Shown: positions 1 to 64,000 of the stretch, one piece after another
Position numbering within the stretch: position 1 is the first letter of the stretch
How the letters are laid out: each line of letters begins with the position of its first letter
Assembly: GCA_034089705.1 (NCBI GenBank)
Contig: JAXDTZ010000009.1
Span: 135,046 to 199,045, forward strand
DNA from: Candidatus Enteromonas sp.
GTDB lineage: Bacteria; Bacillota_I; Bacilli_A; RFN20; CAG-826
Direction of reading: 5' to 3'
DNA length: 64,000 nucleotides
Notes under the pieces: model-generated
What the model was told of the DNA's origin: nothing
Seen by the model: only the letters and a program-made list of their open reading frames with translations
Databases searched by the model: none
Program-made: the position numbers and the translations under genes

Positions 1-1473
1 GATCATCCGACGGATGGAATCGTGCTTGGGATAAGAAAGCAAGTTCCAGGGGAGGGATTTGTTTTCGTTCCATTCGTCGAAGGAAGCGAGTTCGTTGCCC
101 ATGAAGTTCAATTTCTTTCCGGGATGGGCGAATTGGTAGGCATAGAGGTTGCGGAGCAAGGCGAATTTGGTTTCGTAATCCCCATGCATCTTGTTGATGA
201 TGGTTCCCTTGCCGTGCACCACCTCGTCGTGGGAAAGCGGGAGGAGGAAGTTCTCGCTGAAGAAATAGGCCATCGAGAAGGTGAGTTTGTTGTGCTCGTA
301 TTTCTTGTAAATCGGGTCTTTTTCGTAATACTTCAACGTATCGTTCATCCAACCCAAATCCCATTTGTAATCGAATCCGAGTCCCCCGTATTCCACCGGG
401 TGGGTGACTTTGGTGAAATCGGTGGAATCCTCGGCGATCATCATGACGCTGGGGTGTTCCGCGTGGATTTTGGAATTGAGGCGGCGGATGAATTCGGTCG
501 CCCCGGTGTTCTCGCCTTTGGATTTGTTGCCGTCCCAATAAACGATGTTGGACACGGCGTCGCAACGGATGCCGTCGAAATGGAAATAGGTGATGAAATA
601 ATTCATCGCCGACATCAAGAACGAACGGACCGGGTCTTTCCCAAGGTCGAATTGGGGGGATCCCCAAGGCGAAATCTCATGTTCCCCTTGGTATTCGTAG
701 AGGCAAGTCCCATCGAACCGGCGGAGGCCAAAGGCGTCGCTGGCGAAATGGACGGGAGCGAAATCGAGGATGACCCCGAATCCCGCGCGGTGCATGCGGT
801 CAACGAAGGACATCAGCTGTTTGGGGTTGCCGTAACGGGAATCCACCGAATAGAAGCCGGTGGCTTGGTATCCCCACGAACCATCGAAGGGATATTGGGT
901 GATCGGCATGATTTCGATGTGGGTGTATCCCGTTTCTTGGAGATAGGGGATCAAGTAATCGGCGACTTCTTCGTAACTCAAGAAGCGTTCGCCGACCTTT
1001 CCTTTCCAACTGCCGAGGTGAAGCTCGTAAATGGACATCGGGGCGTCGAAATTCCGGGTTCTCTTGCTCATCCATTCTTGGTCTGCCCAAGGGAAGCCTT
1101 CGATGCCGTAAAGCCTCGAGCAATTGAGGGGCCTCAATTCGCTGTAGAAGGCGAAGGGATCGGCCTTGTCAACGTATTGCCCGAGGGCGTTTTTGAAATG
1201 GTATTTGTAGGATTGGTAATCGTGGAGGCCCGGGATGAAGATTTCGTAAACCCCGGCATCGTCGATCTTTTTCATCTTGTGGGTGCGGATATCCCAACCG
1301 TTGAATTCCCCGATGACGGAAACATCGCTTCCGCAGGGGCAATACAACCGGAAGAATACTCCGTACGTCTTCTCCCCATGATCGTCTTCGATATAGCCGA
1401 AATGGGCTCCGAAATACTCATATGCATGAGTGCTTTGACCATAGAGGAAGTCCGCTAGAATGCCATATGCCAT
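1..1473 (-). CDS. glgB: 1,4-alpha-glucan branching enzyme (GH13/CBM48); the C-terminus runs off the window start
   Basis: The minus-strand frame is open from ATG(1471-1473) to base 1. My own translation reads MAYGILADFLYGQSTHAYEYFGAHF...YTHIEIMPI...DGIRCDAVSN...FMGNELASFDEW, which is canonical GlgB. An AAAGGAG RBS lies upstream. It is absent from the ORF track because no stop falls in the window; the 22..1458 + ORF is its antisense. Confidence 0.85.
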   Translation of the reverse strand, partial: MAYGILADFLYGQSTHAYEYFGAHFGYIEDDHGEKTYGVFFRLYCPCGSDVSVIGEFNGWDIRTHKMKKIDDAGVYEIFIPGLHDYQSYKYHFKNALGQYVDKADPFAFYSELRPLNCSRLYGIEGFPWADQEWMSKRTRNFDAPMSIYELHLGSWKGKVGERFLSYEEVADYLIPYLQETGYTHIEIMPITQYPFDGSWGYQATGFYSVDSRYGNPKQLMSFVDRMHRAGFGVILDFAPVHFASDAFGLRRFDGTCLYEYQGEHEISPWGSPQFDLGKDPVRSFLMSAMNYFITYFHFDGIRCDAVSNIVYWDGNKSKGENTGATEFIRRLNSKIHAEHPSVMMIAEDSTDFTKVTHPVEYGGLGFDYKWDLGWMNDTLKYYEKDPIYKKYEHNKLTFSMAYFFSENFLLPLSHDEVVHGKGTIINKMHGDYETKFALLRNLYAYQFAHPGKKLNFMGNELASFDEWNENKSLPWNLLSYPKHDSIRRMI

Positions 1474-1612
1474 GCTAAAAATAACTCCTTTTAGTTGTCG
1501 GTATGTGACTTATTCTAACACCATCGTCTTCCTTAAGGAAGAAAACAATAGTGGCGCCTCCTTGAGACATGGCATTCATGAGGTTCTGCCCATTCAAACA
1601 CGGAAGAATGAT

Positions 1613-1645
1613 CAAAAAAACCAAGCGTGAAGCTTGGCTTTTTGT
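1613..1645. terminator. Bidirectional rho-independent terminator (A-run, CCAAGC-gtga-GCTTGG, T-run)
   Basis: A hairpin flanked by A7 and T5 sits directly 3' of the 1660 minus CDS stop. Confidence 0.6.
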
Positions 1646-1659
1646 TGTAAAAGAATCGA

Positions 1660-3072
1660 TTAGTTCTCTTTCTTCTTGCGAAGGAGGAAGACCCCGCCAA
1701 CGGCAATAAGTCCGAGGACCGAGACGCCGGCGACGACGAACCCGGTGGTTTGATCGCCGCTGGCATTCATGCCTGTATGATTCAAGGAATTGGTCTTGGA
1801 ATTGGCAATGGCACGAAGTTGGCCAACGATTTGTTCGATTCCGACCCAATCCTCCCTACCGTCAAGGGTGCTTTCATAAGTCATAATCGAAGAATCTTTC
1901 AAGAATTTAAGTTGTTCTTCTGAGTATCCCGCATCTAAGGTGAACGTATCATATTCTCCAACCAAAGCCGAAGCGGTCTCTTTGTTAACGTTGCAAACGG
2001 ATTTGCTTTCAGCGTCGTTAATGGCGGATTTCACGCGAAGAACGAAATCAACGATCTTTCCCTTGTTTCCATCGACAACACCATCCGCGGAACCGTCCCA
2101 ATAAAGAAGAGATTTCGATACAAGGTCTAAGTCTTTTGTTTTCTTTTCTTTATCACCGCTTAATCCGTTGTTGATTATGATCTTATTGTCTTTCGAACCG
2201 GAAGAGAAAGGAACCTTATAATAGCTGATATCGGCACCCCCAATTTTCACTGAATCCGCGGTAGGATTCATATCTACAACCTCATTCGAACCCTGGAGGC
2301 TCAAACCCGGCCAGGATCCCAAGTGCTCGTCCAACGTAGACTCAGTATTAAAGGCATACGCGGACCAAAAAACCATAATATGGCTGGATTGGGTGACATA
2401 GAAATAATCGTCATTTTCCAAAGCGGTAGCCGTGCCGTAAAGCGTTAAATCTTTATCAAGAATTGACGGGCTGAATTTAGTTTGTCTTGCTTCGTCGGAA
2501 TACCAATCGTAACGAACGCCTTTTTTATGAATCTGGGGATAATACTTCTGCCCTGCAACGGGGTATTCCAGTTGCGATTGAATTTGTTGGTAGGCTCCGT
2601 CTTTAAGAACATTCAACGTAACATTGTATACGCTCCGCCATGTCCCTTCTCCCCAAGAGTCATCTTTAAGCATGTATGTATTTCCGTCATCCGGCACATC
2701 TTTTAACGCTAAACTTCCAGTTTCGGTCCATCTATTATTCCAATTATTTTCAGTGGTGTTTGGATTCATACGGCAAAAAATCACCGTTGTATAACCACCA
2801 TTGGGGACAGTTGCCCGGTAAAGATCTGTTTGGTTTTCGACCTGGGTCATACCGCTCCAAGCGTTCTTATCCCCTACATAAAAATACGCAGCAAAACGGG
2901 CGTTATCCTTTTTCCAATTTTCGTTAACTTTGAGATAAATCGTAGAACGTTTGCTGATGTCAGCTTTCGTTTGAATGGCGGGCTCGTTGGCGTTCACCGC
3001 AACGACGGTCGCTAGTGCCCCGGCGGACATCGCCATAGCGGCAAGTCCGAGAATTAAATTTCTTTTCTTCAT
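1660..3072 (-). CDS. Secreted, cell-anchored protein with two CBM25/CBM26-like starch-binding modules, a signal peptide and a C-terminal TM anchor (start refined from the track's 3192)
   Basis: It starts MKKRNLILGLAAMAMSAGALATVVAVNA (signal peptide) with RBS AAAGGAC. Two modules match the CBM25/26 pattern (YF..W.GM...YxxTVP...TVIF...N; W.SWPGLSL...YYKVPF..IIINNG...DLDL..YW). The C-terminus GFVVAGVSVLGLIAVGGVFLLRKKKEN is a TM helix plus basic tail without an LPXTG. GC content is clearly lower than the flanking DNA. Confidence 0.7.
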   Translation of the reverse strand: MKKRNLILGLAAMAMSAGALATVVAVNANEPAIQTKADISKRSTIYLKVNENWKKDNARFAAYFYVGDKNAWSGMTQVENQTDLYRATVPNGGYTTVIFCRMNPNTTENNWNNRWTETGSLALKDVPDDGNTYMLKDDSWGEGTWRSVYNVTLNVLKDGAYQQIQSQLEYPVAGQKYYPQIHKKGVRYDWYSDEARQTKFSPSILDKDLTLYGTATALENDDYFYVTQSSHIMVFWSAYAFNTESTLDEHLGSWPGLSLQGSNEVVDMNPTADSVKIGGADISYYKVPFSSGSKDNKIIINNGLSGDKEKKTKDLDLVSKSLLYWDGSADGVVDGNKGKIVDFVLRVKSAINDAESKSVCNVNKETASALVGEYDTFTLDAGYSEEQLKFLKDSSIMTYESTLDGREDWVGIEQIVGQLRAIANSKTNSLNHTGMNASGDQTTGFVVAGVSVLGLIAVGGVFLLRKKKEN

Positions 3073-3115
3073 AAAAATAGTCCTTTTGATTTTAAAAGTG
3101 GCTACTTCAAACGAA

Positions 3116-3129
3116 TGTAACCGCTTACG
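3116..3129. promoter_or_regulatory. cre-like (CcpA-type) palindrome aTGTAACCGCTTACg in the promoter region of the surface CBM protein
   Basis: It matches WTGNAANCGNWNNCW at about 13/14 positions and lies 44-57 bp upstream of the 3072 start codon. Confidence 0.4.
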
Positions 3130-3441
3130 GAGTAATTTATACGGCCAAATCGGGAAAAAAACAAATTTTTCGTAGACGATTTGAGATGACATAACACTTT
3201 CTAAGAAAGCGTTTTTATCCCAAATTCAAAAGAATTCGGTATTATCGAGATTATTTCAAGAGGCAATAGGAAATAGCATCCTTACTTTTGTTAAATGAGT
3301 GCCGATAAATACGAGATTTTTTTCCTCATTCTTTTATTTTTTGTGTGATTTTTTCCCGTTGTGGCTCGAGTTTAAGGGGAAAATGATTTATCATTTTGCC
3401 GTTATGTTTCGGCTTCGCGCCGAATAGGAGATTATCGACCA

Positions 3442-4638
3442 ATGGCAAAATGCATCGCCGTCAACGCGGGCTCCAGCTCGCTGAAATACAAACTCTTCGA
3501 GATGCCCGAAGAGAAAGTTCTCTGCTCCGGCATCGCCGAGCGGATTGGGCACGAAGATGGGATCTTCACCATCAAATTCGGGGAGGAAAAGCACACGGAA
3601 ATCCTTCCCCTTCCCGACCATGGGGTGGCCGTCCAATTGCTGTTTAAGGCCCTCATCCAATACGGCATCGTCAAGGATTTGAAGGAAATCGTCGCCGTCG
3701 GGCACCGCGTGGTCCAAGGCGGGAAGTACTTCAGCTCCTGGGCGGATTTCACCGAGGACACCATCGCCAAAATCACCAAGCTCATTCCCTTGGATCCCCT
3801 CCACGCCCCGGCGCACTTGACCGGATACCACGCTTTCGCCAAAGCCCTTCCCGGGGTTCCCGAAATCGCCGTATTCGACACCGCCTTCCACCAAACCATG
3901 GCCCCGGAAGATTACCTCTATCCGATTCCCTATGAAATGAGCGAGAAATACGATTGCCGCCGTTATGGGGCGCACGGAACTTCCCACAACTACCTGCAAG
4001 ACAAAGCCAAAAAGGACTATTTCCCGGGTCAAGAGCACGTCAACATCATCACCTGCCATATTGGATCGGGCGCTTCTTTGGCCGCGATTTCGGATGGCAA
4101 ATGCGTCGCGACTTCCATGGGACTCACCCCGCTTGGGGGAGTCATGATGGGCACCCGCACCGGCGACCTCGACCCCTCCGTCATGTCCTATTTGTGCGAT
4201 TGCACCGGAATGAACGCCGCGGAAATCTACGATATCTTCAATAAGAAATCCGGCTTCCTTGGCGTTTCGGGGGTCTCCAACGATTCCCGCGACGTCGAAG
4301 CGGCGGCCGCCCAAGGCAATCCCCGCGCCATCTTGGCCATCCAAATGTTCGCCCGCACCATCGCGAACTTCATCGGCCAATACTACGTCCGCCTCGGCCA
4401 CGTCGACATGATCGTCTTCTCCGCTGGCATGGGCGAGAACGCCCCCGACATGCGCAAACTCGTGCTCGAAGAAACCCAAGAAGCCCTTGGCTTATCCATC
4501 GATTACGAGCTCAACGCCAAAGTCCGCGGCAAGCAAGCCTTGCTTTCCAAACCCGATTCCAAAATCAAAGTCGCGGTCATCCCCACCGACGAAGAAGTCA
4601 TGATCGCCCGCGATTGCTACGCCAGGATTTCCCAATGA
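3442..4638 (+). CDS. ackA: Acetate kinase
   Basis: MAKCIAVNAGSSSLKYKLFEM... full-length ASKHA-fold acetate kinase. An AGGAG RBS sits 8 nt upstream. Confidence 0.95.
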   Translation: MAKCIAVNAGSSSLKYKLFEMPEEKVLCSGIAERIGHEDGIFTIKFGEEKHTEILPLPDHGVAVQLLFKALIQYGIVKDLKEIVAVGHRVVQGGKYFSSWADFTEDTIAKITKLIPLDPLHAPAHLTGYHAFAKALPGVPEIAVFDTAFHQTMAPEDYLYPIPYEMSEKYDCRRYGAHGTSHNYLQDKAKKDYFPGQEHVNIITCHIGSGASLAAISDGKCVATSMGLTPLGGVMMGTRTGDLDPSVMSYLCDCTGMNAAEIYDIFNKKSGFLGVSGVSNDSRDVEAAAAQGNPRAILAIQMFARTIANFIGQYYVRLGHVDMIVFSAGMGENAPDMRKLVLEETQEALGLSIDYELNAKVRGKQALLSKPDSKIKVAVIPTDEEVMIARDCYARISQ

Positions 4639-5645
4639 AAGCCAACTCGATCCATCCCTTAATCGCCGAAGTCGGCAAAACCAACAAGAAACTCTTCAAA
4701 ACCATTTACAAAGCGATCGAACGTTACCAAAAGATCGTCGTTTTCCGCCACATCAAACCGGACTTCGACGCATTAGGATGCCAAATGGGCCTTGCGACCT
4801 TTTTGAAGGAGAATTTCCCCGAAAAGGAAATCCATTTCGTGGGAGATTCCCATCCCACGTTCGTCCCCCGTCTTTTCCCCGAGCCCGAAAGTTTGCCCAA
4901 CGAATGGTTCCAGGGGCGGGACTTCCTCGCCATCGTCTGCGACGTCGGGGAGCCCAAGCGCATCGCCGACCCCCGGTTTGCGCACGCGCGCTATAAGATA
5001 AAGATTGACCACCATCCCGCGGGATGCGAAATCGCCAAGCGGGCCACTTACCTCAATTTGGAAAGCGCCTCCGCGAGCGAACTCGTCGCTGACTTGTTAC
5101 TCAATTACAAAGGGAAAACCCTCTCCGCGAAAGCCGCTCGTTACCTCTACATCGGCATCGTCGGGGATTCGGGTCGGTTCCTCTATTCGTCCACTTCCCC
5201 CCATACCTTCGCGGTGGCGGAATCCTTGATTTCCACCGGATTCCCCCTCCATGAGACGTACCTCTCGATGTATCAAAAATCCATCGATTCCCTCACCTCC
5301 CTTGGATACGTCCTCTCCCATTTCCATGTATCTCCCCATGGGGTCGCTTATTACCTCCTCCCTTCTTCCGTCCAAGAAGAACTCCACATTACCCCCATCA
5401 TGGGCAAGGAACACGTGAACGCCTTCTCCAACATCGAAGGGATCAACGCCTGGTGCTCCATCACCGAAGACCCCCAGCCCAAGGATTATTGCTGGCGGAT
5501 TTCCATCCGAAGCAAACACGCGGACATCTCCCAAATCGCCCAGAAGTGGGGCGGGGGAGGCCATGCCCAAGCTTCGGGGGCACGCATCGACAGTTTGGAC
5601 GACCTCGACGCCTTCATCGCCGATCTCGACAACCTCTTCATCTAA
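4635..5645 (+). CDS. nrnA: DHH/DHHA1 phosphoesterase, NrnA-like bifunctional oligoribonuclease/pAp phosphatase
   Basis: Contains the DHH motif (KIKIDHHPAG) and the GGGH motif (WGGGGHAQASGA). Its ATG overlaps the ackA stop as ATGA. The track ORF starts 21 nt earlier at 4614. Confidence 0.8.
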   Translation: MKANSIHPLIAEVGKTNKKLFKTIYKAIERYQKIVVFRHIKPDFDALGCQMGLATFLKENFPEKEIHFVGDSHPTFVPRLFPEPESLPNEWFQGRDFLAIVCDVGEPKRIADPRFAHARYKIKIDHHPAGCEIAKRATYLNLESASASELVADLLLNYKGKTLSAKAARYLYIGIVGDSGRFLYSSTSPHTFAVAESLISTGFPLHETYLSMYQKSIDSLTSLGYVLSHFHVSPHGVAYYLLPSSVQEELHITPIMGKEHVNAFSNIEGINAWCSITEDPQPKDYCWRISIRSKHADISQIAQKWGGGGHAQASGARIDSLDDLDAFIADLDNLFI

Positions 5646-5649
5646 CGAA

Positions 5650-5681
5650 GACCCGCCTAACGTAGGCGGGTTTTCTTTTTC
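5650..5681 (+). terminator. Rho-independent terminator after nrnA (ACCCGCCTAACGTAGGCGGGT + T-run)
   Basis: A perfect 8-bp stem followed by TTTTCTTTTTC. Confidence 0.75.
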
Positions 5682-5762
5682 TTGAATACGTTGCTCTATA
5701 TCTTTTCCTTCGCTCTCGCGCGTGCGCTTACCACGTACGAGAATTATGGTATAATCATCCCG

Positions 5763-8700
5763 ATGAAATTCGTCCCCCTCAATTGCCGCAGCGGATATTC
5801 CTTTCTCCAAAGCGGATGGACCGTTTCCAAGATGGTCGGCAGCGCTTTGAAGAAGGGTTTTTCCCATGTGGGAATCGCCGATTTAGGATCCTTCCGGGGA
5901 TCCCCGGAACTCGAGAAGCTTTGCCTTCCGCGGAACATCACCCCCGTCCATGGGGTGGCCTTTGCCTTAGGAGAAGGGACTTTGGTTTGCTACCCTTCGA
6001 GCGAAGAAGGGTATCGACTCTTATTGAGCAAGGTTGAGAAATATTCCCGAAACGCCTTAACCCTGGATGATTTTTCTTCTTCCGAAGATGGGTTCTGCGC
6101 GGTTTACGATCTGGGGGAAGCCCCGTTCCGAAACGCCTTGCCCCAGGAAAAGAAGGAACTCGCCTCGCGTTTATCCGAGATCGCGCGGCATTTCGCCTCT
6201 TTTACTCTGGGATTGCCCCGGATGGAGGTATATCCCGAACTCGTCGCCTATATCCATGACTTCGTCCGCGAATTCCCCTATCCCTTGATCGCCTTCCCCA
6301 AGATGCTTTACGCGAAGGAAGAAGACGCGATCACCGTCTCCATCCTTTCTTCGGTGAACGAGGGAAATACTTTGGACGTCAAATCCCATTCCGGACCCTT
6401 CCATTTCTTAAGCGAAGCGGAAGCGAACGTCTCCTTTTTCGAAGAGGAATTGCTCGCCACATTCGAGTTCGCCAATCGCCTTTCTTCTTTTACGTTTACC
6501 AAAAAGCGAGGCAAACCGATTTCTTATCCTTTGAATGGCTTATCAGCGGAAACCGCCCTGGCAAAAGCCTGCATGGAAGGGCTCGCCAAAAAAGGATTGC
6601 TCCAAAATCCCGTCTATAAAGAACGGTTGGACTACGAACTCGGCGTCATCTCCTCCATGGGGTATTGCGATTATTTTTTGGTGGTCGCCGATTACGTTGC
6701 TTACGCGAAGAATTCCGGCATCCTCGTGGGGCCTGGGAGAGGATCAAGCGCCGGAAGCTTGGTCGCCTTTGCTTTAGGCATCGTCAAAGCCGACCCCATC
6801 CAATACGGCTTGCTCTTCGAACGCTTCTTGAACCCCTCCCGTCACGAACTCCCCGACATCGACGTCGACTTTGAAGACACGCGCCGGGAGGAAGTCATCC
6901 GTTACCTCGCCGTGAAATACGGGTCGAACCGCGTCGCCCACGTGATGACCACCCAAAGCATCATGGCAAGGCAGGCCGTGACCGATGTCGGACGGGTGTA
7001 TGGATACCCTTCCACCCAAGTCCGCCTCTTGTCTTCCTCCATCAACCCCCGGTGGGACCTCGTGGAGAACTACAAGAAAAACGAAGCCTTCCATTCTTTG
7101 GTCGACAGCGACGCCTACTACAAGGAATTCGTCTCGTTGGCCCATAAAATCGAAGGGCTTCCCCGGCAAAGCGGCCTCCACGCGGCCGGCATCGTCTTAA
7201 ACGAAGAGCCCCTCGATTCCGTTTTGCCAATCACAAGCGATCCGAGCGTCGGATACGTCGAACAACTCGATAAGGACGACCTCCAGGACCAAGGGTTCTA
7301 CAAGATGGATCTTTTGGGCATCACCAATTTGTCCTTGATCCATCACATCCTCGATTTGATCGAAGAACATCATGGCGTCCACCTCCGTTACGAAGACATT
7401 CCCGTGGATTCTCCCGAAGCCATCGCCCTCATCGCCCGGGGAGAAACCATGGGGCTCTTCCAGCTCGAATCTCCGGGCATGAACCGGGCGATCGCGGAAG
7501 TGAAACCCACTTCCTTAGAAGATTTATGCGCCATTTTGGCGCTCTTCCGTCCGGGTCCAATGGAGAACATCCCTTTGTTTGCGAGGCGAAAAGCCGGGAA
7601 AGAGAAAACGACTTACCTTTGCCCCGAACTCGAGCCCATCCTTTCTTCTACCTATGGGGTCATCGTCTACCAAGAGCAGATCATGCGCATCTTGCAGGTC
7701 GTCGCGGGGTTCGACCTTGGGAAAGCGGATATCTTCCGTCGCGCCATTTCGCATAAAGACATTTCCGCGATCCTCGCCATGAAAGAGGAATTCCTGAGGG
7801 GATGCCAAGAAAACGGCCACGAGAAAGAAGCCCCGGCCCTCTATTCCTTCATCGAGAAATTCGCGGGTTATGGGTTCAACAAATCCCATTCCCTCTCCTA
7901 TGCGATGCTAGCCTCCCAAATGGCCTATTTGAAAGCCAAATACCCGTTATGCTTCTACTGTGGCCTTTTGGATTACGGGGCGGGAGGCAAAGAGAAAATG
8001 CCTTTGCTCTTGCGCGAACTCAAGAAGAAAAGGATCCCTTTCCTCTTGCCTTCTTTAAACGCGTCCACGCTTCAATTCTCTCCTTGCCAGGATGGCATCC
8101 TCATTCCCTTTTCTTCCATCCAAGGGGTTCCCACGGGATTCGCTTCTTCGGTAATCGACGAACGGATCGAACATGGCGAATACGCAGACTTCTTCTCTTT
8201 CTGCCTCCGCAGCATCCACCTGGGGTTAACCTTGCCCGTCTTGATTTCCCTCATTAACGCGGGGGCTTTCGATTCCCTTTTCCCGAACCGAAATTCGTTG
8301 CGCCTCACCGCCCCTTCGGCGATGCGCTACGCAGAACTCTTCGGAGGGGAAAACAGCCTTCTTTCTTCCTTTGGGAGCGAACCCCCCGTTTACGTGGATA
8401 TCGCTTCGAACAAGGAAGAAGACCTCTCAAACGAGAAAGCGGTCCTTGGGATGATGGTTTCGGGATCGCCTCTAGACCGTTACGCGGAAGCGATGCAAAC
8501 CCAAGGAATCCAAAAGATCGGGGAGATGGGGGATGCACCGTCGTTACGCGTCGCCGGAATCCTCTCTTCTTGCCGCGCCTTTTCTTCGCGAAGCGGGAAG
8601 AAAATGGCTTTCCTCGTCCTCGAAGACGAAGTCGCGAGCGTGGAAGCCGTGGTGTTTGAAGAAACTTACAACGAATCCTTCCCCTTCTTAAAAGAGGGGA

Positions 8701-8792
8701 ACGCCTTGTCCTTGGTCCTCCAAAAAGATCCCCGGAAAGAAGGGAAATACATCGCCAAGGACATTCGACTGTTATCAGGAGCCCAATCATGA
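5763..8792 (+). CDS. dnaE: DNA polymerase III alpha subunit, DnaE-type (the track ORF begins at 5682 and the true start is uncertain)
   Basis: The N-terminal PHP domain begins MKFVPLNCRSGYSFLQSG, with the metal-binding His residues replaced by N and R. It has a DNA polymerase III alpha catalytic core and a C-terminal OB fold. Its stop overlaps the polA ATG as ATGA. Confidence 0.9.
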   Translation: MKFVPLNCRSGYSFLQSGWTVSKMVGSALKKGFSHVGIADLGSFRGSPELEKLCLPRNITPVHGVAFALGEGTLVCYPSSEEGYRLLLSKVEKYSRNALTLDDFSSSEDGFCAVYDLGEAPFRNALPQEKKELASRLSEIARHFASFTLGLPRMEVYPELVAYIHDFVREFPYPLIAFPKMLYAKEEDAITVSILSSVNEGNTLDVKSHSGPFHFLSEAEANVSFFEEELLATFEFANRLSSFTFTKKRGKPISYPLNGLSAETALAKACMEGLAKKGLLQNPVYKERLDYELGVISSMGYCDYFLVVADYVAYAKNSGILVGPGRGSSAGSLVAFALGIVKADPIQYGLLFERFLNPSRHELPDIDVDFEDTRREEVIRYLAVKYGSNRVAHVMTTQSIMARQAVTDVGRVYGYPSTQVRLLSSSINPRWDLVENYKKNEAFHSLVDSDAYYKEFVSLAHKIEGLPRQSGLHAAGIVLNEEPLDSVLPITSDPSVGYVEQLDKDDLQDQGFYKMDLLGITNLSLIHHILDLIEEHHGVHLRYEDIPVDSPEAIALIARGETMGLFQLESPGMNRAIAEVKPTSLEDLCAILALFRPGPMENIPLFARRKAGKEKTTYLCPELEPILSSTYGVIVYQEQIMRILQVVAGFDLGKADIFRRAISHKDISAILAMKEEFLRGCQENGHEKEAPALYSFIEKFAGYGFNKSHSLSYAMLASQMAYLKAKYPLCFYCGLLDYGAGGKEKMPLLLRELKKKRIPFLLPSLNASTLQFSPCQDGILIPFSSIQGVPTGFASSVIDERIEHGEYADFFSFCLRSIHLGLTLPVLISLINAGAFDSLFPNRNSLRLTAPSAMRYAELFGGENSLLSSFGSEPPVYVDIASNKEEDLSNEKAVLGMMVSGSPLDRYAEAMQTQGIQKIGEMGDAPSLRVAGILSSCRAFSSRSGKKMAFLVLEDEVASVEAVVFEETYNESFPFLKEGNALSLVLQKDPRKEGKYIAKDIRLLSGAQS

Positions 8793-11392
8793 ACGGAAAA
8801 CGCCTTTATTGCATCGACGGGAATTCATTGCTCTTCCGCGCCTTCTACGCGACCTATTTCGGGGATCCAAGCACCTTGATGCGGACCAAAGACGGACGGC
8901 CGAGCAACGCGATTTTCGCCTTTTCCAACATGCTTTGCAAATTGCTGAGCCTCCTCGAGCCCGGGGATTTGATTTTCTTAGCATTCGACAAGGATTCCCA
9001 AACCTTCCGGAAAGAGGAATTCGAAGGGTACAAAGCCAATCGCAAAGCCACCCCGGAAGAGCTCAAATCCCAATTCGCCCCCGCCCGAGACCTCGTGAGG
9101 GCCATGGGCATCCCCATGCACGAAGAGCACGGGGTCGAGGCTGATGATCTCTGCGGTTCGGCGGCCAAACTCGCCGAAAAAGAGGGGTATCAAGTGGAAA
9201 TCTACACGAGCGACAAAGATTATCTCCAGCTCGTGAGCCCCAGCGTCACGGTCCATCTGCTCAAAAAGGGATTCCGCGATTTGCTCGACATCACCCCCGA
9301 ATCGATGGTGGAGAACTTTGGGTTTTCCCCGCTCCAAATCATCGATTACAAGGGGCTTCGGGGCGATGCTTCCGACAACCTCCCCGGGATTCCCGGGGTG
9401 GGGGACAAAACCGCGACCAAATTGATCGCGGAATACGGTTCCTTCGACGCCATCATGGAAGCCGCTAAAGCCGGGACGATCAAAGGGAAGCTCGGCGAGA
9501 ACTTGATCGCCGGGGAATCCATGGGGCGGCTCTGCTATAACCTCGCGACCATCAAGACGGATTGCCCTCTCCCCTTTGGGTTAAGCGAAATGGAATATCG
9601 CGGCTATTCCCCCGAAGAGGTGGCCCATTTCGCGGAGAGTTACGAACTCAAGAGTTTGCTTTCCAAAATGCCGAAATCCGCGATTCGTTCTTCTAGTAGC
9701 GAAGAAAACGCTTTGCCTCCGCTTACCGAAGACCTTTCCCCTTTATGGGACGCCGAAGCCATCGGCATCGCCATCGATGGGGAAGAAACCTACCACACTT
9801 CCCCGTTTCGGGGAATTGGGTTAGCCACCAAAACATCTCGCCATTACCTGACCCAAGAGGAATTGCTTCAAAATCCAAGGCTGATCGCTTTACTAGAGTC
9901 CCCTCTTCCCAAATACGGCTATGACCTCAAGGCCATTGCCTGTTCCTTGAAGAAGGTCGGCATTTCCCTTTCCGGTTTGTCCTTCTCTTTGGAACTCGCC
10001 GCCTATCTCCTCGATTCCACCTTGGGGAGCGATCCCCATTTGGTCCTGGGCTATTTCGGGGCGAGTTTGCCCGAAGAAGAATCGAACCTTCTTTCCTTTG
10101 GATATCCCGAAACGACTTCTGCCTTAGCGGCGTATTCCTTGCTCTTGCAGCCCAAAGCCTTAACCAAACTCCAAGAAAGCGGGAACGCTTCTTTGTATTT
10201 CGACATCGAGTTGCCTTTGCTTTCGATCCTCGCGAACATGGAAAACGAAGGCTTTCCTTGTAACGGAGAGGAACTCGCCGTAATCGGGGAGGAATTCCGG
10301 AAAAAGAAAGACGCTTTGGAAAGGGAAATCGCCTCTTTGGCGGGCCACCCCTTCAATATCTCCAGCCCCAAGCAAGTGGCGAGCGTCCTTTACGACGAAT
10401 TGCTTCTGCGGGGCCCCAAATCCCGAAGCACTTCCATCGAGGAACTCAAAAAACTGATCCCCCTCCATCCCATCGTCGGCAAAATTTTGGAATACCGGAA
10501 ATACGCGAAACTCGTGGGCACCTACATCGATGGCATCTTGCCCCACATCGATTCGGAAGGGAAGATCCACACGGTGTTCCATCAAACCCAGACCGCGACC
10601 GGCCGCCTCTCTTCTTCCGACCCCAACCTCCAAAACATCTCCACGCGCGATGAAGAGAGCAAAGAGATCCGAAAAGCGTTCCATTATTCGGACGGAACAC
10701 GAATCCTAAGCCTCGACTATTCCCAAATCGAACTCCGCATCCTCGCTTCCTTGAGCGGATGCTCGAGTTACATCTCCGTCTTCCAAAGCGGGCGGGACGT
10801 CCATAGCGAGACCGCCCGGGCCATCTTCCACATCCCCGAAGGGCAAGAAGTCCCCCATGAGTTGCGGCGAAAAGCCAAGGCGATCAACTTCGCGATCATC
10901 TACGGGACCACGCCTTTTGGCTTAAGCGAGCAAATCGGGGATTCCCCGGCGGAAGCCGCGAGGATCATCGCTTCCTTTTACGAGGCCTATCCCGAGATCG
11001 CGGCCTATTTGAAGCAAATCCTCGAAGACGGGGAAAGGGATGGTTACGTCTCCACGATGTTCCACCGCCGAAGGTATTTAAGCGAACTCCATGACCCGAG
11101 TTACGTAAAACGGGAAGCCGCGAAGCGCGCGGCCTTAAACGCCCCAGTCCAAGGCACCGCGGCGGACCTCATCAAAGTCGCGATGATCGCCGTGGATTCT
11201 TTGTTAAAAGAAAAACAAGCGAAAACCAAGATGGTCCTCCAGATCCACGACGAACTCCTTTTCGCGCTCGCTCCCGGCGAAGAATACCTCATCCCCCTTT
11301 TGACAAAGACCATGGAAAGCGCAGTGAAGCTTTCCGTCCCCTTGAAGGTCGAAGGCAGCGTCGGGGAGAGTTGGTTCGAGGCGAAAGACTGA
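8789..11392 (+). CDS. polA: DNA polymerase I
   Basis: It has an N-terminal 5'-3' exonuclease (MNGKRLYCIDGNSLLFRAFYA) and the pol motifs RRKAKAINFAIIYG and HDELLFA. Confidence 0.95.
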   Translation: MNGKRLYCIDGNSLLFRAFYATYFGDPSTLMRTKDGRPSNAIFAFSNMLCKLLSLLEPGDLIFLAFDKDSQTFRKEEFEGYKANRKATPEELKSQFAPARDLVRAMGIPMHEEHGVEADDLCGSAAKLAEKEGYQVEIYTSDKDYLQLVSPSVTVHLLKKGFRDLLDITPESMVENFGFSPLQIIDYKGLRGDASDNLPGIPGVGDKTATKLIAEYGSFDAIMEAAKAGTIKGKLGENLIAGESMGRLCYNLATIKTDCPLPFGLSEMEYRGYSPEEVAHFAESYELKSLLSKMPKSAIRSSSSEENALPPLTEDLSPLWDAEAIGIAIDGEETYHTSPFRGIGLATKTSRHYLTQEELLQNPRLIALLESPLPKYGYDLKAIACSLKKVGISLSGLSFSLELAAYLLDSTLGSDPHLVLGYFGASLPEEESNLLSFGYPETTSALAAYSLLLQPKALTKLQESGNASLYFDIELPLLSILANMENEGFPCNGEELAVIGEEFRKKKDALEREIASLAGHPFNISSPKQVASVLYDELLLRGPKSRSTSIEELKKLIPLHPIVGKILEYRKYAKLVGTYIDGILPHIDSEGKIHTVFHQTQTATGRLSSSDPNLQNISTRDEESKEIRKAFHYSDGTRILSLDYSQIELRILASLSGCSSYISVFQSGRDVHSETARAIFHIPEGQEVPHELRRKAKAINFAIIYGTTPFGLSEQIGDSPAEAARIIASFYEAYPEIAAYLKQILEDGERDGYVSTMFHRRRYLSELHDPSYVKREAAKRAALNAPVQGTAADLIKVAMIAVDSLLKEKQAKTKMVLQIHDELLFALAPGEEYLIPLLTKTMESAVKLSVPLKVEGSVGESWFEAKD

Positions 11393-11393
11393 T

Positions 11394-12752
11394 ATGCCGG
11401 AACTCCCCGAAGTCGAAACGGTCGCCCGTTATCTGCGTAGCGCTTTGCTAGGAAAAACCCTCACTTCCTATTCGTTGCTTTTCGCTTCGAATTTTAAAGG
11501 CAAGGATCTCCTTCCCGCCTTGGTGGGACAAAGATTGCAAGAGATCCGTCGAAAAGGGAAATTCCTGATTTTCGAGTTCGATTCCTTGGTTCTCGTCTCC
11601 CATCTCCGCATGGAAGGGCATTACGAGGTGAACGCCTCTTCTTCTTTGCTTCCTTACGAACGGCTTTCCTTTGGTTTTGGGAAAGATATCCTCCATTATG
11701 GAGACAAACGGAAATTCGGAACCTTCGACCTCATGAAGAAGGAAGACCTCCCCTCCTTCCTTCCTTTGCTTCATTTAGGAAAAGAGCCGAGCCAAATGGA
11801 AGCGGAAGAACTTTATGAAAAGCTTGTCGGCAAAACTCTTCCCATCAAATCCTTGCTCCTAGACCAATCCCTCCTCGCGGGGATTGGGAATATCTACGCG
11901 GATGAGATCCTCTACGCGTGCCATATTTCTCCAAGAACCAAGGGAAAGGACATCTCGTTCATACAATGTCAAAAAATCATTCAAGAATCGCGAAGAATCC
12001 TAAATTTTGCTATTCAAAACGGCGGGAGTAAAATCGCGACGTTTGAAACCCCAAACCACCTTCCTTCCATGCAGAATCACCTCCGCGTTTACGGAAGGAA
12101 AGGGGAATGTTGCCCCCAATGTGGAACGAGGTTCACGTATCGAAAAATCGGAGGCAGGGGGACGACCTATTGCCCCGTTTGCCAAACTTCCCCTTCCTTT
12201 GTCCTAGGGATCACCGGCCCCATCCATTGTGGAAAAAGCACGGCGACTTCCTATTTTGCGAGCAAAGGATACGCGGTATTTGACGCGGATCGAGAAGTCA
12301 AAGCCCTCTATCGCCTTCAAAGCGTTCAGGCGGCTTTGAAACGGGTGTTTGGCAAGGAAGCCGTCCATAAGGGAACCATCAACGCGCCGTTTCTTCGGGA
12401 AGCCTTGGCAAGCAACACCAAGAAGAAACGGGAATGGGAAGCGTATCTCGACCCTTTGCTTTTCAAACGGGCCAAGGAAATGGTGGAAGAGTTTCCCCGC
12501 GTCGTATTCGATGTTCCTCTTTTGCCTAGAAGTTCCTTGCTAAATTTCACCGACGCGGTGATTTTCCTCTCTTCCCCGGAAGAAACGAGGATGCGCCGCC
12601 TGGAAATCGAAGGGAAAGACGCGGAAGCGTTGCTTTCCTTAAACGCGGATTACCCCATGAAAAAAGCCGCGGAAATCGCGACTTTTCGGATAGAAAATAG
12701 TGGGAGCAAAGAAGAGCTCTTCGCTTCTTTATCAACTCTTCCTCTTCCCTGA
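11394..12752 (+). CDS. mutM: Fusion protein: formamidopyrimidine-DNA glycosylase (Fpg/MutM) N-terminal domain plus dephospho-CoA kinase (CoaE) C-terminal domain
   Basis: The N-terminus MPELPEVETVARYLR and the zinc finger CPQCGTRFTYRKIGGRGTTYCPVCQ are followed directly in frame by a CoaE P-loop, GITGPIHCGKST. The gene starts 1 nt after the polA stop. Confidence 0.85.
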   Translation: MPELPEVETVARYLRSALLGKTLTSYSLLFASNFKGKDLLPALVGQRLQEIRRKGKFLIFEFDSLVLVSHLRMEGHYEVNASSSLLPYERLSFGFGKDILHYGDKRKFGTFDLMKKEDLPSFLPLLHLGKEPSQMEAEELYEKLVGKTLPIKSLLLDQSLLAGIGNIYADEILYACHISPRTKGKDISFIQCQKIIQESRRILNFAIQNGGSKIATFETPNHLPSMQNHLRVYGRKGECCPQCGTRFTYRKIGGRGTTYCPVCQTSPSFVLGITGPIHCGKSTATSYFASKGYAVFDADREVKALYRLQSVQAALKRVFGKEAVHKGTINAPFLREALASNTKKKREWEAYLDPLLFKRAKEMVEEFPRVVFDVPLLPRSSLLNFTDAVIFLSSPEETRMRRLEIEGKDAEALLSLNADYPMKKAAEIATFRIENSGSKEELFASLSTLPLP

Positions 12753-13661
12753 AAAGACCAAACCGGTCAAATCCATTTCTTCCCCGCAGCAAGAACGGAG
12801 GAGGTTTTGGAGTTGTCTCGCCCGAGGGGAGCCAATCGAAGGGGAATACATCTGGGCGATTTCCCCCATTTTGAAGTCGCTGGAAAACGCCGTGAGGCGG
12901 TTAACTTTTGCTCGGGCATTCAGAATGGGGAAAAGGATGGAAGAATAGGCGAATCCGCTTTTGTCTTTCATCTCGCTTCCAAAATCGTCGAGGACGAGCA
13001 AGGGGACTTGGGTCAATTCCTCGATCTCTTTGGCGAATTTCTCTTTCGCTTGGAAAGAATCGGAACGAAGCTTTTCGACCAAAGAGGGGGTGTCGCAGAA
13101 GGCCACCGTTTGGGGCTCGTCTTCTCCGCGGGCAAAGTCCAAGGCGAAGCAAGCGAGCAAGAACGTCCTTCCGCACCCCCGGTTCCCCGTGATATAAGGC
13201 CAAACCGAACTCTTCCCCGACAAAATCTTGGACAAGAAAACCAAGGCTTTCTTCTTCTTTTCGCTTCGTTCAACGGAAGTTTTTAAGGATTCATCACTCC
13301 AAGATTCGGGGAAATCGCGGTACAAGAAATACGAACGGAGACGTTCGACTTTCTTCGCAAGAGGGCAAAGATGGAGCCTTCGATCGATGAGCCCGTCTTC
13401 GCGGAAGAGTTCCATTTGGTAATGGGGGATTTCTTTCGCGCAGGATTGGTAGCCCGGGCAAGTGTCGCAATAATGGAGGTCGTCGTAGAAATCCAAAAGG
13501 GGAACGAGGGCGAGTTTGGTCTCGGCGATCGAAAGGTGGAACTCGTCGCGGATCAAGGAGCAAAGCCGCGAATCCCCGCGAAGGAGTTCGAGCATTTCCT
13601 TTTGGGCTTCTTCCAAGCCGCCTCCCGCGGTAAGAGGAGTTTTCACGAGCGCTTTTTTCAT
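12732..13661 (-). CDS. dnaI: Primosomal helicase loader DnaI (AAA+), Walker A reads GCGRT instead of GxGKT
   Basis: An N-terminal Cys/His Zn-binding region (CDTCPGYQSC...HLCP), Walker A ITGNRGCGRTFLLAC and Walker B LLVLDDFGSE. It overlaps the upstream gene by 4 nt. Confidence 0.75.
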   Translation of the reverse strand: MKKALVKTPLTAGGGLEEAQKEMLELLRGDSRLCSLIRDEFHLSIAETKLALVPLLDFYDDLHYCDTCPGYQSCAKEIPHYQMELFREDGLIDRRLHLCPLAKKVERLRSYFLYRDFPESWSDESLKTSVERSEKKKKALVFLSKILSGKSSVWPYITGNRGCGRTFLLACFALDFARGEDEPQTVAFCDTPSLVEKLRSDSFQAKEKFAKEIEELTQVPLLVLDDFGSEMKDKSGFAYSSILFPILNARAKVNRLTAFSSDFKMGEIAQMYSPSIGSPRARQLQNLLRSCCGEEMDLTGLVFSGKRKS

Positions 13662-14902
13662 CGGGAGTCCTTTCTCGAATAGATGTTATCGAACAAAGCA
13701 TCGAGTTCTTCGTCCGATATTTCCTCGTCTTTTTTGGTTTCTTGGATATTATCTGGATAATCTTCCGTTACGGGTTTTGGTTCCGATTTTTTCTTGGGGG
13801 ATTTCGAACCCAAGAGGGCTTCCATGGCATCCCGGGCGTTGGTGAGTTTTTTCCTCACGAGCAACGCGGCGAGCTTTTCGCATAATGGGGCGGACAAGAC
13901 GTTGTCGTTGATGCCGAGGACGTAATCGATGACCGCGTTGACGCAAGGGCCGGGAAGCCCGAGGTCCAAACGGAGGCGTTCCACGAGTTTGAGGTCGGCT
14001 TCCGCGGGTTTGTGGAATCCCTGCTTGATGGAGAGGAATTGCGCGGGAGGGGTTCTGTCCATGAGGGCGATCTTCTTGGCGAGTTCGTCTTTTTCTTGGG
14101 GCAACGCGCTGTCCGTCGGAGCGTCCCGAAGGTAGGAAAATTTCATCCCTTCCCGGCACTTCTTGAGGAAGGAAGGACGGAGGAGTTTCTCCCCGAGGGG
14201 TTTGTAGGGGCTTAGGCTTTCCGCGGCGAATTGGGCGATTGTGGCGCTCGAATAGCCATAAAAGGCCGCGACTTCTTCCAAGAAGGCCTTCTCTTCAGGA
14301 GAAAGCATCTTGCTGGAATAGCCCCGGGAAGAGAGCTCTTCATCTAACGCGGACACGTCAAACCCAAGGTCCAAGATCTTCCGCGCTTCTTGGTCTTCCA
14401 AGGGATGGAGTTCTTCGTTCCATCCGCTTTTCCGGAAATAGGCGCGGAAAGAGGTCGAGACGTCTTCCGCTCCTTTGGGGGCGCCTTTTTCGGAATACCC
14501 TTTTCGGATTTTGGCCATGGTTTCCTTGCCTACTGATTCTTCTAGAAGACTTGAAAGCAAGAAATGGTTCAAAAAAGCTTGCGGGGACAAAGGAGGATAC
14601 AGGAACAAGGAATACACCTTTTGGCTGTTGTCTTGCCTTAGATAAGAACGAAGAAGGCCTAGGGCCTCTAAGGCTTTGGAAGAATCCTCGAACTGTTGGT
14701 AAGAAACCCCCAAGAACTTCACGACGTCTTCTCCGGTGCAGAAAGAAGAGAAACCCGCTAACGCGAAAAGACCTTGGTAAACCCCCATCGCGGTGGATCC
14801 GAGGATGGGGAGATAGAGTTTTCCCAGGGTCTCAAACGAATCGTTGCCGATCGGGCGAGACAAGCTCAAGGAGACGTAATCTTTCGAACCGAGGATTTCC
14901 AT
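13658..14902 (-). CDS. dnaB: DnaB/DnaD-family replication initiation and membrane attachment protein (Firmicutes DnaB sense)
   Basis: A 414-aa protein immediately upstream of dnaI and overlapping it, with a C-terminal DnaB_2/DnaD-like region. The order matches the B. subtilis dnaB-dnaI operon. Confidence 0.6.
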   Translation of the reverse strand: MEILGSKDYVSLSLSRPIGNDSFETLGKLYLPILGSTAMGVYQGLFALAGFSSFCTGEDVVKFLGVSYQQFEDSSKALEALGLLRSYLRQDNSQKVYSLFLYPPLSPQAFLNHFLLSSLLEESVGKETMAKIRKGYSEKGAPKGAEDVSTSFRAYFRKSGWNEELHPLEDQEARKILDLGFDVSALDEELSSRGYSSKMLSPEEKAFLEEVAAFYGYSSATIAQFAAESLSPYKPLGEKLLRPSFLKKCREGMKFSYLRDAPTDSALPQEKDELAKKIALMDRTPPAQFLSIKQGFHKPAEADLKLVERLRLDLGLPGPCVNAVIDYVLGINDNVLSAPLCEKLAALLVRKKLTNARDAMEALLGSKSPKKKSEPKPVTEDYPDNIQETKKDEEISDEELDALFDNIYSRKDSR

Positions 14903-14966
14903 ACGCGCTATTGTAATCGGAAACTCGCATCTATTTCCATAGGAAAAACTCCCATAACATCGAGCC

Positions 14967-15025
14967 TTTTTGAGTTTTCCACAGCAAAAACGCGATGAAT
15001 AGTGGACATTTTTGAGTTTTCCACA
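14967..15025. repeat. Two identical 17-bp direct repeats, TTTTTGAGTTTTCCACA (14967-14983 and 15009-15025), in the dnaB / pfkA divergent intergenic region
   Basis: Exact repeat 42 bp apart. The core TTTTCCACA is one mismatch from the DnaA box TTATCCACA. Confidence 0.7.
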
Positions 15026-15067
15026 TCCGAGAAGTTTTCCTTTTTTTATTCATGCGCGCGCGTCACG

Positions 15068-15076
15068 TGTTATAAT
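15068..15076 (+). promoter_or_regulatory. Extended -10 promoter element TGTTATAAT for pfkA-pyk
   Basis: TGnTATAAT lies 38 nt upstream of the pfkA ATG. A GAGGT RBS sits at 15102. Confidence 0.55.
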
Positions 15077-15113
15077 GTTTTCGAATTAGGCAACTTTTTG
15101 TTGAGGTAACGAT

Positions 15114-16076
15114 ATGATTCGAAAAATTGGTGTTCTGACTTCCGGCGGCGATGCCCCGGGAATGAACTGCGCCATCCGCGCCGTTGTCCGCGCGGGACTC
15201 AAATACGGCCTGGAAGTCTATGGCGTCATGGACGGATACAAGGGTTTGGTAAACGACGACATGTTCTTAATGGACCGGCACTCGGTCTCCGACATCGTCA
15301 ACCGCGGGGGAACCGTGCTCGGCACAGCCCGCCTTCGCGAATTCAAAGAAGAAAGCGTCCGCCAAATCGCCGTGGATAACCTCCGTCGCCGCGGAATCGA
15401 TGCCCTTGTCGTCATCGGCGGGGACGGTTCCTACATGGGCGCCAAACGCTTGACCGAAATGGGCATCAACTGCGTTGGCCTCCCCGGCACCATCGACAAC
15501 GACATCGCTTCGACCGATTACACCATCGGTTTCGATACCTGCTTGAATACCATCCTTTATTGCGTGGACCACATCCGCGACACGACTTCTTCCCATCAAC
15601 GTTGCGCCATCATCGAAGTCATGGGCAACCATTGCGGCGACCTCGCCCTTTTCTCCGGCATTGGGGAAGGGGTGGAAATGATCATCACCCCCGACCATCC
15701 GATTCCGGAAGAGGAAATCGTCGCGAGCCTAAAAGAACTCCACGACGCCAAACGGAAACGCGCCATCGTCATCGTCTCAGAAAAAATGTTCCCCGACATC
15801 CACGAATTCGCCCGCCGCATCGCCCAAGAAACCGGGTTTGAAGCCAAAGCCGAAGTCCTCGGGCGCGTGCAACGGGGTGGAACCCCCAGCGCCTTCGACC
15901 GCATCCTCGCTGCGAGAATGGGCGCTTACGCGGTGGATTGCCTCCTCGAAGGGAAAGGCGGCATCTGCGTCGGGATGATCGACAACAAGATCGTCGACTT
16001 CGACATCCTTGAAGCCTTGCAACTCCCCCGGGACAAGCATCCGTCCATGCTTCGCCTTATTGATATCCTCAAATAA
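15114..16076 (+). CDS. pfkA: ATP-dependent 6-phosphofructokinase
   Basis: MIRKIGVLTSGGDAPGMNCAIRAVV... with the GGDGS motif, 320 aa. Confidence 0.95.
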   Translation: MIRKIGVLTSGGDAPGMNCAIRAVVRAGLKYGLEVYGVMDGYKGLVNDDMFLMDRHSVSDIVNRGGTVLGTARLREFKEESVRQIAVDNLRRRGIDALVVIGGDGSYMGAKRLTEMGINCVGLPGTIDNDIASTDYTIGFDTCLNTILYCVDHIRDTTSSHQRCAIIEVMGNHCGDLALFSGIGEGVEMIITPDHPIPEEEIVASLKELHDAKRKRAIVIVSEKMFPDIHEFARRIAQETGFEAKAEVLGRVQRGGTPSAFDRILAARMGAYAVDCLLEGKGGICVGMIDNKIVDFDILEALQLPRDKHPSMLRLIDILK

Positions 16077-16089
16077 GAAGGACAAAACG

Positions 16090-17547
16090 ATGTTACTCAA
16101 CATTTCGAAGAAAACTAAAATCGTCGCCACGATCGGCCCGGCTTCCGACACCAAAGAACGCGTCTTGGAACTCTACAAAGCCGGGATGAACGTCATGCGC
16201 ATCAATTTCTCCCATGGGGAATACCCGGAGCAATTGGCCAAAATCCAAATCGCCCGGGACCTCGAAAAGGAAGGGATTTTGATTCCGGTGGCCCTCGACA
16301 CCAAAGGGCCGGAAATCCGTTGCCACAAATTCCAAGACGGGGCCGTCAAAGTTTCCACCGGGGATCAAATGGTCATCTCCATGACCGAACGTCTGGGGGG
16401 CCACGATGGGTTCAGCACCACCCACAGCGACCTTTACAAGGACGTCAAGCCCGGAGACCACATCCTCATCGATGATGGAAACCTCGACTTCCTCGTCGAT
16501 TCCATCGACCCCAAGACCCACGAAATCCACGTCACCGCCCAAAACAACCACGTCTTAAAGGACCGCAAGGGCATCAACTGCCCCTTCTCCCGCCTTTCCG
16601 TCCCTTATATCTCCGAGAAAGACAAACAGGATCTCAAATTCGGATGCGAAAACCACGTGGACGTGATCTTCGCTTCCTTCGTCCGCCGCCCGGAAGACAT
16701 CAAAGACCTTCGCGCCTTGCTCGCCGAATACGGCGATCCCACCATCCCCATCTTCGCCAAAATCGAAAATCCGGAAGGCGTGGAGAAAATCGAAGCCATC
16801 GTCGATGAGGCGGATGGCATCATGGTCGCCCGCGGTGACCTCGGAGTCGAAATTCCCCCCGAGCAAGTCCCGGTGGTCCAAAAACGCATCATCGACCTTT
16901 GCCGCGTGAAAGGGAAACCCGTCATCACGGCCACCCAGATGCTCGATTCCATGGTCACCCACCCCCGCCCCACCCGCGCGGAAGTCAGCGACGTGGCCAA
17001 CGCGATCACCGAAGGCAGCGACTGCGTCATGTTAAGCGCCGAAAGCGCCTCGGGAGCCTACCCCGTCTTGGCCGTGGAAATGCAAGCCAAGATCGCCGCG
17101 ACGATGGAAAAATTCCTCGATTACGAACGCCTCGCCAAAGAGAGTTACGACACCTCCGAAAAGACCAACAACGACGCGATTTCCAACGCCGTCGCCAACA
17201 CGGCTTTGTTAATCGGCGCCCGCCTCATCGTGAGCTTCACCGAAACCGGAAATAGCACCATCCGCATTTCCAAAGCCCGTCCTTGCTGCCCGATCGTTTC
17301 GGTCACCAACCACCGCCGCACCGCGATGGCGGGAGCCCTCCATTGGGGCGTCTACTCCGTGCTTTTGAAGACCCCCAACATGCCGGACTTCATCGAGGAA
17401 ATGGAAGTCATCGCCCTCAAGATCGCCCGGGACCTCGGCATCCCCGCGGGCAGCCCCATCTTGATGTCCGGAGGAACCCCCACCGGCGCAGGAAAAACCA
17501 ACTTCATGCGCATCCTCACGGTGAATTCGGTTCGGGAAATCGAATAA
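16090..17547 (+). CDS. pyk: Pyruvate kinase (start refined from the track's 16009)
   Basis: MLLNISKKTKIVATIGPAS... with an AAGAAGGA RBS. 486 aa, with no C-terminal PEP-utilizer extension. Confidence 0.9.
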   Translation: MLLNISKKTKIVATIGPASDTKERVLELYKAGMNVMRINFSHGEYPEQLAKIQIARDLEKEGILIPVALDTKGPEIRCHKFQDGAVKVSTGDQMVISMTERLGGHDGFSTTHSDLYKDVKPGDHILIDDGNLDFLVDSIDPKTHEIHVTAQNNHVLKDRKGINCPFSRLSVPYISEKDKQDLKFGCENHVDVIFASFVRRPEDIKDLRALLAEYGDPTIPIFAKIENPEGVEKIEAIVDEADGIMVARGDLGVEIPPEQVPVVQKRIIDLCRVKGKPVITATQMLDSMVTHPRPTRAEVSDVANAITEGSDCVMLSAESASGAYPVLAVEMQAKIAATMEKFLDYERLAKESYDTSEKTNNDAISNAVANTALLIGARLIVSFTETGNSTIRISKARPCCPIVSVTNHRRTAMAGALHWGVYSVLLKTPNMPDFIEEMEVIALKIARDLGIPAGSPILMSGGTPTGAGKTNFMRILTVNSVREIE

Positions 17548-17560
17548 ACCTACCTAACAG

Positions 17561-17588
17561 AAAAAACCGGTTCATCCGGTTTTTTTCT
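17561..17588 (+). terminator. Rho-independent terminator after pyk (AAAAAACCGG-ttcat-CCGGTTTTTTT)
   Basis: A perfect hairpin followed by T8. Confidence 0.8.
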
Positions 17589-17632
17589 TGCTTCTTATTT
17601 ACTAAAAAAGGACGGGAGACCCGTCCTTGGGA

Positions 17633-18607
17633 TTATGCCTCTTTTTGGGGAATGGGCTTTCGTTCGAAGATCTTTTCGTAGAGCTTTCGAAGCGCGGGGA
17701 GGAGGAAGGTGCTGACGAGATCAAAGGCGAGAACCCCAAGGAAGAAGCCAAAGGCCACGTCGGAGAGGTTGTGCGCCCCACGGAGGATGCGGGAAACCGC
17801 GGTTAAGGCTCCCCAAACGTAGAATCCAATTCGGACATAGCCTTGCTTGCCTTCGAGTTTTGGAAACAAAGGGAAGAGCAAGGTAATGGCCATCGGGACC
17901 ACCGCATGGAGGGTGTGTCCGCTCGGGAAACTGTAGAATTCTTCTTTGCCCCATTCTTGGATGCCGAGGGCTTTCAAGACGGAATTCCCGGGGGTGCCGT
18001 ATTTGGAGAAACTCCAGAATCCTTGGGGCTGATAGACCGGCAACCAATACGAAGCCGCGTTTTCCCCATACAAGGCCACCAAAGTCCGATAACGGGGACG
18101 GAGCCAAAGCATCTTGAGCCCTTGCATGACCCCCAAGGTGACAACGAACATACAAAGGATGCTCGCCCCAAAGACGCAGATTTCTTTGACGTTCGGGTTT
18201 TTGATCATGAATACCCAAGGGACCCCGCACGCCAAATAGACGAGGGAGTAAACGAGGGTCAACCACGAAGGGAAGTCCAAATGGGTGACGCGGTTCAACA
18301 AGTGACGGAAGTGATTGCCCCCATATAAGGAAGCGGCGAGGGCAAGGGCGAAGAACACCGCGGTCAAGAGAATGTTCAACCACTTCTTCTCGAATTTGGG
18401 ATGGTGGAAAGCAAGGCAAGAAAGAGCGAAGACCACCAAGGTGAAGGCTGGAAGTTCGGCGATGAGTTCGAAGATTTGGCCAAAGAGGTTCTCTGGATCA
18501 TAAAGGGATTGGGTGATCTTCAAATCCAGGAAAAGCGACACGACAAAGGCGACGAGGACTGCTCCATAGACGGCGATCCGTTCCCATAAATTCATTTTCG
18601 GTTTCAT
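17633..18607 (-). CDS. PAP2-family membrane phosphatase (PgpB/undecaprenyl-PP phosphatase-like)
   Basis: Carries KMLWLRP (KX6RP), PSGH and SRILRGAHNLSD (SRX5HX3D), with multiple TM helices. Confidence 0.8.
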   Translation of the reverse strand: MKPKMNLWERIAVYGAVLVAFVVSLFLDLKITQSLYDPENLFGQIFELIAELPAFTLVVFALSCLAFHHPKFEKKWLNILLTAVFFALALAASLYGGNHFRHLLNRVTHLDFPSWLTLVYSLVYLACGVPWVFMIKNPNVKEICVFGASILCMFVVTLGVMQGLKMLWLRPRYRTLVALYGENAASYWLPVYQPQGFWSFSKYGTPGNSVLKALGIQEWGKEEFYSFPSGHTLHAVVPMAITLLFPLFPKLEGKQGYVRIGFYVWGALTAVSRILRGAHNLSDVAFGFFLGVLAFDLVSTFLLPALRKLYEKIFERKPIPQKEA

Positions 18608-18632
18608 ACTCTAGACTTTAGCACAAAAGACA

Positions 18633-18668
18633 ACAAAGAAAAAGGACACCCGTGGAATCGGGTGTCCT
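18633..18668 (-). terminator. Terminator for eno (AGGACACCCG-attcc-ACGGGTGTCCT followed by a U-run on the minus strand)
   Basis: A 10-bp stem 15 nt after the eno stop. Confidence 0.75.
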
Positions 18669-18683
18669 AGGAGATGCGAATCC

Positions 18684-20039
<1,356 letters not shown>

Positions 20040-20343
20040 TCAGCGAAAACATTATAGGCATTTCTTATATCAAGAGGAAGGGAAAACCGAATTATCGGTA
20101 TTCTTTTGCCGATGGAAATTCGCCGATTTTGGTTTATTTCCTGTTTACCCAACTGCAGAATTGGGAAAAAGCATGGATTTTGGGAAGAAGGAAACGCGAA
20201 TTTTGTCCAAAACGAGAGAAAATGGAGGAAAGAAGGAATATTGGCCTAAGGTGAAAACGCCCTATATATAAGAAGATACGCAACCGCAGATTGCTTTCGG
20301 TTGGCAAAGAGGAAGCGCATAATGGTTGGGAAAGGAATGTCCC

Positions 20344-20745
20344 ATGAAAAAAGTTGTGTTCCCCCTTGGCATCGTCGCCATCATTCTCCTCGCCATCAGC
20401 ATCCTCGCCCACTTCCTCTTTGGAGGTTTCGTTCTCTATTGGAGCCAGGATCCTAGACTCATTTCCTACATCCTCTCCAAAATCCCCCAAACCAATCCTT
20501 ACGTCCCAACCGAGGCGGAAATCCAAATGGGGATCTTCACTTTTGGCTGGGCTGTTATTGCTTTGGGGTTCCTCTTGATCCCCGGGCTCATCGTGGATAT
20601 CCTCATCACTACTTCTTCCCGCGACGAAAGCAAACCGAACGGGCTTGCCAAGGGAATCACCCTTGGAGTCCTCGACCTCCTGTTCGGAAGCAAATTCCTC
20701 GGAGTCCTCGAAATAGTCGAAGTCACTTGCTTCGAAACGAAGTAA
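20344..20745 (+). CDS. Small hypothetical membrane protein (3-4 TM)
   Basis: Hydrophobic helices, with a terminator downstream. The overlapping 232-aa minus ORF looks like antisense (D/E/G-rich). Confidence 0.45.
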   Translation: MKKVVFPLGIVAIILLAISILAHFLFGGFVLYWSQDPRLISYILSKIPQTNPYVPTEAEIQMGIFTFGWAVIALGFLLIPGLIVDILITTSSRDESKPNGLAKGITLGVLDLLFGSKFLGVLEIVEVTCFETK

Positions 20746-20757
20746 TCGGAACGGGTT

Positions 20758-20812
20758 TCCCCACTTTGACGGAAAAAGCTTTCCTTTCCTTGAAGTGGGG
20801 TTTTCTTTTGGA
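20758..20812 (+). terminator. Terminator hairpin (CCCCACTT...AAGTGGGG + TTTTCTTTT)
   Basis: An inverted repeat followed by a T-run. Confidence 0.55.
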
Positions 20813-21328
20813 ATCAAAATCCCAAATATCAAATACGGGAAATCGTCCTTTTTAAAATCGGGACAGTTATCAAAGCAACGGCGAATCCGTACCGCGAAAC
20901 AAGTGTGGCAACGGTGAGCACAAATCGCGCAAAAACCCGGATTCTCTTTTTGGGCGAAAAATAGCAGAAAACGATACGAAAAAGGCCTCCAGGATTAGGG
21001 GGAAACCAGGAGGCCACGCTATTCGCGCACATGTATTATCATGAATACGAGTAATATTTTCAAGCGGAATAACCCCGTTTCCTTTGAATTCTTTTTCCCG
21101 GATTACTTTTCGTTTTTTGGATTTTATTTTAGCGATTTTATTAATTTAGAAATCTAAATTTTCGGTGGTTTTTTATTAGATAACGGTTATTTTCTTTCTA
21201 CCATTCCATCTCAATTGCGACATCTTTTGCCCTGTAGGATTTTACTTTTCGTTTTTTCTTTCCTGTTTATCGATGGAATCTTAGTAATGATTCCGACTGG
21301 AAATTCTCTCCTTTTCCGCGGATTTCTC

Positions 21329-21356
21329 TTGAATGGTTTTAAAATCGTTCTATACT
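21329..21356 (+). promoter_or_regulatory. sigma-A-like promoter for the thrS leader: TTGAAT-16-TATACT
   Basis: Spacing and consensus match about 8 nt upstream of the proposed leader start. Confidence 0.5.
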
Positions 21357-21363
21357 CTTTTTG

Positions 21364-21572
21364 GCGATGAACGAGACAAGCCTACTCCGAATACGGAGCA
21401 AGACAGGCACCACTCGGGAGCCACTCCGCGAAATAAGTGAAGCGTATTCCCTGCGATAAAGGGGCCAAAGAGCGAAAAAGGGTTCGCCTTTTTTCGAAGT
21501 AAGGTGGTACCGCGTCGTCCCCGACGTCCTTGCAGAAAGGATTTCGGGGACGTTTTTATTGGAGGTTACCAC
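21364..21572 (+). promoter_or_regulatory. T-box riboswitch leader of thrS (Thr specifier ACC/ACU candidate in GGCACCACUCGG)
   Basis: Conserved T-box sequence AAGGTGGTACCGCG at 21501-21514. A terminator hairpin GTCCCCGA...TCGGGGAC + TTTTTAT sits at 21517-21557, immediately before the GGAGG RBS and ATG. Confidence 0.75.
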
Positions 21573-23468
21573 ATGTTACTCATTTACGAAGGAAAGGAAT
21601 TCGAGGTCGCTTCCCCGTTGAACGGGTTCGAAGCCGCGAAGATCTTGGATCCCAGCAAGAAAAACAAGGCCATTGCCGTCAAGCAAAACGGACGTTTGAC
21701 CGACATGAACGTTTCGGTGGAAGAAGGGGAAATCGAATTCGTCCTTCCGGATTCCCCCGAGGGTTTTGAGATGATCAACCATTCCTGCTCCCACTTGATG
21801 GCGCAGGCCATTCTCCGCCTCTACCCGCAGGCCAAATTCGGTTTCGGCCCCGCGATCGAGGAGGGGTTCTATTACGACGTCGATTTCGGGGACGTCGTCC
21901 TCACCGACAAAGACTTCCCCGCGATCGAAGCGGAGATGAAGAAAATCGTCAAGGAAAACATCCCCTTCCGCCGCAAGGAGGTTTCCAAAGAGGAAGCCCT
22001 AGCCTTGTTCGCCGACAATCCCTACAAAATCGAGCGCATCCAAGAGCTCGAAGGGACCATTTCGGTTTACGAGCAAGGGGAATTCAAGGACCTTTGCCGC
22101 GGTCCTCACGTCCCGAGCACCGGGTATTTGAAGCACTTCCGCCTTCTGAGCCTCGCCGGGGCCTATTGGAGGGGCGATAGCAAAAACAAGATGCTCACGC
22201 GCATCTACGCGACCTGCTATCCGACCGAAGAGTCCTTAAAGGAACACCTCGAAACGTTAGAACGCCGCAAGGCCAACGACCACCGCCGCTTAGGGAAGGA
22301 ACTCGGGCTCTTCATGCTGAGCGATTACGCTCCCGGAATGCCCTTCTTCCTCCCCAAGGGTCAAATCGTTTACAACGAACTCCTTTCTTATTGGCGCGAA
22401 ATCCATCAAAAATACGGCTACAGCGAAATCACGACCCCGACGATGATGTCCCGGGAATTGTGGGAAACTTCCGGTCACTGGGACCATTACAAGGACAACA
22501 TGTACACGACGAAGGTCGATGAAGCCGATTACGCGATCAAGCCGATGAATTGCCCTGGGGCGATTCTGGTTTACCAAAACGGCATCCACAGCTACCGCGA
22601 TCTCCCGCTTCGGTACGCCGAACTCGGCCATGTCCATCGCCACGAAGCTAGCGGGGCCCTCAACGGCCTATTCCGCGTCCGCGCCTTCACCCAAGACGAC
22701 GCCCACATCTTGATTCGCCGCGACCAGATCGAAGAGGAAGTCAAATCGATCATGAAACTCATGGACGAAGTCTACGACGTCTTCGGCCTCACCTACCGCA
22801 TCGTCCTCTCGACCCGTCCGGACGATTACATCGGGGAAATCGAATTCTGGAACCAAAGCGAAGAAGCCCTCGCTTCCGCTTGCCGCGATTCCGGGCACGA
22901 CTTCCAAATCAACCCCGGGGATGGCGCCTTCTATGGCCCGAAGCTCGACTTCAAGCTCCGCGATTCCATGGGTCGCACCTGGCAATGCGGAACGATTCAG
23001 CTCGACGTGAACTTGCCCCACCGCTTCGGATGCTTCTACATCGACGAATCCGGGAACAAGGTGGAACCCGTCATGCTGCATCGCGTGGTGTTCGGTTCGG
23101 TCGAGCGCTTCCTCGGCATCTTGATTGAAAACTACGGAGGCGCCTTCCCGACTTGGCTAGCCCCCGTCCAAGTGGAGATTTTGCCGGTGAACAACGACGC
23201 CCACCTGGAATACGCATCGGAAGTTCTTGCCGAACTTCAAGGCATGAAGGTCCGCGCGGAAATCGATTCGAGCAACGAAAAACTCGGTTATCGCCTCCGC
23301 CAAGCCGTCGTAAGCAAGATTCCTTATACCTTGGTCATCGGGGACAAGGAAAAGGAAAATCATCTCGTCACTTACCGCATCTATGGCCAAAAGGAGCAGA
23401 TCACCGTCTCCTTGGAAGAATTCAAAGCCTTGATTTCCGAGTCGATTTCGAAAAAACTCCGTTACTAA
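21573..23468 (+). CDS. thrS: Threonyl-tRNA synthetase (start refined from the track's 21504)
   Basis: MLLIYEGKEFEVASPLNGFEAAKI... with a TGS domain, class II core and anticodon-binding domain. Confidence 0.95.
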   Translation: MLLIYEGKEFEVASPLNGFEAAKILDPSKKNKAIAVKQNGRLTDMNVSVEEGEIEFVLPDSPEGFEMINHSCSHLMAQAILRLYPQAKFGFGPAIEEGFYYDVDFGDVVLTDKDFPAIEAEMKKIVKENIPFRRKEVSKEEALALFADNPYKIERIQELEGTISVYEQGEFKDLCRGPHVPSTGYLKHFRLLSLAGAYWRGDSKNKMLTRIYATCYPTEESLKEHLETLERRKANDHRRLGKELGLFMLSDYAPGMPFFLPKGQIVYNELLSYWREIHQKYGYSEITTPTMMSRELWETSGHWDHYKDNMYTTKVDEADYAIKPMNCPGAILVYQNGIHSYRDLPLRYAELGHVHRHEASGALNGLFRVRAFTQDDAHILIRRDQIEEEVKSIMKLMDEVYDVFGLTYRIVLSTRPDDYIGEIEFWNQSEEALASACRDSGHDFQINPGDGAFYGPKLDFKLRDSMGRTWQCGTIQLDVNLPHRFGCFYIDESGNKVEPVMLHRVVFGSVERFLGILIENYGGAFPTWLAPVQVEILPVNNDAHLEYASEVLAELQGMKVRAEIDSSNEKLGYRLRQAVVSKIPYTLVIGDKEKENHLVTYRIYGQKEQITVSLEEFKALISESISKKLRY

Positions 23469-23471
23469 GAA

Positions 23472-23506
23472 TAACGGGCCACCCGCGAGGATGGCCCGTT
23501 TTTTAT
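23472..23506. terminator. Bidirectional terminator shared by convergent thrS and ogt (CGGGCCACCCGCGAGGATGGCCCG + T-run)
   Basis: A 9-bp stem with U-rich flanks on both strands. Confidence 0.75.
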
Positions 23507-24000
23507 TCCAGCCCTTCTTCGAGGACTTCGAGGTTCCTCGTCCGTTCGAAGGTAATCAGCTTTTTCTTGAGGGAGGATTCGGCGACGTAGGTCCCGAGTT
23601 TTCCGTTCGCCCGGATGACCCGGTGGCAGGGGATAAGGATGGGGCAAGAATTGGAAGAGAGGATTTCTTCCACTTGTTCTGGAGACATCCCGAGTTTCGC
23701 CCCAATCGTTTCGTAAGTGCTTAGCCGGGCATAGGGGATGGACTTTTTGACGAAGGAAAGGACCTTCTGCTCTTCTTCGCTTCCCATCGGGGAGCAAGGA
23801 ACGTCAAAGGTTTCGCGTTGCCCGGCGCAATATTGGTTGAATTCCTCGATCGCTTGGAAGAGGATTCGGTTTTCCTCGTGGATGCATCCTTGGGGGACGC
23901 CTTCCCCAAGGTGAACCGTGAGGATCGCCTCTTCAGAGGCAATCATGGTGACGTTGCCTAACGGGGTGTCGTAGGTCTCATAGAAATAGGAATCGCTCAT
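23503..24000 (-). CDS. ogt: Methylated-DNA-protein-cysteine methyltransferase
   Basis: PCHRV active-site motif, 165 aa. Confidence 0.9.
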   Translation of the reverse strand: MSDSYFYETYDTPLGNVTMIASEEAILTVHLGEGVPQGCIHEENRILFQAIEEFNQYCAGQRETFDVPCSPMGSEEEQKVLSFVKKSIPYARLSTYETIGAKLGMSPEQVEEILSSNSCPILIPCHRVIRANGKLGTYVAESSLKKKLITFERTRNLEVLEEGLE

Positions 24001-24141
24001 GCTGTATTCATTTTGGAATTTCTCCTTTGAAGGTCAAGAGGGAATTCGCTTCGAAGGCAAAGGAGCGATAAGGAAGGAAAATATAGAGGAAAATACCTAT
24101 GAGGTACTTTCAATTCGAAAAAATCGAAGTAAAATGAAAGC

Positions 24142-25101
24142 ATGACAAAAGTATTAGCCCCCTATACCGCCGCGATATCGGTCAACAGCGAAATTCTCAC
24201 GAGCGCCGCGAATATCGCTTACGAAGTCGGAAGGCTCTCCCTTTCGGGCGTCTCTTCCCCCACCCCCGCCCTCCTTGCCCAGGAAGTGGAGGCTTCCCTC
24301 AAAGAAGAAGGGATTCTCCTCACCCCTTCCCAGTTTCGGGCCTTGCGAAGAGGCGAAGAAATCGCAGGAAGGAAAGAAGCCAAGGCGTTGTTTTCGCTTT
24401 ATTCCAAGATAGGCCGCATCCGTCCCTGCGACCCCGAGTTCTTAACGGAATTTGAAAAATCGATGTTCCCCGATGGCACCCCCAACCGCATGGGACGGAA
24501 GGTGGAAGGCTTTCCTTATCCCCTTCCCTTACGGGCGAAGATCCCCTCGATGATGCGGGGAATTTACCATTTCGCCCAAAGCAAAGAACGGCATCCCTTG
24601 CTCGTGGCCTTGCTCTTCTATTACGAAATCCTCGCGGTGCAACCCTATTCCCAATTCAGCAAAACCCTCGCCACCTACCTCATGAAGGCGATTTTGGTTT
24701 CTTATTCCAAGGAATTCGCCGCGATCCCCCTCGCCCGGGCTTTTTATCTCCATAAAGAACAGATCGAAAAAGCCTACGCAGAATCCGTCGCTTCCCAAGA
24801 CACCGCGCCCTTCTTGAAAGAGGCGATGCGGTTGCTCGAAGCCGAGATCCTCAAAGCCCAACGGAAAAGCGTTCGGCAAAAAGCCGAATCCACCCCTTTG
24901 GTGGACCGCCTCCTTTCCCTCATGGAAGATGGGAAATATTACAAGGCGAGCGAGCTGTTGGCCTTGCTTGGCCTCACTTCTCGCTTAGGGCTTGCCAAAA
25001 ATTACCTCCGGCCCGCTTTGGCATCCAAGCGGATCGAGATGGCCAATCCCCTCTCCCCCACCGACCGCAACCAACGGTATCGAAAGGTCCTTGAACCATG
25101 A
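24142..25101 (+). CDS. Fic-family-like protein with a degenerate active-site motif and C-terminal winged-helix-like tail
   Basis: Where the canonical HPFx[DE]GNGR should be, it reads ERHPLLVALLFYYEI. The predicted secondary-structure order is alpha-helical and Fic-like; the tail is ...ASKRIEMANPLSPTDRNQRYRKV. Confidence 0.45.
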   Translation: MTKVLAPYTAAISVNSEILTSAANIAYEVGRLSLSGVSSPTPALLAQEVEASLKEEGILLTPSQFRALRRGEEIAGRKEAKALFSLYSKIGRIRPCDPEFLTEFEKSMFPDGTPNRMGRKVEGFPYPLPLRAKIPSMMRGIYHFAQSKERHPLLVALLFYYEILAVQPYSQFSKTLATYLMKAILVSYSKEFAAIPLARAFYLHKEQIEKAYAESVASQDTAPFLKEAMRLLEAEILKAQRKSVRQKAESTPLVDRLLSLMEDGKYYKASELLALLGLTSRLGLAKNYLRPALASKRIEMANPLSPTDRNQRYRKVLEP

Positions 25102-25490
25102 TTTACTGCGCCATCGCTTCCTTTTTGCTCTATTGCGCCGGATTCATCCTCGGCGTTTTGCCGAAAACCAAATCCTCTTTGCCTTTTCGTATCCTCTCGG
25201 GGAGTTTGCTTGGGCTCGGGCTTTTGGCTTTCGCCATTTCCGGAAGCATTGGGTTTGCCAGAATTTACGCGAACGACAAAACCTTCCTCGCCATCCTCGC
25301 GGTGGTCTTCGCTTCCTTAGCGCTCCTTCTTCTTCCTTTTTACGCCTATTTCAAAACCTCACGCCCGAAGTTATCCAGCGTTCTGTTAGGGTTCCTATTC
25401 GTCCTTGGGGTGGCCTTCCTCATATCGATGATCGCCTTGTCCCAGGACGCCATGATCCGCGACGAGATCAATCAAACGTCCCAAATCTGA
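25098..25490 (+). CDS. Small polytopic membrane protein (4 TM), translationally coupled to the Fic-like gene
   Basis: ATGA overlap with the upstream stop; strongly hydrophobic. Confidence 0.55.
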   Translation: MIYCAIASFLLYCAGFILGVLPKTKSSLPFRILSGSLLGLGLLAFAISGSIGFARIYANDKTFLAILAVVFASLALLLLPFYAYFKTSRPKLSSVLLGFLFVLGVAFLISMIALSQDAMIRDEINQTSQI

Positions 25491-26962
25491 TGGGCCAAAC
25501 CCGGAACATCCACGAAGGGGTTCCGGTTTTTTTGATAGGCGAAAACCGCGTCGTTTCGTTCCCTTTCCCGGTCGGAAATGGGATCGAGGTCGTTCCATTC
25601 AAGATAGGTTTCGATCGCCCAACTCGATAAGGAGGGATAGGCTTTCCCATCGAACGAAGCATAGGATTTCCATCCAGGCAATTCGCTTTGGTAACGGGTC
25701 ACAAAATAGAAATAGATTCGGGCGATATCCCCTTTGTATTCGTCGATGACTTCACAACAAGACCCCGAATAACCGCGGTTTTTCTGAGAGTCCCCCGTTC
25801 CCACGGTCGTGCCGTTGGTGGACTTGTAGCTCACGTTGCTTCCCACGTAACCATGAGGGAAATTCGAGCGGCGGTTATTGACGTAGGCGTCCGTGGGCAA
25901 TAGATGGTGGAGGTCGCTTTTCATCGGGGCGCGCTCGGAGAAGACGCTTTGGGGAATCGTGTGTTCTCGGTTGAACATCTGCCCTTCCTTGCTGTAATTC
26001 CCTTTCCCAGGAGCCCCTTGATGGTCCGCGGTCGGGGAATAACGATAGGCGGAATACATATCCACGATTTTCCCTTCTTCGTCGGTGTCCGTGCTCGAAT
26101 AGGCCTCATATGCGAAATCGTAACCTTTGCTTTGGTAGCCTTTGGAAATGCGTTCGCACAAGGCAGTTTTGAGGTTGGCCCCTTTTAAGGACCAATTGAT
26201 CCCTTGGTAGTATTCGTCGGAAGAAGAGGGCAAGGTCGTCGAGGTCGATGAAGAAACGCTGCTAGATTCGCTTTCCGTCGTCGAATCCAACACTTCCGAG
26301 GAAGAGGTTTCCGGCGTCGAGGTTTCGGGCAAACTTCCTCCCACGTACACAGTGAGGGAAGATAGGCAAAAACGAATGCTTCCCGAGAGAGAAAAAGAAG
26401 AAACCGGAATCCCAAACGAGGTGGAATAGGTCGGGGAGGAAGAAGGGACGGTCTCTTCCAAAACAGGGGAAGTGAGTTCGTTTCCTCCCCAAGTCAAAAT
26501 CAAGGAATAGGGCGAAGAATAGACGAAAGAATAGACTTCAATCGCTTGGATTGGGGTCGAAAAAGTAAACGACATGCTGCCGGATTTGTTTCCGCTACCG
26601 ATACGAACCGCGCTTCCGACTCCGCCGGAATAGCAATTCGAACCATGGACGGATACCTCGATTTCGCTTTCGTAACATTTCGAATCAAAGACGGAGGAAC
26701 CCGTGTATTTTGTTTCCCCGAACTCAATGCGATACGACTTCCCCGTTTCTTCGCTGGAACTAGAAGATTCACCCAAAACAGGAGACGAATTTTCTTCTAG
26801 GCTGGAGGATTCGTCCGTAGATAGGCTCGGAACAGAATCCGAAAGAGTCGATTCCAAGGATTCTTCTTCACTAGTTACGGAAGAAGTTCCTCCGCAGGAA
26901 CCGAGCAAAAACGCCCCAAGAACGAAGAGGCAAGGGAATTTTCCCGTCGATTGCATTTTCAT
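25472..26962 (-). CDS. Lipoprotein nuclease: unknown N-terminal domain, Ser-rich linker, Endonuclease-I family domain
   Basis: The lipobox LLGSCGG follows MKMQSTGKFPCLFVLGAF. The linker contains SSSVSSSTSTTLPSSSDE. The C-terminal domain carries NREHTIPQS...DLHHLLPTDAYVNNRRSNFPHG, an Endonuclease_1 signature. Confidence 0.75.
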   Translation of the reverse strand: MKMQSTGKFPCLFVLGAFLLGSCGGTSSVTSEEESLESTLSDSVPSLSTDESSSLEENSSPVLGESSSSSEETGKSYRIEFGETKYTGSSVFDSKCYESEIEVSVHGSNCYSGGVGSAVRIGSGNKSGSMSFTFSTPIQAIEVYSFVYSSPYSLILTWGGNELTSPVLEETVPSSSPTYSTSFGIPVSSFSLSGSIRFCLSSLTVYVGGSLPETSTPETSSSEVLDSTTESESSSVSSSTSTTLPSSSDEYYQGINWSLKGANLKTALCERISKGYQSKGYDFAYEAYSSTDTDEEGKIVDMYSAYRYSPTADHQGAPGKGNYSKEGQMFNREHTIPQSVFSERAPMKSDLHHLLPTDAYVNNRRSNFPHGYVGSNVSYKSTNGTTVGTGDSQKNRGYSGSCCEVIDEYKGDIARIYFYFVTRYQSELPGWKSYASFDGKAYPSLSSWAIETYLEWNDLDPISDRERERNDAVFAYQKNRNPFVDVPGLAHQIWDV

Positions 26963-27037
26963 AGCGAGATAGAGTATACCACGATTCGCCTTTCTTTTCT
27001 TGCCAATCCCCCGTTCCCCTGCCTAAAATCCCTATCA

Positions 27038-27937
27038 ATGAAGAAAAAAGCGGCCCGTTATCTCTCTTCCTTCCCGCCTACTAGTTTGCTTGGGAAGCAC
27101 ATTTTCATTACGGGAGGGAATTCCGGGATCGGACTAGGTCTTGCTCAACACGTTTTGTCCTTAGGCGGGATCCCCCACCTTTGCTGCCGAAACCAAGAGA
27201 AGGCCGAGGAAGCCAAGCGCGCTTTGCTTTCTTCCTTTCCTAACGGGCAAGTTCACCTCCATTCCCTCGATCTCTCGCGTTTTGATAGCATCGATTCGTT
27301 CCTGGAGGAACTCGCTTCTTCTTCCTTCCCCATCCACGGTTTCGTGCATAACGCCGGGACCTTCCGGCAAGAAAAGCGGAAGACGGAAGACGGATACGAT
27401 TTGACCCTCATGACCAATTTGATCGGGACGATCCGCTTAAACGAAGGTTTGGTTCCTTTATTCGCCAAGCAAAAGGAGCCTCCCGTGGTGGTTTTCACTT
27501 CTTCCTTAAGCGCCACTTGGTCGAAGATTTCCTTCTCTTCCATCCAAAATCCCTACCCCAAAAGCAAGGTCGGCCTTTACGCGGAAAGCAAACGCGGGAT
27601 TTACCTTTACGCGCGGAATTGCCAGAAAACGGAGTCCCTTCCTTATGTCCCCGTGTTAACCCATCCCGGGATCACCTTCACCCCCCTCTTTTTCAAAGGA
27701 TACCCCAAGGCTTTCGCCGCTTTCCTTTCCCCCATCTTCCGTTTCTTGTTCCATTCCCCGGCCGAAGCTGCCTTGATCGATCTCGAAGCGCTTCTTCACC
27801 CATCCAAAACGGTATATTTCTCTCCTTCTGGCCTCTTCTCTTGCAGCGGGCTCCCCAAAGGGAAAAAGTTCCCTCGAAAACTCGAACGAACCCAGGATGG
27901 CCCCATCCCGGAACTGCTAAAGAACCTCCAAAAGTAA
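27038..27937 (+). CDS. Short-chain dehydrogenase/reductase (start refined from the track's 26951)
   Basis: Contains ITGGNSGIG (TGxxxGxG) and the YAESK catalytic YxxxK. Confidence 0.8.
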   Translation: MKKKAARYLSSFPPTSLLGKHIFITGGNSGIGLGLAQHVLSLGGIPHLCCRNQEKAEEAKRALLSSFPNGQVHLHSLDLSRFDSIDSFLEELASSSFPIHGFVHNAGTFRQEKRKTEDGYDLTLMTNLIGTIRLNEGLVPLFAKQKEPPVVVFTSSLSATWSKISFSSIQNPYPKSKVGLYAESKRGIYLYARNCQKTESLPYVPVLTHPGITFTPLFFKGYPKAFAAFLSPIFRFLFHSPAEAALIDLEALLHPSKTVYFSPSGLFSCSGLPKGKKFPRKLERTQDGPIPELLKNLQK

Positions 27938-28092
27938 GGGGGAAGCCAATCGACGATATTCCTTCTTGAAGGAAGGGCGAATTCGAGTATACTTGTAGCC
28001 GTCGATAAATGTAGAAAGCAATCGCTTCCGGCGATTCGCCAGACTCCCACGGGAAGTTGGCCAAGCACTACTGAAACTGCCTTAGCTTCAGA

Positions 28093-28120
28093 AGCCGGAC
28101 CCATTGCGCCCGGCTTTTAT
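28093..28120 (+). promoter_or_regulatory. Intrinsic-terminator-like hairpin in the infC leader (AAGCCGG-acccattgcgc-CCGGCTT + TTATT); putative L20-dependent attenuator
   Basis: A 7-bp stem plus U-rich tail about 35 nt upstream of infC. The position is analogous to the B. subtilis infC-rpmI-rplT leader attenuator. Confidence 0.4.
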
Positions 28121-28155
28121 TGACTATCTGGAGGAAATGTCCCATCGCTTACAAC

Positions 28156-28710
28156 ATGAACCAAAACCGCGCTCGCCCGCAGAAGCGCCTCGATCCGATC
28201 AACGAGAACATCCGTTACCCGGAAGTTCAAGTCATTGGCCCTAACGGAGAAAACCTCGGCCGCATGTCTTCCCGCCGCGCGAATGAAATCGCCGCCGGCT
28301 ACGACCTCGACCTCTATTGCGTCGCCCCGCAAGCCAATCCCCCGGTCTGCAAGATCCTCAATTACGGGAAATACCGTTACGAGAAAGAAAAGTCCGAGAA
28401 AGAAAACAAACGGAAATCGAAAGCCGCCGCGAGCGAACTCAAGGAAATCCAGCTCCACATCTCCATCGGAGAGCACGACCTTCAAACGAAGGCCAAGCAA
28501 GGAAAAGGCTTCCTGAAAGACGGCGACAAAGTGAATATCCGCGTCATCCTCAAGGGTCGCGAAATGGTTCACAAAGAGATTGGCGAGGAGCTCATGGTCC
28601 GATTCATCGGATTGCTCCAAGAAGGGGAAGCCCCCACCCAGATCGAGAAAAAGCCGAGTTGGGATGGAAAATGCTATTCCTGCATCGTCGCACCGAAAGG
28701 CAAGAAGTAA
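28156..28710 (+). CDS. infC: Translation initiation factor IF-3 (start uncertain: ATG 28156, or a non-AUG in-frame ATC 28144 nine nt after GGAGG)
   Basis: MNQNRARPQKRLDPINENIRYPEVQVIGPNGENLG... The track ORF starts at a TTG at 28120. Confidence 0.85.
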   Translation: MNQNRARPQKRLDPINENIRYPEVQVIGPNGENLGRMSSRRANEIAAGYDLDLYCVAPQANPPVCKILNYGKYRYEKEKSEKENKRKSKAAASELKEIQLHISIGEHDLQTKAKQGKGFLKDGDKVNIRVILKGREMVHKEIGEELMVRFIGLLQEGEAPTQIEKKPSWDGKCYSCIVAPKGKK

Positions 28711-28727
28711 GGAAGGAGAAACACACT

Positions 28728-28922
28728 ATGCCAAAAATGAAAAGCAACCGCTCCATCAGCAAGCGCGTTAAAGTTACCGGCACCGGTAAACTCAAATTCG
28801 TCCACGCTTACAAAGGACACCATGCGCCGTACAAAACGGCCAAACAATCCCGCCAACTCCGTCGCGCGGGAATGATCGACAAGACGGACTACAAGCGTAT
28901 CCGCTTCTTCATCGCGAAATAA
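28728..28922 (+). CDS. rpmI: 50S ribosomal protein L35
   Basis: MPKMKSNRSISKRVKVTGTGKLK... with an AAGGAAGGAG RBS. It is embedded in the longer 28317-28922 track ORF. Confidence 0.9.
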   Translation: MPKMKSNRSISKRVKVTGTGKLKFVHAYKGHHAPYKTAKQSRQLRRAGMIDKTDYKRIRFFIAK

Positions 28923-28937
28923 AGGAGGCAATGATCA

Positions 28938-29282
28938 ATGGCTAGAGTTAAAGGTGGCACCGTTACCCGTGCCCGTCGCAAAAAAATCTTGAAGCGCGCA
29001 GAAGGCTACTTCGGCGCGAAGCACCTTCTCTTCAAGACCGCCAAAGAGCAAGTTTGCCACTCGCTCCGTTACTCGTACAATTCCCGTCGCCTCCTCAAGC
29101 GCGACTACCGCAAGCTTTGGATCAAGCGCATCAACGCCGCTTGCCGCCTCAATGGCATCTCCTACTCCAAGTTCATGGGCGGGCTCAAGAAAGCCGGCAT
29201 CGAAATGAACCGCAAGATGCTCTCGGAAATCGCCATCGCCGATCCGAAAGCCTTCACTGCGCTCGTTGAGAAAGCCAAATAA
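28938..29282 (+). CDS. rplT: 50S ribosomal protein L20
   Basis: [26 protein letters not shown]... Confidence 0.95.
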
Positions 29283-29296
29283 GGAAGTGATTCCAT

Positions 29297-29331
29297 CAAA
29301 AACCGCGGAAATACCATTCCGCGGTTTTTTT
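29297..29331 (+). terminator. Rho-independent terminator after rplT (AAACCGCGGAA-atacc-ATTCCGCGGTTT + T7)
   Basis: A perfect 11-bp stem. Confidence 0.85.
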
Positions 29332-29376
29332 ACACTTGTATAAAAATATTTTATAGAATCTCGAATCTATCGGAAT

Positions 29377-30498
29377 TTATTCTCGGCTATCCCAAGCTTC
29401 TTCCATCCGCCGTAACGCTTCGAGGAGGCGAGAACGAGGCAACGCGATGTTCATCCGGAAATGGGTGGGATCTTCGTAAAGGGAGCCTTTGCTTAGATAC
29501 ACTCCTTTGCTTTGGAAAAGTTCCACGGCTTTTTCTGCCTTTTCGCATCCAATCCAAAGAAGGTAAGTCGCTTCTTGGGAATCGAGGGAGAATTCTTCGT
29601 GCCTCGAAACGAATGCTTCCACGAGGCGTTTGTTCTCTTGGAGGTATTCGTTTAACGCGTCAAGGTAAGGTCCTCCTTCTTCATAGGCCGCGATGCTTGC
29701 CAGTAAGGCGAAGGAAGAAGGTTCTCCGCAGTCATCCGCGTACAGGGTGTCTTGCAAGAGGCGTTTCCAGTCGGGGCGTTCCACGTAAGCAAAGGAGGTC
29801 TGGATGCCCGCGAGGTTGAAGGATTTGGAAGGGGAAGAGGCCATGATGGCGACTTCTTTTGCCCCTGGAATCGAAAACAAGGGGAGATACGTCGTGGAGG
29901 AAGGGGAAATCGGCCCATGGATTTCATCGCTGAAAAGGACGACGTGGTGCTTTTTGGCTAGGGCGATCAAGCGCTTCAACTCCTCTTCACTATGGTTTCG
30001 GCCCAAGGGGTTATGGGGATTGCAAAGAACGAAAAGGGAAATCGAACCGAACGCTTCTTCGAGCTTGTCCCAAGGATAAGAATAATTCACTCCATCAAAA
30101 TCAAACGGGATTTTCTTCACGGGAACCCCAGAATGGAGGGCGGTCGACAAAAAGCCATTGTAGGCGGGAGTCATCAAACCCACCCCTTTTTGCCCAAAAG
30201 CTCGGATGCAGGCGGTCAAAGTGGCGATGACCCCGGTGGAAAAAAGGACGTCGCCAGGGACAAGGCCGAGCCCAAATCGCAGATCATAGAACCTCGCGAT
30301 GCTGCTTTGGAACTTCGGATCGTCCTTCACGTAGCCAAATAGAGGGAATTCCATCCGCTTTTTCAAGGCGTTCACGATGCATGGGGCGGTGGGGAAATCC
30401 ATGTCCGCGAGGGATAAAGCGATGCTGTCTTCCCCCAAACCCTCGTATTTGACCGAATCGCTATGGACGCGGTCGAAGATTTGATCAAAGGGATTCAT
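29377..30498 (-). CDS. PatB/MalY-family PLP-dependent C-S lyase / aminotransferase class I/II (start refined; the first 61 codons of the track ORF are spurious)
   Basis: MNPFDQIFDRVHSDSVKYEGLGEDSIALSLADMDFPTAP..., 373 aa. It overlaps the upstream gene by 14 nt. Confidence 0.75.
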   Translation of the reverse strand: MNPFDQIFDRVHSDSVKYEGLGEDSIALSLADMDFPTAPCIVNALKKRMEFPLFGYVKDDPKFQSSIARFYDLRFGLGLVPGDVLFSTGVIATLTACIRAFGQKGVGLMTPAYNGFLSTALHSGVPVKKIPFDFDGVNYSYPWDKLEEAFGSISLFVLCNPHNPLGRNHSEEELKRLIALAKKHHVVLFSDEIHGPISPSSTTYLPLFSIPGAKEVAIMASSPSKSFNLAGIQTSFAYVERPDWKRLLQDTLYADDCGEPSSFALLASIAAYEEGGPYLDALNEYLQENKRLVEAFVSRHEEFSLDSQEATYLLWIGCEKAEKAVELFQSKGVYLSKGSLYEDPTHFRMNIALPRSRLLEALRRMEEAWDSRE

Positions 30499-31339
30499 CG
30501 ACGATAATCTCCGTATTTTCCAAGGGAATGGAAGGGTCGTCGCGGATGATTTCCCCGATTCCTTTCGCGAGGATTCTCCCCGAGATGGGGTTTTTGACCG
30601 AGACGATGGAAGAGAGGATTCGCGCGTCAATCCGGGAGCAATATTCAAAGCAACGGTCGACCCCGTCGAAGACGCAGTCAATCAAGGTGAGGCCATCGAT
30701 GTAGCAAAACCCCTGCAAGGATGAGATAGTACAACGGATCAAAGTAAGGTTTTTCGAATTCCAGCCAAAATATTCTCCCGAAATGGAGCAATCGACCAAA
30801 GTGCAGTCTTCGCTATTCCAGAAGGCGTCTTTGGAAGTGATTTGGCAACGAGAAAGCCTCACTTTCTTGGCCCCATCAAAGCAATAATCGCTGTCTTTTA
30901 GAGTCAAAGCGTTCCCTTCTCCTTGTTCCATCTCTTTTCCAAAATAAGTTCCCCCTTGGACAAGGAGATGGTCCATGGTGACCTGCTCGTTCCACCAAAG
31001 GGTTTCTAACGGGGAAGAAAAGGTGATATCGCGAAGGGAAATGTCCTGACAATGGCGGAATCCTTTGGGAGCATCGTAACGAAGAGCAGAGAAACTCGAA
31101 TGCGAGGTATACCAAATCCCCGCGCGGGCCCCTTCCTCGAAGAGGCATTCGGTGACGTTTTCGTTTTCCCCATACCATAAGGGATATTTCCCCCGGAAAA
31201 GGCATTGGGAGATTTCGAGGTTGCCGGTTTCTTTTAAACAAGACTCCCCTTCATTGAAGGTGCAGGAGGCGATTTTGGCATCGGCGCACCCAAACAAGGG
31301 CCGTTCCCCTTGGTAGGTTTCCCCTTGGATTATTCGCAT
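30485..31339 (-). CDS. DUF3737-like protein, predicted right-handed beta-helix (start refined)
   Basis: MRIIQGETYQGERPLFGCADAKIASCTFNEGE... with repeated C/T/S-rich beta-helix rungs. It overlaps thiI by 10 nt. Confidence 0.55.
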   Translation of the reverse strand: MRIIQGETYQGERPLFGCADAKIASCTFNEGESCLKETGNLEISQCLFRGKYPLWYGENENVTECLFEEGARAGIWYTSHSSFSALRYDAPKGFRHCQDISLRDITFSSPLETLWWNEQVTMDHLLVQGGTYFGKEMEQGEGNALTLKDSDYCFDGAKKVRLSRCQITSKDAFWNSEDCTLVDCSISGEYFGWNSKNLTLIRCTISSLQGFCYIDGLTLIDCVFDGVDRCFEYCSRIDARILSSIVSVKNPISGRILAKGIGEIIRDDPSIPLENTEIIVDESL

Positions 31340-32511
31340 GTTTCCCCGCTTCCCCCTGGCACTCGGATCGTTTGGATGTTCTGCACCGCTTCTTCGATTT
31401 GGGAGGCGTAATCCCATTTGGATTCGTAATAGAGGCAATCGTCGAGTTTGGGCTTGGTCTTGGGCTTTTTGGGCTTGAAGATGGTGCAGCAATCTTCAAA
31501 CGGGCGGATGGAAATCTCGTACGTTCCGATCCGTTTCGCCGTGTTGATGATGGAGAGCTTGTCGCTTGTGGCAAGGGGACGGAGAATTGGGTAGTTGGTC
31601 ACTTCATTGATGACATAGAGGGAATCGAGGGTTTGGGAAGCCACTTGGCCGATGGATTCCCCGGTCGCTAGAGCCAGGCACCCCTTGGTTTTGGCCACGC
31701 GTTCCGCCAAACGGAGCATCATCCTCCGCATGATGGTGATGCAATACGGTTCGGGGACGTGCTCGTAAATCGCCTCTTGGATCTTGGTGAAGGGGACGAT
31801 GTGGAGGCGGAAAGAGGGCTGGTAGGCGGTCAAAGCGCCGAGCAAATCAGTCAATTTGTCGATGACGCGTTCGGAAGTATAAGGCGGGGAAGCGAAATGG
31901 ATGCCTTCCACGAGGATTCCCCTTCGCAGCAAAGAATACGCGGCGACGGGGCTATCGATGCCCCCGGAAAGAAGCAAGCCGGCTTTCCCGTTCATCCCCA
32001 AAGGATATCCCCCGAGTCCGAGGAATTCATGGCAAGAAAGGTAGACCCCTTTCTCCCGAACGGTGATGCGAAGGAGAATGTCGTAATGGTGCAGATCGAC
32101 TTGCAAGGAAGAATGGTCAAGAAGGTAATCCGCGACTTGGCAGGCCAAGGAATAGGAATCGAGGGGATAGGATTTGTCCACGCGTTTCACGTCGATTTTA
32201 AACGTCGTGCCCTCTTCGTTTTGGAGGAGTTCTAAGGCCGCCTTCGCGATCTCTTCGACGGATCTGCCCACCTGGGCGACGAGGGAAATCTTTTGGATTC
32301 CGCTGATTTCTTGGAGCCTAGCGACCACGGCTTCATGGTTTTCTTGATGAAGGTAGACCGCGCAGAAATCGTGATTGCCTTTCACTTCCAAAGTCGGGAA
32401 GGAAGAAAGGGCGACGCGGATATTGTGGGTCAAGCGGTCGATGAAGGAGGAACGGTTGTTCCCTTTGGTGGACAATTCACCATAATGGATGAGCAAGGAA
32501 TCGTATTTCAT
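31330..32511 (-). CDS. thiI: tRNA 4-thiouridine synthase ThiI (short form, no rhodanese domain)
   Basis: MKYDSLLIHYGELSTKGNNR (THUMP domain) and the PP-loop SGGIDS. Confidence 0.9.
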   Translation of the reverse strand: MKYDSLLIHYGELSTKGNNRSSFIDRLTHNIRVALSSFPTLEVKGNHDFCAVYLHQENHEAVVARLQEISGIQKISLVAQVGRSVEEIAKAALELLQNEEGTTFKIDVKRVDKSYPLDSYSLACQVADYLLDHSSLQVDLHHYDILLRITVREKGVYLSCHEFLGLGGYPLGMNGKAGLLLSGGIDSPVAAYSLLRRGILVEGIHFASPPYTSERVIDKLTDLLGALTAYQPSFRLHIVPFTKIQEAIYEHVPEPYCITIMRRMMLRLAERVAKTKGCLALATGESIGQVASQTLDSLYVINEVTNYPILRPLATSDKLSIINTAKRIGTYEISIRPFEDCCTIFKPKKPKTKPKLDDCLYYESKWDYASQIEEAVQNIQTIRVPGGSGETCE

Positions 32512-33641
32512 ATTGGGCGGATCTCCTGAAGGATGGCGGACAAATGGGAGAGGAAGGCATCGATGTCTTCTAGGCTCGCGCTAGGGAGCATCGATACGCG
32601 GATGGGGTTGGCGCAGGCCCGGGGGGATTTCCCCATGGCCTCTAGCACATAACTCACGTTTTCTTTTTTCGAGGAACAGGCCGAAACGGAAGAAACGTAG
32701 ATGCCCGAAGAAGAGAGGGCTTCCACGACGACCGATGCTTTGTGGCGGGTCAACGAGAAATTCAACACGTAAGGGGAAGCGTCGAGAGGCGAATTCAGTT
32801 CAATCCCCTCAATTTGGGACAAGCCTTTTCTTAGATACGCGCATAAGGCCTGCTCTTTTCGGAGATTCTCCGCTTCGCAAGACAAGGCATCGATCAAAGC
32901 CTTTCCCATCGAGGCGATGGATGGGGCGTCGCTCGTGCCTCCGCGAAGCCCGTATTCCTGTTCCCCTCCGTTATTTTGGGGGACGAGGCGAATGGTTTTC
33001 TTGAAACAAAGGGCGCCCACTCCTTTCACCGCGCCGAATTTATGGCCGGAAAAAGAGAACAAATCGAGGCTTTGGTAGGGAACTGGCAGCTTCCCGATCA
33101 TCTGAGTGACGTCGCTATGGAAGAAGGCTTTGGGGAAATGGTGGACCACCTCCGCGAGTTCTCGGAGGGGCTCAATGGTCCCCGTTTCGTTGTTGACCCC
33201 CATGACCGAGACGAGAATCACGTCGTTTCCCATGGAAGAGCGCAAGGTGGAAGGAAGCAAAACGCCGCGTTCATCCAGGGGTAGGTATTCCACGACGAAG
33301 CCGAACCGTTTCGACAATTCCTCCAAGGCGTTTTTGACCGATGGGTGCTCAATGGGGGTGCTTAAAATGCGTTTTCCCCGGTTTTGGTAAGAAAAGGCGG
33401 TTCCCTTGAGGGCCAGATTATTGGCTTCGGTCGCTCCCGATAGGAAAAGCAAGCGATGGGAGGATCCCAGTCCAAATGCAGAAAGGAGGTCGTTTCTGGT
33501 TTTTTCCACGATTTTGGAAGCGTCAAAGCCAAGCCCGTGCAAGGAAGAAGGATTGCCGTAATGGTTCTTGGCCACCTCGACATAGGCTTCTAGGGCAAGG
33601 GAAGAGACAGGGGTGGTGGAGGCGGCGTCAAAATAGATCAT
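32508..33641 (-). CDS. iscS: Cysteine desulfurase (NifS/IscS-like)
   Basis: PLP-binding Lys in SFSGHKFGAVKG and active-site Cys in SSVSACSS. It overlaps thiI by 4 nt. Confidence 0.85.
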   Translation of the reverse strand: MIYFDAASTTPVSSLALEAYVEVAKNHYGNPSSLHGLGFDASKIVEKTRNDLLSAFGLGSSHRLLFLSGATEANNLALKGTAFSYQNRGKRILSTPIEHPSVKNALEELSKRFGFVVEYLPLDERGVLLPSTLRSSMGNDVILVSVMGVNNETGTIEPLRELAEVVHHFPKAFFHSDVTQMIGKLPVPYQSLDLFSFSGHKFGAVKGVGALCFKKTIRLVPQNNGGEQEYGLRGGTSDAPSIASMGKALIDALSCEAENLRKEQALCAYLRKGLSQIEGIELNSPLDASPYVLNFSLTRHKASVVVEALSSSGIYVSSVSACSSKKENVSYVLEAMGKSPRACANPIRVSMLPSASLEDIDAFLSHLSAILQEIRPI

Positions 33642-33653
33642 GGCGCGAGGCTC

Positions 33654-35372
33654 CTATTCTTCCCCTTGGGTATCCTTTTTGGCGAGTTCCGAAATGGTGG
33701 CGTAAGCGGCGGCGAATTGGCCGGCGAAATAGAGGCCTTCCCCTTGGGCGACCCGGGCGTTGTATTCCGGGTTCATAGAACGGTAACGGTTGCAGAATTT
33801 GACGGTGCTGTCGGTCAAGCGTTGGTTTTGCAGGCCCAAATCGATTTCCCGGACGACGGCGTCCCCTTCCGTTTTCAAGCGATTGACGAGTTCGTTGACG
33901 GCGATGACGTCGATCGGCATCGTGAGTTTGGCCTTGATTTGGTCGACGACGCCATAAAGGGCGTTGATGCGTTCTTCCATGGGCTCGCAAAAGGCGGGGA
34001 CCCGCATGGTGGAGAGGCGGTATTCGGCATCGCGGAGGCGGGTGTCGTAGAGGTAAAGGGAACGGCTCGCTTCTTCGCTGTCGGCTTTCATGGAAAGGAG
34101 GAAACGGTTGAAATCCTCGATGGCGTTGGAAGCGCGTATCGCGTCGTCACGCAGGGCGTACATGCGCTCGACGAGGAGGGTGAAGGGTTGGCGCGACCCG
34201 GAATGGATCAAGGTATCCAGGGTGCGCTTCGCCGCGCCGGAGACGTTAATGAGCTTTTTGATCTCATCGATTTTCTCTTGTTCGGAGCTTGGGAGGGCGT
34301 AAATCCGTTTCACGTCGGTCAAGGAATTGCAGAGGCGGATGTAGCGTTTTTCCACGACGGCCTCTTCTTTGTAGATGCCATCGCATTCCGAATCGAAGGT
34401 GACCCGGGCGTCTTTTTCCTTTTCAAAAGCGGTCATGTAATCGTCGATCCGGGCAAGGATGGCGTCGAGTTCTTGCTGAACCCCGGGGAGATTGAAGTCC
34501 TGGACGCGCAAGGTGATGTCTTTCAACTGGGTCTGCATGTCTTGAATGGAGGCCGAGCTGATGAGGTGTTGGAGGGGGTATCCCGCCTTGAGGAGTTCCT
34601 CATAACGGTTTTGCAACGAAGCGATTTTCTCGGGAATCATCGATTGGATGGTAATGCAAAGATTCGGCATGTCCACGAGGATTTTGCCCAAGGCGTCGAT
34701 GACTCCCCCGATTCGGGGAAGGAGTTCCTTGGCTTCGTCGTAATCGGCTTTTTCCACGAAATCCTCGAATTCCTTGAAATGGTCTTCGAGCAAGCCAAAG
34801 GCTTTTTCAAAGGAAGCGCTGACGAGCGAGAGGTCGGCTTGTTTCACGTAATAGTCCTGTTTGACCTTGCGGAGTTTTTCTTTCAATTGCAAGGAAGCGG
34901 TGCGGCAATCTTCTTCGGGGCGAACCACCGCTTGGAGGTCGCGGGCGAGGGAATCCACGTCTTGGCCATAACGGGCCACCGCGTTGGAGGCGTTGCCGAA
35001 TTCGATTTTGAGGGTTTTGTAATCCCGTTCCGCGATGAGATCCTTGAGTTTATTGACTTCGAGTTGGGCGACCGCGTCCCCTTTCTCCCGAATGTCTTTG
35101 ACGCGTTTGGAGAACGATTGGAAGATGGCGATGTATTCGATGTTGTAATTGGAAATGCTTTCGATGCGTTTCAAATGGGTCGCGCATTGGCCGAAAAGCA
35201 AGGCATGCAGGTATTCGAAGCGGCGAATGAGTTCATTGACCATCCGGTTCGCGCGCATATGGGCGAAGACGGTGAAATTGAGAACAATCAGCAAAACGAC
35301 GACCAAAACGACCCCGATGGAAACGAGGGTGATGATCAAGGGGAGGTTAACGGTATCAGCGAATATTTTCAT
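33654..35372 (-). CDS. ezrA: Septation ring formation regulator EzrA (start refined from the track's 35606)
   Basis: MKIFADTVNLPLIITLVSIGVVLVVVLLIVLNF is an N-terminal TM helix, followed by a long coiled-coil. 572 aa. Confidence 0.85.
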   Translation of the reverse strand: MKIFADTVNLPLIITLVSIGVVLVVVLLIVLNFTVFAHMRANRMVNELIRRFEYLHALLFGQCATHLKRIESISNYNIEYIAIFQSFSKRVKDIREKGDAVAQLEVNKLKDLIAERDYKTLKIEFGNASNAVARYGQDVDSLARDLQAVVRPEEDCRTASLQLKEKLRKVKQDYYVKQADLSLVSASFEKAFGLLEDHFKEFEDFVEKADYDEAKELLPRIGGVIDALGKILVDMPNLCITIQSMIPEKIASLQNRYEELLKAGYPLQHLISSASIQDMQTQLKDITLRVQDFNLPGVQQELDAILARIDDYMTAFEKEKDARVTFDSECDGIYKEEAVVEKRYIRLCNSLTDVKRIYALPSSEQEKIDEIKKLINVSGAAKRTLDTLIHSGSRQPFTLLVERMYALRDDAIRASNAIEDFNRFLLSMKADSEEASRSLYLYDTRLRDAEYRLSTMRVPAFCEPMEERINALYGVVDQIKAKLTMPIDVIAVNELVNRLKTEGDAVVREIDLGLQNQRLTDSTVKFCNRYRSMNPEYNARVAQGEGLYFAGQFAAAYATISELAKKDTQGEE

Positions 35373-35623
35373 ACGCGTATAGTGTAACACGCTTGCGCGC
35401 CCGTGAGCAGGGGCAACGCAAAGAAAACAAGAATTTTTCCTTGGCTCTTTTCGTTTTTGCGTGATCCAAGAAACACCTCGACGCCGAAAAAAGAGAGAGG
35501 ACGTATATGCGAATTTGCGAATTACGATGAACAAGGAACGGGATTTGAGAGCCTCTTTCTCTCTTTTCCACGACGAGTTTTCTTTCGAGGAAACGCCACA
35601 TTCCAAAGCAAGAAAACTTAGCC

Positions 35624-35807
35624 TTGTTTCTTCTCGTGCGTACGCGTATAATCACACTTGCGTAACGAAGCAGCAGGTTTCTACGCTTCCGACTGACGTC
35701 TAGGACCTAGTCAAGTAAGGCCGCGCTACTGGCCTGAAACCCTGAGACACCCGGGAAGATGGAAGGAACACTCCTCTCTTTGCGCGAAAGAAAGGAGACA
35801 TCGAAGA
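35624..35807 (+). promoter_or_regulatory. rpsD promoter (TTGTTT-17-TATAAT at 35624-35652) plus a ~150-nt structured leader
   Basis: Good promoter consensus. The leader contains several hairpins (for example GGCCGCGCTACTGGCC) and is a candidate S4 autoregulatory element. Confidence 0.5.
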
Positions 35808-36416
35808 ATGTCTAGATACACTGGAAGCTCTTGGAAAAAGAGCCGTCACCTTGGATTCTCCGTCCTCGAAACCGGTGACGAATTGAAAAAGAGGGCCTAT
35901 GGTCCCGGCCAACACGGCCAAGACCGCAAACGCAAAGCGTCCGAATACGGAACGCAGTTGCTCGAAAAGCAAAAACTCCGCACCCTTTACGGAGTCAACG
36001 AACGGCAATTCCGCCGCTTGTTCATGATCGCCAAAGCCGATAAGGAAACCGTTACCGGCCTCGCCTTCTTCCGCATCCTCGAATCCCGCCTCGACAACCT
36101 CGTCTACCGCATGGGATTCGCCCGCACCCGCGCCGCCGCTCGCCAACTCGTGAACCACGGCCACGTGCTCGTCAACGGCAAGAAAGTCGACATCGCTTCC
36201 TACCTCTGCAAACTCGGCGACGTCATCTCCTTCAAGGGTGACAGCCCCCTCAAAGTCGTCAAGGAATGCGTCGAAGCCAAGCTTCCCGTCGCCCCTTACG
36301 TCACCGTCGATGCCGAAAAGATCACCGGAGTTTACACCCGCAAGCCCGAACGCAACGAGCTTCCGAGCGAAATCCAAGAATCCCAAATCATCGAATACTA
36401 CAACCGCAAGCTCTAA
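35808..36416 (+). CDS. rpsD: 30S ribosomal protein S4
   Basis: MSRYTGSSWKKSRHLGFSV... 202 aa. Confidence 0.95.
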   Translation: MSRYTGSSWKKSRHLGFSVLETGDELKKRAYGPGQHGQDRKRKASEYGTQLLEKQKLRTLYGVNERQFRRLFMIAKADKETVTGLAFFRILESRLDNLVYRMGFARTRAAARQLVNHGHVLVNGKKVDIASYLCKLGDVISFKGDSPLKVVKECVEAKLPVAPYVTVDAEKITGVYTRKPERNELPSEIQESQIIEYYNRKL

Positions 36417-36426
36417 TACGGCACAA

Positions 36427-36459
36427 CAAAACCCCAGGCAAGTCCTGGGGTTTTCGTTT
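36427..36459. terminator. Bidirectional terminator between rpsD and the GNAT gene (AAAACCCCAGG-caagt-CCTGGGGTTTT)
   Basis: A perfect stem with an A-run and a T-run. Confidence 0.8.
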
Positions 36460-36461
36460 AC

Positions 36462-36839
36462 CTAGATGAGGAATTCCAGGGTTTTCTTCGTTTCTTTCAT
36501 CCCTAAGGAAGATAGGAATTTCTCCGCGGTCAGGTCGCTAGAATCCAGTTCCGCGTAGAATTTCGTTTTGCCCCGCTTCTGGGCTTCTAGGTAGCTGAGG
36601 CGAAATAACGAAGTCCCAACCCCTTGCCTTCGATAGGAAGGGATGACGTAGATCCCAAGCAACCGTCCGGTTTCATCCACGAGGGATGCCCCGATGAGTT
36701 TCGCGCAATCGATGGCTAGAATCACGATGTTGCCGGGATTCTTAATGAAATCAGAAGCGCGCCTAGGAAGGAAATTCCGGGAAGAAAGGAGGCTGCTTAA
36801 GGAAGTGGCATCCAATGGGGTGGCAAAGCGAAAATCCAT
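36462..36839 (-). CDS. GNAT-family N-acetyltransferase (small, 125 aa)
   Basis: RRQGVGTSL acetyl-CoA binding motif. It lies 2 nt downstream of the response-regulator gene. Confidence 0.75.
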   Translation of the reverse strand: MDFRFATPLDATSLSSLLSSRNFLPRRASDFIKNPGNIVILAIDCAKLIGASLVDETGRLLGIYVIPSYRRQGVGTSLFRLSYLEAQKRGKTKFYAELDSSDLTAEKFLSSLGMKETKKTLEFLI

Positions 36840-36841
36840 AA

Positions 36842-37525
36842 CTATTCGAGGAGGCGGTATCCCCCGCCGTAAATCGATTCGATGAAGCGTCCGCCTTCGC
36901 CGAGCTTCTCGCGGAGGGATTTGATGTGCATGTCCAGGGCTTTGGAACGGGGGTCGTAGGGTTTATGGGGATCCCCGAAGGCGACGTAGAGCTGCTCACG
37001 AGTCACGACGGCGCCTTGGGCTTCCATCAGCACTTGGTAAATCAAGAATTCGCAGTTGGTGAGATTCAAGGTTTGGTTGAGTTTTCTGGCTTCGCGTTCG
37101 ATTTTGTCCAAGGTGAAGGGACCCCAATGGATCACTTCTTTTCTTTTTTGGACGCGGCGCATTTGGGCGATGACCATCGCGTAGAGCTCGCGGGGCTCAA
37201 ACGGGAAGGACAAATAGCCATCTCCTCCGGCATGGTAGACGTTGCACCGGTCTTCGCAGGTGGCGCTCGTGCCGATCAAAATGACGCGGGTATCGCGTTT
37301 TTCCCCTTCGGAAGAACGGATCTTCTTTAGGACGTTAATGCCGTATTCATCGAAAATCCGAAGGTCAATGATCGCCAAATCCGGAGGATTGACGGCGAAA
37401 GTATTGAGGAAGGGAGTTGCTTTGACAAAACCCCTCACGGTGAATTTGGTTCCCCTGAGAGCCTCCGAAACCTGATGCATGATCGTGGGGGAGGACTCAA
37501 CCACATCGATGATATAATTAGCCAT
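36842..37525 (-). CDS. OmpR-family response regulator with an atypical receiver domain (orphan)
   Basis: C-terminal winged helix (...GGGYRLLE). The receiver has the Asp (IIDLRI), but the conserved Lys of the (T/S)KPF motif is replaced, giving GDGYLSFPF. No histidine kinase is in the window. Confidence 0.75.
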   Translation of the reverse strand: MANYIIDVVESSPTIMHQVSEALRGTKFTVRGFVKATPFLNTFAVNPPDLAIIDLRIFDEYGINVLKKIRSSEGEKRDTRVILIGTSATCEDRCNVYHAGGDGYLSFPFEPRELYAMVIAQMRRVQKRKEVIHWGPFTLDKIEREARKLNQTLNLTNCEFLIYQVLMEAQGAVVTREQLYVAFGDPHKPYDPRSKALDMHIKSLREKLGEGGRFIESIYGGGYRLLE

Positions 37526-37531
37526 GAACTT

Positions 37532-37560
37532 ATAATAAGAAAAAAGTAAGGAATTGTCAC
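37532..37560 (-). promoter_or_regulatory. Promoter GTGACA-17-TATTAT ending 6 nt before the response-regulator ATG (predicts a leaderless mRNA)
   Basis: Read on the minus strand. No SD sequence lies between the -10 and the ATG. Confidence 0.45.
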
Positions 37561-37735
37561 TGATAAATTTTCACGGTACCCTTCGCGTTCTAGGACCGTT
37601 TCCCCTCTTTCGGGTTAGGAAGGTGAAATCCTTTCTTATTTTAGAGAAACAAATCGACGCAATAGTAGGGAAAAAGAAAGGAAACCTCCGAACCTTTTTG
37701 AGAAGGGAAAAGAACCAAACGTAAGCCTTTCCATG

Positions 37736-37768
37736 AAGAAAAGAAAAGCCCGGGATTCCGGGCCAAAG
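37736..37768 (-). terminator. Terminator for tyrS (GCCCGG-aatc-CCGGGC + UUUUCUUUU)
   Basis: A hairpin 3 nt after the tyrS stop. Confidence 0.75.
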
Positions 37769-37770
37769 AG

Positions 37771-39021
37771 TTAGAATTCTCCGAGGTAGTAGTTCTTCTT
37801 CCCTCGACGGACCACGAGGTATTTGCCGTGCATCGCATCCTTCGCTTCGAAGGTCGCTTTGGGGTCGGTGACCTTCGCGCCGTTAACGAGGACCGAGTTG
37901 CCCGTGGCGAAGGTTCGGGCTTCGCGCTTGGAAGTGGCCGCGCCTAAGGCGATCAGGATGTCTTCGAGCATCATGCCCGGTTCGAGCTTGACTTTGCTAT
38001 CCCCGAACAAGGTTTCGATCTGGTCCTCCCGGAGGGTGGAGACGTTGCCCTGGAAGAGGGCTTCCGTCATGGCGATGGCTTCTTTCGCCCCATCTTCCCC
38101 ATAGATGTCCTTCACGATTTCATAGGCCACCTTCTTTTGGCCGATTCGGGCTCCTGGTGTGGCGAAATGCTCGCGGGCCACCGCTTCGATCTCTTCTTGG
38201 GAAAGGAAGGAGAAGACTTTGAGGAAACGGATCGCGTCTTCGTCGGTGACGTTGAGGAAGTATTGGTACATCGTATACGGCGAAGTGAGGTTCGGATCCA
38301 GGAATAGGGCTCCTTTTTCCGATTTCCCGAATTTCTTGCCATCGCTTCGGAGGATCAAACGGGAAGTGAGGACTTCGGCTTCCGCTTCTTCCCCATCGAT
38401 TTTTCGGATGAGTTCGAGGCCCGAGGTAAGGTTGCCCCATTGGTCGTTGCCCCCGAGTTGCATCGTGACCCCCTTCGTGGAATGGAGGTGATAGAAATCG
38501 ATGGATTGGAGGATTTGATAGGCGAATTCGGTGAAGGAGATGCCGGCTTCGAGGCGGCTTTTGACGATTTCCTTGGAAAGCATGTAGTTGATGGGGAAGA
38601 ATTTCCCATAATCCCGGAGGAAATCGATCATCGATAAGGGGCCAAGCCACTCGTAATTGGAAACGAGTTCCCCCTTTTCTGGATCGGAAAGGTCGATGTA
38701 ACGTTCGAGTTGGCGTCGGATGGAGGCGGTGTTTTCCTCGAGTTGCTCCTTGGTTTGGAGGTTTCGTTCCTTGCTTTTGCCCGAAGGATCCCCAATCATC
38801 CCAGTAGCCCCTCCCACGAGGGCGACCACCTTATGCCCCGCTTTTTGGAAGCGTTTGAGCAAAGAAATCATCACGTAGTTGCCAAGGTGCATGCTGCCGG
38901 CGCTTGGGTCGAAGCCGCAATAAACGGCTTGTTTGGTGTTCAGCATTTCGCGGACATGCTCTTCGTTCGAGCATTGTTGGATGAGCCCGCGGTACATCAA
39001 ATCGTCGAATAAGTTTTCCAT
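37771..39021 (-). CDS. tyrS: Tyrosyl-tRNA synthetase
   Basis: HIGH motif (GSMHLGN), KMSKS-like KFGKSE and a C-terminal S4 domain. Confidence 0.95.
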   Translation of the reverse strand: MENLFDDLMYRGLIQQCSNEEHVREMLNTKQAVYCGFDPSAGSMHLGNYVMISLLKRFQKAGHKVVALVGGATGMIGDPSGKSKERNLQTKEQLEENTASIRRQLERYIDLSDPEKGELVSNYEWLGPLSMIDFLRDYGKFFPINYMLSKEIVKSRLEAGISFTEFAYQILQSIDFYHLHSTKGVTMQLGGNDQWGNLTSGLELIRKIDGEEAEAEVLTSRLILRSDGKKFGKSEKGALFLDPNLTSPYTMYQYFLNVTDEDAIRFLKVFSFLSQEEIEAVAREHFATPGARIGQKKVAYEIVKDIYGEDGAKEAIAMTEALFQGNVSTLREDQIETLFGDSKVKLEPGMMLEDILIALGAATSKREARTFATGNSVLVNGAKVTDPKATFEAKDAMHGKYLVVRRGKKNYYLGEF

Positions 39022-39038
39022 AGCCCCGCTATTCTACT

Positions 39039-39635
39039 CTACTTCCCCGCGTTTTCCAATTCCGCGGAACCATGAGAAAAGGAAATGGAATGGAAACGTT
39101 TGAGCAAGGATTTCACCTTGGTCCGCCGCTCCTTGTTTTCCACCACCAAGATGTAGATGGCTTCCCAGAAGGTGACGCAGGTCGCGACGTCGGCGACGTA
39201 ACGGATCATCTCTTCCAGAATCCCGCCTTCCTTCCAAAACAAGCTCATCAAAACCATGGCCAAAAAGAAGACAATCCCGATTCCAAACAAGGAATAAGCG
39301 AGGTTTTTCTTCTCGGAATAGCCCCGTAAGTTTCTTTTGATCTCGAGTCCCATGTTCGCTCGGAAGATGGCTTGGATTTCTTCTTCGCTGTAACCTCCCC
39401 AATCGGAGAAAGAGATGTCCAAGGCGATTTTGGTCTTCTTGGGGGTGTATTCCAACGCGAAATCCAACCATTCGAGGAAATCGTCGGTGAACACGGGGAT
39501 TTTCGTCACCGTGTTCTCTTCGAAGAGCTCCGAAGGAGAGGAAAAATGAAGTTTCATGTTCGCGATTCCCGTTTCTTCGTCGATTTCAAAGAAGCGGTTT
39601 TCGATCGTGGCGAGTTCTTGCAAGGGTTTGTTCAT
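39039..39635 (-). CDS. Hypothetical membrane protein (2 TM), start uncertain
   Basis: MNKPLQELATIENRFF... with central TM helices. It lies 17 nt upstream of tyrS. Confidence 0.45.
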   Translation of the reverse strand: MNKPLQELATIENRFFEIDEETGIANMKLHFSSPSELFEENTVTKIPVFTDDFLEWLDFALEYTPKKTKIALDISFSDWGGYSEEEIQAIFRANMGLEIKRNLRGYSEKKNLAYSLFGIGIVFFLAMVLMSLFWKEGGILEEMIRYVADVATCVTFWEAIYILVVENKERRTKVKSLLKRFHSISFSHGSAELENAGK

Positions 39636-39699
39636 GGGCTTTCTCCAAAAAAGGGGCGAAGAGGAGGGGACCTCTTCGCCCAAAAGCGTTAGGGACGAA

Positions 39700-41612
<1,913 letters not shown>

Positions 41613-41661
41613 GATAATGCGAACTTCCTTTCTGAGTTGCACCATTACTTTATCCATTTTT

Positions 41662-41688
41662 TTAGCAGTGTCAAGTTATGAGTGCTAA
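41662..41688. promoter_or_regulatory. CIRCE element (HrcA operator) TTAGCAGTG-N9-GAGTGCTAA
   Basis: It matches TTAGCACTC-N9-GAGTGCTAA at 16/18 positions, upstream of groES. Confidence 0.8.
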
Positions 41689-41691
41689 TTT

Positions 41692-41718
41692 TTAGCAAAT
41701 ATTTATCTTGTTTGCTAA
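41692..41718. promoter_or_regulatory. Second palindrome TTAGCAAA-N11-TTTGCTAA, CIRCE-half-site-like, adjacent to CIRCE
   Basis: A perfect 8-bp inverted repeat. It is followed by a third small palindrome, GTGTTA.ATAACAC, at about 41732-41746. Confidence 0.4.
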
Positions 41719-41843
41719 AACGTGTTAATAACACGCGAAAAAGAAAGGGCTTGGAAGAATAGTAACGCTCATAAAACCGCAATGGTTGAACGGAAAATCA
41801 CCCGTTCGTTTTCCAAACCTTATATAAATAAAGATAAGAAATC

Positions 41844-44267
41844 TTAAGAAGCGGAATAGAACTCAATCGCTTGGATGAATCCGCGCTTGTTGAACGCGAA
41901 GGAAATTTCGTTCGAAGGGTTGATGTCGAACTGATCTTCACGGAGTTCCACTCCCTCGTCGTTGTATTTTTTACCCGACACGACGGGTTCGCAATCGCCG
42001 ACCGCCAACGTGTCGGTGGCAGTCCAGCCGATCCATTTCACGACGACGCGGAAGACAGAAACGGAAAGCACGGTGGTCATGGATCCGGCCCCAGAGGCAG
42101 CTCCTAATTTCAAGCCAAATTGATAATAATTAGCATAACCGGCAATAAGTTTGCTGATGTCTTTGACTTCCGTAACGACGCTTTCCGGGAAATCCGCGCT
42201 CTTGGAGGAGTCAAACCTCGCCAAAGCCACGGCGGGGTCGGTGATCATGGCGTAGCTTGTATTGCCCGTCCCGAAATCGTAAGAACCGACTTTGGTGTAG
42301 CTAGTGGGCTCGGCCACGACGGTGACCGTCGCGGAAGCGCTCTTGCTCGGGTCGGCGACCGAGGTCGCAGTGATGGTGGCGATGCCGGGGGCGACGCCGG
42401 TAACTTTTCCGCCCTCAACGGTGGCGACGGCCGGGTCGCTCGAAGCCCAGGTCACGGATTGGTCCGCGGCGGCGGGGGTAATGGTGGAAACGAGGGCGGT
42501 CTTGAGCCCAACTATAAGGGAGGCTTCGGTTTTATTCAAAGCGACGGACTCCACGTCGTAACGGATTCGCGAAGCGGAAGCAACGTAAAGGCTGAAATAA
42601 GAGGTTTTGGAATTCCACGAAGCGAGGTAGCCTTTGACGACGTATTCCCCGCCGACGGCGAAGGTTTCGTCGCAATCGATGGGGGAAATGGCCGACGTGG
42701 TGATGTCGCCGCCAAAGAAAAAATTCGTGGAATCTCCTTTTTTCTTAACGGTCAAGGAGCCTTTGAAAGCGACGAGGTTGCGGGTTTGTTTGGTGTCCGC
42801 ATTCAATTGCTCGAGGTTCGTGACGGTAGGCTTGGAAAGGAAGGTTTCCGCGACTTCGACGGTGGATTCCTCAACGATGGAATCGGCAGCGAATAGGTAT
42901 TCCCCGTGATAAGCGCTGGCCGCGCCGGTGATCTTGTACTTTTGCCCGACCTCGTAAGTGGCGGGGACATTGCCGGATCCGTAATAGATCGAAACGGCGC
43001 CGGTGCCATCGTCGAGGTAAACCGCGGCTTTGGTGATGAGGGTCACGACGCCTTCGACGATGTAGCTTCCCGCTTCGGCGATTTCCCCCATCTTGGCTTC
43101 CTTCGCGTTCGAAACATTGGAATTATCGACTTCCAAGTTGTCGAAATAGGTGTATTGGAACCCTTCCCCTTTATAGCCGACGCCCACCCAGGTATCGAGG
43201 GTGATGAGAGATCCGACTATGACGCCTGCCATCAGATTCAGGTCATTGTCCGAGCCTTTGAGGTAGAGGGTTTCTTCCTTTTGGCCCTCTCCCGCGGAGA
43301 ATCTGACGGTCATGTTGCCGTAGGAGTCGGTGGAAGCACTTGTGACTTCGACCGCTTCGAGGTGGGCTTTGCGGTTCACGTCGGCGGAAGTGAGGATCGG
43401 GTTCGAGGTCGCGGAAACGTTGAGGATATTGGGGGTAACGATCGAAGGATCGGTCACTTTTTTAACAGATTTGTTCTTCCAAAATCCAGTTTTGATCAAA
43501 CCGAAGGAATTGCAAACGGCGGTGGTGACTTCCACGACGTCGCCGATTTGGACGCCGGCCCAATCCTCGTCATAGGTTGTGTAGATCAGCAAAGCGGAAT
43601 CCCCGTCTTGGATGAATCGGGCGACGCGTTGGTCTTTACCTTGACTTTGGACAACCACATTGTTCATGCCGGTGTAAACGCCGCGAGTGGTGAATTCTTC
43701 CGAAAAAGTATAACCGTCGTTAGGCAATTGGGATCCAATTTGCAAAACCTCGGAAATCTTCATGTTTCCCACCACCGGTTCGGTGACGGTGACTTGGACG
43801 GTCGCGGTTTTGGTCGGGTCGGCGACGGAAGCGGCCGCGATGATGGCCGATCCCGCTTGTAGGGCAGTGATGGTTCCGCCGGAAACCGTGGCGACGGCCG
43901 GGACGCTCGAAGTCCAAGTGACGTTCTTGTTCATGCTTCCGGAGACCGTGGCGGTGACAAAAATAGTTTGCCCGACTTTCAACGTAACTGCCGTTTGGTC
44001 GACGGTGATGACGATGCTTTCCACTTGTTCAGAAGAAGAGGATTCCGAGTCACTTGGTATCCCGGGATTCGAAGTCTCGTGGACGGAACTGGGTACTTGG
44101 GGTTCATTCGTCTCAATCGAAGTTATCTGCGGCTCGACAGGATTCGAAGTCTCGTGGACGGAACTAGAAACCTCCGGCTCATTTGGGGCTTGGATAGCAG
44201 GAAACAAAGAGCAACCGCTCAAGGAAAAAGTGGCAAGAAGCAGGAATAAGGATTGGATTTTGGACAT
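41844..44267 (-). CDS. Large surface lipoprotein (807 aa) with an N-proximal Big_2 Ig-like domain, an unknown central region and a C-terminal Big_2 plus unknown domain; paralog A
   Basis: Lipobox MSKIQSLFLLLATFSLSGCSLFP. Big_2 signatures (VTWTSSVPAVATVSGGTITALQAGSAIIAAASVADPTKTATVQVTV and VTWASSDPAVATVEGGKVTGVAPGIATITATSV). It ends ...FIQAIEFYSAS. Confidence 0.8.
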   Translation of the reverse strand: MSKIQSLFLLLATFSLSGCSLFPAIQAPNEPEVSSSVHETSNPVEPQITSIETNEPQVPSSVHETSNPGIPSDSESSSSEQVESIVITVDQTAVTLKVGQTIFVTATVSGSMNKNVTWTSSVPAVATVSGGTITALQAGSAIIAAASVADPTKTATVQVTVTEPVVGNMKISEVLQIGSQLPNDGYTFSEEFTTRGVYTGMNNVVVQSQGKDQRVARFIQDGDSALLIYTTYDEDWAGVQIGDVVEVTTAVCNSFGLIKTGFWKNKSVKKVTDPSIVTPNILNVSATSNPILTSADVNRKAHLEAVEVTSASTDSYGNMTVRFSAGEGQKEETLYLKGSDNDLNLMAGVIVGSLITLDTWVGVGYKGEGFQYTYFDNLEVDNSNVSNAKEAKMGEIAEAGSYIVEGVVTLITKAAVYLDDGTGAVSIYYGSGNVPATYEVGQKYKITGAASAYHGEYLFAADSIVEESTVEVAETFLSKPTVTNLEQLNADTKQTRNLVAFKGSLTVKKKGDSTNFFFGGDITTSAISPIDCDETFAVGGEYVVKGYLASWNSKTSYFSLYVASASRIRYDVESVALNKTEASLIVGLKTALVSTITPAAADQSVTWASSDPAVATVEGGKVTGVAPGIATITATSVADPSKSASATVTVVAEPTSYTKVGSYDFGTGNTSYAMITDPAVALARFDSSKSADFPESVVTEVKDISKLIAGYANYYQFGLKLGAASGAGSMTTVLSVSVFRVVVKWIGWTATDTLAVGDCEPVVSGKKYNDEGVELREDQFDINPSNEISFAFNKRGFIQAIEFYSAS
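44064..44165. repeat. 75-bp intragenic tandem duplication (GGATTCGAAGTCTCGTGGACGGAACT core, encoding a repeated SSVHETSNP) in paralog A
   Basis: The 27-nt core recurs exactly 75 nt (25 codons) apart. Paralog B has a single copy. Confidence 0.7.
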
Positions 44268-44519
44268 GCGAGCCCCCCTTATTAGGTCATTTCATTATCC
44301 CATTGAACCCACAATTTGAATAGGGGCAATGGGCGAAAAGCCTTGGAAGGAATCTTCATGGAAACAGGATTCGATCACAACAAACGATAGAGGAAAAGAA
44401 AACCTTTCTAGTCGCGGTCTTAAATTAGACCTCAGCAGGCTGCCATCGCCATTTCAAAACGCAACGGAAAAGCGTTCCCATTGGTTTACATATAAAAAAG
44501 AAACGCTCCCAAAAATTAA

Positions 44520-46847
44520 TTAAGAAGCGGAATAAAACTCAATCGCTTGAATGAACCCGCGTCTGGTAATCCTGAAGGAAACCTCGTTCGAAGCGGTGAT
44601 GTCAAACTGATCTTCGCGAAGTGTCACTCCTTCTTCGTTATAATTTTTGCCCGACGCGATGGGTTCGCAATCGCCGACTTTCAGCGTTTCGGCGGCATAC
44701 ATACCGATCCATTTCACGACGACGCGGGACACAGAGGCGGATAGCACGGTGGTCATGGTTCCGGCCACTTTGCTAGTTCCGAATTTCAAACCAAATTGAT
44801 AATATTTCGGATAACCGGCACTAAGTTTGCTGATGCCTTTGACTTCCGTAACGACACTTTCCGGGAAATCCGCGCTTTTGGAAGAATCGAACCTCGCCAA
44901 AGCCACGGCGGGGTCGGTGATTAAGGCGTTGCTTGTATTGCCCGTGCCGAAATCGTAAGAACCGACTTTGGTATAGGTGGCGGTGTCGGCCACGACGGTG
45001 ACCGTCGCGGAAGCGCTCTTGGTCAGGTTGTCGACTGAGGTCGCCGTGATGGTGGCGGTGCCGGGGGCGACGCCGGTGACTTTTCCGCCCTCAACGGTGG
45101 CGACGGCCGTGTCGCTCGAAGTCCAGCTCACGGATTGGTCCGCGGCGGCGGGGGTGATGGTGGAAACAATGGTGGTCCTGGTCCCTTCCTTGAGAGAAAC
45201 TTCGGTTTTGTCCAAAGCAATGGACTCCACGTTGACATGATTCCTCACGGCGGAAGCGACGTAGAGGCCGAAATAAGAGTATTTGGAAATCCACGAAGCG
45301 AGGTAGCCTTTGACGACGTATTCCCCGTCAACGGCGAAGGATCCGTTGTAATTCTTGGGGGAGATGGCCGGGGTGGAGATGTCACCGCCGAAGTAAAGGT
45401 TCGTGAAATTCCCGTTTTTCTTGGCGATTAACGTGCCTTCAAAGGCGACGAGGTTGCGGGTTTGTTTGGTGTCCGCGGTCAATTGCTCGAGGTTCGTGAT
45501 GGAAGGTTTGGAAAGGAAGGTCTCCGCGACTTCGACGGTGGAGCTCACGATTTCGGAATCCGCCGCGAATTGGTATTCGCCGTGATAGCTGCTGGCCACG
45601 CCGGTGATTTTGTATTTTTGCCCGACCTCGTAAGTTGAGGGGACTTTGCCGGATCCGTAATTGATCGAAACGGCGCCGGTGCCGTCGTCGAGGTACACCG
45701 CGGCTTTGGTGATGAGGGTCACGACGCCTTCGACGATGTAGCTTCCCGCTTCGGCGATTTCCCCCATCTTTACTTCTTTTGCGTCCGGAACATTGGAGTT
45801 GTCGACGGTCAAGTTGTCGAAATAGGTGTATTGGAACCCTTCGCCGCCATAGATGACGCCCACCCAGGTGTCGAGGGTGATGAGGGATTTGGCTTTGACA
45901 TCGGCCATCTGCTCAAGGTCATTTTGCGAGCTTTTGAGGTAGAGGGTTTCTTCCTTTTTGTCCTCTCCCGCGGAGAATGTGATGACCATGTTGCCGCTGG
46001 AGCTGGTGGAAACGTTGGTGACTTCGACTTTTTCGAGGTGGGCTCTGCGGCTCAGGTCGGCGGAAGTGAGGGTCGGGTTCGAGGTCGCGGAAACGTTGAG
46101 GATATTGGGGGTAACGATCGAGGAATCGGTCACCTTTTTGACGGATTTGGTCTTTCCCGCCCCGGCTTCGATCAAACCCTGGTAATTGCAAACGGCGGTG
46201 GTGACTTCCACGACGTCGCCGATTTGGATACCGCTCCAATCCTCGTCGTAGGTTCTGAAAAGCATCAAAGCGGAATCCCCGTCTTGGATGAATCGGGCGA
46301 CGTGCTGATCTTTGTTATCATATTGGCTAACCACGTTGTTCATGCCGGTGTAAACGCCGCGAATGGTGAATTCTGCCAAAAAAGTTTTCCCGTCATTGGG
46401 CAATTGGGATCCGATTTGCAAAACTTCGGAAATCTTAGTGATTTGCACCACGGGTTCGGTGACGGTGACTTCGACGGTCGCGGTTTTGGTCGGGTCGGCG
46501 ACGGATTTGGCCGTGATGGTGGCCGATCCCGCTTTGACGCCGGTGATGGTTCCGCCGGAAACCGTGGCGACGGCCGGGTCGTTCGAAGTCCAAGTGACGT
46601 TCTTGTTCATGCTTCCGGTAACCCTCGCCGAGACAAAAACGTTTTGCCCGACTTCCAACGTAATTTCCGTCTGGTTGACGGAGATGGAAATCGGTTCGGC
46701 AGGATTCGAAGTCTCGTGGACGGAGCTAGAAACCTCCGGCTCACTTGGGATTTGGAGAGTAGGAAACAAAGCGCAACCGCTCAAGGAAAAAGTGGCAAGA
46801 AGCAGGAATAAGGACCGGATTTTGGACATGCAGGACCCCCTTATCAA
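44520..46847 (-). CDS. Large surface lipoprotein (775 aa), paralog B of the 41844-44267 gene
   Basis: Same lipobox (LSGCALFP), same Big_2 domains and an identical C-terminal ...FIQAIEFYSAS. It can be aligned with paralog A end to end. Confidence 0.8.
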   Translation of the reverse strand: MIRGSCMSKIRSLFLLLATFSLSGCALFPTLQIPSEPEVSSSVHETSNPAEPISISVNQTEITLEVGQNVFVSARVTGSMNKNVTWTSNDPAVATVSGGTITGVKAGSATITAKSVADPTKTATVEVTVTEPVVQITKISEVLQIGSQLPNDGKTFLAEFTIRGVYTGMNNVVSQYDNKDQHVARFIQDGDSALMLFRTYDEDWSGIQIGDVVEVTTAVCNYQGLIEAGAGKTKSVKKVTDSSIVTPNILNVSATSNPTLTSADLSRRAHLEKVEVTNVSTSSSGNMVITFSAGEDKKEETLYLKSSQNDLEQMADVKAKSLITLDTWVGVIYGGEGFQYTYFDNLTVDNSNVPDAKEVKMGEIAEAGSYIVEGVVTLITKAAVYLDDGTGAVSINYGSGKVPSTYEVGQKYKITGVASSYHGEYQFAADSEIVSSTVEVAETFLSKPSITNLEQLTADTKQTRNLVAFEGTLIAKKNGNFTNLYFGGDISTPAISPKNYNGSFAVDGEYVVKGYLASWISKYSYFGLYVASAVRNHVNVESIALDKTEVSLKEGTRTTIVSTITPAAADQSVSWTSSDTAVATVEGGKVTGVAPGTATITATSVDNLTKSASATVTVVADTATYTKVGSYDFGTGNTSNALITDPAVALARFDSSKSADFPESVVTEVKGISKLSAGYPKYYQFGLKFGTSKVAGTMTTVLSASVSRVVVKWIGMYAAETLKVGDCEPIASGKNYNEEGVTLREDQFDITASNEVSFRITRRGFIQAIEFYSAS

Positions 46848-46897
46848 GATTGCTTAATTATCCCATGAAACCTTTGATTTGGATAGGCGGAAGCACA

Positions 46898-46930
46898 AAA
46901 AAACCGCGGAGGGAGAACTCCGCGGTGATC
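46898..46930 (-). terminator. Terminator for the Fe-ADH gene (CCGCGGAG-ttctccct-CCGCGG + U7)
   Basis: A hairpin 4 nt after the stop. Confidence 0.75.
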
Positions 46931-46933
46931 GGA

Positions 46934-48079
46934 TTACATCAAGGAACGATAGAGGGCGAGGACGTCTTCCTTGCTCGGCGTCTTGGGGTTGCCCGGGCAG
47001 CAGGCATCCGCTAGAGCGCTATCGGCGAGGAAGTCGAGATCTTCTTCCTTGACGATTTGTTTCAAGGAAGAGGAGATGCCAACATCCGCGGAGAGCTTGG
47101 CCACCGCTTCGATGGCGGCTTTGCGGTATTCCTCTTGGCTCATCGAATCGACGCCTTCGACGCCCATGGCGCGGGCGATTTCGCGGTATTTCTCCCCGGT
47201 CGCTTCCGCGTTGTAGGCCATGACGGTCGGCAGCAGGATCGCGTTGGCGACACCATGCGGGGTGTCGTAGACGGCGCCCAAGGGGTGGGCCATGGAGTGG
47301 ACGAGGCCAAGGCCGACGTTGGAGAATCCCATGCCGGCGACGTATTGGCCAAGGGCCATTCCTTCCCGTCCTTCGGGGTCGTTGTTGACCGCCCCGCGGA
47401 GGGATTTGGAGATCAAGCGGATGGCTTCGAGGTGGAACATGTCCGAGAGGGCCCAGGCCCCGCGGGTGATGTACCCTTCGATGGCGTGGGTGAGGGCGTC
47501 CATGCCCGTCGCGGCGGTGAGGCCTTTGGGCATCGTCTCCATCATCTCGGGGTCAACGAAGGCGACCACGGGGATGTCGTGGGGGTCGACGCAGACGAAT
47601 TTGCGGTTCTTCTCCACGTCGGTGATGACGTAGTTGATGGTGACTTCGGCCGCCGTGCCCGCGGTGGTCGGGACGGCGAAGGTCGGGACGCAGGGGTTCT
47701 TGGTCGGAGCCACCCCTTCGAGGGAACGCACATCGCCGAACTCGGGGTTCGTGATGATGATGCCGATGGCTTTCGCGGTGTCCATGGAGGAGCCTCCTCC
47801 GATGGCGATGATGAAATCGGCCCCGGAAGCTTGGAAGGCTTTCACCCCGTCGAGGACGTTTTGGATGGTGGGGTTGGGTTTGATTTCGCTATAGATGGAA
47901 TACGGGAAGGACGCCTCGTCGAGCAAAGCGGTCACTTTTTGGGTGACGCCGAACTTCAAAAGATCGGGGTCCGAGCAGACAAACGCTTTGGTGAATCCGC
48001 GCGCTTTGGCTTCGTGAAGGATGTTTCCGATGGCCCCTTTCCCGTGGTAAGAGGTTTCGTTGAGAATGAATCTTGGCAT
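46934..48079 (-). CDS. Iron-containing alcohol dehydrogenase (lactaldehyde/1,2-propanediol oxidoreductase-like)
   Basis: GGGSSMDTAKAIGII Fe-ADH signature. 381 aa. Confidence 0.85.
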   Translation of the reverse strand: MPRFILNETSYHGKGAIGNILHEAKARGFTKAFVCSDPDLLKFGVTQKVTALLDEASFPYSIYSEIKPNPTIQNVLDGVKAFQASGADFIIAIGGGSSMDTAKAIGIIITNPEFGDVRSLEGVAPTKNPCVPTFAVPTTAGTAAEVTINYVITDVEKNRKFVCVDPHDIPVVAFVDPEMMETMPKGLTAATGMDALTHAIEGYITRGAWALSDMFHLEAIRLISKSLRGAVNNDPEGREGMALGQYVAGMGFSNVGLGLVHSMAHPLGAVYDTPHGVANAILLPTVMAYNAEATGEKYREIARAMGVEGVDSMSQEEYRKAAIEAVAKLSADVGISSSLKQIVKEEDLDFLADSALADACCPGNPKTPSKEDVLALYRSLM

Positions 48080-48294
48080 TGGCTAAATCGCCTCCTTTGC
48101 TTACCAGTTTACCTTCATTCGAGGCGCGGAAAAAGGAAAAGAAATCGGGGAATCGGTAAAAGATTCCTAAAACATTTCTTCGATGAAATGGGAATTTTAG
48201 GAAAAATGGCCAAAAAAGGGTTTGGAAAAGATACAAGAAAGGAAAACGAAGGGAAAACCTTGATTTTGGACAAATTGTTCAAAATGCGCGACTA

Positions 48295-48316
48295 GAAAAA
48301 AGAAGCCGGAGCTTCT
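48295..48316 (-). terminator. Terminator for the LacI-family gene (AGAAGC-cgga-GCTTCT with flanking A/T runs, bidirectional)
   Basis: A hairpin abutting the stop codon. Confidence 0.55.
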
Positions 48317-49333
48317 TTATTTTTTGAACGGTTTGGTGCTTTGCCCGGGGACGAATTTCGCGTCGAAGTGGGCGCCCCGTTCGATCAGGTCGTGGTTCAT
48401 GAGGTCCGTGAGCATGTACATCGCGCGTTTTCCGACTTCGAACATGTCGATGTGCATCGCCGAGAGCATCGGGCGGACGATGTAGGAATACTTGGTGCCG
48501 ACGAGGGAGACGATCTGAATGTCGTCGGGGATCGAGAGCCCGGAATCGGTCGCGGCGTTCATGATGGCGCAGGCGAGGGAATCGCGGTAGCCGATGAAGA
48601 ATCCCTTTCGGTTCTCGGGTTTCTTGAAATATTCGAGGAAGTCCTGGTAGGTGTGGGTGTAGGAATCGTCGCTGTTGATGACGGAGAAGGGCTTTCCGAG
48701 TTCCTTATGGGTCTCCACGAAGACGCGTTCGCACCGCGAGAGCAAGCGCCCGGCGTTATGGACGTGGAGGAAGGTCATCGGGACCTCGCCCCCGTTCTCC
48801 CAGTAAGCGGCGATCAAGTTGCGGAGGGTGGCGCTGTAGGAGAAATGGATGTGGCCGACCTTTTCCCCTTCCACTTTGTTGTCGATGACGACGATGGGGA
48901 CGTTGTAGGAGGAAATGGTGGCGATGTCTTCCGTGTTGAGTTGGTCATCGAAGACGATGGCCCCGTCCACGTGGGTGGAGATGACTTTCTCGATCATCGC
49001 GATCGCCTCTTCCCGGGAATGGGAGGTGGCGAAGAGGGTGAGGACGTAGTTCTTGTCGCGGGCGGTTTCGGTGATGCCCGAGAGGAGGTTGGAGATGTAG
49101 ACGTAGTTGGCGCTGGGGATGACCACCCCGATGTTGGTCGTGCGGTTGGTCGCGAGGCCCTGGGCAAGCCCAGAAGGCTTGTAACCGAGTTTGGTGATCA
49201 TGGCTTGGACCCGTTCGCGGGTTTGCTCGGTGACCGTGCCCCGTTTGTTGATGACGCGGCTTACGGTGGCGAGGGAAACTCCGGCGGCTTTGGCGACTTG
49301 GTAAATCGTGACGCGGTCTTTCATGTTTTCCAT
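48317..49333 (-). CDS. LacI-family transcriptional regulator, possibly CcpA-like
   Basis: N-terminal HTH VTIYQVAKAAGVSLATVSRVINKRG and a periplasmic-binding-like effector domain. 338 aa. Confidence 0.8.
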   Translation of the reverse strand: MENMKDRVTIYQVAKAAGVSLATVSRVINKRGTVTEQTRERVQAMITKLGYKPSGLAQGLATNRTTNIGVVIPSANYVYISNLLSGITETARDKNYVLTLFATSHSREEAIAMIEKVISTHVDGAIVFDDQLNTEDIATISSYNVPIVVIDNKVEGEKVGHIHFSYSATLRNLIAAYWENGGEVPMTFLHVHNAGRLLSRCERVFVETHKELGKPFSVINSDDSYTHTYQDFLEYFKKPENRKGFFIGYRDSLACAIMNAATDSGLSIPDDIQIVSLVGTKYSYIVRPMLSAMHIDMFEVGKRAMYMLTDLMNHDLIERGAHFDAKFVPGQSTKPFKK

Positions 49334-49420
49334 TGGCAGTGCTCCTTCAAACCGCCTTCATTATAATGCATTTTCTGAAAATTGATGTAAAAAGAATGCA
49401 AAACATTACATTCTGCAAAG

Positions 49421-49455
49421 CAAAAAAAGGAAACGGCGCAGGAGAAGCCGTTTCC
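49421..49455 (-). terminator. Terminator (GGAAACGGC-ttctcctgc-GCCGTTTCC with A7/U7)
   Basis: A perfect 9-bp stem downstream of the 49472 gene. Confidence 0.7.
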
Positions 49456-49471
49456 TATGGTTACTTTTTCC

Positions 49472-50044
49472 TTACCGGGGGAAGTAGTCGGTGCCGGGCA
49501 ATCCGTTTCCGGCGGCGGGTACTTTGGATTCTTCCCCGATCTTCAAATCGTAGGGGGAGCAGATTTCCGCTTCTTGGGGGATGTTGCGGATCACCGAAGA
49601 GTGAAACGCCGTCCCGTCCCTTCGGAATCCCCCGTCGGTCAAGACGACCACGGAATCCCCCACCTGCAGGGAATACCGGGTGGAGGTGATGAGGCTAGAA
49701 GAACCAAGGTCGAGCCCAACGATCGATTTCCGTTCGTCGAGGGGGTGTTCCCGGACCGAAGTCACCGTCGCGTTTCGATATCCCGAAGAAGGGAAAGAAA
49801 CCGTTTCTTCGTTCTCCGCTTTCAAGCGGTCGTTGATGGAAGAAACCAAAGTCTCGGAAGGGGCGAAGATTAGTCCTTCTTCTTCCGTTTCGATGCCGAA
49901 GAAATTGGCCCCGATCCGCTTATTATTTCGGTAAAGAAGGGTCATCCCTTCGCATTCCCTCGTTTCTTCGGGGACAGCGGTGGGGTCCTCCACGAGGTAA
50001 AGGACGGGTTTGTCATGGAATTTGGACGAAAATAAGGCTTTCAT
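49472..50044 (-). CDS. Hypothetical protein (possibly YtpR-like tRNA-binding protein)
   Basis: 190 aa with no clear motif. It overlaps trmB by 4 nt, and synteny with the B. subtilis yt region suggests YtpR. Confidence 0.35.
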   Translation of the reverse strand: MKALFSSKFHDKPVLYLVEDPTAVPEETRECEGMTLLYRNNKRIGANFFGIETEEEGLIFAPSETLVSSINDRLKAENEETVSFPSSGYRNATVTSVREHPLDERKSIVGLDLGSSSLITSTRYSLQVGDSVVVLTDGGFRRDGTAFHSSVIRNIPQEAEICSPYDLKIGEESKVPAAGNGLPGTDYFPR

Positions 50045-50673
50045 CGAGCATCCTCCTTTCTTAGCACGATGCGGTGGATGGGGTGGTTTTGGGAGCGGAA
50101 ATTCCGTTCGTATTCGCTCATGGCGTCGTGGGCTTCGTCGAAAACGTAATCGCTTTCGTTTTCCACCATCCTCATTCCCCGAAGGCCTGGGATTTGCTCC
50201 AAGGTGAAGGAATAGAGGATGTCGTTGTCCGTTTTGATGCGGAGTTCGCCTCCTTTACTAAGAAGCGAAGCAATCTTGGTAAGGCGCGGCAAATAGGTCA
50301 AACGGCGCTTCTCGTGCCGTTTTTTGGGCCAGGGGTCGGAGAAATTGAGGAAGATGGTTTGGAAGGAAAGGGAAGAGAGGGATTCGAACAAATCGTCGAA
50401 ATCTTCTCCGCAGACGCGGATGTTGGTCTTTCCCGCTTCCACGAATTTCTTCGCGGCCATCCCCAAAACGGAGACGTCGCGTTCCAATCCCAAAAAATGG
50501 GTGGAAGGCTCGAGATCGCTATATTGGAGCAAGAAATCGCCTTTTCCGATTCCGATCTCTAGGGCAAGGGGAGCGCCTTCGAAGAACGGGTCCTTCGGAT
50601 CGATCGAAGCGAAGGCGACTTCTTCGTGGGCAGCAAGGTAAGGCGCCGCCCACTTCTTGAAACGGCCCCTCAC
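50041..50673 (-). CDS. trmB: tRNA (guanine46-N7)-methyltransferase
   Basis: LEIGIGKGDFL SAM motif and FLNFSDPWPKKRHEKRRL. Confidence 0.9.
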   Translation of the reverse strand: MRGRFKKWAAPYLAAHEEVAFASIDPKDPFFEGAPLALEIGIGKGDFLLQYSDLEPSTHFLGLERDVSVLGMAAKKFVEAGKTNIRVCGEDFDDLFESLSSLSFQTIFLNFSDPWPKKRHEKRRLTYLPRLTKIASLLSKGGELRIKTDNDILYSFTLEQIPGLRGMRMVENESDYVFDEAHDAMSEYERNFRSQNHPIHRIVLRKEDAR

Positions 50674-52085
50674 TTGGTTAAGGCCTTTCCTAAGGACGCG
50701 ATCGCGTCGGCGTAAATGGCGATTTGGGCGTAGAAATCCTCAAGGTAGATGTATTCATCGGGGGAATGGATGGCCCCGTCGTGGCCTTTGAAGGCGGAAC
50801 CAAACGCCACCGTGTTCTTGGCTTCTTTCGCATACGTCCCCCCGCCGATCGCCATTGGCTTATCAAAGAGGCGGAAGGTGCTGCGGCGGTAGCTCTTCAT
50901 GAGGGTGGAAACGAGGGTCGACTTCAAATCGTAGTAGAGGGGTTCGACGAAGCCTTCGCTTGTCACCGTGAGTCCAGTGGCCTTTTCTAACGCGGCAAGG
51001 GCTTCCTTGGGCTTCGCGGTCTCCCCATAACGGTAATCCAAGGAAAGGGAGAGGTCCTTTTTCGTCGAATCGTAATGGACGAGGCCGTAATTGTAGGTGC
51101 TCTTGCCCAAAACCGGGGAGACATGGTCCCCTCCAAACCCCGTGCCGAAGGGGTCGCTTAAGGTTTTGGCCAGGGAAATAAGGGAGGCGTTTTGGTAGAA
51201 GGAACCGATGAATTCCATGGCTTTTAGGGCGGCGTTCACCCCTTTTTCCGGGGTGGACCCGTGAGCGGAAATCCCTTTGATCACCACGATCAGGAAATCC
51301 TTCTCCTCGGTGATTTCCCCATTTAGCCCGGAAGAAGCGAAGGCTTCCACGAATTTCTTGTCGCGGGGGAGGGTGAGGATCACCTTGTCGCAGACGGCGT
51401 TGGAAACGACTCCACCATCCATTCCGATGATGGGGGAGCAATCGACTTTGCCCCGGAGGAAAGCCTTCTTGGCCATTCCTTTTTCGGCGAAGATGAGGGG
51501 GAATTCGGCGTCGGGGGTGAATCCGAGGTCGCAATGGGGTTTCTTCAGCGTTTCAAAATAATGATGGAGGCAGGAAGAACCGCGTTCTTCGTCCCCTCCG
51601 ACGACCATGCGGACGCGGAATCCGCGGAGGAGGCCGTTGTCCTTGAGCAATTTCATCGCGTAGAAAGCGGCGATGAGGGGCCCTTTGTCGTCGCTGGCCC
51701 CGCGGGCGATGAGTTTAGCTTCCTTCCCTTCTCCGACAACCTGGGGCTCAAAGGGATTCTTGGTCGTCCAATTTCCCGAGGCGGGGACGACGTCCGCGTG
51801 GGCGTAAATCCCGACGATCGGGCCTTCGCTTCCCGCGGTCAGTTCGGTCGCATACCCTTGGCAGGTATCGACTTTAAACCCATAATCGCGTCCGAGTTTG
51901 GCCACGAAGTCGAGGGCGGTTTTGACCCCTTTCCCAAAGGGAGCCCCCTCCGCGATCGAAGTCGCGTCGTAGACCGATTTTTTGCTAAGCAGGACCTTCA
52001 GCGCGTCTAACGCCTTGGAAAAATATCCTTTCGCGAGTTTCTTGTAATTTGCCATGACAGTCGTCGTTCTCCTAAAAACGGGCAA
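50670..52085 (-). CDS. pepV: M20-family dipeptidase (PepV/Sapep-like)
   Basis: HADVVPA and GASDDKGP motifs. 471 aa. Confidence 0.85.
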   Translation of the reverse strand: MPVFRRTTTVMANYKKLAKGYFSKALDALKVLLSKKSVYDATSIAEGAPFGKGVKTALDFVAKLGRDYGFKVDTCQGYATELTAGSEGPIVGIYAHADVVPASGNWTTKNPFEPQVVGEGKEAKLIARGASDDKGPLIAAFYAMKLLKDNGLLRGFRVRMVVGGDEERGSSCLHHYFETLKKPHCDLGFTPDAEFPLIFAEKGMAKKAFLRGKVDCSPIIGMDGGVVSNAVCDKVILTLPRDKKFVEAFASSGLNGEITEEKDFLIVVIKGISAHGSTPEKGVNAALKAMEFIGSFYQNASLISLAKTLSDPFGTGFGGDHVSPVLGKSTYNYGLVHYDSTKKDLSLSLDYRYGETAKPKEALAALEKATGLTVTSEGFVEPLYYDLKSTLVSTLMKSYRRSTFRLFDKPMAIGGGTYAKEAKNTVAFGSAFKGHDGAIHSPDEYIYLEDFYAQIAIYADAIASLGKALTK

Positions 52086-52198
52086 TCCCCGTATTTCGCC
52101 CTAGAAGTATAAGACACTTTTCCCTTAAGGGAAAGAGCGGGGAAGGGGAATCCCGGTAAGAAAAAAGGCCTAACGAACGTTAAGCCATTTCCGTTTCG

Positions 52199-52272
52199 TG
52201 GTGCCCTCACCCTTAGTCGAAAAGAGGTCTGATCCTTACCATGGATCTGTTCTACCGCTGAACTATGAGGGC
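52199..52272 (-). tRNA. tRNA-Thr (anticodon GGU), CCA encoded
   Basis: Manual fold of GCCCTCA-TA-GTTC-AGCGGTA-GAAC-A-GATCC-ATGGTAA-GGATC-AGAC-CTCTT-TTCGACT-AAGGG-TGAGGGC-A-CCA. There is a 7-bp acceptor stem, U33 and A37 are present, and the T-loop reads TTCGACT. Confidence 0.8.
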
Positions 52273-52308
52273 AGCGTGGCTTCCGGGTCTTTTCCGGTCG
52301 CAAGAAGG

Positions 52309-52337
52309 ATTATAGTAAGAGGAAGGGATGGACGCAA
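52309..52337 (-). promoter_or_regulatory. Promoter TTGCGT-17-TATAAT for tRNA-Thr (minus strand)
   Basis: Consensus spacing; it predicts a leader of about 30 nt. Confidence 0.5.
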
Positions 52338-52405
52338 CCACTTTTTTCATTTTCTGGCGCATTGGGGAAGGGCATCCCGTTCTTGTTGCTAGCGAAAAGG
52401 AAAAA

Positions 52406-53701
52406 TTATTCTTCCTCGAGTTCGGCAAAGAGGTCGTAAACGAGGCTGTCGGTGATGCGGCAAGAAACGATTTCCCCCATTTCAAGGGGACGGGGGGAGG
52501 AGAGGTAAATGGCCCCGTCGATGTCGTCGGGGGCGTTCCAGGCGCACCGGAAGAGGTATTTGCCGCTTCGGGGATCCTTGCCTACGACGAGCCCGGTATA
52601 GCGCTTGCCGACCTGGAGTTTGGCCTTGCGGAAAGAGATCTTGCGTTGGAGTTTCATGATCTCTTCTTGCCGGGCCTTCGCGACCGCTTCTTCTACTTGA
52701 TTAGGATAATCGTAGGAGGCCGTTCCTTCTTCTCGGGAATAGACGAAGCAGCCGAGGTGGTCAAATCCCACGCGTTCCATGAAAGCAAGGGATTGTTGGT
52801 GATCTTCCTCGGTTTCTCCGGGGAAGCCGGAGATGAGGGTGGTCCGCAAGATGGCGTCGGGGCATTTTTGACGGATTCGGTCGAAAAGGAGAACCGTCTC
52901 TTCCGCGTCCGCGTGCCGGCGCATGAGTTTCAAGAGGTGGTCGCTCGCGCATTGGACGGGGACGTCGAAATAATGGGCGATGACCTTGCTCGAAGCGATG
53001 CAATCGATGAGTTCGTCGGAGATTTCGCTGGGATAGAGGTAGAGCAAGCGGATCGAAAAGAAGCCCACTTTTTCTAAGGCGCGGAGCAAATCGACGATGT
53101 TCGGGGATTGATGAGGGAAATCCCTCCCATAGGCGGTCGTGTCTTGGGAAATCACCGAAATCTCGCGGACCCCCTTGGAGAACAAATCCTTCGCTTCTTT
53201 GAGGATCTCTTCCATGGGACGGGAAACGAAACGCCCCCGAATCAAGGGGATCGCGCAGAAGGAACAAAAATTGTTGCACCCTTCCGAAATCCGCAAAAAC
53301 GCGGAATAGGGTTCGGTGCTTACGACGCGGCGAAGGGGCGAGATGGGCAAAATCGAAGAAGAGGAAAGCAAGGAAGAAAACACCTCGTGGAGTTTGCCAT
53401 AATCGCGGATCGGGACGATCGCGTCGGCTTCGGGGATTTCTTTTCGCAGCTCTTCGGCGTAGCGTTCCGCCAAGCAACCGGTGACCACGAGTTTTTTGCC
53501 GTATTGCGCCATTTCCAAAATCGCGTCGATCGATTCCTTTTTGGCGCTTTCGATGAACCCGCAGGTGTTGACGATGAGGAGATCGGCTTCGGAAGGGGAG
53601 GAGGTGAGGGTGACTTCATCGCGAGGAAACATCGCGAGAATCATCTCGCTGTCCACGCGGTTTTTGGCGCATCCGAGGCTGATGCATCCGACGCGAATCA
53701 C
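52406..53701 (-). CDS. rimO: Ribosomal protein S12 methylthiotransferase RimO (radical SAM, TRAM)
   Basis: MIRVGCISLGCAKNRVDSE..., a CxxxCxxC radical-SAM cluster (CSFCAIP) and a C-terminal TRAM domain. Confidence 0.8.
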   Translation of the reverse strand: MIRVGCISLGCAKNRVDSEMILAMFPRDEVTLTSSPSEADLLIVNTCGFIESAKKESIDAILEMAQYGKKLVVTGCLAERYAEELRKEIPEADAIVPIRDYGKLHEVFSSLLSSSSILPISPLRRVVSTEPYSAFLRISEGCNNFCSFCAIPLIRGRFVSRPMEEILKEAKDLFSKGVREISVISQDTTAYGRDFPHQSPNIVDLLRALEKVGFFSIRLLYLYPSEISDELIDCIASSKVIAHYFDVPVQCASDHLLKLMRRHADAEETVLLFDRIRQKCPDAILRTTLISGFPGETEEDHQQSLAFMERVGFDHLGCFVYSREEGTASYDYPNQVEEAVAKARQEEIMKLQRKISFRKAKLQVGKRYTGLVVGKDPRSGKYLFRCAWNAPDDIDGAIYLSSPRPLEMGEIVSCRITDSLVYDLFAELEEE

Positions 53702-55176
53702 GCTTCCCTCCCACTAGAGGAAATCAGGGGAGAAACGGAAGCGAGTCCCGAAACGATTTCTTCCATCGAGGTGGCGCGGTAGGTCCAGTTGACCGAATTG
53801 ACGGTGCTTGGGACGTTGGTTCTGGCTTCTTCCCCGAGCCCAAGCACGTCTTGGAGGGAGAGAATCGCCCATTTGGCCGGGAGGTGGAGGCAATAGGAAG
53901 AGAAGCGGGAAACGATGTCCCCTTCACCAAAGCCAAGGTGAGCCAGGGCGGCCTCCCAGCGGCCTGCCTGTTCGGAGGGAAGGTGCTCAAAATAGGAGCG
54001 CATCGTGTCGTTGTCGTGGGTGCCGAGGTAAGCGACCATGTTTTCATCGTGCCAACTTCCCTTATGGGCGATTTCGGCGTCTTCGAAGGTGAATTCGACG
54101 ACGTTCATGCCGGGGAAGCCATAATGGTCGCGGAGCAACAAGACTTCGGGGCGGAGGTCGCCGAGGTCTTCGGCGATGATCTTTTCGCGGAGCTCAGGGT
54201 CTTTTTGGAAGAGGGAATCGAAGAACGCCCGTCCCGGGGGTTCGATCCATTGCCCTTCGATCGCGGTGGGGCAAGAAGAAGGGATCTTCCAGAAGGTGTC
54301 GAAGGCGCGGAAATGGTCGAGGCGGATGACGTCGTAGATCTTCGAGGCGCGGAGGATGCGTTCCTGGAGGAAGGCGAAATCCGTTTTCTCGAGGTATTCC
54401 CAGTCATAAATGGGGTTGCCCCAGCGCTGGCCGGTCGTCGAGAAATAATCGGGCGGTACCCCGGCGATGAAATCGGGTTCCAAGGTGACCGCGTTGATCA
54501 AGAAGGCGTCGAGGTGTTCCCAAACGTCGCAGCTGTCGAACCCAACGTAAAAGGGGATGTCCCCGATGATGGCGATTCCGTGTTTTTTGGCGTAGGAATG
54601 GAGGTCATCCCATTGTTCGTAGGCTTTCATTTGGAGCCATTTTTCGAAGCGGAAGTCGGCGAGGTCCTTGCCATAGAAGCGCTTTTTGGTTTGGATCCAG
54701 TTCTTGGCTTCTTCGGGCCAAAGGTTCCACGACATCGGGTAGCGCCGGTGGAACATGGCAAACGCCGCATAGGCTTTCACCCAAGGCTCCTTGGCTTCAA
54801 AGGCGCGGATCTTCTTGGTCGCGTCCTTGTCCGCTTCAAAGGCTTTTCTTAGCAACGGGAGTTTAAAAGCGCGGGCGGCTTCGTAATCCACGTGGGGGGT
54901 CAGGGGCAAGGGGGGCACTTCTTCGAGCAAGCCATCTTCCTGTAAGAGTTCCAGGGAAATGAATTGCTCGTCAATCGCGTAGGAACTGTAGGGTTGATAT
55001 GGGGAATGGCCGTAGCCGATCGGGTTCAGGGGCAGGATTTGCCAAAGGGAGAATCCGCTTTTGGCCAAGGCGTCGACGAGTTCGTAACCGCAGGGACCGA
55101 AATCCCCGATTCCGTGCTTAGAAGGAAGGGAGGTCACCGAGCAAAGCAGCCCGGCAAGACGTTTATGTTCATTCAT
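53698..55176 (-). CDS. malQ: 4-alpha-glucanotransferase (amylomaltase, GH77)
   Basis: DHFRAF and GTHDNDT motifs. 492 aa. Confidence 0.9.
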   Translation of the reverse strand: MNEHKRLAGLLCSVTSLPSKHGIGDFGPCGYELVDALAKSGFSLWQILPLNPIGYGHSPYQPYSSYAIDEQFISLELLQEDGLLEEVPPLPLTPHVDYEAARAFKLPLLRKAFEADKDATKKIRAFEAKEPWVKAYAAFAMFHRRYPMSWNLWPEEAKNWIQTKKRFYGKDLADFRFEKWLQMKAYEQWDDLHSYAKKHGIAIIGDIPFYVGFDSCDVWEHLDAFLINAVTLEPDFIAGVPPDYFSTTGQRWGNPIYDWEYLEKTDFAFLQERILRASKIYDVIRLDHFRAFDTFWKIPSSCPTAIEGQWIEPPGRAFFDSLFQKDPELREKIIAEDLGDLRPEVLLLRDHYGFPGMNVVEFTFEDAEIAHKGSWHDENMVAYLGTHDNDTMRSYFEHLPSEQAGRWEAALAHLGFGEGDIVSRFSSYCLHLPAKWAILSLQDVLGLGEEARTNVPSTVNSVNWTYRATSMEEIVSGLASVSPLISSSGREA

Positions 55177-55256
55177 GGTTCATTACACCTCTCGGGATAA
55201 AGTTTAGTGATTCTGATGGGCTCGCGCAAGGGCGGAGGCCTTCTTTAGAAGGTGGC

Positions 55257-56144
55257 TCACCGTCGAGCGATTTTTTCTTTGAGGACGAGGCAATCGATTT
55301 TCATGTGGCGCGATTCATAAGGGAAACTCAATATGGGGCCTAGGACCAACGTGGCGAAGCCCACCGGGATTAGTTGCCAAATCGAGGGGGTGAAATGGAT
55401 TTCTCCTTCCACGTAATAAGTGCAAAGGAAGGGAGGCAAAATCGGATAGAGCCAATCTTCGAACAAGGGATCAAAGGACGGAGAAGGCCCGAAGGTGAAA
55501 GACTGGTTGGTGAAAATGCTCCGATCGCTGAGCTCGGCCCAAGTGGCGGGCCATCCCGGGTAATGGAGGACCAAACCGAGGAAAACCGCGTTGAAGAGCA
55601 CGACCAAATTGACGGCCACGAAGCAAAACGGCACGGCCCATAACCGATGGTAATCGAGTTTATGGAACCCGCTGTCGACGGTCAAATACCCCCCGATCAC
55701 CAATGGGGCGTGGCAGAGGTAAAACCGCATGACTTCCAAGAAGTTCGCGGGGTTCGATAAATCCGCCCCGATGGCCGCGGTCGGGGTGAGGTAGACGAGC
55801 ACCCCCGAAACGATGCCGATGTAATAAAGGTAATCCTTCCAATAGGCGTTGCCATACAGGTAGATGAAGGGGCTCGCCACGATCAAGATGGCGCAGAAAT
55901 TCTCCAAGGAGGAACGCGTGAAGAAAAAGGGAAACGACTTCATCGAGAAGGGGTTCAGCAATTTGAGGAAATGGAGGGCGAAATTCCCCCAAAAGAGGGC
56001 CAATAAGAAGCGATGGGTCCATTCCATTCCATAGTGCCGGCTTAAGCTGCGGGCGAGGAAAAAGAGGGTTCCTAGCAAAAAGAGGAACAGAAAATACCCG
56101 AAATTCCCAACTTGGATGGCGTAAAGGGAAGGGAGGATCAGCAA
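55257..56144 (-). CDS. Polytopic integral membrane protein (unknown; possibly a sugar-related permease component), probable TTG start 4 nt after the galK stop
   Basis: 7-8 TM helices. The track ORF extends 74 nt into galK; an in-frame TTG at 56142-56144 removes the overlap. Confidence 0.5.
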   Translation of the reverse strand: MLILPSLYAIQVGNFGYFLFLFLLGTLFFLARSLSRHYGMEWTHRFLLALFWGNFALHFLKLLNPFSMKSFPFFFTRSSLENFCAILIVASPFIYLYGNAYWKDYLYYIGIVSGVLVYLTPTAAIGADLSNPANFLEVMRFYLCHAPLVIGGYLTVDSGFHKLDYHRLWAVPFCFVAVNLVVLFNAVFLGLVLHYPGWPATWAELSDRSIFTNQSFTFGPSPSFDPLFEDWLYPILPPFLCTYYVEGEIHFTPSIWQLIPVGFATLVLGPILSFPYESRHMKIDCLVLKEKIARR

Positions 56145-56148
56145 GGCG

Positions 56149-57324
56149 TCATTCCCCGACGAGGCGAGGACCCCCTTCGAAAATGGTGACGGGGATGACG
56201 TTGTTTTCCCCGTATCGGGCAATCAGGGTTTGGCGGAGCAAAGGGGTTTCTTCCGCGGGGGAGAAGGCGATAATCGACCCGGCGAATCCCCCTCCCATAA
56301 GGCGGGCCCTGCCATAGCGGAGGACGCTCATGGCGATGTCCACCGCTTCTTTGGGGGAATCCTCGTAATGCCCTGGGATCATGGCGTTGCCAAGGAGGGA
56401 AGCGGAAGAGTTGTGGCTGCGTTCAATCGCGTCCAAGAACATGCCGGGGTTATGGGTTTTGATCGCTTCGTAAGCGTTCATGACCCGGCTGTTCTCGTCA
56501 AAGAAATGCTGGGCGCGGAGTTTGGCCCGCTCGCTCACCCCGACGCAGGGGCGGACGATGCCTTGGGCGAATTCGCTTTCATCGACGTCCCCGAGGACTT
56601 CTTGATGGAAGAGGTTCCTCGCGACCGATTTCATGTCGCTGGGGATTTCCCCATACAGGGAATCGAGTCCCGCGTGGGAGGAAGGGGTGATGGCCAAGGT
56701 GATGTCCAAGGGCAAATCGAAGGGGCAGGTCTCGATGTAGATGTTCTTGGGATCGTGGAAATCGAGGAAGCAAGTGCCCCCGAAGCTCGTCCCGATTTGG
56801 TCGAGCAAGCCGCAGGGCTTCCCAAAGTATTCGTTTTCCGCGTATTGGCCGATTTTGGCCATCGCGAGGGGCGGGACGATGTTGTTGTTGTACAAGGCGT
56901 CGACGATTTTGACGATCAGGGATTCGTAGCAGGCGCTCGAAGACACCCCGCTTCCCGCGGGGATGTCGCTCGTGAGAGAGGCTTGGAAGCCCCCAATCTT
57001 ATATCCGAGTTTCCGCATTCCCTCCAGCACCCCTTTGGTTAAGCCAAGGGAGGTGGAGCGTTCCCCTTCTTTCAAAGAGAGGTTCAGCACCGAAAAGCGG
57101 AAAGGGCGGTAGCCCTCCGAATGGATGGCGACGATGCCGTCGTCCCGCGGGCTCACCGCGGCGGTGATGCCGAGGTCCACGCCCGAAACGAGGCAAAGCC
57201 CGTGGTTGTGGTCGGTGTGGTTGCCCACAATCTCCATCCGTCCATGGGAATAGACGAGGATGGGGCTTTTGGCGTTTTGGAACGAGGAAAGGTAGAGGGA
57301 AAGGGCTTCCTGGCGTCGGATCAT
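56149..57324 (-). CDS. galK: Galactokinase
   Basis: GRMEIVGNHTDHNHG and the GHMP motif PAGSGVSSSA. Confidence 0.9.
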   Translation of the reverse strand: MIRRQEALSLYLSSFQNAKSPILVYSHGRMEIVGNHTDHNHGLCLVSGVDLGITAAVSPRDDGIVAIHSEGYRPFRFSVLNLSLKEGERSTSLGLTKGVLEGMRKLGYKIGGFQASLTSDIPAGSGVSSSACYESLIVKIVDALYNNNIVPPLAMAKIGQYAENEYFGKPCGLLDQIGTSFGGTCFLDFHDPKNIYIETCPFDLPLDITLAITPSSHAGLDSLYGEIPSDMKSVARNLFHQEVLGDVDESEFAQGIVRPCVGVSERAKLRAQHFFDENSRVMNAYEAIKTHNPGMFLDAIERSHNSSASLLGNAMIPGHYEDSPKEAVDIAMSVLRYGRARLMGGGFAGSIIAFSPAEETPLLRQTLIARYGENNVIPVTIFEGGPRLVGE

Positions 57325-58313
57325 AGGACTTCCTCCAAAGTGAACATGGTTTTGGTGATAAAGGGATGGGTCGGGGAGAACAGGAAATCGGTCGCGAGTT
57401 CGGTCGAATCCAGGACCGGTTCGCTCGTGAGGGCGATGCGCTTTTTGGGGGAGACGGGGAAGGAGAATTCGTATCCCGGTTTGGGGAAATTGAAACTGTA
57501 GATTTGGAACGCTTTGGCATCCGTCCCGATGGAAAGGCGGTATTTCGGGGTGGAAAGGACGTAGGTCGGCACCTCATATTCCCGTTTATTGACGTAGAAC
57601 CCGTGGTCGATGCCTCCTAGCGTTGGGGATTCTTTTTCGATGATCTCCGCGGCAGGGCCGATTTTCTGCGGGGCGCAGAAATCCAAAGGACCCGAAACGA
57701 GAACTCGCTTCAAGGGCAAGAGGCGCGGAGAATAGGAAACGACCTCGCTCGCATCGAGCCAAAGCAAATCGTCTTCGAGGCTATCTTCCGCCAAATTCCA
57801 ATAGACGTGGTTGGTCAAATGGATCGGGGCTTCTTTCGAGGGGGCGCCGTAAATCTCCATGGTGAAGGAGGCTTTGTCCTCGAAAAGGAAGTATTCGACG
57901 CGGACCTCCACCGAAGCGGGGTATCCTTTCTTCGGGGGAATGGTGGCACGAAAAACCACGCGCGCCCCATCCTTGGTTTCCTCCACGAAATAGGGGAATT
58001 CGTCGAAGGCGTAATCGAGGGTTTCGGAGTGGAGGGTGATGCCGTTTTCTCCCACGGGGAAGCGGAATTCGTCTTTCCCGGGGAAGCGCCCTTCGTCTAA
58101 CCTTCCCGCGACCGGGCCGATGAGTTTGCCAAAGAAAAACACGTCGTCATGAAGGTAGGCCTCGTCGCTTTTGGGGGACAAGGTCATGGGGACGTCGTGA
58201 AAGAGGACTTCCCGGATTCCGGCTCCAAAAGAAGACAGCTCTAACGAAATTCCGGCGCTATTTTTCAATAAGATGAAGTCATGTCCTTGTATGGTTCGAG
58301 TGGATATTTCCAT
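57321..58313 (-). CDS. galM: Aldose 1-epimerase (galactose mutarotase)
   Basis: Mutarotase fold motifs (HGG-like, FNFPKPGYEF). It overlaps galK by 4 nt. Confidence 0.8.
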   Translation of the reverse strand: MEISTRTIQGHDFILLKNSAGISLELSSFGAGIREVLFHDVPMTLSPKSDEAYLHDDVFFFGKLIGPVAGRLDEGRFPGKDEFRFPVGENGITLHSETLDYAFDEFPYFVEETKDGARVVFRATIPPKKGYPASVEVRVEYFLFEDKASFTMEIYGAPSKEAPIHLTNHVYWNLAEDSLEDDLLWLDASEVVSYSPRLLPLKRVLVSGPLDFCAPQKIGPAAEIIEKESPTLGGIDHGFYVNKREYEVPTYVLSTPKYRLSIGTDAKAFQIYSFNFPKPGYEFSFPVSPKKRIALTSEPVLDSTELATDFLFSPTHPFITKTMFTLEEVL

Positions 58314-58325
58314 AAATCTCCCTGT

Positions 58326-58949
58326 TTATTTGACGAAAGAACGGTCGATTTCCATCCGTTCCTTCCATTCGTTGATATCGAGTTCGTATAGGTTCGCGTA
58401 GTAGCGGAGCGCCTTGCGGAGATCTTCTACCGGCGCGGAATGGGAAACCATCTCCTCGAATAAGGCCATTTCGCTATGAGGGAATGTTCCCTTGCTTTGG
58501 AAATACCGCAGGCAAGAAACCAGGATGTTGGCTTGCTTCGAGGAGTTGGGGTCGTATCCTTCTTTGACATAGCCAAGATAAAAGAACGACAAGGCGAAGA
58601 AGCGTTCCAAGATGCGCTTGGACCGGGGTTCCACGTAAACGGCATTCAGGTCATCGGGGGTCAGGAATTTGACTTCGTGGAGTTTGGGGAGCAAGAGGGC
58701 GCTTTCTTCGTTAACGAGATACACCCGACTCACCCCTCCCCGAACGGGGAAGTTCCCTTCGTCGTGGATCAATCGGAGTTTGGCTTTGCATTCGGAGAGA
58801 ATCGTTTCTTGGAGGGAAGAAAAGCCGTCCCCATGCCCGAAAAGCAAATGGAATCCCGTCTCGGGATACCCGTCCGCCCCGCGTTTTCGCAACGTCAAAA
58901 CGGCGCCTTGGGAATAAATGATGCCACAGCTCGGACCGAATTGTTTCAT
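58326..58949 (-). CDS. Hypothetical protein, first gene of the gal cluster
   Basis: 207 aa with no recognisable motif. Confidence 0.4.
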   Translation of the reverse strand: MKQFGPSCGIIYSQGAVLTLRKRGADGYPETGFHLLFGHGDGFSSLQETILSECKAKLRLIHDEGNFPVRGGVSRVYLVNEESALLLPKLHEVKFLTPDDLNAVYVEPRSKRILERFFALSFFYLGYVKEGYDPNSSKQANILVSCLRYFQSKGTFPHSEMALFEEMVSHSAPVEDLRKALRYYANLYELDINEWKERMEIDRSFVK

Positions 58950-59012
58950 AATCCCTTTTATTCTACTTCATCTTTCTAGGAAAGATAAGGGAGAGGGCAA
59001 GGAAAAACGCGC

Positions 59013-59969
59013 TCAAATCGAAACGGGATGGGAAAGGAAGCAGATGTCGCAGTACTTCTTCTTTTCCCCGTACACTTCCCCGTCGTGGTCGCGGTTTCCT
59101 TCGAGTTCTTCTAGTAGCAGCCCCACGTCCTCCCCTTTTTTGGCCCGGCTTACGATATCGCGGACCAGACAAGCGTCCTTTAAAGCCTTTTGGAGCAAGT
59201 CGGGGATCGATTCATGATGGACTTCCCCCGTGCAAGGGTCTTTCCATTCTTGGCGGGACGCATTCTCAACGTCTAACGGGGCGAAGCGTTTCAAGGAGGC
59301 GGGGTAAGAAAGGGAATAGGCTTTGGAGGTTTTCCCGAGCACCCATCGGAAGAGTTTCCGCTTGAACCCGGTTCTGCTATACAAAAGGCGCAATACCGAG
59401 GCGAATTCGCGGTACGACTCGGAAAAGGCGGTAGGTTTTAGGGGCACCGTCGCGCAGGCGGACCACATTTGGGAAAGGGACAAGAGGTCTTCCTCGGATA
59501 AACGAGGCAAGGCTTTCGCGGGAGGGATAAACCGGTGGGTTCGTTTCGCGTAGGTCTTGTCCAAAATGGATTCGAAAGCCCCATGGTAAAAGACGTAGAT
59601 CCCCCCGTATTTGCCGTTTTCGTCGAATCCCGAACGGTAGAAGACGTAAGGATGGACGAGGCGGTCCAGGGTGAAATGGAGGAGCAGCCCTTCGATGTAG
59701 GCGAACAAAATCTCGGCTTCTCTCCCCGATTTTTCATAGGCGTAACGGAGCATCGGGCCGTAAACTTCTTTCAAATGGGTCCGGTGCATTTGGCTGCCCC
59801 AGGGATTGATTTGGGAGGCGTCGTCCTTCTTCCCCAAGAAGGGGTTCGTGCCATAGGCCATGAAAGGGTCGGGCCCCTGGGCGCCGGCGAAAACGAACTC
59901 GGGGTAGTCGCTAGGAAAATCTTTTAGCGCGTCCTCGGTGAAGAGGCGATGGAGCAACGCGGCGGGCAT
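59013..59969 (-). CDS. Hypothetical protein (319 aa); the N-terminal 177 codons of the track ORF are a spurious read-through
   Basis: True start MPAALLHRLFTEDALKDFPSDYPEF... Its ATG overlaps the MFS gene stop as TGATG. The upstream 177 codons are Arg/His-rich antisense-like and overlap the MFS gene. Confidence 0.55.
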   Translation of the reverse strand: MPAALLHRLFTEDALKDFPSDYPEFVFAGAQGPDPFMAYGTNPFLGKKDDASQINPWGSQMHRTHLKEVYGPMLRYAYEKSGREAEILFAYIEGLLLHFTLDRLVHPYVFYRSGFDENGKYGGIYVFYHGAFESILDKTYAKRTHRFIPPAKALPRLSEEDLLSLSQMWSACATVPLKPTAFSESYREFASVLRLLYSRTGFKRKLFRWVLGKTSKAYSLSYPASLKRFAPLDVENASRQEWKDPCTGEVHHESIPDLLQKALKDACLVRDIVSRAKKGEDVGLLLEELEGNRDHDGEVYGEKKKYCDICFLSHPVSI

Positions 59970-61405
59970 CACTCCTCCTCGCCGAAGGCTTCTAACCCCT
60001 TCGCGATCTTGGTTTTCGAGGTTTTGACGTTTTTCACAAACAGGAATATGGCGGCGGAAACGACGGTCATGACGAGGCCGTAGATGGGGAGGATCTCCCA
60101 AGAGAACTCTGGGATGAGCATTAAGGAGCCAAGGGCGATCGGGGTGATGGTTTGGGCTCCCATCGACGCGGCGTAGTAATACCCGGTGAAGGCGCCGATC
60201 TTCTTTTTGGAGCAAAGTTCGACGACCATCGGGAAGGAATTGATGTGGACGAGGGACATCCCGAATCCCTTGAGGAGGAAAATCGCGTAGATGTAAGGAG
60301 GGAAAACCCCGCTTCCCGCGGAGGGGATGGCGAAGGTGAGGATGGCCCAAAGGGCGTAGGAGAAAATCGAAAGGAACAAGCCTCCCGAGACGGTCCATTT
60401 CCGCCCAATCTTCCCGGCGATGATCCCCCCTAATGCGAAGCCAAGCACGGAGCCGACCCCGCCGGCTATGGTGTTGATCATCGAGTTGCGGCTCGAGCAA
60501 CCGAGGTAATAGATGGCGAAGTTGCCCATGAAGGTGCCGATCGCGTTGTCCGCCATAAACCAGAAGAATTCGGCCACGAGGATGAAGATGAGCATGCGGA
60601 GGTTGGCTTTGGTAAGCGGGGCGTCGTCGTCGGTGATGCGGTCTTCGATTTCCGCCACTTTTTCGCCCCGGTCGAGTTCTTCGTGGAGTTCGACGGCGAG
60701 ACGGTTCTCGTTAATGGAAAAGAACAAAACGAGGGCGCTGATGATCATGAAGAGGCTCGCGACCAAGAAGGGGGCTTCAATCGCCCAAATATTTTGGTAG
60801 GCCCAGGTGGCTCCTTCAGGCCCGGGGCGGAGGAAGTCGCTTAAGACGAAGATCATGCCAAGCAAAGTGGCGACGAACCCTCCGACGTAACCCATGATGT
60901 TGATGATGCCGTTGGCCTTGGAACGGAGGGGTTTGGGGGTGATGTCCGGCATGAGGGCGACCGCGGGGTTGCGGTACATCATCCCGGAGATGAGCACGAT
61001 GGCCATGACGGCGATCATGCCACCGAGCTGGTTGAAATAGAAGAGAAGGGGGATGAAGGGAAGGGCGACCGCACAAAGGAAGGTGCCGACTAAAATGAAG
61101 GGCATGCGCTTCCCGATTTTGGTGTGGGTGCGATCGCTCAATTTCCCGAATATCGGCATGAGGATGAGGGCCGCGAGGTTATCGAGGGCCATCATGATGC
61201 CGACGAGGTATTGGACGTCGCTGTTATCCTCAGTCGGAACCTTACCCATTGCCTTGCAAAAGAGCTCGGTGAGGAAGGTGGGGCACCAGGAATCGTAAAT
61301 CTGCCACATGAGCAGGATGCCGAAGAAGGCAAAGCCGATGAGCATTGTCCGTTTAACGTTTAAACGAAACGGCGCGGATTCGGCGCGGGGGGTTTCTTTT
61401 TCCAT
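59969..61405 (-). CDS. MFS transporter (GPH/sugar-cation symporter-like)
   Basis: 12 predicted TM helices. 478 aa. Confidence 0.8.
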   Translation of the reverse strand: MEKETPRAESAPFRLNVKRTMLIGFAFFGILLMWQIYDSWCPTFLTELFCKAMGKVPTEDNSDVQYLVGIMMALDNLAALILMPIFGKLSDRTHTKIGKRMPFILVGTFLCAVALPFIPLLFYFNQLGGMIAVMAIVLISGMMYRNPAVALMPDITPKPLRSKANGIINIMGYVGGFVATLLGMIFVLSDFLRPGPEGATWAYQNIWAIEAPFLVASLFMIISALVLFFSINENRLAVELHEELDRGEKVAEIEDRITDDDAPLTKANLRMLIFILVAEFFWFMADNAIGTFMGNFAIYYLGCSSRNSMINTIAGGVGSVLGFALGGIIAGKIGRKWTVSGGLFLSIFSYALWAILTFAIPSAGSGVFPPYIYAIFLLKGFGMSLVHINSFPMVVELCSKKKIGAFTGYYYAASMGAQTITPIALGSLMLIPEFSWEILPIYGLVMTVVSAAIFLFVKNVKTSKTKIAKGLEAFGEEE

Positions 61406-61470
61406 GTTCGTAGTCCTTTGGATTGGGTTTATAGTAACCCGAAGCCAAGAAAATTGCCACCATCTTTGAA

Positions 61471-61511
61471 TAAAAAGACCCCCGCGTGACGGCTCGCGGA
61501 GGGAGAAAAAA
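61471..61511. terminator. Bidirectional terminator (CCCCCGCG-tgacggct-CGCGGAGGG with A5/A6 flanks)
   Basis: A hairpin 22 nt after the XRE gene stop. Confidence 0.6.
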
Positions 61512-61532
61512 CAGGGAGTACTAAGACCTGTC

Positions 61533-62396
61533 TTATTCTTCGGTCTCTATCGCGTCCTCAAGATGGACGTTGACCTTAGGAGAATGGATCCGCTTATCGA
61601 TCGCGGAGGCAATAGGATAATACACCGGAATGAGGAGAAAGAGAACCCACCAAGGGTGCCAAGTGGGCATGGCCCAGCCATAGGCGGTGGAGACGATGCC
61701 TAACCCAACATAGATTCCGGCGATGAGGACGGGGAGGGCGAAGGGTGAGAAGCGTTTCTTGCGGATGCATTCGTAGAGGCTTCCTAGCGCGATCGCGTAG
61801 AGGAAGAGGGTCCATCCGCAGGCCCAGCCGACGTTGCCCGGCTCTTTCCAGAAGAAGCCAAGCAGGATGTAGCCGATGGCGGCGAGCAGCATCAAGGTGG
61901 GCCAAACGATCTCGTCGAGGAAGGTGGATTTCTTCTTGGGACGGAAATGGGGGGTGTGGACTCCCGAAGCGTCGACGTCGACGCGCTCCCCCTTCACGGG
62001 GTCGTGGACGTGGATGCCCGAGGCGTCGATGTGGACGGTCGTCCCGTCTTCGTCCTCGACGTGGATTCCCGAGAAATCGATGTGGACGGTGTCCTTCCTC
62101 TCCCCTTTCCGAGGTTCTTCGGGTTTGGGGTCTTCTTGGGGCTCTTCGGGCTTGGTCGCCTCCTTGGTGTCGCGGACGATGTCTTCGAGGGGTTCCTCCG
62201 TGTTGAGCAAATCATCTAAGGATACCCCGTATATGCGGGCGAGGCAGATGAGGTTGTCGGTGTCGGGGGAGGCTTCCGCGCGTTCCCATTTGGAGACGGC
62301 TTGGCGGGAGAGGCCGAGCTTCTCGGCGAGCTGTTCTTGGGAGAGGCCTTTTTGCTTCCGTAATTGCGCGAGGCGGTTGGCGATTTCAATGTTCAT
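61533..62396 (-). CDS. XRE-family HTH regulator fused to an acidic linker, a 3x [VHIDASGIHV] repeat and a C-terminal 4-TM membrane domain
   Basis: HTH (LSQEQLAEKLGLSRQAVSKWERAE). Repeats are VHIDFSGIHVED / VHIDASGIHVHD / VDVDASGVHTPH. TM helices run from PTLMLLAAIGYILLGFFW onward. Confidence 0.8.
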   Translation of the reverse strand: MNIEIANRLAQLRKQKGLSQEQLAEKLGLSRQAVSKWERAEASPDTDNLICLARIYGVSLDDLLNTEEPLEDIVRDTKEATKPEEPQEDPKPEEPRKGERKDTVHIDFSGIHVEDEDGTTVHIDASGIHVHDPVKGERVDVDASGVHTPHFRPKKKSTFLDEIVWPTLMLLAAIGYILLGFFWKEPGNVGWACGWTLFLYAIALGSLYECIRKKRFSPFALPVLIAGIYVGLGIVSTAYGWAMPTWHPWWVLFLLIPVYYPIASAIDKRIHSPKVNVHLEDAIETEE

Positions 62397-62473
62397 TGGG
62401 ATGGCTCCTTTGCTTACGTCACTAGTTTACGGTTGCGGGAGAGATTCCCTCTACCAACTTTGCTTTTCGGAAG

Positions 62474-62492
62474 TGGCAACTTTTGGTTGCCA
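62474..62492. promoter_or_regulatory. Perfect palindrome TGGCAAC-ttttg-GTTGCCA, a candidate operator, in the XRE / membrane-protein intergenic region
   Basis: A 7-bp perfect inverted repeat 78 nt upstream of the XRE ATG. Confidence 0.5.
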
Positions 62493-62522
62493 ATTGCATA
62501 TTTTGCATGGATTTCTATTATT

Positions 62523-64000
62523 CTAGCGCAATTTGGTCATTTCCATTGCCTTAATTCTTTGTTTTTCTTCTTTGACGAGCCTTGGGGGAATCGAAGCGAA
62601 ATACCGGGCCGTTTTGGCCTTCCCCGAGAAGGCGAAGAGGATTCGGGAAAGCCGCATCTCGAAGCGTTCCCCCATGCGGTTAAGGGGATAGAGGCAATGG
62701 CGGTGGACCGTCTCTAGCCCCAGGGAGAAAAGAAGGGAGAAAAGTCCGAGGAATGCCAAGACGAGGGAAAGATAACGGGAATGGTTGGCCGCGATTGCCC
62801 CGTCGAAGAGGTGGCAAAGGAGATTGGAGGCGATGAGGGGCAATAAATAGGGGGCGAAGGATTTCCAAAACAAGGAGGGGTGCTTTCCCTTTCTGGCGTT
62901 TCTAGAAAAACTCCCGATCCATATGGGCATGACGAGGGACAATGGGGAAATCAATAAGGACAAAGTCCCGTCCAGGAAAATCGGGACCACCAAGGAGATA
63001 GAGGCGAAAAGGACGAGGAAAAACCCGTAGACGCCCCTCTTCTTTTGGAGGAAGGAAAGGCAATAGAAGGCGTAAGGGAGCAAGAAGAAATTCAAAATGA
63101 CCGAAAGATAGAACCCCCGGTTCAAAAGGAGGTCGATCGAATAATGGAACCCGAGGGAAACCCCAGCGCAAGAGAAGGCGAAAAGGAAGGGGGATAGCCA
63201 AAATAACGTGAGCCCGATCTTCCTCCAAGACGGGACTTCGTAACGGACTTTCGGGAGAGGGGAAGAATGGATCAAGAATTCCCTTTCTTGTTCGGCGACC
63301 CCCGAAACGTCGCGATACCGAATCGAAAGCAAAGGGAACAAGGAGATGAGGCTTAAGGCCATCGCTTTGGCGTCCATGAGGAAGAAATCGGTGGTCTCGG
63401 TGATCGAATGGCATAAGAAAACCGCGGTGATCAGCAAATAGGTGACGCTTAAGTGGTTCTGCTTTTGGATGGAAAGGACGAGGGAAACGAAGAAATAGAG
63501 CAACAAGACGGCGAATAACACGGATCCGGCGATCCCCGAACGGCAGAACACGTCGATGAGCCCGTTATGGGTGGGGAAGGTGCGCCCCACCGCATCGAAT
63601 TCGAGGGTATAGACGTAATAATTGATGTTTCGGAAGCCAAGGCCGAACCAGAGTTTGCTGGGGGAATCCAAAGAAGCGAGGCAATGCTCCCAGGAATCGA
63701 TGCGCGTTTGGAAGGTCCCGAATTTCCCAAGGGCCTCGAAGAAGTTCTTGGTCCCCGCGGCCAAATTCCCCGTCCAGTCGAACCAGGAAGTGAAATTGAG
63801 CAGCAAGACGAACGTCGCGGCGAGGAGACTGAAGACCAAGGCGAGGATGTTTCGGATTTTATGCCGGGGCAAGGTCAAAACGAACCGGTAGATGCTATAA
63901 ACCCCGATGAAAGCCGTCCCTAGGAGGATGGACGTCTTCGAAAGGGTGAAAAACAAAAACAAGGCAAAGAGCAAGACAAAGGGCAGATAGAGGAAACGGG
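62523..64000 (-). CDS. O-antigen ligase/polymerase-like (Wzy/WaaL-family) polytopic membrane protein; N-terminus continues beyond the window
   Basis: More than 10 TM helices. The periplasmic-loop motif HNGLIDVFCRSGIAGSVLF resembles the O-antigen ligase signature. The frame stays open to base 64000. Confidence 0.55.
   Translation of the reverse strand, partial: RFLYLPFVLLFALFLFFTLSKTSILLGTAFIGVYSIYRFVLTLPRHKIRNILALVFSLLAATFVLLLNFTSWFDWTGNLAAGTKNFFEALGKFGTFQTRIDSWEHCLASLDSPSKLWFGLGFRNINYYVYTLEFDAVGRTFPTHNGLIDVFCRSGIAGSVLFAVLLLYFFVSLVLSIQKQNHLSVTYLLITAVFLCHSITETTDFFLMDAKAMALSLISLFPLLSIRYRDVSGVAEQEREFLIHSSPLPKVRYEVPSWRKIGLTLFWLSPFLFAFSCAGVSLGFHYSIDLLLNRGFYLSVILNFFLLPYAFYCLSFLQKKRGVYGFFLVLFASISLVVPIFLDGTLSLLISPLSLVMPIWIGSFSRNARKGKHPSLFWKSFAPYLLPLIASNLLCHLFDGAIAANHSRYLSLVLAFLGLFSLLFSLGLETVHRHCLYPLNRMGERFEMRLSRILFAFSGKAKTARYFASIPPRLVKEEKQRIKAMEMTKLR

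Follow-up and report, generated by a model that had tools for sequence, protein, structure and literature searches.

A putative non-catalytic alpha-glucan adherence protein of Candidatus Enteromonas, encoded at a resident locus with ectodomain alleles exchanged in a sister species

In the 64,000-nucleotide stretch of Candidatus Enteromonas DNA analyzed here (the window), one gene stands apart from its surroundings in composition, which raises the question of whether foreign DNA was inserted beside the glycogen branching gene glgB, and what the encoded protein does at the cell surface. This gene (gene X; 1660-3072, minus strand, with the ATG at 3072-3070 and the stop codon at 1662-1660) encodes a 470-residue non-catalytic surface protein, and NCBI has a protein of 100% identity from a "Candidatus Enteromonas sp." MAG. 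We did not adopt a longer open reading frame beginning at 3192, since both the homologues and the NCBI model begin at MKK and the extension overlaps the promoter.

We compared the composition of gene X with that of the 36 other open reading frames of the window. Gene X has a GC content of 0.451, and the other frames average 0.545 (z = -3.45); its GC3 is 0.480, against 0.692 +/- 0.066 (z = -3.19), the lowest other value being 0.547. The codon-usage distance is the highest in the window (z = +3.3), and a 1.4-kb stretch at gene X, with a GC content of 0.41, is the minimum of the whole 64 kb. An earlier note on this DNA was thus right that the gene is AT-richer than its neighbors, although the background GC it gave, about 58%, is 53.2% when measured. 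Both flanks are AT-rich, as it had also claimed (0.398 for 1474-1659 and 0.344 for 3073-3441). Genuine intergenic gaps elsewhere in the window range from 0.39 to 0.43; therefore, the glgB-side flank is ordinary and only the ackA-side flank is unusual. Within gene X, the drop in GC3 is limited to the ectodomain (0.40-0.49); codons for the signal peptide (0.64) and for the anchor (0.70) have a native-looking composition.

The neighborhood of gene X is conserved. Downstream on the same strand, as previously described, is glgB, encoding a 1,4-alpha-glucan branching enzyme (1-1473, minus strand). Only the 5' part of the gene, with its own ribosome-binding site, falls within the window; in its product, Pfam recognizes a CBM48 (CBM_48), the catalytic domain of alpha-amylases (Alpha-amylase), and GlgB_N. 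In contig L003, the corresponding glgB encodes 659 residues, shares 95.5% identity with that of the window, and is followed by glgP. Upstream, the divergent acetate kinase gene ackA (3442-4638, plus strand; Pfam Acetate_kinase, E = 1.7e-138) forms a conserved locus boundary and is syntenic in L003, L010, and L017. Members of the gene X family fill the slot between ackA and glgB-glgP in five related contigs. In L003, L007, L010, and L017, the flanking proteins are 82-95% identical and the X proteins 26-38% identical; one of the five contigs has flanking proteins that are just 52-86% identical. Among 1.8 billion representative proteins, the best matches to residues 150-435, apart from the protein's own record, are the syntenic proteins P0002, P0034, P0035, and P0036.

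This synteny bears on the proposal in the earlier note that gene X belongs to a horizontally acquired island, in which a foreign starch-capture gene of a lower-GC gut Firmicute would have been inserted recently beside glgB. Such an origin would be in keeping with the lowest GC content and most atypical codon usage of the window (GC3, z = -3.2; codon distance, z = +3.3), with an N-terminal module up to 50% identical to amylase modules of other organisms, and with the presence of some family members in genomes of 33-38% GC. However, the identical slot is occupied in all five contigs, including the one with the most divergent flanking proteins, and the nearest relatives of the protein are syntenic rather than foreign. 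No tRNA, integrase, transposase, meaningful flanking repeat, or plasmid homologue was found at gene X, both ends of the gene (signal peptide and anchor) are conserved and of native composition, and the GC content of the 1474-1659 flank is that of ordinary intergenic DNA. A recent island is therefore largely refuted by synteny, and we consider it very improbable. Judged by gene order and protein similarity, the ackA-X-glgB-glgP locus is resident and vertically inherited, not an inserted island.

What has moved at this locus is the central part of the gene. When the window was aligned with L003, the flanks matched at about 83%, but the ectodomain-coding core (1747-3054, minus strand), a variable, low-GC3 segment that appears to be a replaceable cassette, had no blastn similarity. 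The comparison of L003 with L017, two strains of a sister species, is sharper: their flanks show 98.7% identity over 5703 nt on one side and 98.1% over 3733 nt on the other, whereas no nucleotide similarity exists across L003 positions 8052-9211 (1.16 kb), where the proteins are about 41% identical. One break point falls within the signal peptide and the other close to the ectodomain's C-terminal end. Because near-identical flanks sharply bound a core that cannot be aligned, as in a mosaic allele, we conclude that alleles were exchanged at a resident locus in these two strains; by extension, the window's own allele was probably replaced in the same way. Across alleles, the one locus carries three types of N-terminal module: an amylase-associated type, a type that is CBM25/26-like by sequence motifs, and one with a weak CBM48 match. 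On these alignments, lateral exchange at the locus is real, as allele swapping and not as island insertion.

We propose that strains and species exchange the ectodomain core through homologous recombination, with the conserved leader/signal-peptide region and anchor end serving as arms; the outcome would be alleles that have diverged strongly and differ in their N-terminal modules. Such exchange would also explain why the GC3 of the core is lower than that of the host genome. It is supported by mosaic identities among the domains and by the GC3 of the alleles, which is low in every allele of higher-GC hosts and equals that of the neighbors in low-GC hosts. Pneumococcal PspA and PspC similarly have a conserved leader/signal peptide and anchor end around a highly divergent center that varies between near-identical strains. 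The likeness is one of analogy only, as the family and ligand are unrelated; unlike in PspA and PspC, the variable part of gene X encodes putative carbohydrate-binding modules, and gene X belongs to an uncultured gut bacterium with a reduced genome.

The same divergence could in principle have arisen in place, in a weakly expressed, fast-evolving gene under relaxed codon selection and positive selection, without recombination. GC3 in the window spans 0.55-0.84, with several of the top values belonging to glycolytic genes that are probably highly expressed, and a similar GC3 deficit of about 0.2 recurs in every orthologue of higher-GC hosts. That the nearest relatives are syntenic genes would also fit. 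Divergence in place cannot, however, give a sharp-edged, non-alignable 1.16-kb core between flanks that are 98-99% identical, nor different N-terminal module types at a single locus. In addition, two other large surface proteins of the window (Big_2, 41844-46847) have normal GC3 (0.67-0.69), and the ends of gene X itself are native in GC3. We regard this explanation as improbable and favor cassette exchange.

We then analyzed the domains of the gene X product, which runs from a signal peptide through a beta-sandwich, a Listeria-Bacteroides repeat, a CBM26-like module, and a helical domain to a membrane helix. For counts and profiles, we used a family alignment of 47 members (the family comprises about 50 clusters at 50% identity). 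The other members come from MAGs and metagenome contigs, and the architecture recurs across members. The signal peptide (residues 1-28; 2989-3072, minus strand) consists of MKKRN, a hydrophobic core, and a predicted cleavage site, VNA|NE. It is recognized by sequence features and its position is kept across the family alignment, in agreement with the earlier note; it has no cysteine and therefore no lipobox. Also as proposed previously, the Pfam and NCBIfam matches of the protein include no catalytic family.

The N-terminal beta-sandwich (residues 40-150; 2623-2955, minus strand) is predicted confidently by AF2 (pLDDT 88-98). It is 40-50% identical to modules that occur in one to three copies on proteins with GH13 alpha-amylase, CBM26, X25, or CBM48 domains. 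The module is found at the N terminus of the GH13 proteins P0010, located in a three-amylase cluster, and P0011, so it is appended to alpha-glucan-active catalytic domains, and it stands beside CBM26, X25, and CBM48 in P0004, P0008, P0020, P0022, P0023, P0026, and P0028. The only CBM26 match of the query itself falls on this module and is below threshold (E = 0.0015; 19.1 bits against a cutoff of 28.1), and in homologues the module adjoins CBM26 and is not itself called CBM26. The best domain-level Foldseek match is the CBM41 of Thermotoga maritima PulA (2j71; probability 0.99, TM score 0.51, E = 0.02), a modest indication from the model of a CBM41-like fold; no sequence relative was found in the PDB at E <= 10. 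An hhalign comparison with the second module gave a probability of 25% (E = 7.6e-4). Residues W53, F60, Y85, R101, W111, W115, and W140 are invariant. Of the two CBM25/26-like modules expected from the earlier note, the second appears to be of that kind, and the first is, on sequence grounds, more aptly described as a putative, as yet unclassified module for starch binding; a beta-sandwich is predicted for both.

The second module (residues 223-330; 2083-2406, minus strand) is all-beta in the AF2 model built from the 47-sequence alignment (block pLDDT 77-96), consistent with a beta-sandwich. The query's own module has no Pfam match, and its CBM26 assignment comes via family members, 14 of 47 of which match Pfam CBM26 (PF16738; best E = 3.6e-9). 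In members checked individually, the match lies at the position of this module (P0046, 28.9 bits; P0048, 31.2 bits; cutoff, 28.1). The best PDB sequence match of the module profile is the CBM26 of Sas6 (7uwu; E = 6.9e-6), and the profile also matches the CBM26 domains of Ruminococcus bromii Amy4 and of Amy13K (6b15; E = 2.4e-3). The Sas6 ligand residues Y53, Y55, and W63 (bioRxiv 10.1101/2022.11.20.514607) align with Y239, F241, and W254, giving the module an aromatic platform like those of Sas6 and of LaCBM26 (W32). Across the family, position 239 is Tyr in 46 of 47 members, position 241 is aromatic in all 47, and position 254 is aromatic in 45. A CBM26-like identity is thus supported by these profile and residue matches, and the near invariance of the platform in 47 very divergent members points to purifying selection on sugar binding.

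Two further domains, absent from the earlier note, were observed: a Listeria-Bacteroides repeat between the modules and a helical domain of about 95 residues after the second. The repeat (Flg_new or InlB B-repeat-like; residues 151-222; 2407-2622, minus strand; AF2 pLDDT 73-96) is assigned at the family level, as the query alone is too diverged to match Flg_new in Pfam. PF09479 (Flg_new; TIGR02543 type) is matched by 29 of 47 members (best E = 6.4e-13), the family profile matches the InlB B-repeat 2y5p (E = 0.0017), and the query retains a degraded version of the family pattern GY.F.GWY..D......LYA. The helical domain (residues 331-425; 1798-2082, minus strand) is modeled as four helices and a beta-hairpin (pLDDT about 90-96) and has no sequence match in Pfam or the PDB. 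Cys360 is invariant in all 47 members, within the motif SVC-x-[IV]-x-K..A..LV..Y. Its position is like that of the helical bundle in Sas20 domain 1 (PMC9112005).

The C terminus (1663-1797, minus strand) comprises a Ser/Asn/Thr-rich stalk (residues 426-442), a transmembrane helix (443-464; helix 442-469 in the AF2 model), and the tail RKKKEN. It ends in FVVAGVSVLGLIAVGGVFLL-RKKKEN, a hydrophobic segment followed by positive charge. As the earlier note had recognized, there is a transmembrane segment and basic tail (47 of 47 members) and no LPXTG-like motif (L[PA]xT[GAN]; 0 of 47). The segment is 82-89% identical to those of P0002 and P0034, whose ectodomains are 28-58% identical to that of the query. 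Retention of the secreted protein at the surface through this anchor is supported, with the topology predicted from sequence features.

NCBI names the protein an LPXTG anchor protein, which would mean that it is covalently linked to peptidoglycan by sortase. The name derives from a borderline TIGR01167 match to the hydrophobic tail only (17.2 bits; cutoff, 15.9), and residues 430-434 read LNHTG. The alignment, however, covers only model positions 6-33 and excludes the first five, and the pentapeptide is replaced by LNAIR in P0002, the closest homologue. The lineage argues in the same direction: Ca. Enteromonas corresponds to GTDB UBA733 of the order RFN20 and family CAG-826 (PMC8035907), RFN20 is reported to be without srtA/B, and CAG-826 is predicted to be peptidoglycan deficient (PMC10868615). 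The host, a small-genome gut bacterium, is thus probably wall-less and sortase-less according to family-level literature rather than this MAG. We consider sortase linkage highly improbable and a membrane anchor the better description. True LPXTG substrates share the hydrophobic segment and positive tail; the gene X family differs from them in having no LPXTG (47 of 47 members) and no catalytic domain, and in a lineage reported to be without sortases and, for CAG-826, peptidoglycan.

Sequence around the gene suggests how it may be expressed. A putative sigma-70-type promoter (3136-3164, minus strand) consists of a -35 element, TTGTTT (3164-3159), a 17-nt spacer, and a -10 element, TATAAA (3141-3136); it fell under the scanner threshold because the -35 element matches at just 3 of 6 positions. 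TTGTTT-N17/18-TATAAAT is kept in L003, and TATAAAT in L007. Directly downstream of the -10 element is a palindromic, cre-like operator, CGTAAGCGGTTACA (3116-3129, minus strand), which agrees with TGWAANCGNTNWCA at 13 of 14 positions on either strand; cre-like matches in the window number 5 against 3.1 expected, which is not above chance. In the three species compared (the window, L003, and L007), the block GTAAGCGGTTACATTCG does not vary, whereas the rest of the leader is 58-75% identical pairwise. A CcpA-like LacI regulator is encoded at 48317-49333 (best match TIGR01481 ccpA, E = 1e-52; 180 bits, under the 442-bit cutoff). A ribosome-binding site, AAAGGA (3081-3086, minus strand), lies 8 nt upstream of the ATG, and an intrinsic terminator, GCCAAGC-TTCAC-GCTTGG followed by T7 (1613-1637, minus strand), follows the gene. 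Its hairpin is kept in L003 and L007, with an A-to-G change in the 5' arm that still permits G-T wobble. Farther downstream, a conserved palindrome, TCTTCCTTAAGGAAGA (1527-1542, minus strand), roughly 55 nt ahead of the glgB start, reads TTCTTCCTATAGGAAGG in L003 and TTCTTCCTAAAGGAAGG in L007, although the surrounding spacer has diverged. Gene X would be monocistronic, and the cre-like operator at the transcription start would probably impose catabolite repression.

Family members recur beside alpha-glucan genes, in line with the earlier note's placement of gene X beside glycogen/starch genes. Besides the glgB-glgP pair in relatives of the window, and malQ, which was found elsewhere in the window as previously noted, L001 has an amylase gene and malQ beside the family member, and L012 and L013 have a multi-amylase, pullulanase-like cluster with further genes combining Flg_new and CBM26. 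In L013, a gene adjoining the family member gives a weak SusF_SusE Pfam match. The 64-kb window itself showed no gene for an extracellular amylase or a maltodextrin ABC transporter. The adjacency of gene X to glgB could be incidental, as a terminator separates the two and glgB and glgP encode cytoplasmic enzymes.

From these observations, our favored, moderately confident interpretation is that the gene X product is a non-catalytic adherence protein for alpha-glucans (starch, maltodextrin, or glycogen). The protein would be exported by Sec, the signal peptide cleaved, and the chain kept on the cell by the C-terminal helix with RKKKEN inside, a former sortase-type signal having turned into a plain membrane anchor. 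It would display two putative sugar-binding beta-sandwiches with the Listeria-Bacteroides repeat as a spacer, and the helical domain may cap or stabilize the CBM26-like binding site, as in Sas20 domain 1. The cell could thereby be tethered to starch, or could capture maltooligosaccharides freed by other degraders, which would then enter the cell and become substrates of MalQ, GlgP, and GlgB.

By analogy, the protein would join the non-catalytic starch-adherence proteins Sas6, Sas20, and SusE/F. SusE and SusF of Bacteroides thetaiotaomicron are surface-tethered, non-catalytic proteins with tandem starch-binding beta-sandwiches, encoded beside alpha-glucan utilization genes; they are N-terminally lipidated outer membrane lipoproteins of Gram-negative Bacteroidota, encoded in a PUL. 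The tandem-sandwich layout is shared with the gene X product, whereas lipidation and the PUL belong to SusE/SusF, and the query has no SusF_SusE Pfam match. Amy13K, an LPXTG-type, cell-wall-anchored amylase of Eubacterium rectale, carries multiple starch-binding CBMs, comparable to the putative ones of the gene X product and including the CBM26 that matches the second module. Sas6 of R. bromii (7uwu/7uww) is likewise a non-catalytic, dual-CBM protein with a spacer domain between its CBMs, but its second module is a large CBM74, it attaches to the amylosome by dockerin-cohesin pairing, and it has no helical domain; its hydrogen-bonding Gln103 is Lys in the query and Gln in 32 of 47 family members. 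In domain order, Sas20 domain 1 and RBR_02940 are parallels that are also non-catalytic and secreted, with a CBM26-like sandwich directly before a small alpha-helical bundle. In Sas20 domain 1, the bundle is needed for high-affinity maltooligosaccharide binding, and RBR_02940, a cell-wall-anchored Sas20 paralogue, has a CBM26-like and helical unit, a low-complexity linker, and a C-terminal surface anchor (PMC9112005), the same order as the second module, helical domain, stalk, and anchor of gene X. The CBM26 of Sas6 alone showed no detectable binding of insoluble granular starch or amylopectin (bioRxiv 10.1101/2022.11.20.514607); therefore, granule adhesion by the gene X product is uncertain, and by the same analogy oligosaccharide capture may be all that it does.

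Alternatively, the protein could be mainly a variable surface antigen or adhesin, with host glycogen or the surface glycans of the host or of microbes as its ligand, or a phage receptor; CBM-like folds would then be scaffolds, and hypervariability would come from phage or IgA pressure and not from nutrition. Loci under frequency-dependent selection typically show such extreme divergence of alleles on near-identical backgrounds; adhesins and invasins, InlB among them, are known to carry the Listeria-Bacteroides repeat; the N-terminal modules are swapped; and starch binding by this protein is itself argued from sequence. However, the aromatic platform is almost invariant across the 47 very divergent members, all three N-terminal module types at the locus are of alpha-glucan type, and amylase, malQ, and glgBP neighborhoods appear in four independent contexts. 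We think a mainly antigenic role unlikely; it would also be compatible with a role in starch binding, since a starch binder can double as a phage or IgA target.

Returning to alpha-glucan adherence, we offer a broader reading of the family tentatively. The family may be a sortase-independent counterpart, in uncultured, reduced-genome gut bacteria, of known starch-adherence proteins, tail anchored straight into the membrane, in cells predicted to be wall-less. It would pair the unclassified "NARFAAYFF...IFCRMNP...WNQT" starch-binding module, which many GH13 amylases also carry, with a CBM26 that has a Cys-containing helical cap, and its locus would be a recombination hot spot that swaps whole ectodomain cassettes with interchangeable N-terminal CBMs between strains. 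If this is true, the swapping of gene X cassettes could reflect phage or IgA pressure, or matching to different dietary alpha-glucans.

Gene X (3072-1660, minus strand) encodes a 470-residue protein that is 100% identical to an NCBI protein from a 'Candidatus Enteromonas sp.' MAG, where it is named 'LPXTG cell wall anchor domain-containing protein'. We rejected an alternative start at 3192 (510 residues), because the homologues and the NCBI entry begin at MKK and the extension would cover the promoter and cre region. The glgB gene (1473-1), downstream on the same strand, encodes a CBM48 and an alpha-amylase catalytic domain and has its own ribosome-binding site; a terminator (1637-1613, minus strand; a hairpin and then T7) lies between the two genes. 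Upstream, ackA (3442-4638, plus strand) is divergent, and beyond it are a DHH phosphoesterase gene, dnaE, and polA.

We compared the composition of gene X with that of the 36 other ORFs in the window. Its GC content is 0.451 versus 0.545 +/- 0.027, its GC3 is 0.480 versus 0.692 +/- 0.066 (z = -3.2; next lowest ORF, 0.547), and it tops all window ORFs in codon-usage distance (z = +3.3). The minimum-GC 1.4-kb stretch of the window (0.41) falls at this gene. The low GC is confirmed, and no other compositional anomaly in the window is as strong. The earlier note had described an AT-rich gene with AT-rich flanks in a background of ~58% GC. GC, GC3, and codon usage confirm this for the gene, although the window mean is 53.2%; of the flanks, the ackA side is the lowest in the window (0.344), but the 3' side (0.398) is at the ordinary intergenic level (true gaps in the window, 0.39-0.43). 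GC3 is uneven along the gene, at 0.64 in the signal-peptide codons, 0.70 in the anchor codons, and 0.40-0.49 in the ectodomain, and orthologues show the same mosaic.

Elsewhere in the window, the second lowest-GC stretch (19801-22100; minimum, 0.43) lies between eno and thrS. It holds a 139-residue putative membrane protein (20326-20745) and a long noncoding leader before thrS, and an Rfam search of the stretch found no T-box or other family at the gathering threshold. The lowest GC3 after gene X (0.55) belongs to a single 452-residue ORF (11394-12752, plus strand) with formamidopyrimidine-DNA glycosylase (Fpg/MutM) and dephospho-CoA kinase (CoaE) domains, which represents either two fused genes or a read-through from one gene into its neighbor.

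When residues 150-435 were scanned against the full set of 1.84 billion representative proteins, a small family of 49 clusters came up, mostly 450-510 residues long and with the same architecture; a word-indexed search with the same residues returned P0001 and P0002 only. The protein starts with a signal peptide (residues 1-28; MKKRN, a hydrophobic core, and VNA/NE) without a lipobox cysteine and ends with a stalk rich in Ser, Asn, and Thr, then a TM helix and RKKKEN. The signal peptide, two modules, and C-terminal TM helix with basic tail that were read earlier from the sequence hold up. AF2 with a 22-sequence alignment resolved the N-terminal module only (mean pLDDT, 50), and the 47-sequence family alignment raised the pLDDT to 80.

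The N-terminal module (residues 40-150) is a predicted beta-sandwich (pLDDT, 88-98). It is 40-50% identical to modules found in one to three copies on proteins with GH13 alpha-amylase, CBM26, pullulanase X25, or CBM48 domains, and one amylase bearing it belongs to a three-amylase cluster. We call it an unclassified, putative starch-binding module, because its Pfam CBM26 match (19.1 bits) is under the cutoff of 28.1, a PDB profile search with a 23-sequence profile of the module gave no match, and its top domain-level fold match by Foldseek is the CBM41 of T. maritima PulA (probability, 0.99-1.0; TM, 0.51). Foldseek with the whole multidomain model gave mostly spurious Ig/Fab alignments, and the CBM41 matches alone were domain level. 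In homologues of the module, the canonical CBM26 is a separate adjoining domain. Similarity to the second module by hhalign is weak (probability, 25%), and we make no claim of one common family. Of the two modules first proposed as CBM25/26-like, structure prediction supports the beta-sandwich of the N-terminal one, but its own CBM26 match is subthreshold, and only module 2 keeps the assignment.

A Listeria-Bacteroides (InlB B-repeat) domain (residues 151-222), recognized in 29 of the 47 family members and matching InlB by profile, is followed by module 2 (residues 223-330). Pfam CBM26 was matched by 14 of the 47 members; in those examined individually the match is at the module 2 position, with two reaching the curated cutoff. 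The module 2 profile matches the CBM26 domains of Sas6 (E = 6.9e-6) and Amy4 from R. bromii and of Amy13K from E. rectale. W63 and Y55 of Sas6 provide the stacking surface for its cyclodextrin ligand, and Y53 contributes a hydrogen bond (bioRxiv 10.1101/2022.11.20.514607). The HMM alignment places these residues at W254, F241, and Y239 of the query; among the 47 highly divergent members, the W254 position is aromatic in 45, the F241 position is aromatic in all, and the Y239 position is Tyr in 46. Next is a helical domain (residues 331-425) of four helices and a beta-hairpin (AF2 pLDDT about 90-96) with an invariant Cys360. It has no Pfam or PDB relative (the PDB profile search gave coiled-coil noise only), and a search with the helical-domain alignment found nothing.

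The NCBI product name comes from TIGR01167, which scores 17.2 bits (cutoff, 15.9). We rejected the LPXTG anchor that it implies, since the alignment covers model positions 6-33 only and leaves out the first five, the closest homologue has LNAIR in place of LNHTG (residues 430-434), and an LPXTG-like motif is missing from all 47 family members. All 47 have the TM segment and basic tail, as the earlier reading of this one protein had it. The name is misleading and could be corrected. Candidatus Enteromonas corresponds to GTDB genus UBA733 in order RFN20, family CAG-826 (PMC8035907); this family is predicted to be peptidoglycan deficient, and RFN20 lacks srtA/B (PMC10868615). A C-terminal membrane anchor that works without sortase is the simplest reading, with the absence of wall and sortase taken from the literature on the lineage rather than from this MAG. 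Two adjacent large proteins of the window (41844-44267 and 44520-46847, minus strand; 807 and 775 residues) have Big_2 domains, normal GC3 (0.67 and 0.69), and no NCBIfam match. They are probably surface proteins and do not carry the TM-plus-basic-tail anchor of gene X.

The low GC had suggested a horizontally acquired island beside glgB. However, the best matches after the query's own record (P0002, P0034, P0035, and P0036) all share the locus polA-dnaE-DHH-ackA <> X -> glgB-glgP-160aa <- fba. A genome-contig profile scan with the four closest sequences found two distant loci only, and a metagenome-contig scan for the anchor-coding 30-mer gave 0 matches. We found no tRNAs, mobility genes, or plasmid homologues (tblastn) around gene X, and repeats there are at chance level. 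Protein identity between the window and contig L003 is 95.5% for GlgB, 91% for AckA, 89.5% for DHH, and 75% for DnaE versus 38% for X; with L010, it is 86% for GlgB, 84% for DHH, 82% for AckA, and 52% for DnaE versus 26% for X. DNA identity between the window and L003 is about 83% up to the ends of X and 74% across the leader and first codons, with no alignment at all across 3054-1747.

The sharpest comparison is between L003 and L017, which are from the same species (AckA, 99.7%; GlgB, 99.4%). The two contigs share 98.7% of their nucleotides over 5.7 kb as far as about codon 17 of X, and 98.1% again from about codon 405 on, whereas the 1.16-kb core between (L003 8052-9211) has no nucleotide similarity. 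The X proteins are about 41% identical and have N-terminal modules of different types. The family is also mosaic by domain: the query N-terminal module is nearer P0034 (44% versus 33%), and the CBM26-like module is nearer P0002 (58% versus 37%). From the shared synteny, the L003/L017 core break, the mosaic domains, and the lack of mobility genes, tRNAs, and repeats, we conclude that the locus is vertical and that the ectodomain is swapped as a cassette by homologous recombination through conserved ends; replacement of the core is seen between L003 and L017. Thus, the island is not upheld, but lateral exchange of alleles is.

Noncoding flanks of the window, L003, and L007 gave no usable signal of flank-versus-core incongruence: the 3' flank is about equidistant (69-73%), and the 5' leaders are 58-75% identical, with the window the most distant. 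Alleles from higher-GC hosts all show the GC3 deficit (0.48 versus 0.70-0.74; 0.70 versus 0.85-0.90), and those from low-GC hosts do not. This pattern fits a putative pool of alleles that would circulate among lineages and never be fully ameliorated.

In L017, the gene caller shortened the X allele (5653-7050) to 349 residues (P0035); translation from MKKRYLL farther upstream restores the full length, with a signal peptide and a different, CBM25/26-like N-terminal module (VEVYFKDVAWW...HFWGG...TWPG). At the locus of L010, the more distant syntenic contig, the N-terminal module is of a third type and matches CBM48 weakly. This locus also has an extra 233-residue gene between X and glgB (9671-10372; no Pfam match; GC3, 0.61 versus 0.85-0.90), another sign of a slot that gathers variable content.

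The 5' leader of gene X contains a putative promoter (TTGTTT-N17-TATAAA, minus strand) directly followed by a cre-like palindrome, CGTAAGCGGTTACA (3129-3116, minus strand), with a 13/14 match to the cre consensus. The window holds five cre-like matches versus 3.1 expected, so this site alone is not above chance; three species keep the block unchanged in leaders that elsewhere share 58-75% identity. The B. subtilis amyE operator amyO is similar in position and sequence. A LacI-family regulator (48317-49333, minus strand) is a possible partner; in NCBIfam it comes closest to CcpA (TIGR01481; E = 1e-52; 180 bits over the full length, under the 442-bit equivalog cutoff), and its GC3 of 0.84 is the window's highest. 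The ackA-X intergenic region also contains a 20-nt inverted repeat (3144-3163/3346-3365; 85% complementary, 182 nt apart) that overlaps the putative -35/spacer of X. A second palindrome, TCTTCCTTAAGGAAGA (1527-1542, minus strand), lies about 55 nt before the glgB start codon; L003 and L007 keep it in a spacer that has diverged elsewhere. It could be an operator or RNA hairpin controlling glgB-glgP. Rfam found no known RNA in the window.

Other family members lie in alpha-glucan gene contexts. In L001, a rumen MAG contig, the gene is between an alpha-amylase and malQ. In L012 and L013, four to five GH13 amylase or pullulanase-like genes cluster around it, together with at least two further Flg_new+CBM26 genes, one with a weak SusF_SusE match. 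These JGI metagenome contigs (1-21362), from an organism with family member P0048, show a dense starch locus, with CBM26 or Flg_new on some of the GH13 genes and an ISL3 transposase at one edge in L012. The window itself encodes, all on the minus strand, MalQ (GH77; 53698-55176), a GalK-like protein (56149-57324), aldose 1-epimerase (GalM; 57321-58313), an MFS sugar transporter (59969-61405), and a Wzy_C/O-antigen-ligase-like membrane protein (62523-63974); the 64 kb showed neither a secreted amylase nor a maltodextrin ABC transporter. With the CBM26 platform conserved and the family in such contexts, the starch hypothesis of the earlier note holds up, with binding predicted from sequence.

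We propose that X would be exported by Sec, cleaved by signal peptidase, and tethered by its C-terminal helix, with a predicted topology of N terminus outside and C terminus inside. It would display two putative alpha-glucan-binding sites on a spacer and either attach the cell to starch or capture maltooligosaccharides set free by primary degraders. These would be imported and catabolized via MalQ and GlgP or stored via GlgB, and CcpA would repress expression under preferred sugars. The helical domain may cap the CBM26 site, after Sas20 domain 1, which binds maltoheptaose about 100-fold less tightly once its bundle is removed (PMC9112005). Another R. bromii protein, Sas20d1-like and anchored to the cell wall, has its elements arranged in the order seen in X (PMC9112005). 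Because RbCBM26 of Sas6 alone did not detectably bind insoluble granular starch (bioRxiv 10.1101/2022.11.20.514607), oligosaccharide capture is at least as likely as granule adhesion.

In function, X would belong with the known non-catalytic starch-adherence proteins (Sas6, Sas20, and SusE/F). Four features set it apart from these: its membrane anchor does without sortase, dockerin, and lipid, in a lineage for which a lack of wall and sortase is reported; its amylase-associated N-terminal module is unclassified; its helical domain is new and bears a Cys; and its conserved chromosomal slot shows sharp-edged cassette replacement. Proteins of this class help decide the access of gut bacteria to dietary and resistant starch, and to our knowledge, all characterized non-catalytic starch binders are from walled or diderm, cultured organisms. 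The N-terminal module is a candidate new CBM family. The locus is a clean natural case of ectodomain cassette replacement between strains 98-99% identical on either side and a candidate marker for diversification among strains under pressure from diet, phage, or IgA. The anchor bears on a published inference that equates sortase loss in RFN20 with less display of proteins at the surface: what was once the hydrophobic tail of a sorting signal would be reused as a membrane anchor. Gene X suggests a way in which glycan-capture proteins are still displayed by an uncultured Bacilli relative whose genome is roughly 1.2 Mb and which is predicted to have neither wall nor sortase.

What the first reader, a model, noticed from the sequence alone, without database searches (positions are those of the whole stretch)
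41844..46933. Tandem paralogous ~800-aa Big_2 surface lipoproteins inserted between groESL and the ADH gene
The two adjacent genes (807 and 775 aa) share an identical lipobox and identical last residues, with Big_2 domains at both ends. The central ~350-aa region has no recognisable fold but is strongly conserved between the copies (ISEVLQIGSQLPNDG.TF..EFT.RGVYTGMNNVV...). The arrangement interrupts otherwise Bacillus-like synteny. Tandem near-identical surface genes are a classic substrate for recombinational antigenic or adhesin variation, and the unknown core may be a new binding domain.
Basis: partly seen in the sequence, partly recalled or inferred. Interest (0 to 1): 0.7.

Follow-up and report, generated by a model that had tools for sequence, protein, structure and literature searches.

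The report
Tandem OB-fold surface lipoproteins, likely DNA-capturing
Two neighbouring, diverged copies of a surface lipoprotein from a small-genome gut bacterium (Candidatus Enteromonas) have an "unknown" core that is really a string of OB-fold barrels, and their relatives in other bacteria nearly always sit beside secreted nucleases and an uptake transporter, so they most likely capture extracellular DNA/RNA for feeding rather than serve as a new adhesin.

Summary
The two genes are real. A is 41844-44267(-), 807 aa. B is 44520-46829(-), 769 aa from the ATG that has a ribosome-binding site. They are tandem paralogues with the same LSGC lipobox, but they are not near-identical: 74% aa, 85% nt, dN/dS 0.53.

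Domain order is lipobox, acidic linker, Big_2, module M1, module M2, Big_2, then a 160-aa C-terminal domain (CTD-A).
- **M2:** its first half is homologous to the first half of M1 (hhalign 97%). Its second half is unresolved.
- **CTD-A:** pLDDT 94. It is a CBM-like jelly roll. A weakly supported homologue sits on an Endonuclease I lipoprotein in the same window.

Relatives at about 30% identity lie next to SNase or Endonuclease I genes in 8 of the 11 neighbourhood types read, often with a 5'-nucleotidase and an ABC importer with an MG185-like binding protein. This layout resembles the Mycoplasma nuclease/ABC operons and echoes Bacteroides DdbD (DUF5689).

My best reading is surface nucleic-acid capture for nucleotide scavenging (about 0.55). 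No binding was tested, and this pair lies outside such a cluster. Alleles from other assemblies look mosaic, but I found no programmed variation mechanism. I classify it as a new variant of a known kind, of moderate interest.

The parts
41844..44267 (-). Gene A: 807-aa lipoprotein (signal peptide/lipobox, linker, Big_2, M1, M2, Big_2, CTD-A).
   Evidence: ORF. Exact match to a 'MAG: Ig-like domain-containing protein [Candidatus Enteromonas sp.]' record.
44520..46829 (-). Gene B: 769-aa paralogue, counted from the ATG at 46829. The TTG at 46847 would give 775 aa.
   Evidence: The GGGGG ribosome-binding site at 46836-46840 has the same spacing as in gene A.
44211..44267 (-). Gene A signal peptide with lipobox L-S-G-C (Cys19). 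The gene B equivalent is 46773-46829.
   Evidence: Read from the sequence. It fits the [LVI][ASTVI][GAS]C pattern. No signal-peptide predictor was run.
44016..44210 (-). Acidic Ser/Glu/Pro-rich linker of gene A. It contains a 75-bp tandem duplication (44065-44108 and 44140-44183) that accounts for much of the 38-aa length difference from B.
   Evidence: Gap, repeat family D4, pI 4.05 with no Lys or Arg.
43773..44015 (-). First Big_2 Ig-like domain of A (residues ~85-165). In B: 46449-46691.
   Evidence: Pfam PF02368. It is 70-74% nt-identical to the second Big_2 of the same gene (family D1).
43104..43772 (-). Module M1 of A (residues ~166-388), a tandem OB-fold. In B: 45780-46448.
42558..43103 (-). 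Module M2 of A (residues ~389-570). The first half is an OB domain homologous to the first half of M1. The second half is a beta-rich subdomain of unverified fold. In B: 45234-45779.
   Evidence: hhalign of the first halves of M1 and M2: probability 97%, E 4e-11. About 13 of 19 M2-type segments give sub-threshold PF01336 hits. There are 40 M2-type segments in other proteins. No structure was predicted for M2.
42324..42557 (-). Second Big_2 domain of A (residues ~571-648). In B: 45000-45233.
   Evidence: Pfam PF02368. PDB sequence match to the Big_2 of 7quz.
41847..42323 (-). C-terminal domain CTD-A of A (residues ~649-807), a jelly-roll beta-sandwich of CBM type. In B: 44523-44999.
44294..44303 (-). 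Conserved ATGGGATAAT (extended -10-like) upstream of A, with ribosome-binding site AAGGGGGG at 44273-44280. The same decamer lies upstream of B at 46857-46866.
   Evidence: Promoter function is inferred. The consensus scan did not report it because there is no -35 match.
46903..46926 (-). Strong intrinsic terminator after the upstream alcohol-dehydrogenase gene. B therefore needs its own promoter.
   Evidence: 9-bp stem with 7 G-C pairs followed by a T7 run.
25472..26962 (-). Separate 496-aa lipoprotein in the same window: an N-terminal CTD-A-like domain followed by Endonuclease I.
   Evidence: Pfam PF04231 E 3.6e-62. CTD-A HMM hit E 4e-5. hhalign of A6 against residues 68-225: probability 77.5%, E 1.9e-5.

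Best explanation
Genes A and B encode lipid-anchored cell-surface proteins of a Candidatus Enteromonas bacterium, a small-genome Bacilli relative of the Mollicutes. A flexible acidic linker and two Ig-like Big_2 spacers hold out two OB-fold modules, M1 and M2. A CBM-like jelly-roll domain, CTD-A, sits at the tip.

I propose that the OB modules bind extracellular polynucleotides (DNA and/or RNA), or hold them for surface nucleases. Nucleases, a 5'-nucleotidase and an ABC importer could then turn the polymer into importable nucleotides or nucleosides.

The pair arose by tandem duplication of a complete gene with its promoter and ribosome-binding site. The copies have since diverged under weak or diversifying constraint.

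Shown here: paralogy, domain order, the OB fold of M1, homology between the first halves of M1 and M2, the CBM-like fold of CTD-A, and the conserved nuclease/transporter neighbourhood of relatives. Inferred: surface exposure, nucleic-acid binding, and cooperation with nucleases.
For: **1. Fold.**
- The M1 model has pLDDT 90.3.
- Foldseek over both barrels ranks HIN-200:dsDNA complexes first (E 1.4e-5, TM 0.40-0.46).

**2. Sequence.**
- Family members give repeated sub-threshold PF01336 hits (18 of 45 scanned, best E 1e-5) and DUF5689 hits.
- The first halves of M1 and M2 are homologous (97%).

**3. Gene context of relatives at about 30% identity.**
- Enteromonas orthologues (L001, L002): ABC ATPase, two permeases, an MG185-like binding protein, a 628-aa SNase lipoprotein, a small membrane protein, then the OB protein.
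- P0136 and P0106 with an added 5'-nucleotidase have the same core layout.
- P0116 has SNase, Endonuclease I, a 5'-nucleotidase and the ABC system.
- P0119 has SNase, an LTD-SNase protein, DHH phosphoesterases and a 5'-nucleotidase.
- P0126 has Endonuclease I and a 5'-nucleotidase fragment.
- P0124 has the ABC system and SNase within 8 kb.

**4. Shared domains.**
- The OB domain of the adjacent SNase lipoprotein matches the M2 HMM (E 6e-7).
- CTD-A may also be present on the Endonuclease I lipoprotein in this window, on modest support.

**5. Precedent.**
- DUF5689 protein DdbD is the proposed surface DNA-binding partner in the Bacteroides DNA-utilisation locus. It was likened to the p202 HIN domain (bioRxiv 10.1101/2025.03.18.642099).
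- A DUF5689 protein is required for natural transformation in Riemerella (PMC8459023).
- Mycoplasma SNase lipoprotein genes lie in or beside ABC-transporter operons thought to supply nucleotide precursors (PMC12115388, PMC9740415).
Against: - No binding or localisation was tested. All functional evidence comes from fold, remote homology and gene neighbourhood.
- The window pair itself is not in a nuclease/ABC cluster. It sits between an alcohol-dehydrogenase gene and groES, and no SNase or ABC homologue was found in the 64 kb.
- The modules are acidic: M1 and M2 families have median pI 4.4-4.5, and mature A has 52 K+R against 88 D+E. That is unusual for DNA binders. It is a weak objection, because the genuine SNase and Endonuclease I domains and DUF5689 regions of related proteins are acidic too (pI 4.05-5.8).
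- OB folds also bind oligosaccharides and proteins. CTD-A is CBM-like, and distant relatives carry BACON, Flg_new or dockerin domains. That is compatible with glycan binding.
- A and B themselves do not reach any Pfam OB or DUF5689 threshold.
- The second half of M2 has no established fold.
Confidence: 0.55

Rival explanations
1. Glycan- or host-matrix-binding adhesins. The OB barrels and the CBM-like C-terminal domain bind carbohydrates (mucin, dietary or microbial polysaccharide) or host proteins. The Big_2 domains act as stalks, as in intimin/invasin-type adhesins. This is essentially the first reader's view.
For: - Distant OB-module proteins carry BACON, Flg_new or dockerin domains typical of glycan-processing surface proteins.
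- The protein is strongly acidic.
- The window pair has no nuclease neighbour.
Against: - No glycoside hydrolase, polysaccharide lyase or sugar-utilisation gene was seen next to any relative examined. Nucleases, 5'-nucleotidases and the MG185-type ABC system recur instead.
- The nearest structural relatives of the OB modules bind nucleic acid, not sugars.
- CTD-A appears to be fused to Endonuclease I in this genome.
- The jelly-roll fold alone does not imply sugar binding.
Confidence: 0.2
2. A recombinational antigenic-variation locus. The main significance of the tandem pair would be to generate surface diversity by gene conversion between copies, whatever the protein binds.
For: - Alleles from other Enteromonas assemblies are block-wise mosaic. 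P0172 is 97-100% identical to B for about 150 residues and then 53-65% identical in M1. P0171 switches between P0003-like, P0004-like and B-like blocks. P0003 and P0004 share the body but have unrelated C-terminal domains.
- dN/dS is 0.53, and 0.86 in Big_2-1 and the second half of M1.
- Divergence is mildly heterogeneous along the genes (chi-square p = 0.005; longest identical run 74 nt, permutation P = 0.003).
Against: - Only two copies exist, both full-length, each with its own promoter-like element and ribosome-binding site.
- There are no silent cassettes, inverted repeats or invertible elements, and no long homopolymer or simple repeat at the 5' end.
- At 85% nt identity with differences spread throughout, there is no sign of recent large conversion tracts.
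- The mosaic alleles are mostly contig-end fragments from metagenome assemblies. Chimeric assembly of paralogues or strains cannot be excluded.
Confidence: 0.12
3. A structural scaffold without its own ligand. The protein would dock surface nucleases or the transporter's binding protein through protein-protein contacts, with CTD-A as a shared docking module, and would not bind nucleic acid directly.
For: - CTD-A (or the alternative CTD-4) recurs at or near the termini of many OB-module proteins, and CTD-A may be present on the Endonuclease I lipoprotein.
- The gene order SNase, small membrane protein, OB protein is conserved.
- The acidic surface argues against simple electrostatic DNA binding.
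Against: - Four OB-type barrels per protein, often repeated two or three times in relatives, look more like a multivalent polymer binder than a docking adaptor.
- No interaction was modelled or tested.
Confidence: 0.1

Closest known systems
DdbD / DUF5689 proteins (Bacteroides thetaiotaomicron ddbABCDEF DNA-utilisation locus; Riemerella anatipestifer RA0C_RS04920)
   Same: - Surface-exposed lipoprotein built on OB-type barrels.
- Encoded beside secreted nucleases and an importer.
- Some distant M2-bearing proteins also carry genuine DUF5689 domains.
   Different: - A and B score only 9.5 bits (E 1.1) on PF18942, whose threshold is 28.6.
[quoted passage not shown]
- The host belongs to the Bacilli, the class of Gram-positive bacteria; its envelope was not examined here.
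- The architecture adds Big_2 spacers and a CBM-like C-terminal domain.
Mycoplasma nuclease/ABC-transporter operons (MG_186/Mpn133/Mhp379 SNase lipoproteins with MG185-type lipoproteins) and the polynucleotide-binding lipoprotein MslA of M. gallisepticum
   Same: - In relatives, the OB-protein gene follows an SNase lipoprotein gene and an ABC importer with an MG185_MG260-like binding protein.
- This matches the Mycoplasma layout, which is thought to supply nucleotide precursors (PMC12115388, PMC9740415).
- MslA is a precedent for a polynucleotide-binding lipoprotein in mycoplasmas. This rests on the reference title in PMC12115388 and on my own knowledge of that paper.
   Different: - No sequence relationship between A/B and MslA or MG185 was tested or seen.
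- Mycoplasma operons are not known (from my own knowledge) to contain a Big_2/tandem-OB protein.
- The window pair is detached from any such operon.
HIN-200 domains (AIM2, IFI16, p202, p204, MNDA)
   Same: Two consecutive OB barrels forming one module of about 200 aa. These are the best full-length Foldseek matches to M1 (E 1e-5 to 1e-3, TM 0.40-0.46).
   Different: - Eukaryotic, intracellular and basic, and they bind the dsDNA backbone electrostatically.
- Sequence identity to M1 is only 6-10%, the TM scores are moderate, and M1 is acidic.
- This is fold resemblance only.
Class IIb aminoacyl-tRNA synthetase anticodon-binding OB domain (Pfam PF01336, tRNA_anti-codon)
   Different: All hits are below the gathering score of 27 bits. 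A and B themselves give no hit. The context is extracellular, not a synthetase.
Big_2 adhesins (intimin/invasin-like, 'YjdB'-annotated proteins)
   Same: Each protein has two genuine Big_2 domains. All non-Enteromonas hits of the full-length search, P0006 onward, match only these domains, covering 7-24% of the query.
   Different: Big_2 makes up only about 20% of the protein and probably acts as a spacer. The rest is unrelated to intimin or invasin.

Membership tests
Bacterial lipoprotein (SPII substrate) | N-terminal signal peptide with a basic n-region, a hydrophobic h-region and a lipobox [LVI][ASTVI][GAS]C | tested here: met
   MSKIQSLFLLLATFSLSGC in A and MSKIRSLFLLLATFSLSGC in B. This is a pattern match only. 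No predictor was run and lipidation was not tested.
Big_2 (PF02368) | Score above Pfam's gathering threshold of 22.8 bits | tested here: met
   64.2 bits for A and 80.3 bits for B, with two stretches each.
OB-fold, nucleic-acid-binding type | Five-stranded closed beta-barrel with a helix between strands 3 and 4, and structural similarity to known members | tested here: met
tRNA_anti-codon OB domain (PF01336) | Score at or above the gathering threshold of 27 bits | tested here: not met
   A and B give no hit at E ≤ 1-10. The relatives scanned that scored above 27 bits (P0105, P0128, P0132) had no single matched stretch passing on its own. The rest scored 20-26 bits.
DUF5689 (PF18942; DdbD family) | Score at or above the gathering threshold of 28.6 bits | tested here: not met
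   9.5 bits, E 1.1, over 34 residues of the first half of M2. Genuine DUF5689 domains co-occur with M2-like repeats in P0105, P0128 and P0132.
DUF5689 (PF18942; DdbD family) | Encoded next to a TonB-dependent transporter in a DNA-utilisation locus | tested here: not met
   No such transporter was seen. Relatives sit by ABC importers.
Carbohydrate-binding module (CBM) families | Beta-sandwich jelly-roll fold | tested here: met
Carbohydrate-binding module (CBM) families | Sequence membership of a defined CBM family, or demonstrated sugar binding | tested here: not met
   No Pfam hit for the 158-aa C-terminus at E ≤ 10. Binding is not testable with these tools.
Nuclease/ABC nucleic-acid scavenging locus (Mycoplasma MG185-MG189-like) | Gene lies in a cluster with a secreted or lipoprotein nuclease and the ABC importer | tested here: not met
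   Not met for the window pair. tblastn with the cluster proteins finds no SNase or ABC genes in the 64 kb. It is met for the Enteromonas orthologues in L001 and L002 and for the distant relatives in L004, L009, L011, L012, L014 and L015.
Programmed antigenic or phase-variation locus | Invertible element, silent cassettes, or a long simple repeat in the promoter or 5' coding region | tested here: not met
   No inverted repeats of 25 nt or more in 41500-47100. The only repeats are the paralogy itself, the internal Big_2 duplication and a 75-bp linker repeat. The G runs at the ribosome-binding sites are only 5-6 nt.
Programmed antigenic or phase-variation locus | Recombinant (mosaic) alleles in populations | tested here: inconclusive
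   Block-wise mosaic identities appear among MAG-derived alleles. Most are contig-end fragments, so assembly chimeras cannot be excluded.

The most novel reading that the evidence does not exclude
The M1/M2 tandem-OB modules and the two alternative C-terminal domains (CTD-A and CTD-4) define an undescribed protein family. This family would be the substrate-capture component of a conserved 'DNA-utilisation locus' in Mollicutes-related Bacilli, and possibly other Gram-positive lineages. That locus comprises an SNase and/or Endonuclease I lipoprotein, a small zinc-ribbon membrane protein, the OB-capture protein, a 5'-nucleotidase and an MG185-type ABC importer. It would be the ABC-importer-based counterpart of the recently described Bacteroidales ddb loci. 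The CBM-like CTD, apparently shared between capture protein and nuclease, would act as a common polymer-binding or docking module. The duplicated, fast-evolving pair in this window would be a specialised or immune-driven offshoot.
Probability: 0.35. Interest if true: 0.65.

Novelty: new variant of a known kind. Interest (0 to 1): 0.5.

Why it matters
Small-genome gut Bacilli of the RFN20/RF39 type are uncultured and common in animal guts. I did not check their nucleotide biosynthesis, but the Mycoplasma precedent suggests they may depend on scavenged precursors.

If these proteins capture extracellular DNA or RNA, they would complete a surface "capture, cut, dephosphorylate, import" pathway. 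That pathway would parallel the newly described Bacteroidales DNA-utilisation loci and the Mycoplasma nuclease/ABC operons.

It would also give a name and a testable function to two unannotated domain families. The M1/M2 modules are found in 67 representative clusters in a library of 1.8 billion representative proteins.

It would offer a handle for cultivation, for example by supplying nucleic acids. It would also help in understanding the fate of dietary and host DNA in the gut.

The finding does not reveal a new adhesin fold or a new variation mechanism.

Tried and rejected
- **Full-length homologue search.** Big_2 swamped the results. Only 5 proteins matched beyond Big_2.
- **Word-index searches with the core and with the C-terminus.** These returned only Enteromonas fragments. 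The exhaustive HMMER search was needed to find the modules elsewhere.
- **PDB sequence searches.** Nothing matched beyond Big_2.
- **NCBIfam.** No family matched.
- **Mixed alignment of M1 and M2 segments (A2).** MAFFT stacked the M2 segments onto M1, so I did not use it for folding.
- **Chimeric M1+M2 rows (A3).** M1 and CTD-A were therefore folded separately, and M2 was never folded.
- **afdb50 fold library.** It was unavailable, so I found no AlphaFold-database neighbours.
- **Are CTD-A and CTD-4 homologous?** hhalign gave 27% probability, which is inconclusive.
- **Are the second halves of M1 and M2 related to the other barrels?** Not detectable by hhalign.
- **Net charge as a test of DNA binding.** Uninformative, because the genuine nuclease domains from these organisms are equally acidic.
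- **Rfam scan of the window.** No RNA element was found.
- **Taxonomy lookup of the genus.** It failed. I took the lineage from PMC8035907.
- **Genome-collection scan.** It gave only one other Enteromonas species and one weak Mageeibacillus hit. I could not test whether the ADH/groES gap is empty in related genomes.
- **P0003.** No contig was on record for it.
Full report
**1. What is in the sequence**

Two same-strand ORFs occupy 41844-44267(-) (gene A, 807 aa) and 44520-46847(-) (gene B). For B, the ATG at 46829 lies 7 nt after a GGGGG ribosome-binding site, with the same spacing as in A. The product is therefore more likely 769 aa than the 775 aa counted from the upstream TTG.

Both are exact matches to database entries named [quoted passage not shown] on a 226,571-bp contig. 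That genus was described from chicken-gut metagenomes and placed in order RFN20 of the Bacilli, with genomes of about 1.2-1.8 Mb (PMC8035907).

How the two copies compare:
- BLASTP aligns them end to end with 596/807 identities (74%). The main difference is a 38-residue gap split into two blocks in the N-terminal linker.
- A 75-bp tandem duplication inside A's linker accounts for much of that gap (family D4).
- Nucleotide identity over 769 aligned codons is 85.5%.
- The lipobox (FSLSGC) and the last 13 residues are identical.
- About 70 nt upstream of each ATG are also related, including a shared ATGGGATAAT and the ribosome-binding site.
- A strong terminator follows the upstream alcohol-dehydrogenase gene.

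So a whole gene with its expression signals was duplicated.

**2. Domain anatomy**

Pfam finds only two Big_2 domains per protein, at A residues ~85-165 and ~571-648. NCBIfam finds nothing, and PDB sequence searches match only Big_2.

An exhaustive HMMER search of 1.84 billion representative proteins with the 406-residue core gave 67 hits at E ≤ 0.001. These fall into two classes:
- proteins matching core positions ~23-220, which I call module M1 (A residues ~187-385)
- proteins matching core positions ~225-402, which I call module M2 (A residues ~389-567)

Many hits contain two or three copies of one module. The core is therefore two independent, mobile modules and not one 350-aa domain.

Profile comparison shows that the first halves of M1 and M2 are homologous (hhalign 97%, E 4e-11). 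The second halves show no detectable sequence relationship to each other or to the first halves.

The last ~160 residues (CTD-A) form a further domain. It recurs mostly at or near the C-terminus of other M1- or M2-bearing proteins (P0136, P0163, P0122, P0153, P0162, P0124, P0111 and others).

Two close Enteromonas homologues, P0004 and P0005, have the same body but a different C-terminal domain, CTD-4. CTD-4 also recurs in other OB-module proteins, at the C-terminus in most. The recurrent cassette is therefore OB module(s), Big_2, then CTD.

**3. Structure**

*M1.* I folded M1 with a 22-sequence alignment. It gave pLDDT 90.3 and pTM 0.85, and shows two consecutive beta1-beta2-beta3-helix-beta4-beta5 units, the OB topology.
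- Foldseek aligns both barrels at once. It ranks HIN-200:dsDNA complexes first (E 1.4e-5, TM 0.40-0.46), then RPA and the double-OB SSBs of Thermus and Deinococcus.

*Sequence echo of the fold.* At the sequence level, 18 of 45 family sequences give sub-threshold hits to PF01336, the "OB-fold nucleic acid binding domain" (best E 1e-5). A few hit DUF5689. Larger relatives contain genuine DUF5689 domains alongside M2-like repeats.

The second half of M2 remains unassigned.

**4. Context of relatives**

This is the most informative evidence. I read 11 distinct neighbourhood types.

| Protein (locus) | Neighbouring genes |
|---|---|
| Enteromonas orthologue P0004 (L001) | 628-aa SNase lipoprotein and 150-aa zinc-ribbon membrane protein just upstream |
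| Other Enteromonas species (L002) | ABC ATPase, permease, permease, MG185-like binding protein, SNase, small protein, OB protein |
| P0136, M2 + CTD-A (L004) | binding protein, SNase, small protein, OB protein |
| P0106 (L012) | permeases, binding protein, SNase, small protein, OB protein, 5'-nucleotidase |
| P0116 (L011) | full ABC system, SNase, small protein, OB protein, Endonuclease I, 5'-nucleotidase |
| P0119 (L014) | ABC system, SNase, OB protein, LTD-SNase, RDD proteins, two DHH/DHHA1 phosphoesterases, 5'-nucleotidase |
| P0126 (L015) | 5'-nucleotidase fragment, Endonuclease I, OB protein |
| P0124 (L009) | ABC system and SNase within 8 kb |
| P0111 (L008) | LTD-domain protein |
| P0122 (L007) | uridine-kinase-family gene |
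| P0117, BACON-containing (L016) | nothing informative |

So 8 of the 11 show a secreted or lipoprotein nuclease nearby. The three without one are on short contigs (3.7-6.1 kb).

Two further links:
- The OB domain of the adjacent SNase lipoprotein matches the M2 profile (E 6e-7).
- In the window itself, a separate lipoprotein at 25472-26962(-) carries Endonuclease I (PF04231, E 3.6e-62). It is preceded by a domain that matches the CTD-A profile with modest support (hmmsearch E 4e-5; hhalign 77.5%, E 1.9e-5).

**5. Mechanism proposed**

The Cys19 lipid anchor fixes the protein to the membrane. The acidic, Lys/Arg-free linker and the Big_2 domains act as a stalk. The M1 and M2 barrels bind extracellular polynucleotide. 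The CBM-like CTD is either a second polymer-binding site or a docking module. A weakly supported homologue of it on the Endonuclease I lipoprotein would fit the docking idea. Nucleases, a 5'-nucleotidase and the ABC importer complete the uptake pathway.

The layout mirrors two described systems:
- **The Bacteroidales ddbABCDEF DNA-utilisation locus.** Its DUF5689 protein DdbD is the predicted surface DNA-binding partner of the transporter. It was compared to the same p202 HIN:dsDNA structure (4JBM) that appears in my hit lists (bioRxiv 10.1101/2025.03.18.642099). A DUF5689 protein is also required for natural transformation in Riemerella (PMC8459023).
- **The Mycoplasma operons.** An SNase lipoprotein gene (MG_186, Mpn133, Mhp379) lies by a conserved ABC transporter believed to import nucleotide precursors (PMC12115388, PMC9740415).

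The domain order, the OB fold of M1, the CBM-like fold of CTD-A and the gene neighbourhoods are shown. Binding, surface exposure and cooperation with nucleases are inferred.

**6. Evidence against, and rivals**

Points against the proposed mechanism:
- The window pair is not in a nuclease/ABC cluster. It lies between an Fe-alcohol-dehydrogenase gene and groES, and tblastn finds no SNase or ABC homologue in the 64 kb.
- The modules are acidic family-wide, with median pI 4.4-4.5. This loses force because the genuine SNase and Endonuclease I domains and DUF5689 regions of related proteins are acidic too (pI 4.05-5.8).
- OB folds also bind sugars and proteins. CTD-A is CBM-like, and some distant relatives carry BACON, Flg_new or dockerin domains.

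I therefore keep a glycan/adhesin reading at about 0.2 and a pure scaffold reading at about 0.1.

The recombinational-variation idea has some support:
- dN/dS between the copies is 0.53 overall, and 0.86 in Big_2-1 and the second half of M1.
- Divergence is mildly uneven along the genes. The longest identical run is 74 nt (permutation P = 0.003) and the chi-square p is 0.005.
- Alleles from other assemblies switch nearest relative block by block. P0172 is 97-100% identical to B for ~150 residues and then 53-65% identical. P0171 changes between P0003-like, P0004-like and B-like blocks. P0003 and P0004 differ only by a swapped C-terminal domain.

Against it:
- There are only two complete, separately expressed copies.
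- There are no inverted repeats, no cassettes and no long simple repeats.
- No large recent conversion tract is visible.
- The mosaic alleles are mostly contig-end fragments from metagenome assemblies, where chimeric assembly is a real risk.

I treat variation as a secondary property (about 0.12 as the main explanation).

**7. Comparison with known families and novelty**

A and B are genuine Big_2 proteins and pattern-level lipoproteins. M1 is an OB-fold by structure. A and B fail the sequence thresholds of PF01336 and DUF5689, so they are not members of those families. CTD-A has a CBM-like fold but no CBM family membership.

Neither Pfam nor NCBIfam covers M1, M2, CTD-A or CTD-4. In the papers I consulted on this topic, I met no characterised member. 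Functionally, the closest analogues are DdbD and the Mycoplasma nuclease/ABC systems.

I classify this as a new variant of a known kind: an undescribed tandem-OB capture protein family attached to a Mollicutes-type nucleic-acid scavenging locus. This window holds a duplicated, fast-diverging pair outside that locus. Interest is moderate at 0.5. A specialist would find the OB/nuclease link useful and testable, but not startling.

Noticed in passing
window 25472-26962 (-): 496-aa lipoprotein (lipobox LLGSCGG) with a Ser-rich linker, a CTD-A-like jelly-roll domain (modest support) and a C-terminal Endonuclease I domain. It is a candidate surface nuclease partner of the two OB proteins.
   Followed up: partly
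window 41662-41688 (-), upstream of groES: CIRCE-like inverted repeat TTAGCACTC-N9-CACTGCTAA, with two mismatches in the right arm against the canonical GAGTGCTAA (the canonical sequence is from my own knowledge). The listed groES ORF start at 41657 also looks too far upstream. An MIQPLHDYV... start is more typical.
   Followed up: no
window 44065-44108 and 44140-44183 (-): 75-bp tandem duplication in gene A's linker (repeat of ...SSVHETSNP...). It accounts for much of the 38-aa length difference from gene B, so linker (stalk) length varies between the copies.
   Followed up: partly
window 42318-42456 / 43785-43923 and 44994-45132 / 46461-46599: The two Big_2 domains within each gene are 70-74% identical at the nucleotide level. 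This implies an intragenic Big_2 duplication that predates the gene duplication.
   Followed up: no
L001 2154-2606; L011 7385-7834; L012 6076-6516; L004 3786-4262: A small protein of about 146-158 aa, with no Pfam family, is conserved between the SNase gene and the OB-protein gene in divergent loci. In L001 it has CxxC...CxxC motifs followed by transmembrane segments. No homologue was found in the window.
   Followed up: no
L009 3143-4528 and 9202-10161; L011 1-323; L014 14299-16106: RDD-domain membrane proteins recur next to the nuclease/ABC/OB clusters. In L014 they are accompanied by two DHH/DHHA1 phosphoesterases. They may be further components of the scavenging locus.
   Followed up: no
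P0004 residues 621-752; P0005 residues 624-755: An alternative C-terminal domain, CTD-4, replaces CTD-A in otherwise 85-100% identical Enteromonas proteins. It recurs in other OB-module proteins, at the C-terminus in most. Its relationship to CTD-A is unresolved (hhalign 27%).
   Followed up: partly
L007 2021-2647: A uridine-kinase-family gene (PF00485) lies immediately downstream of the OB-module protein P0122. This is a single case, but it is consistent with a nucleoside-salvage context.
   Followed up: no
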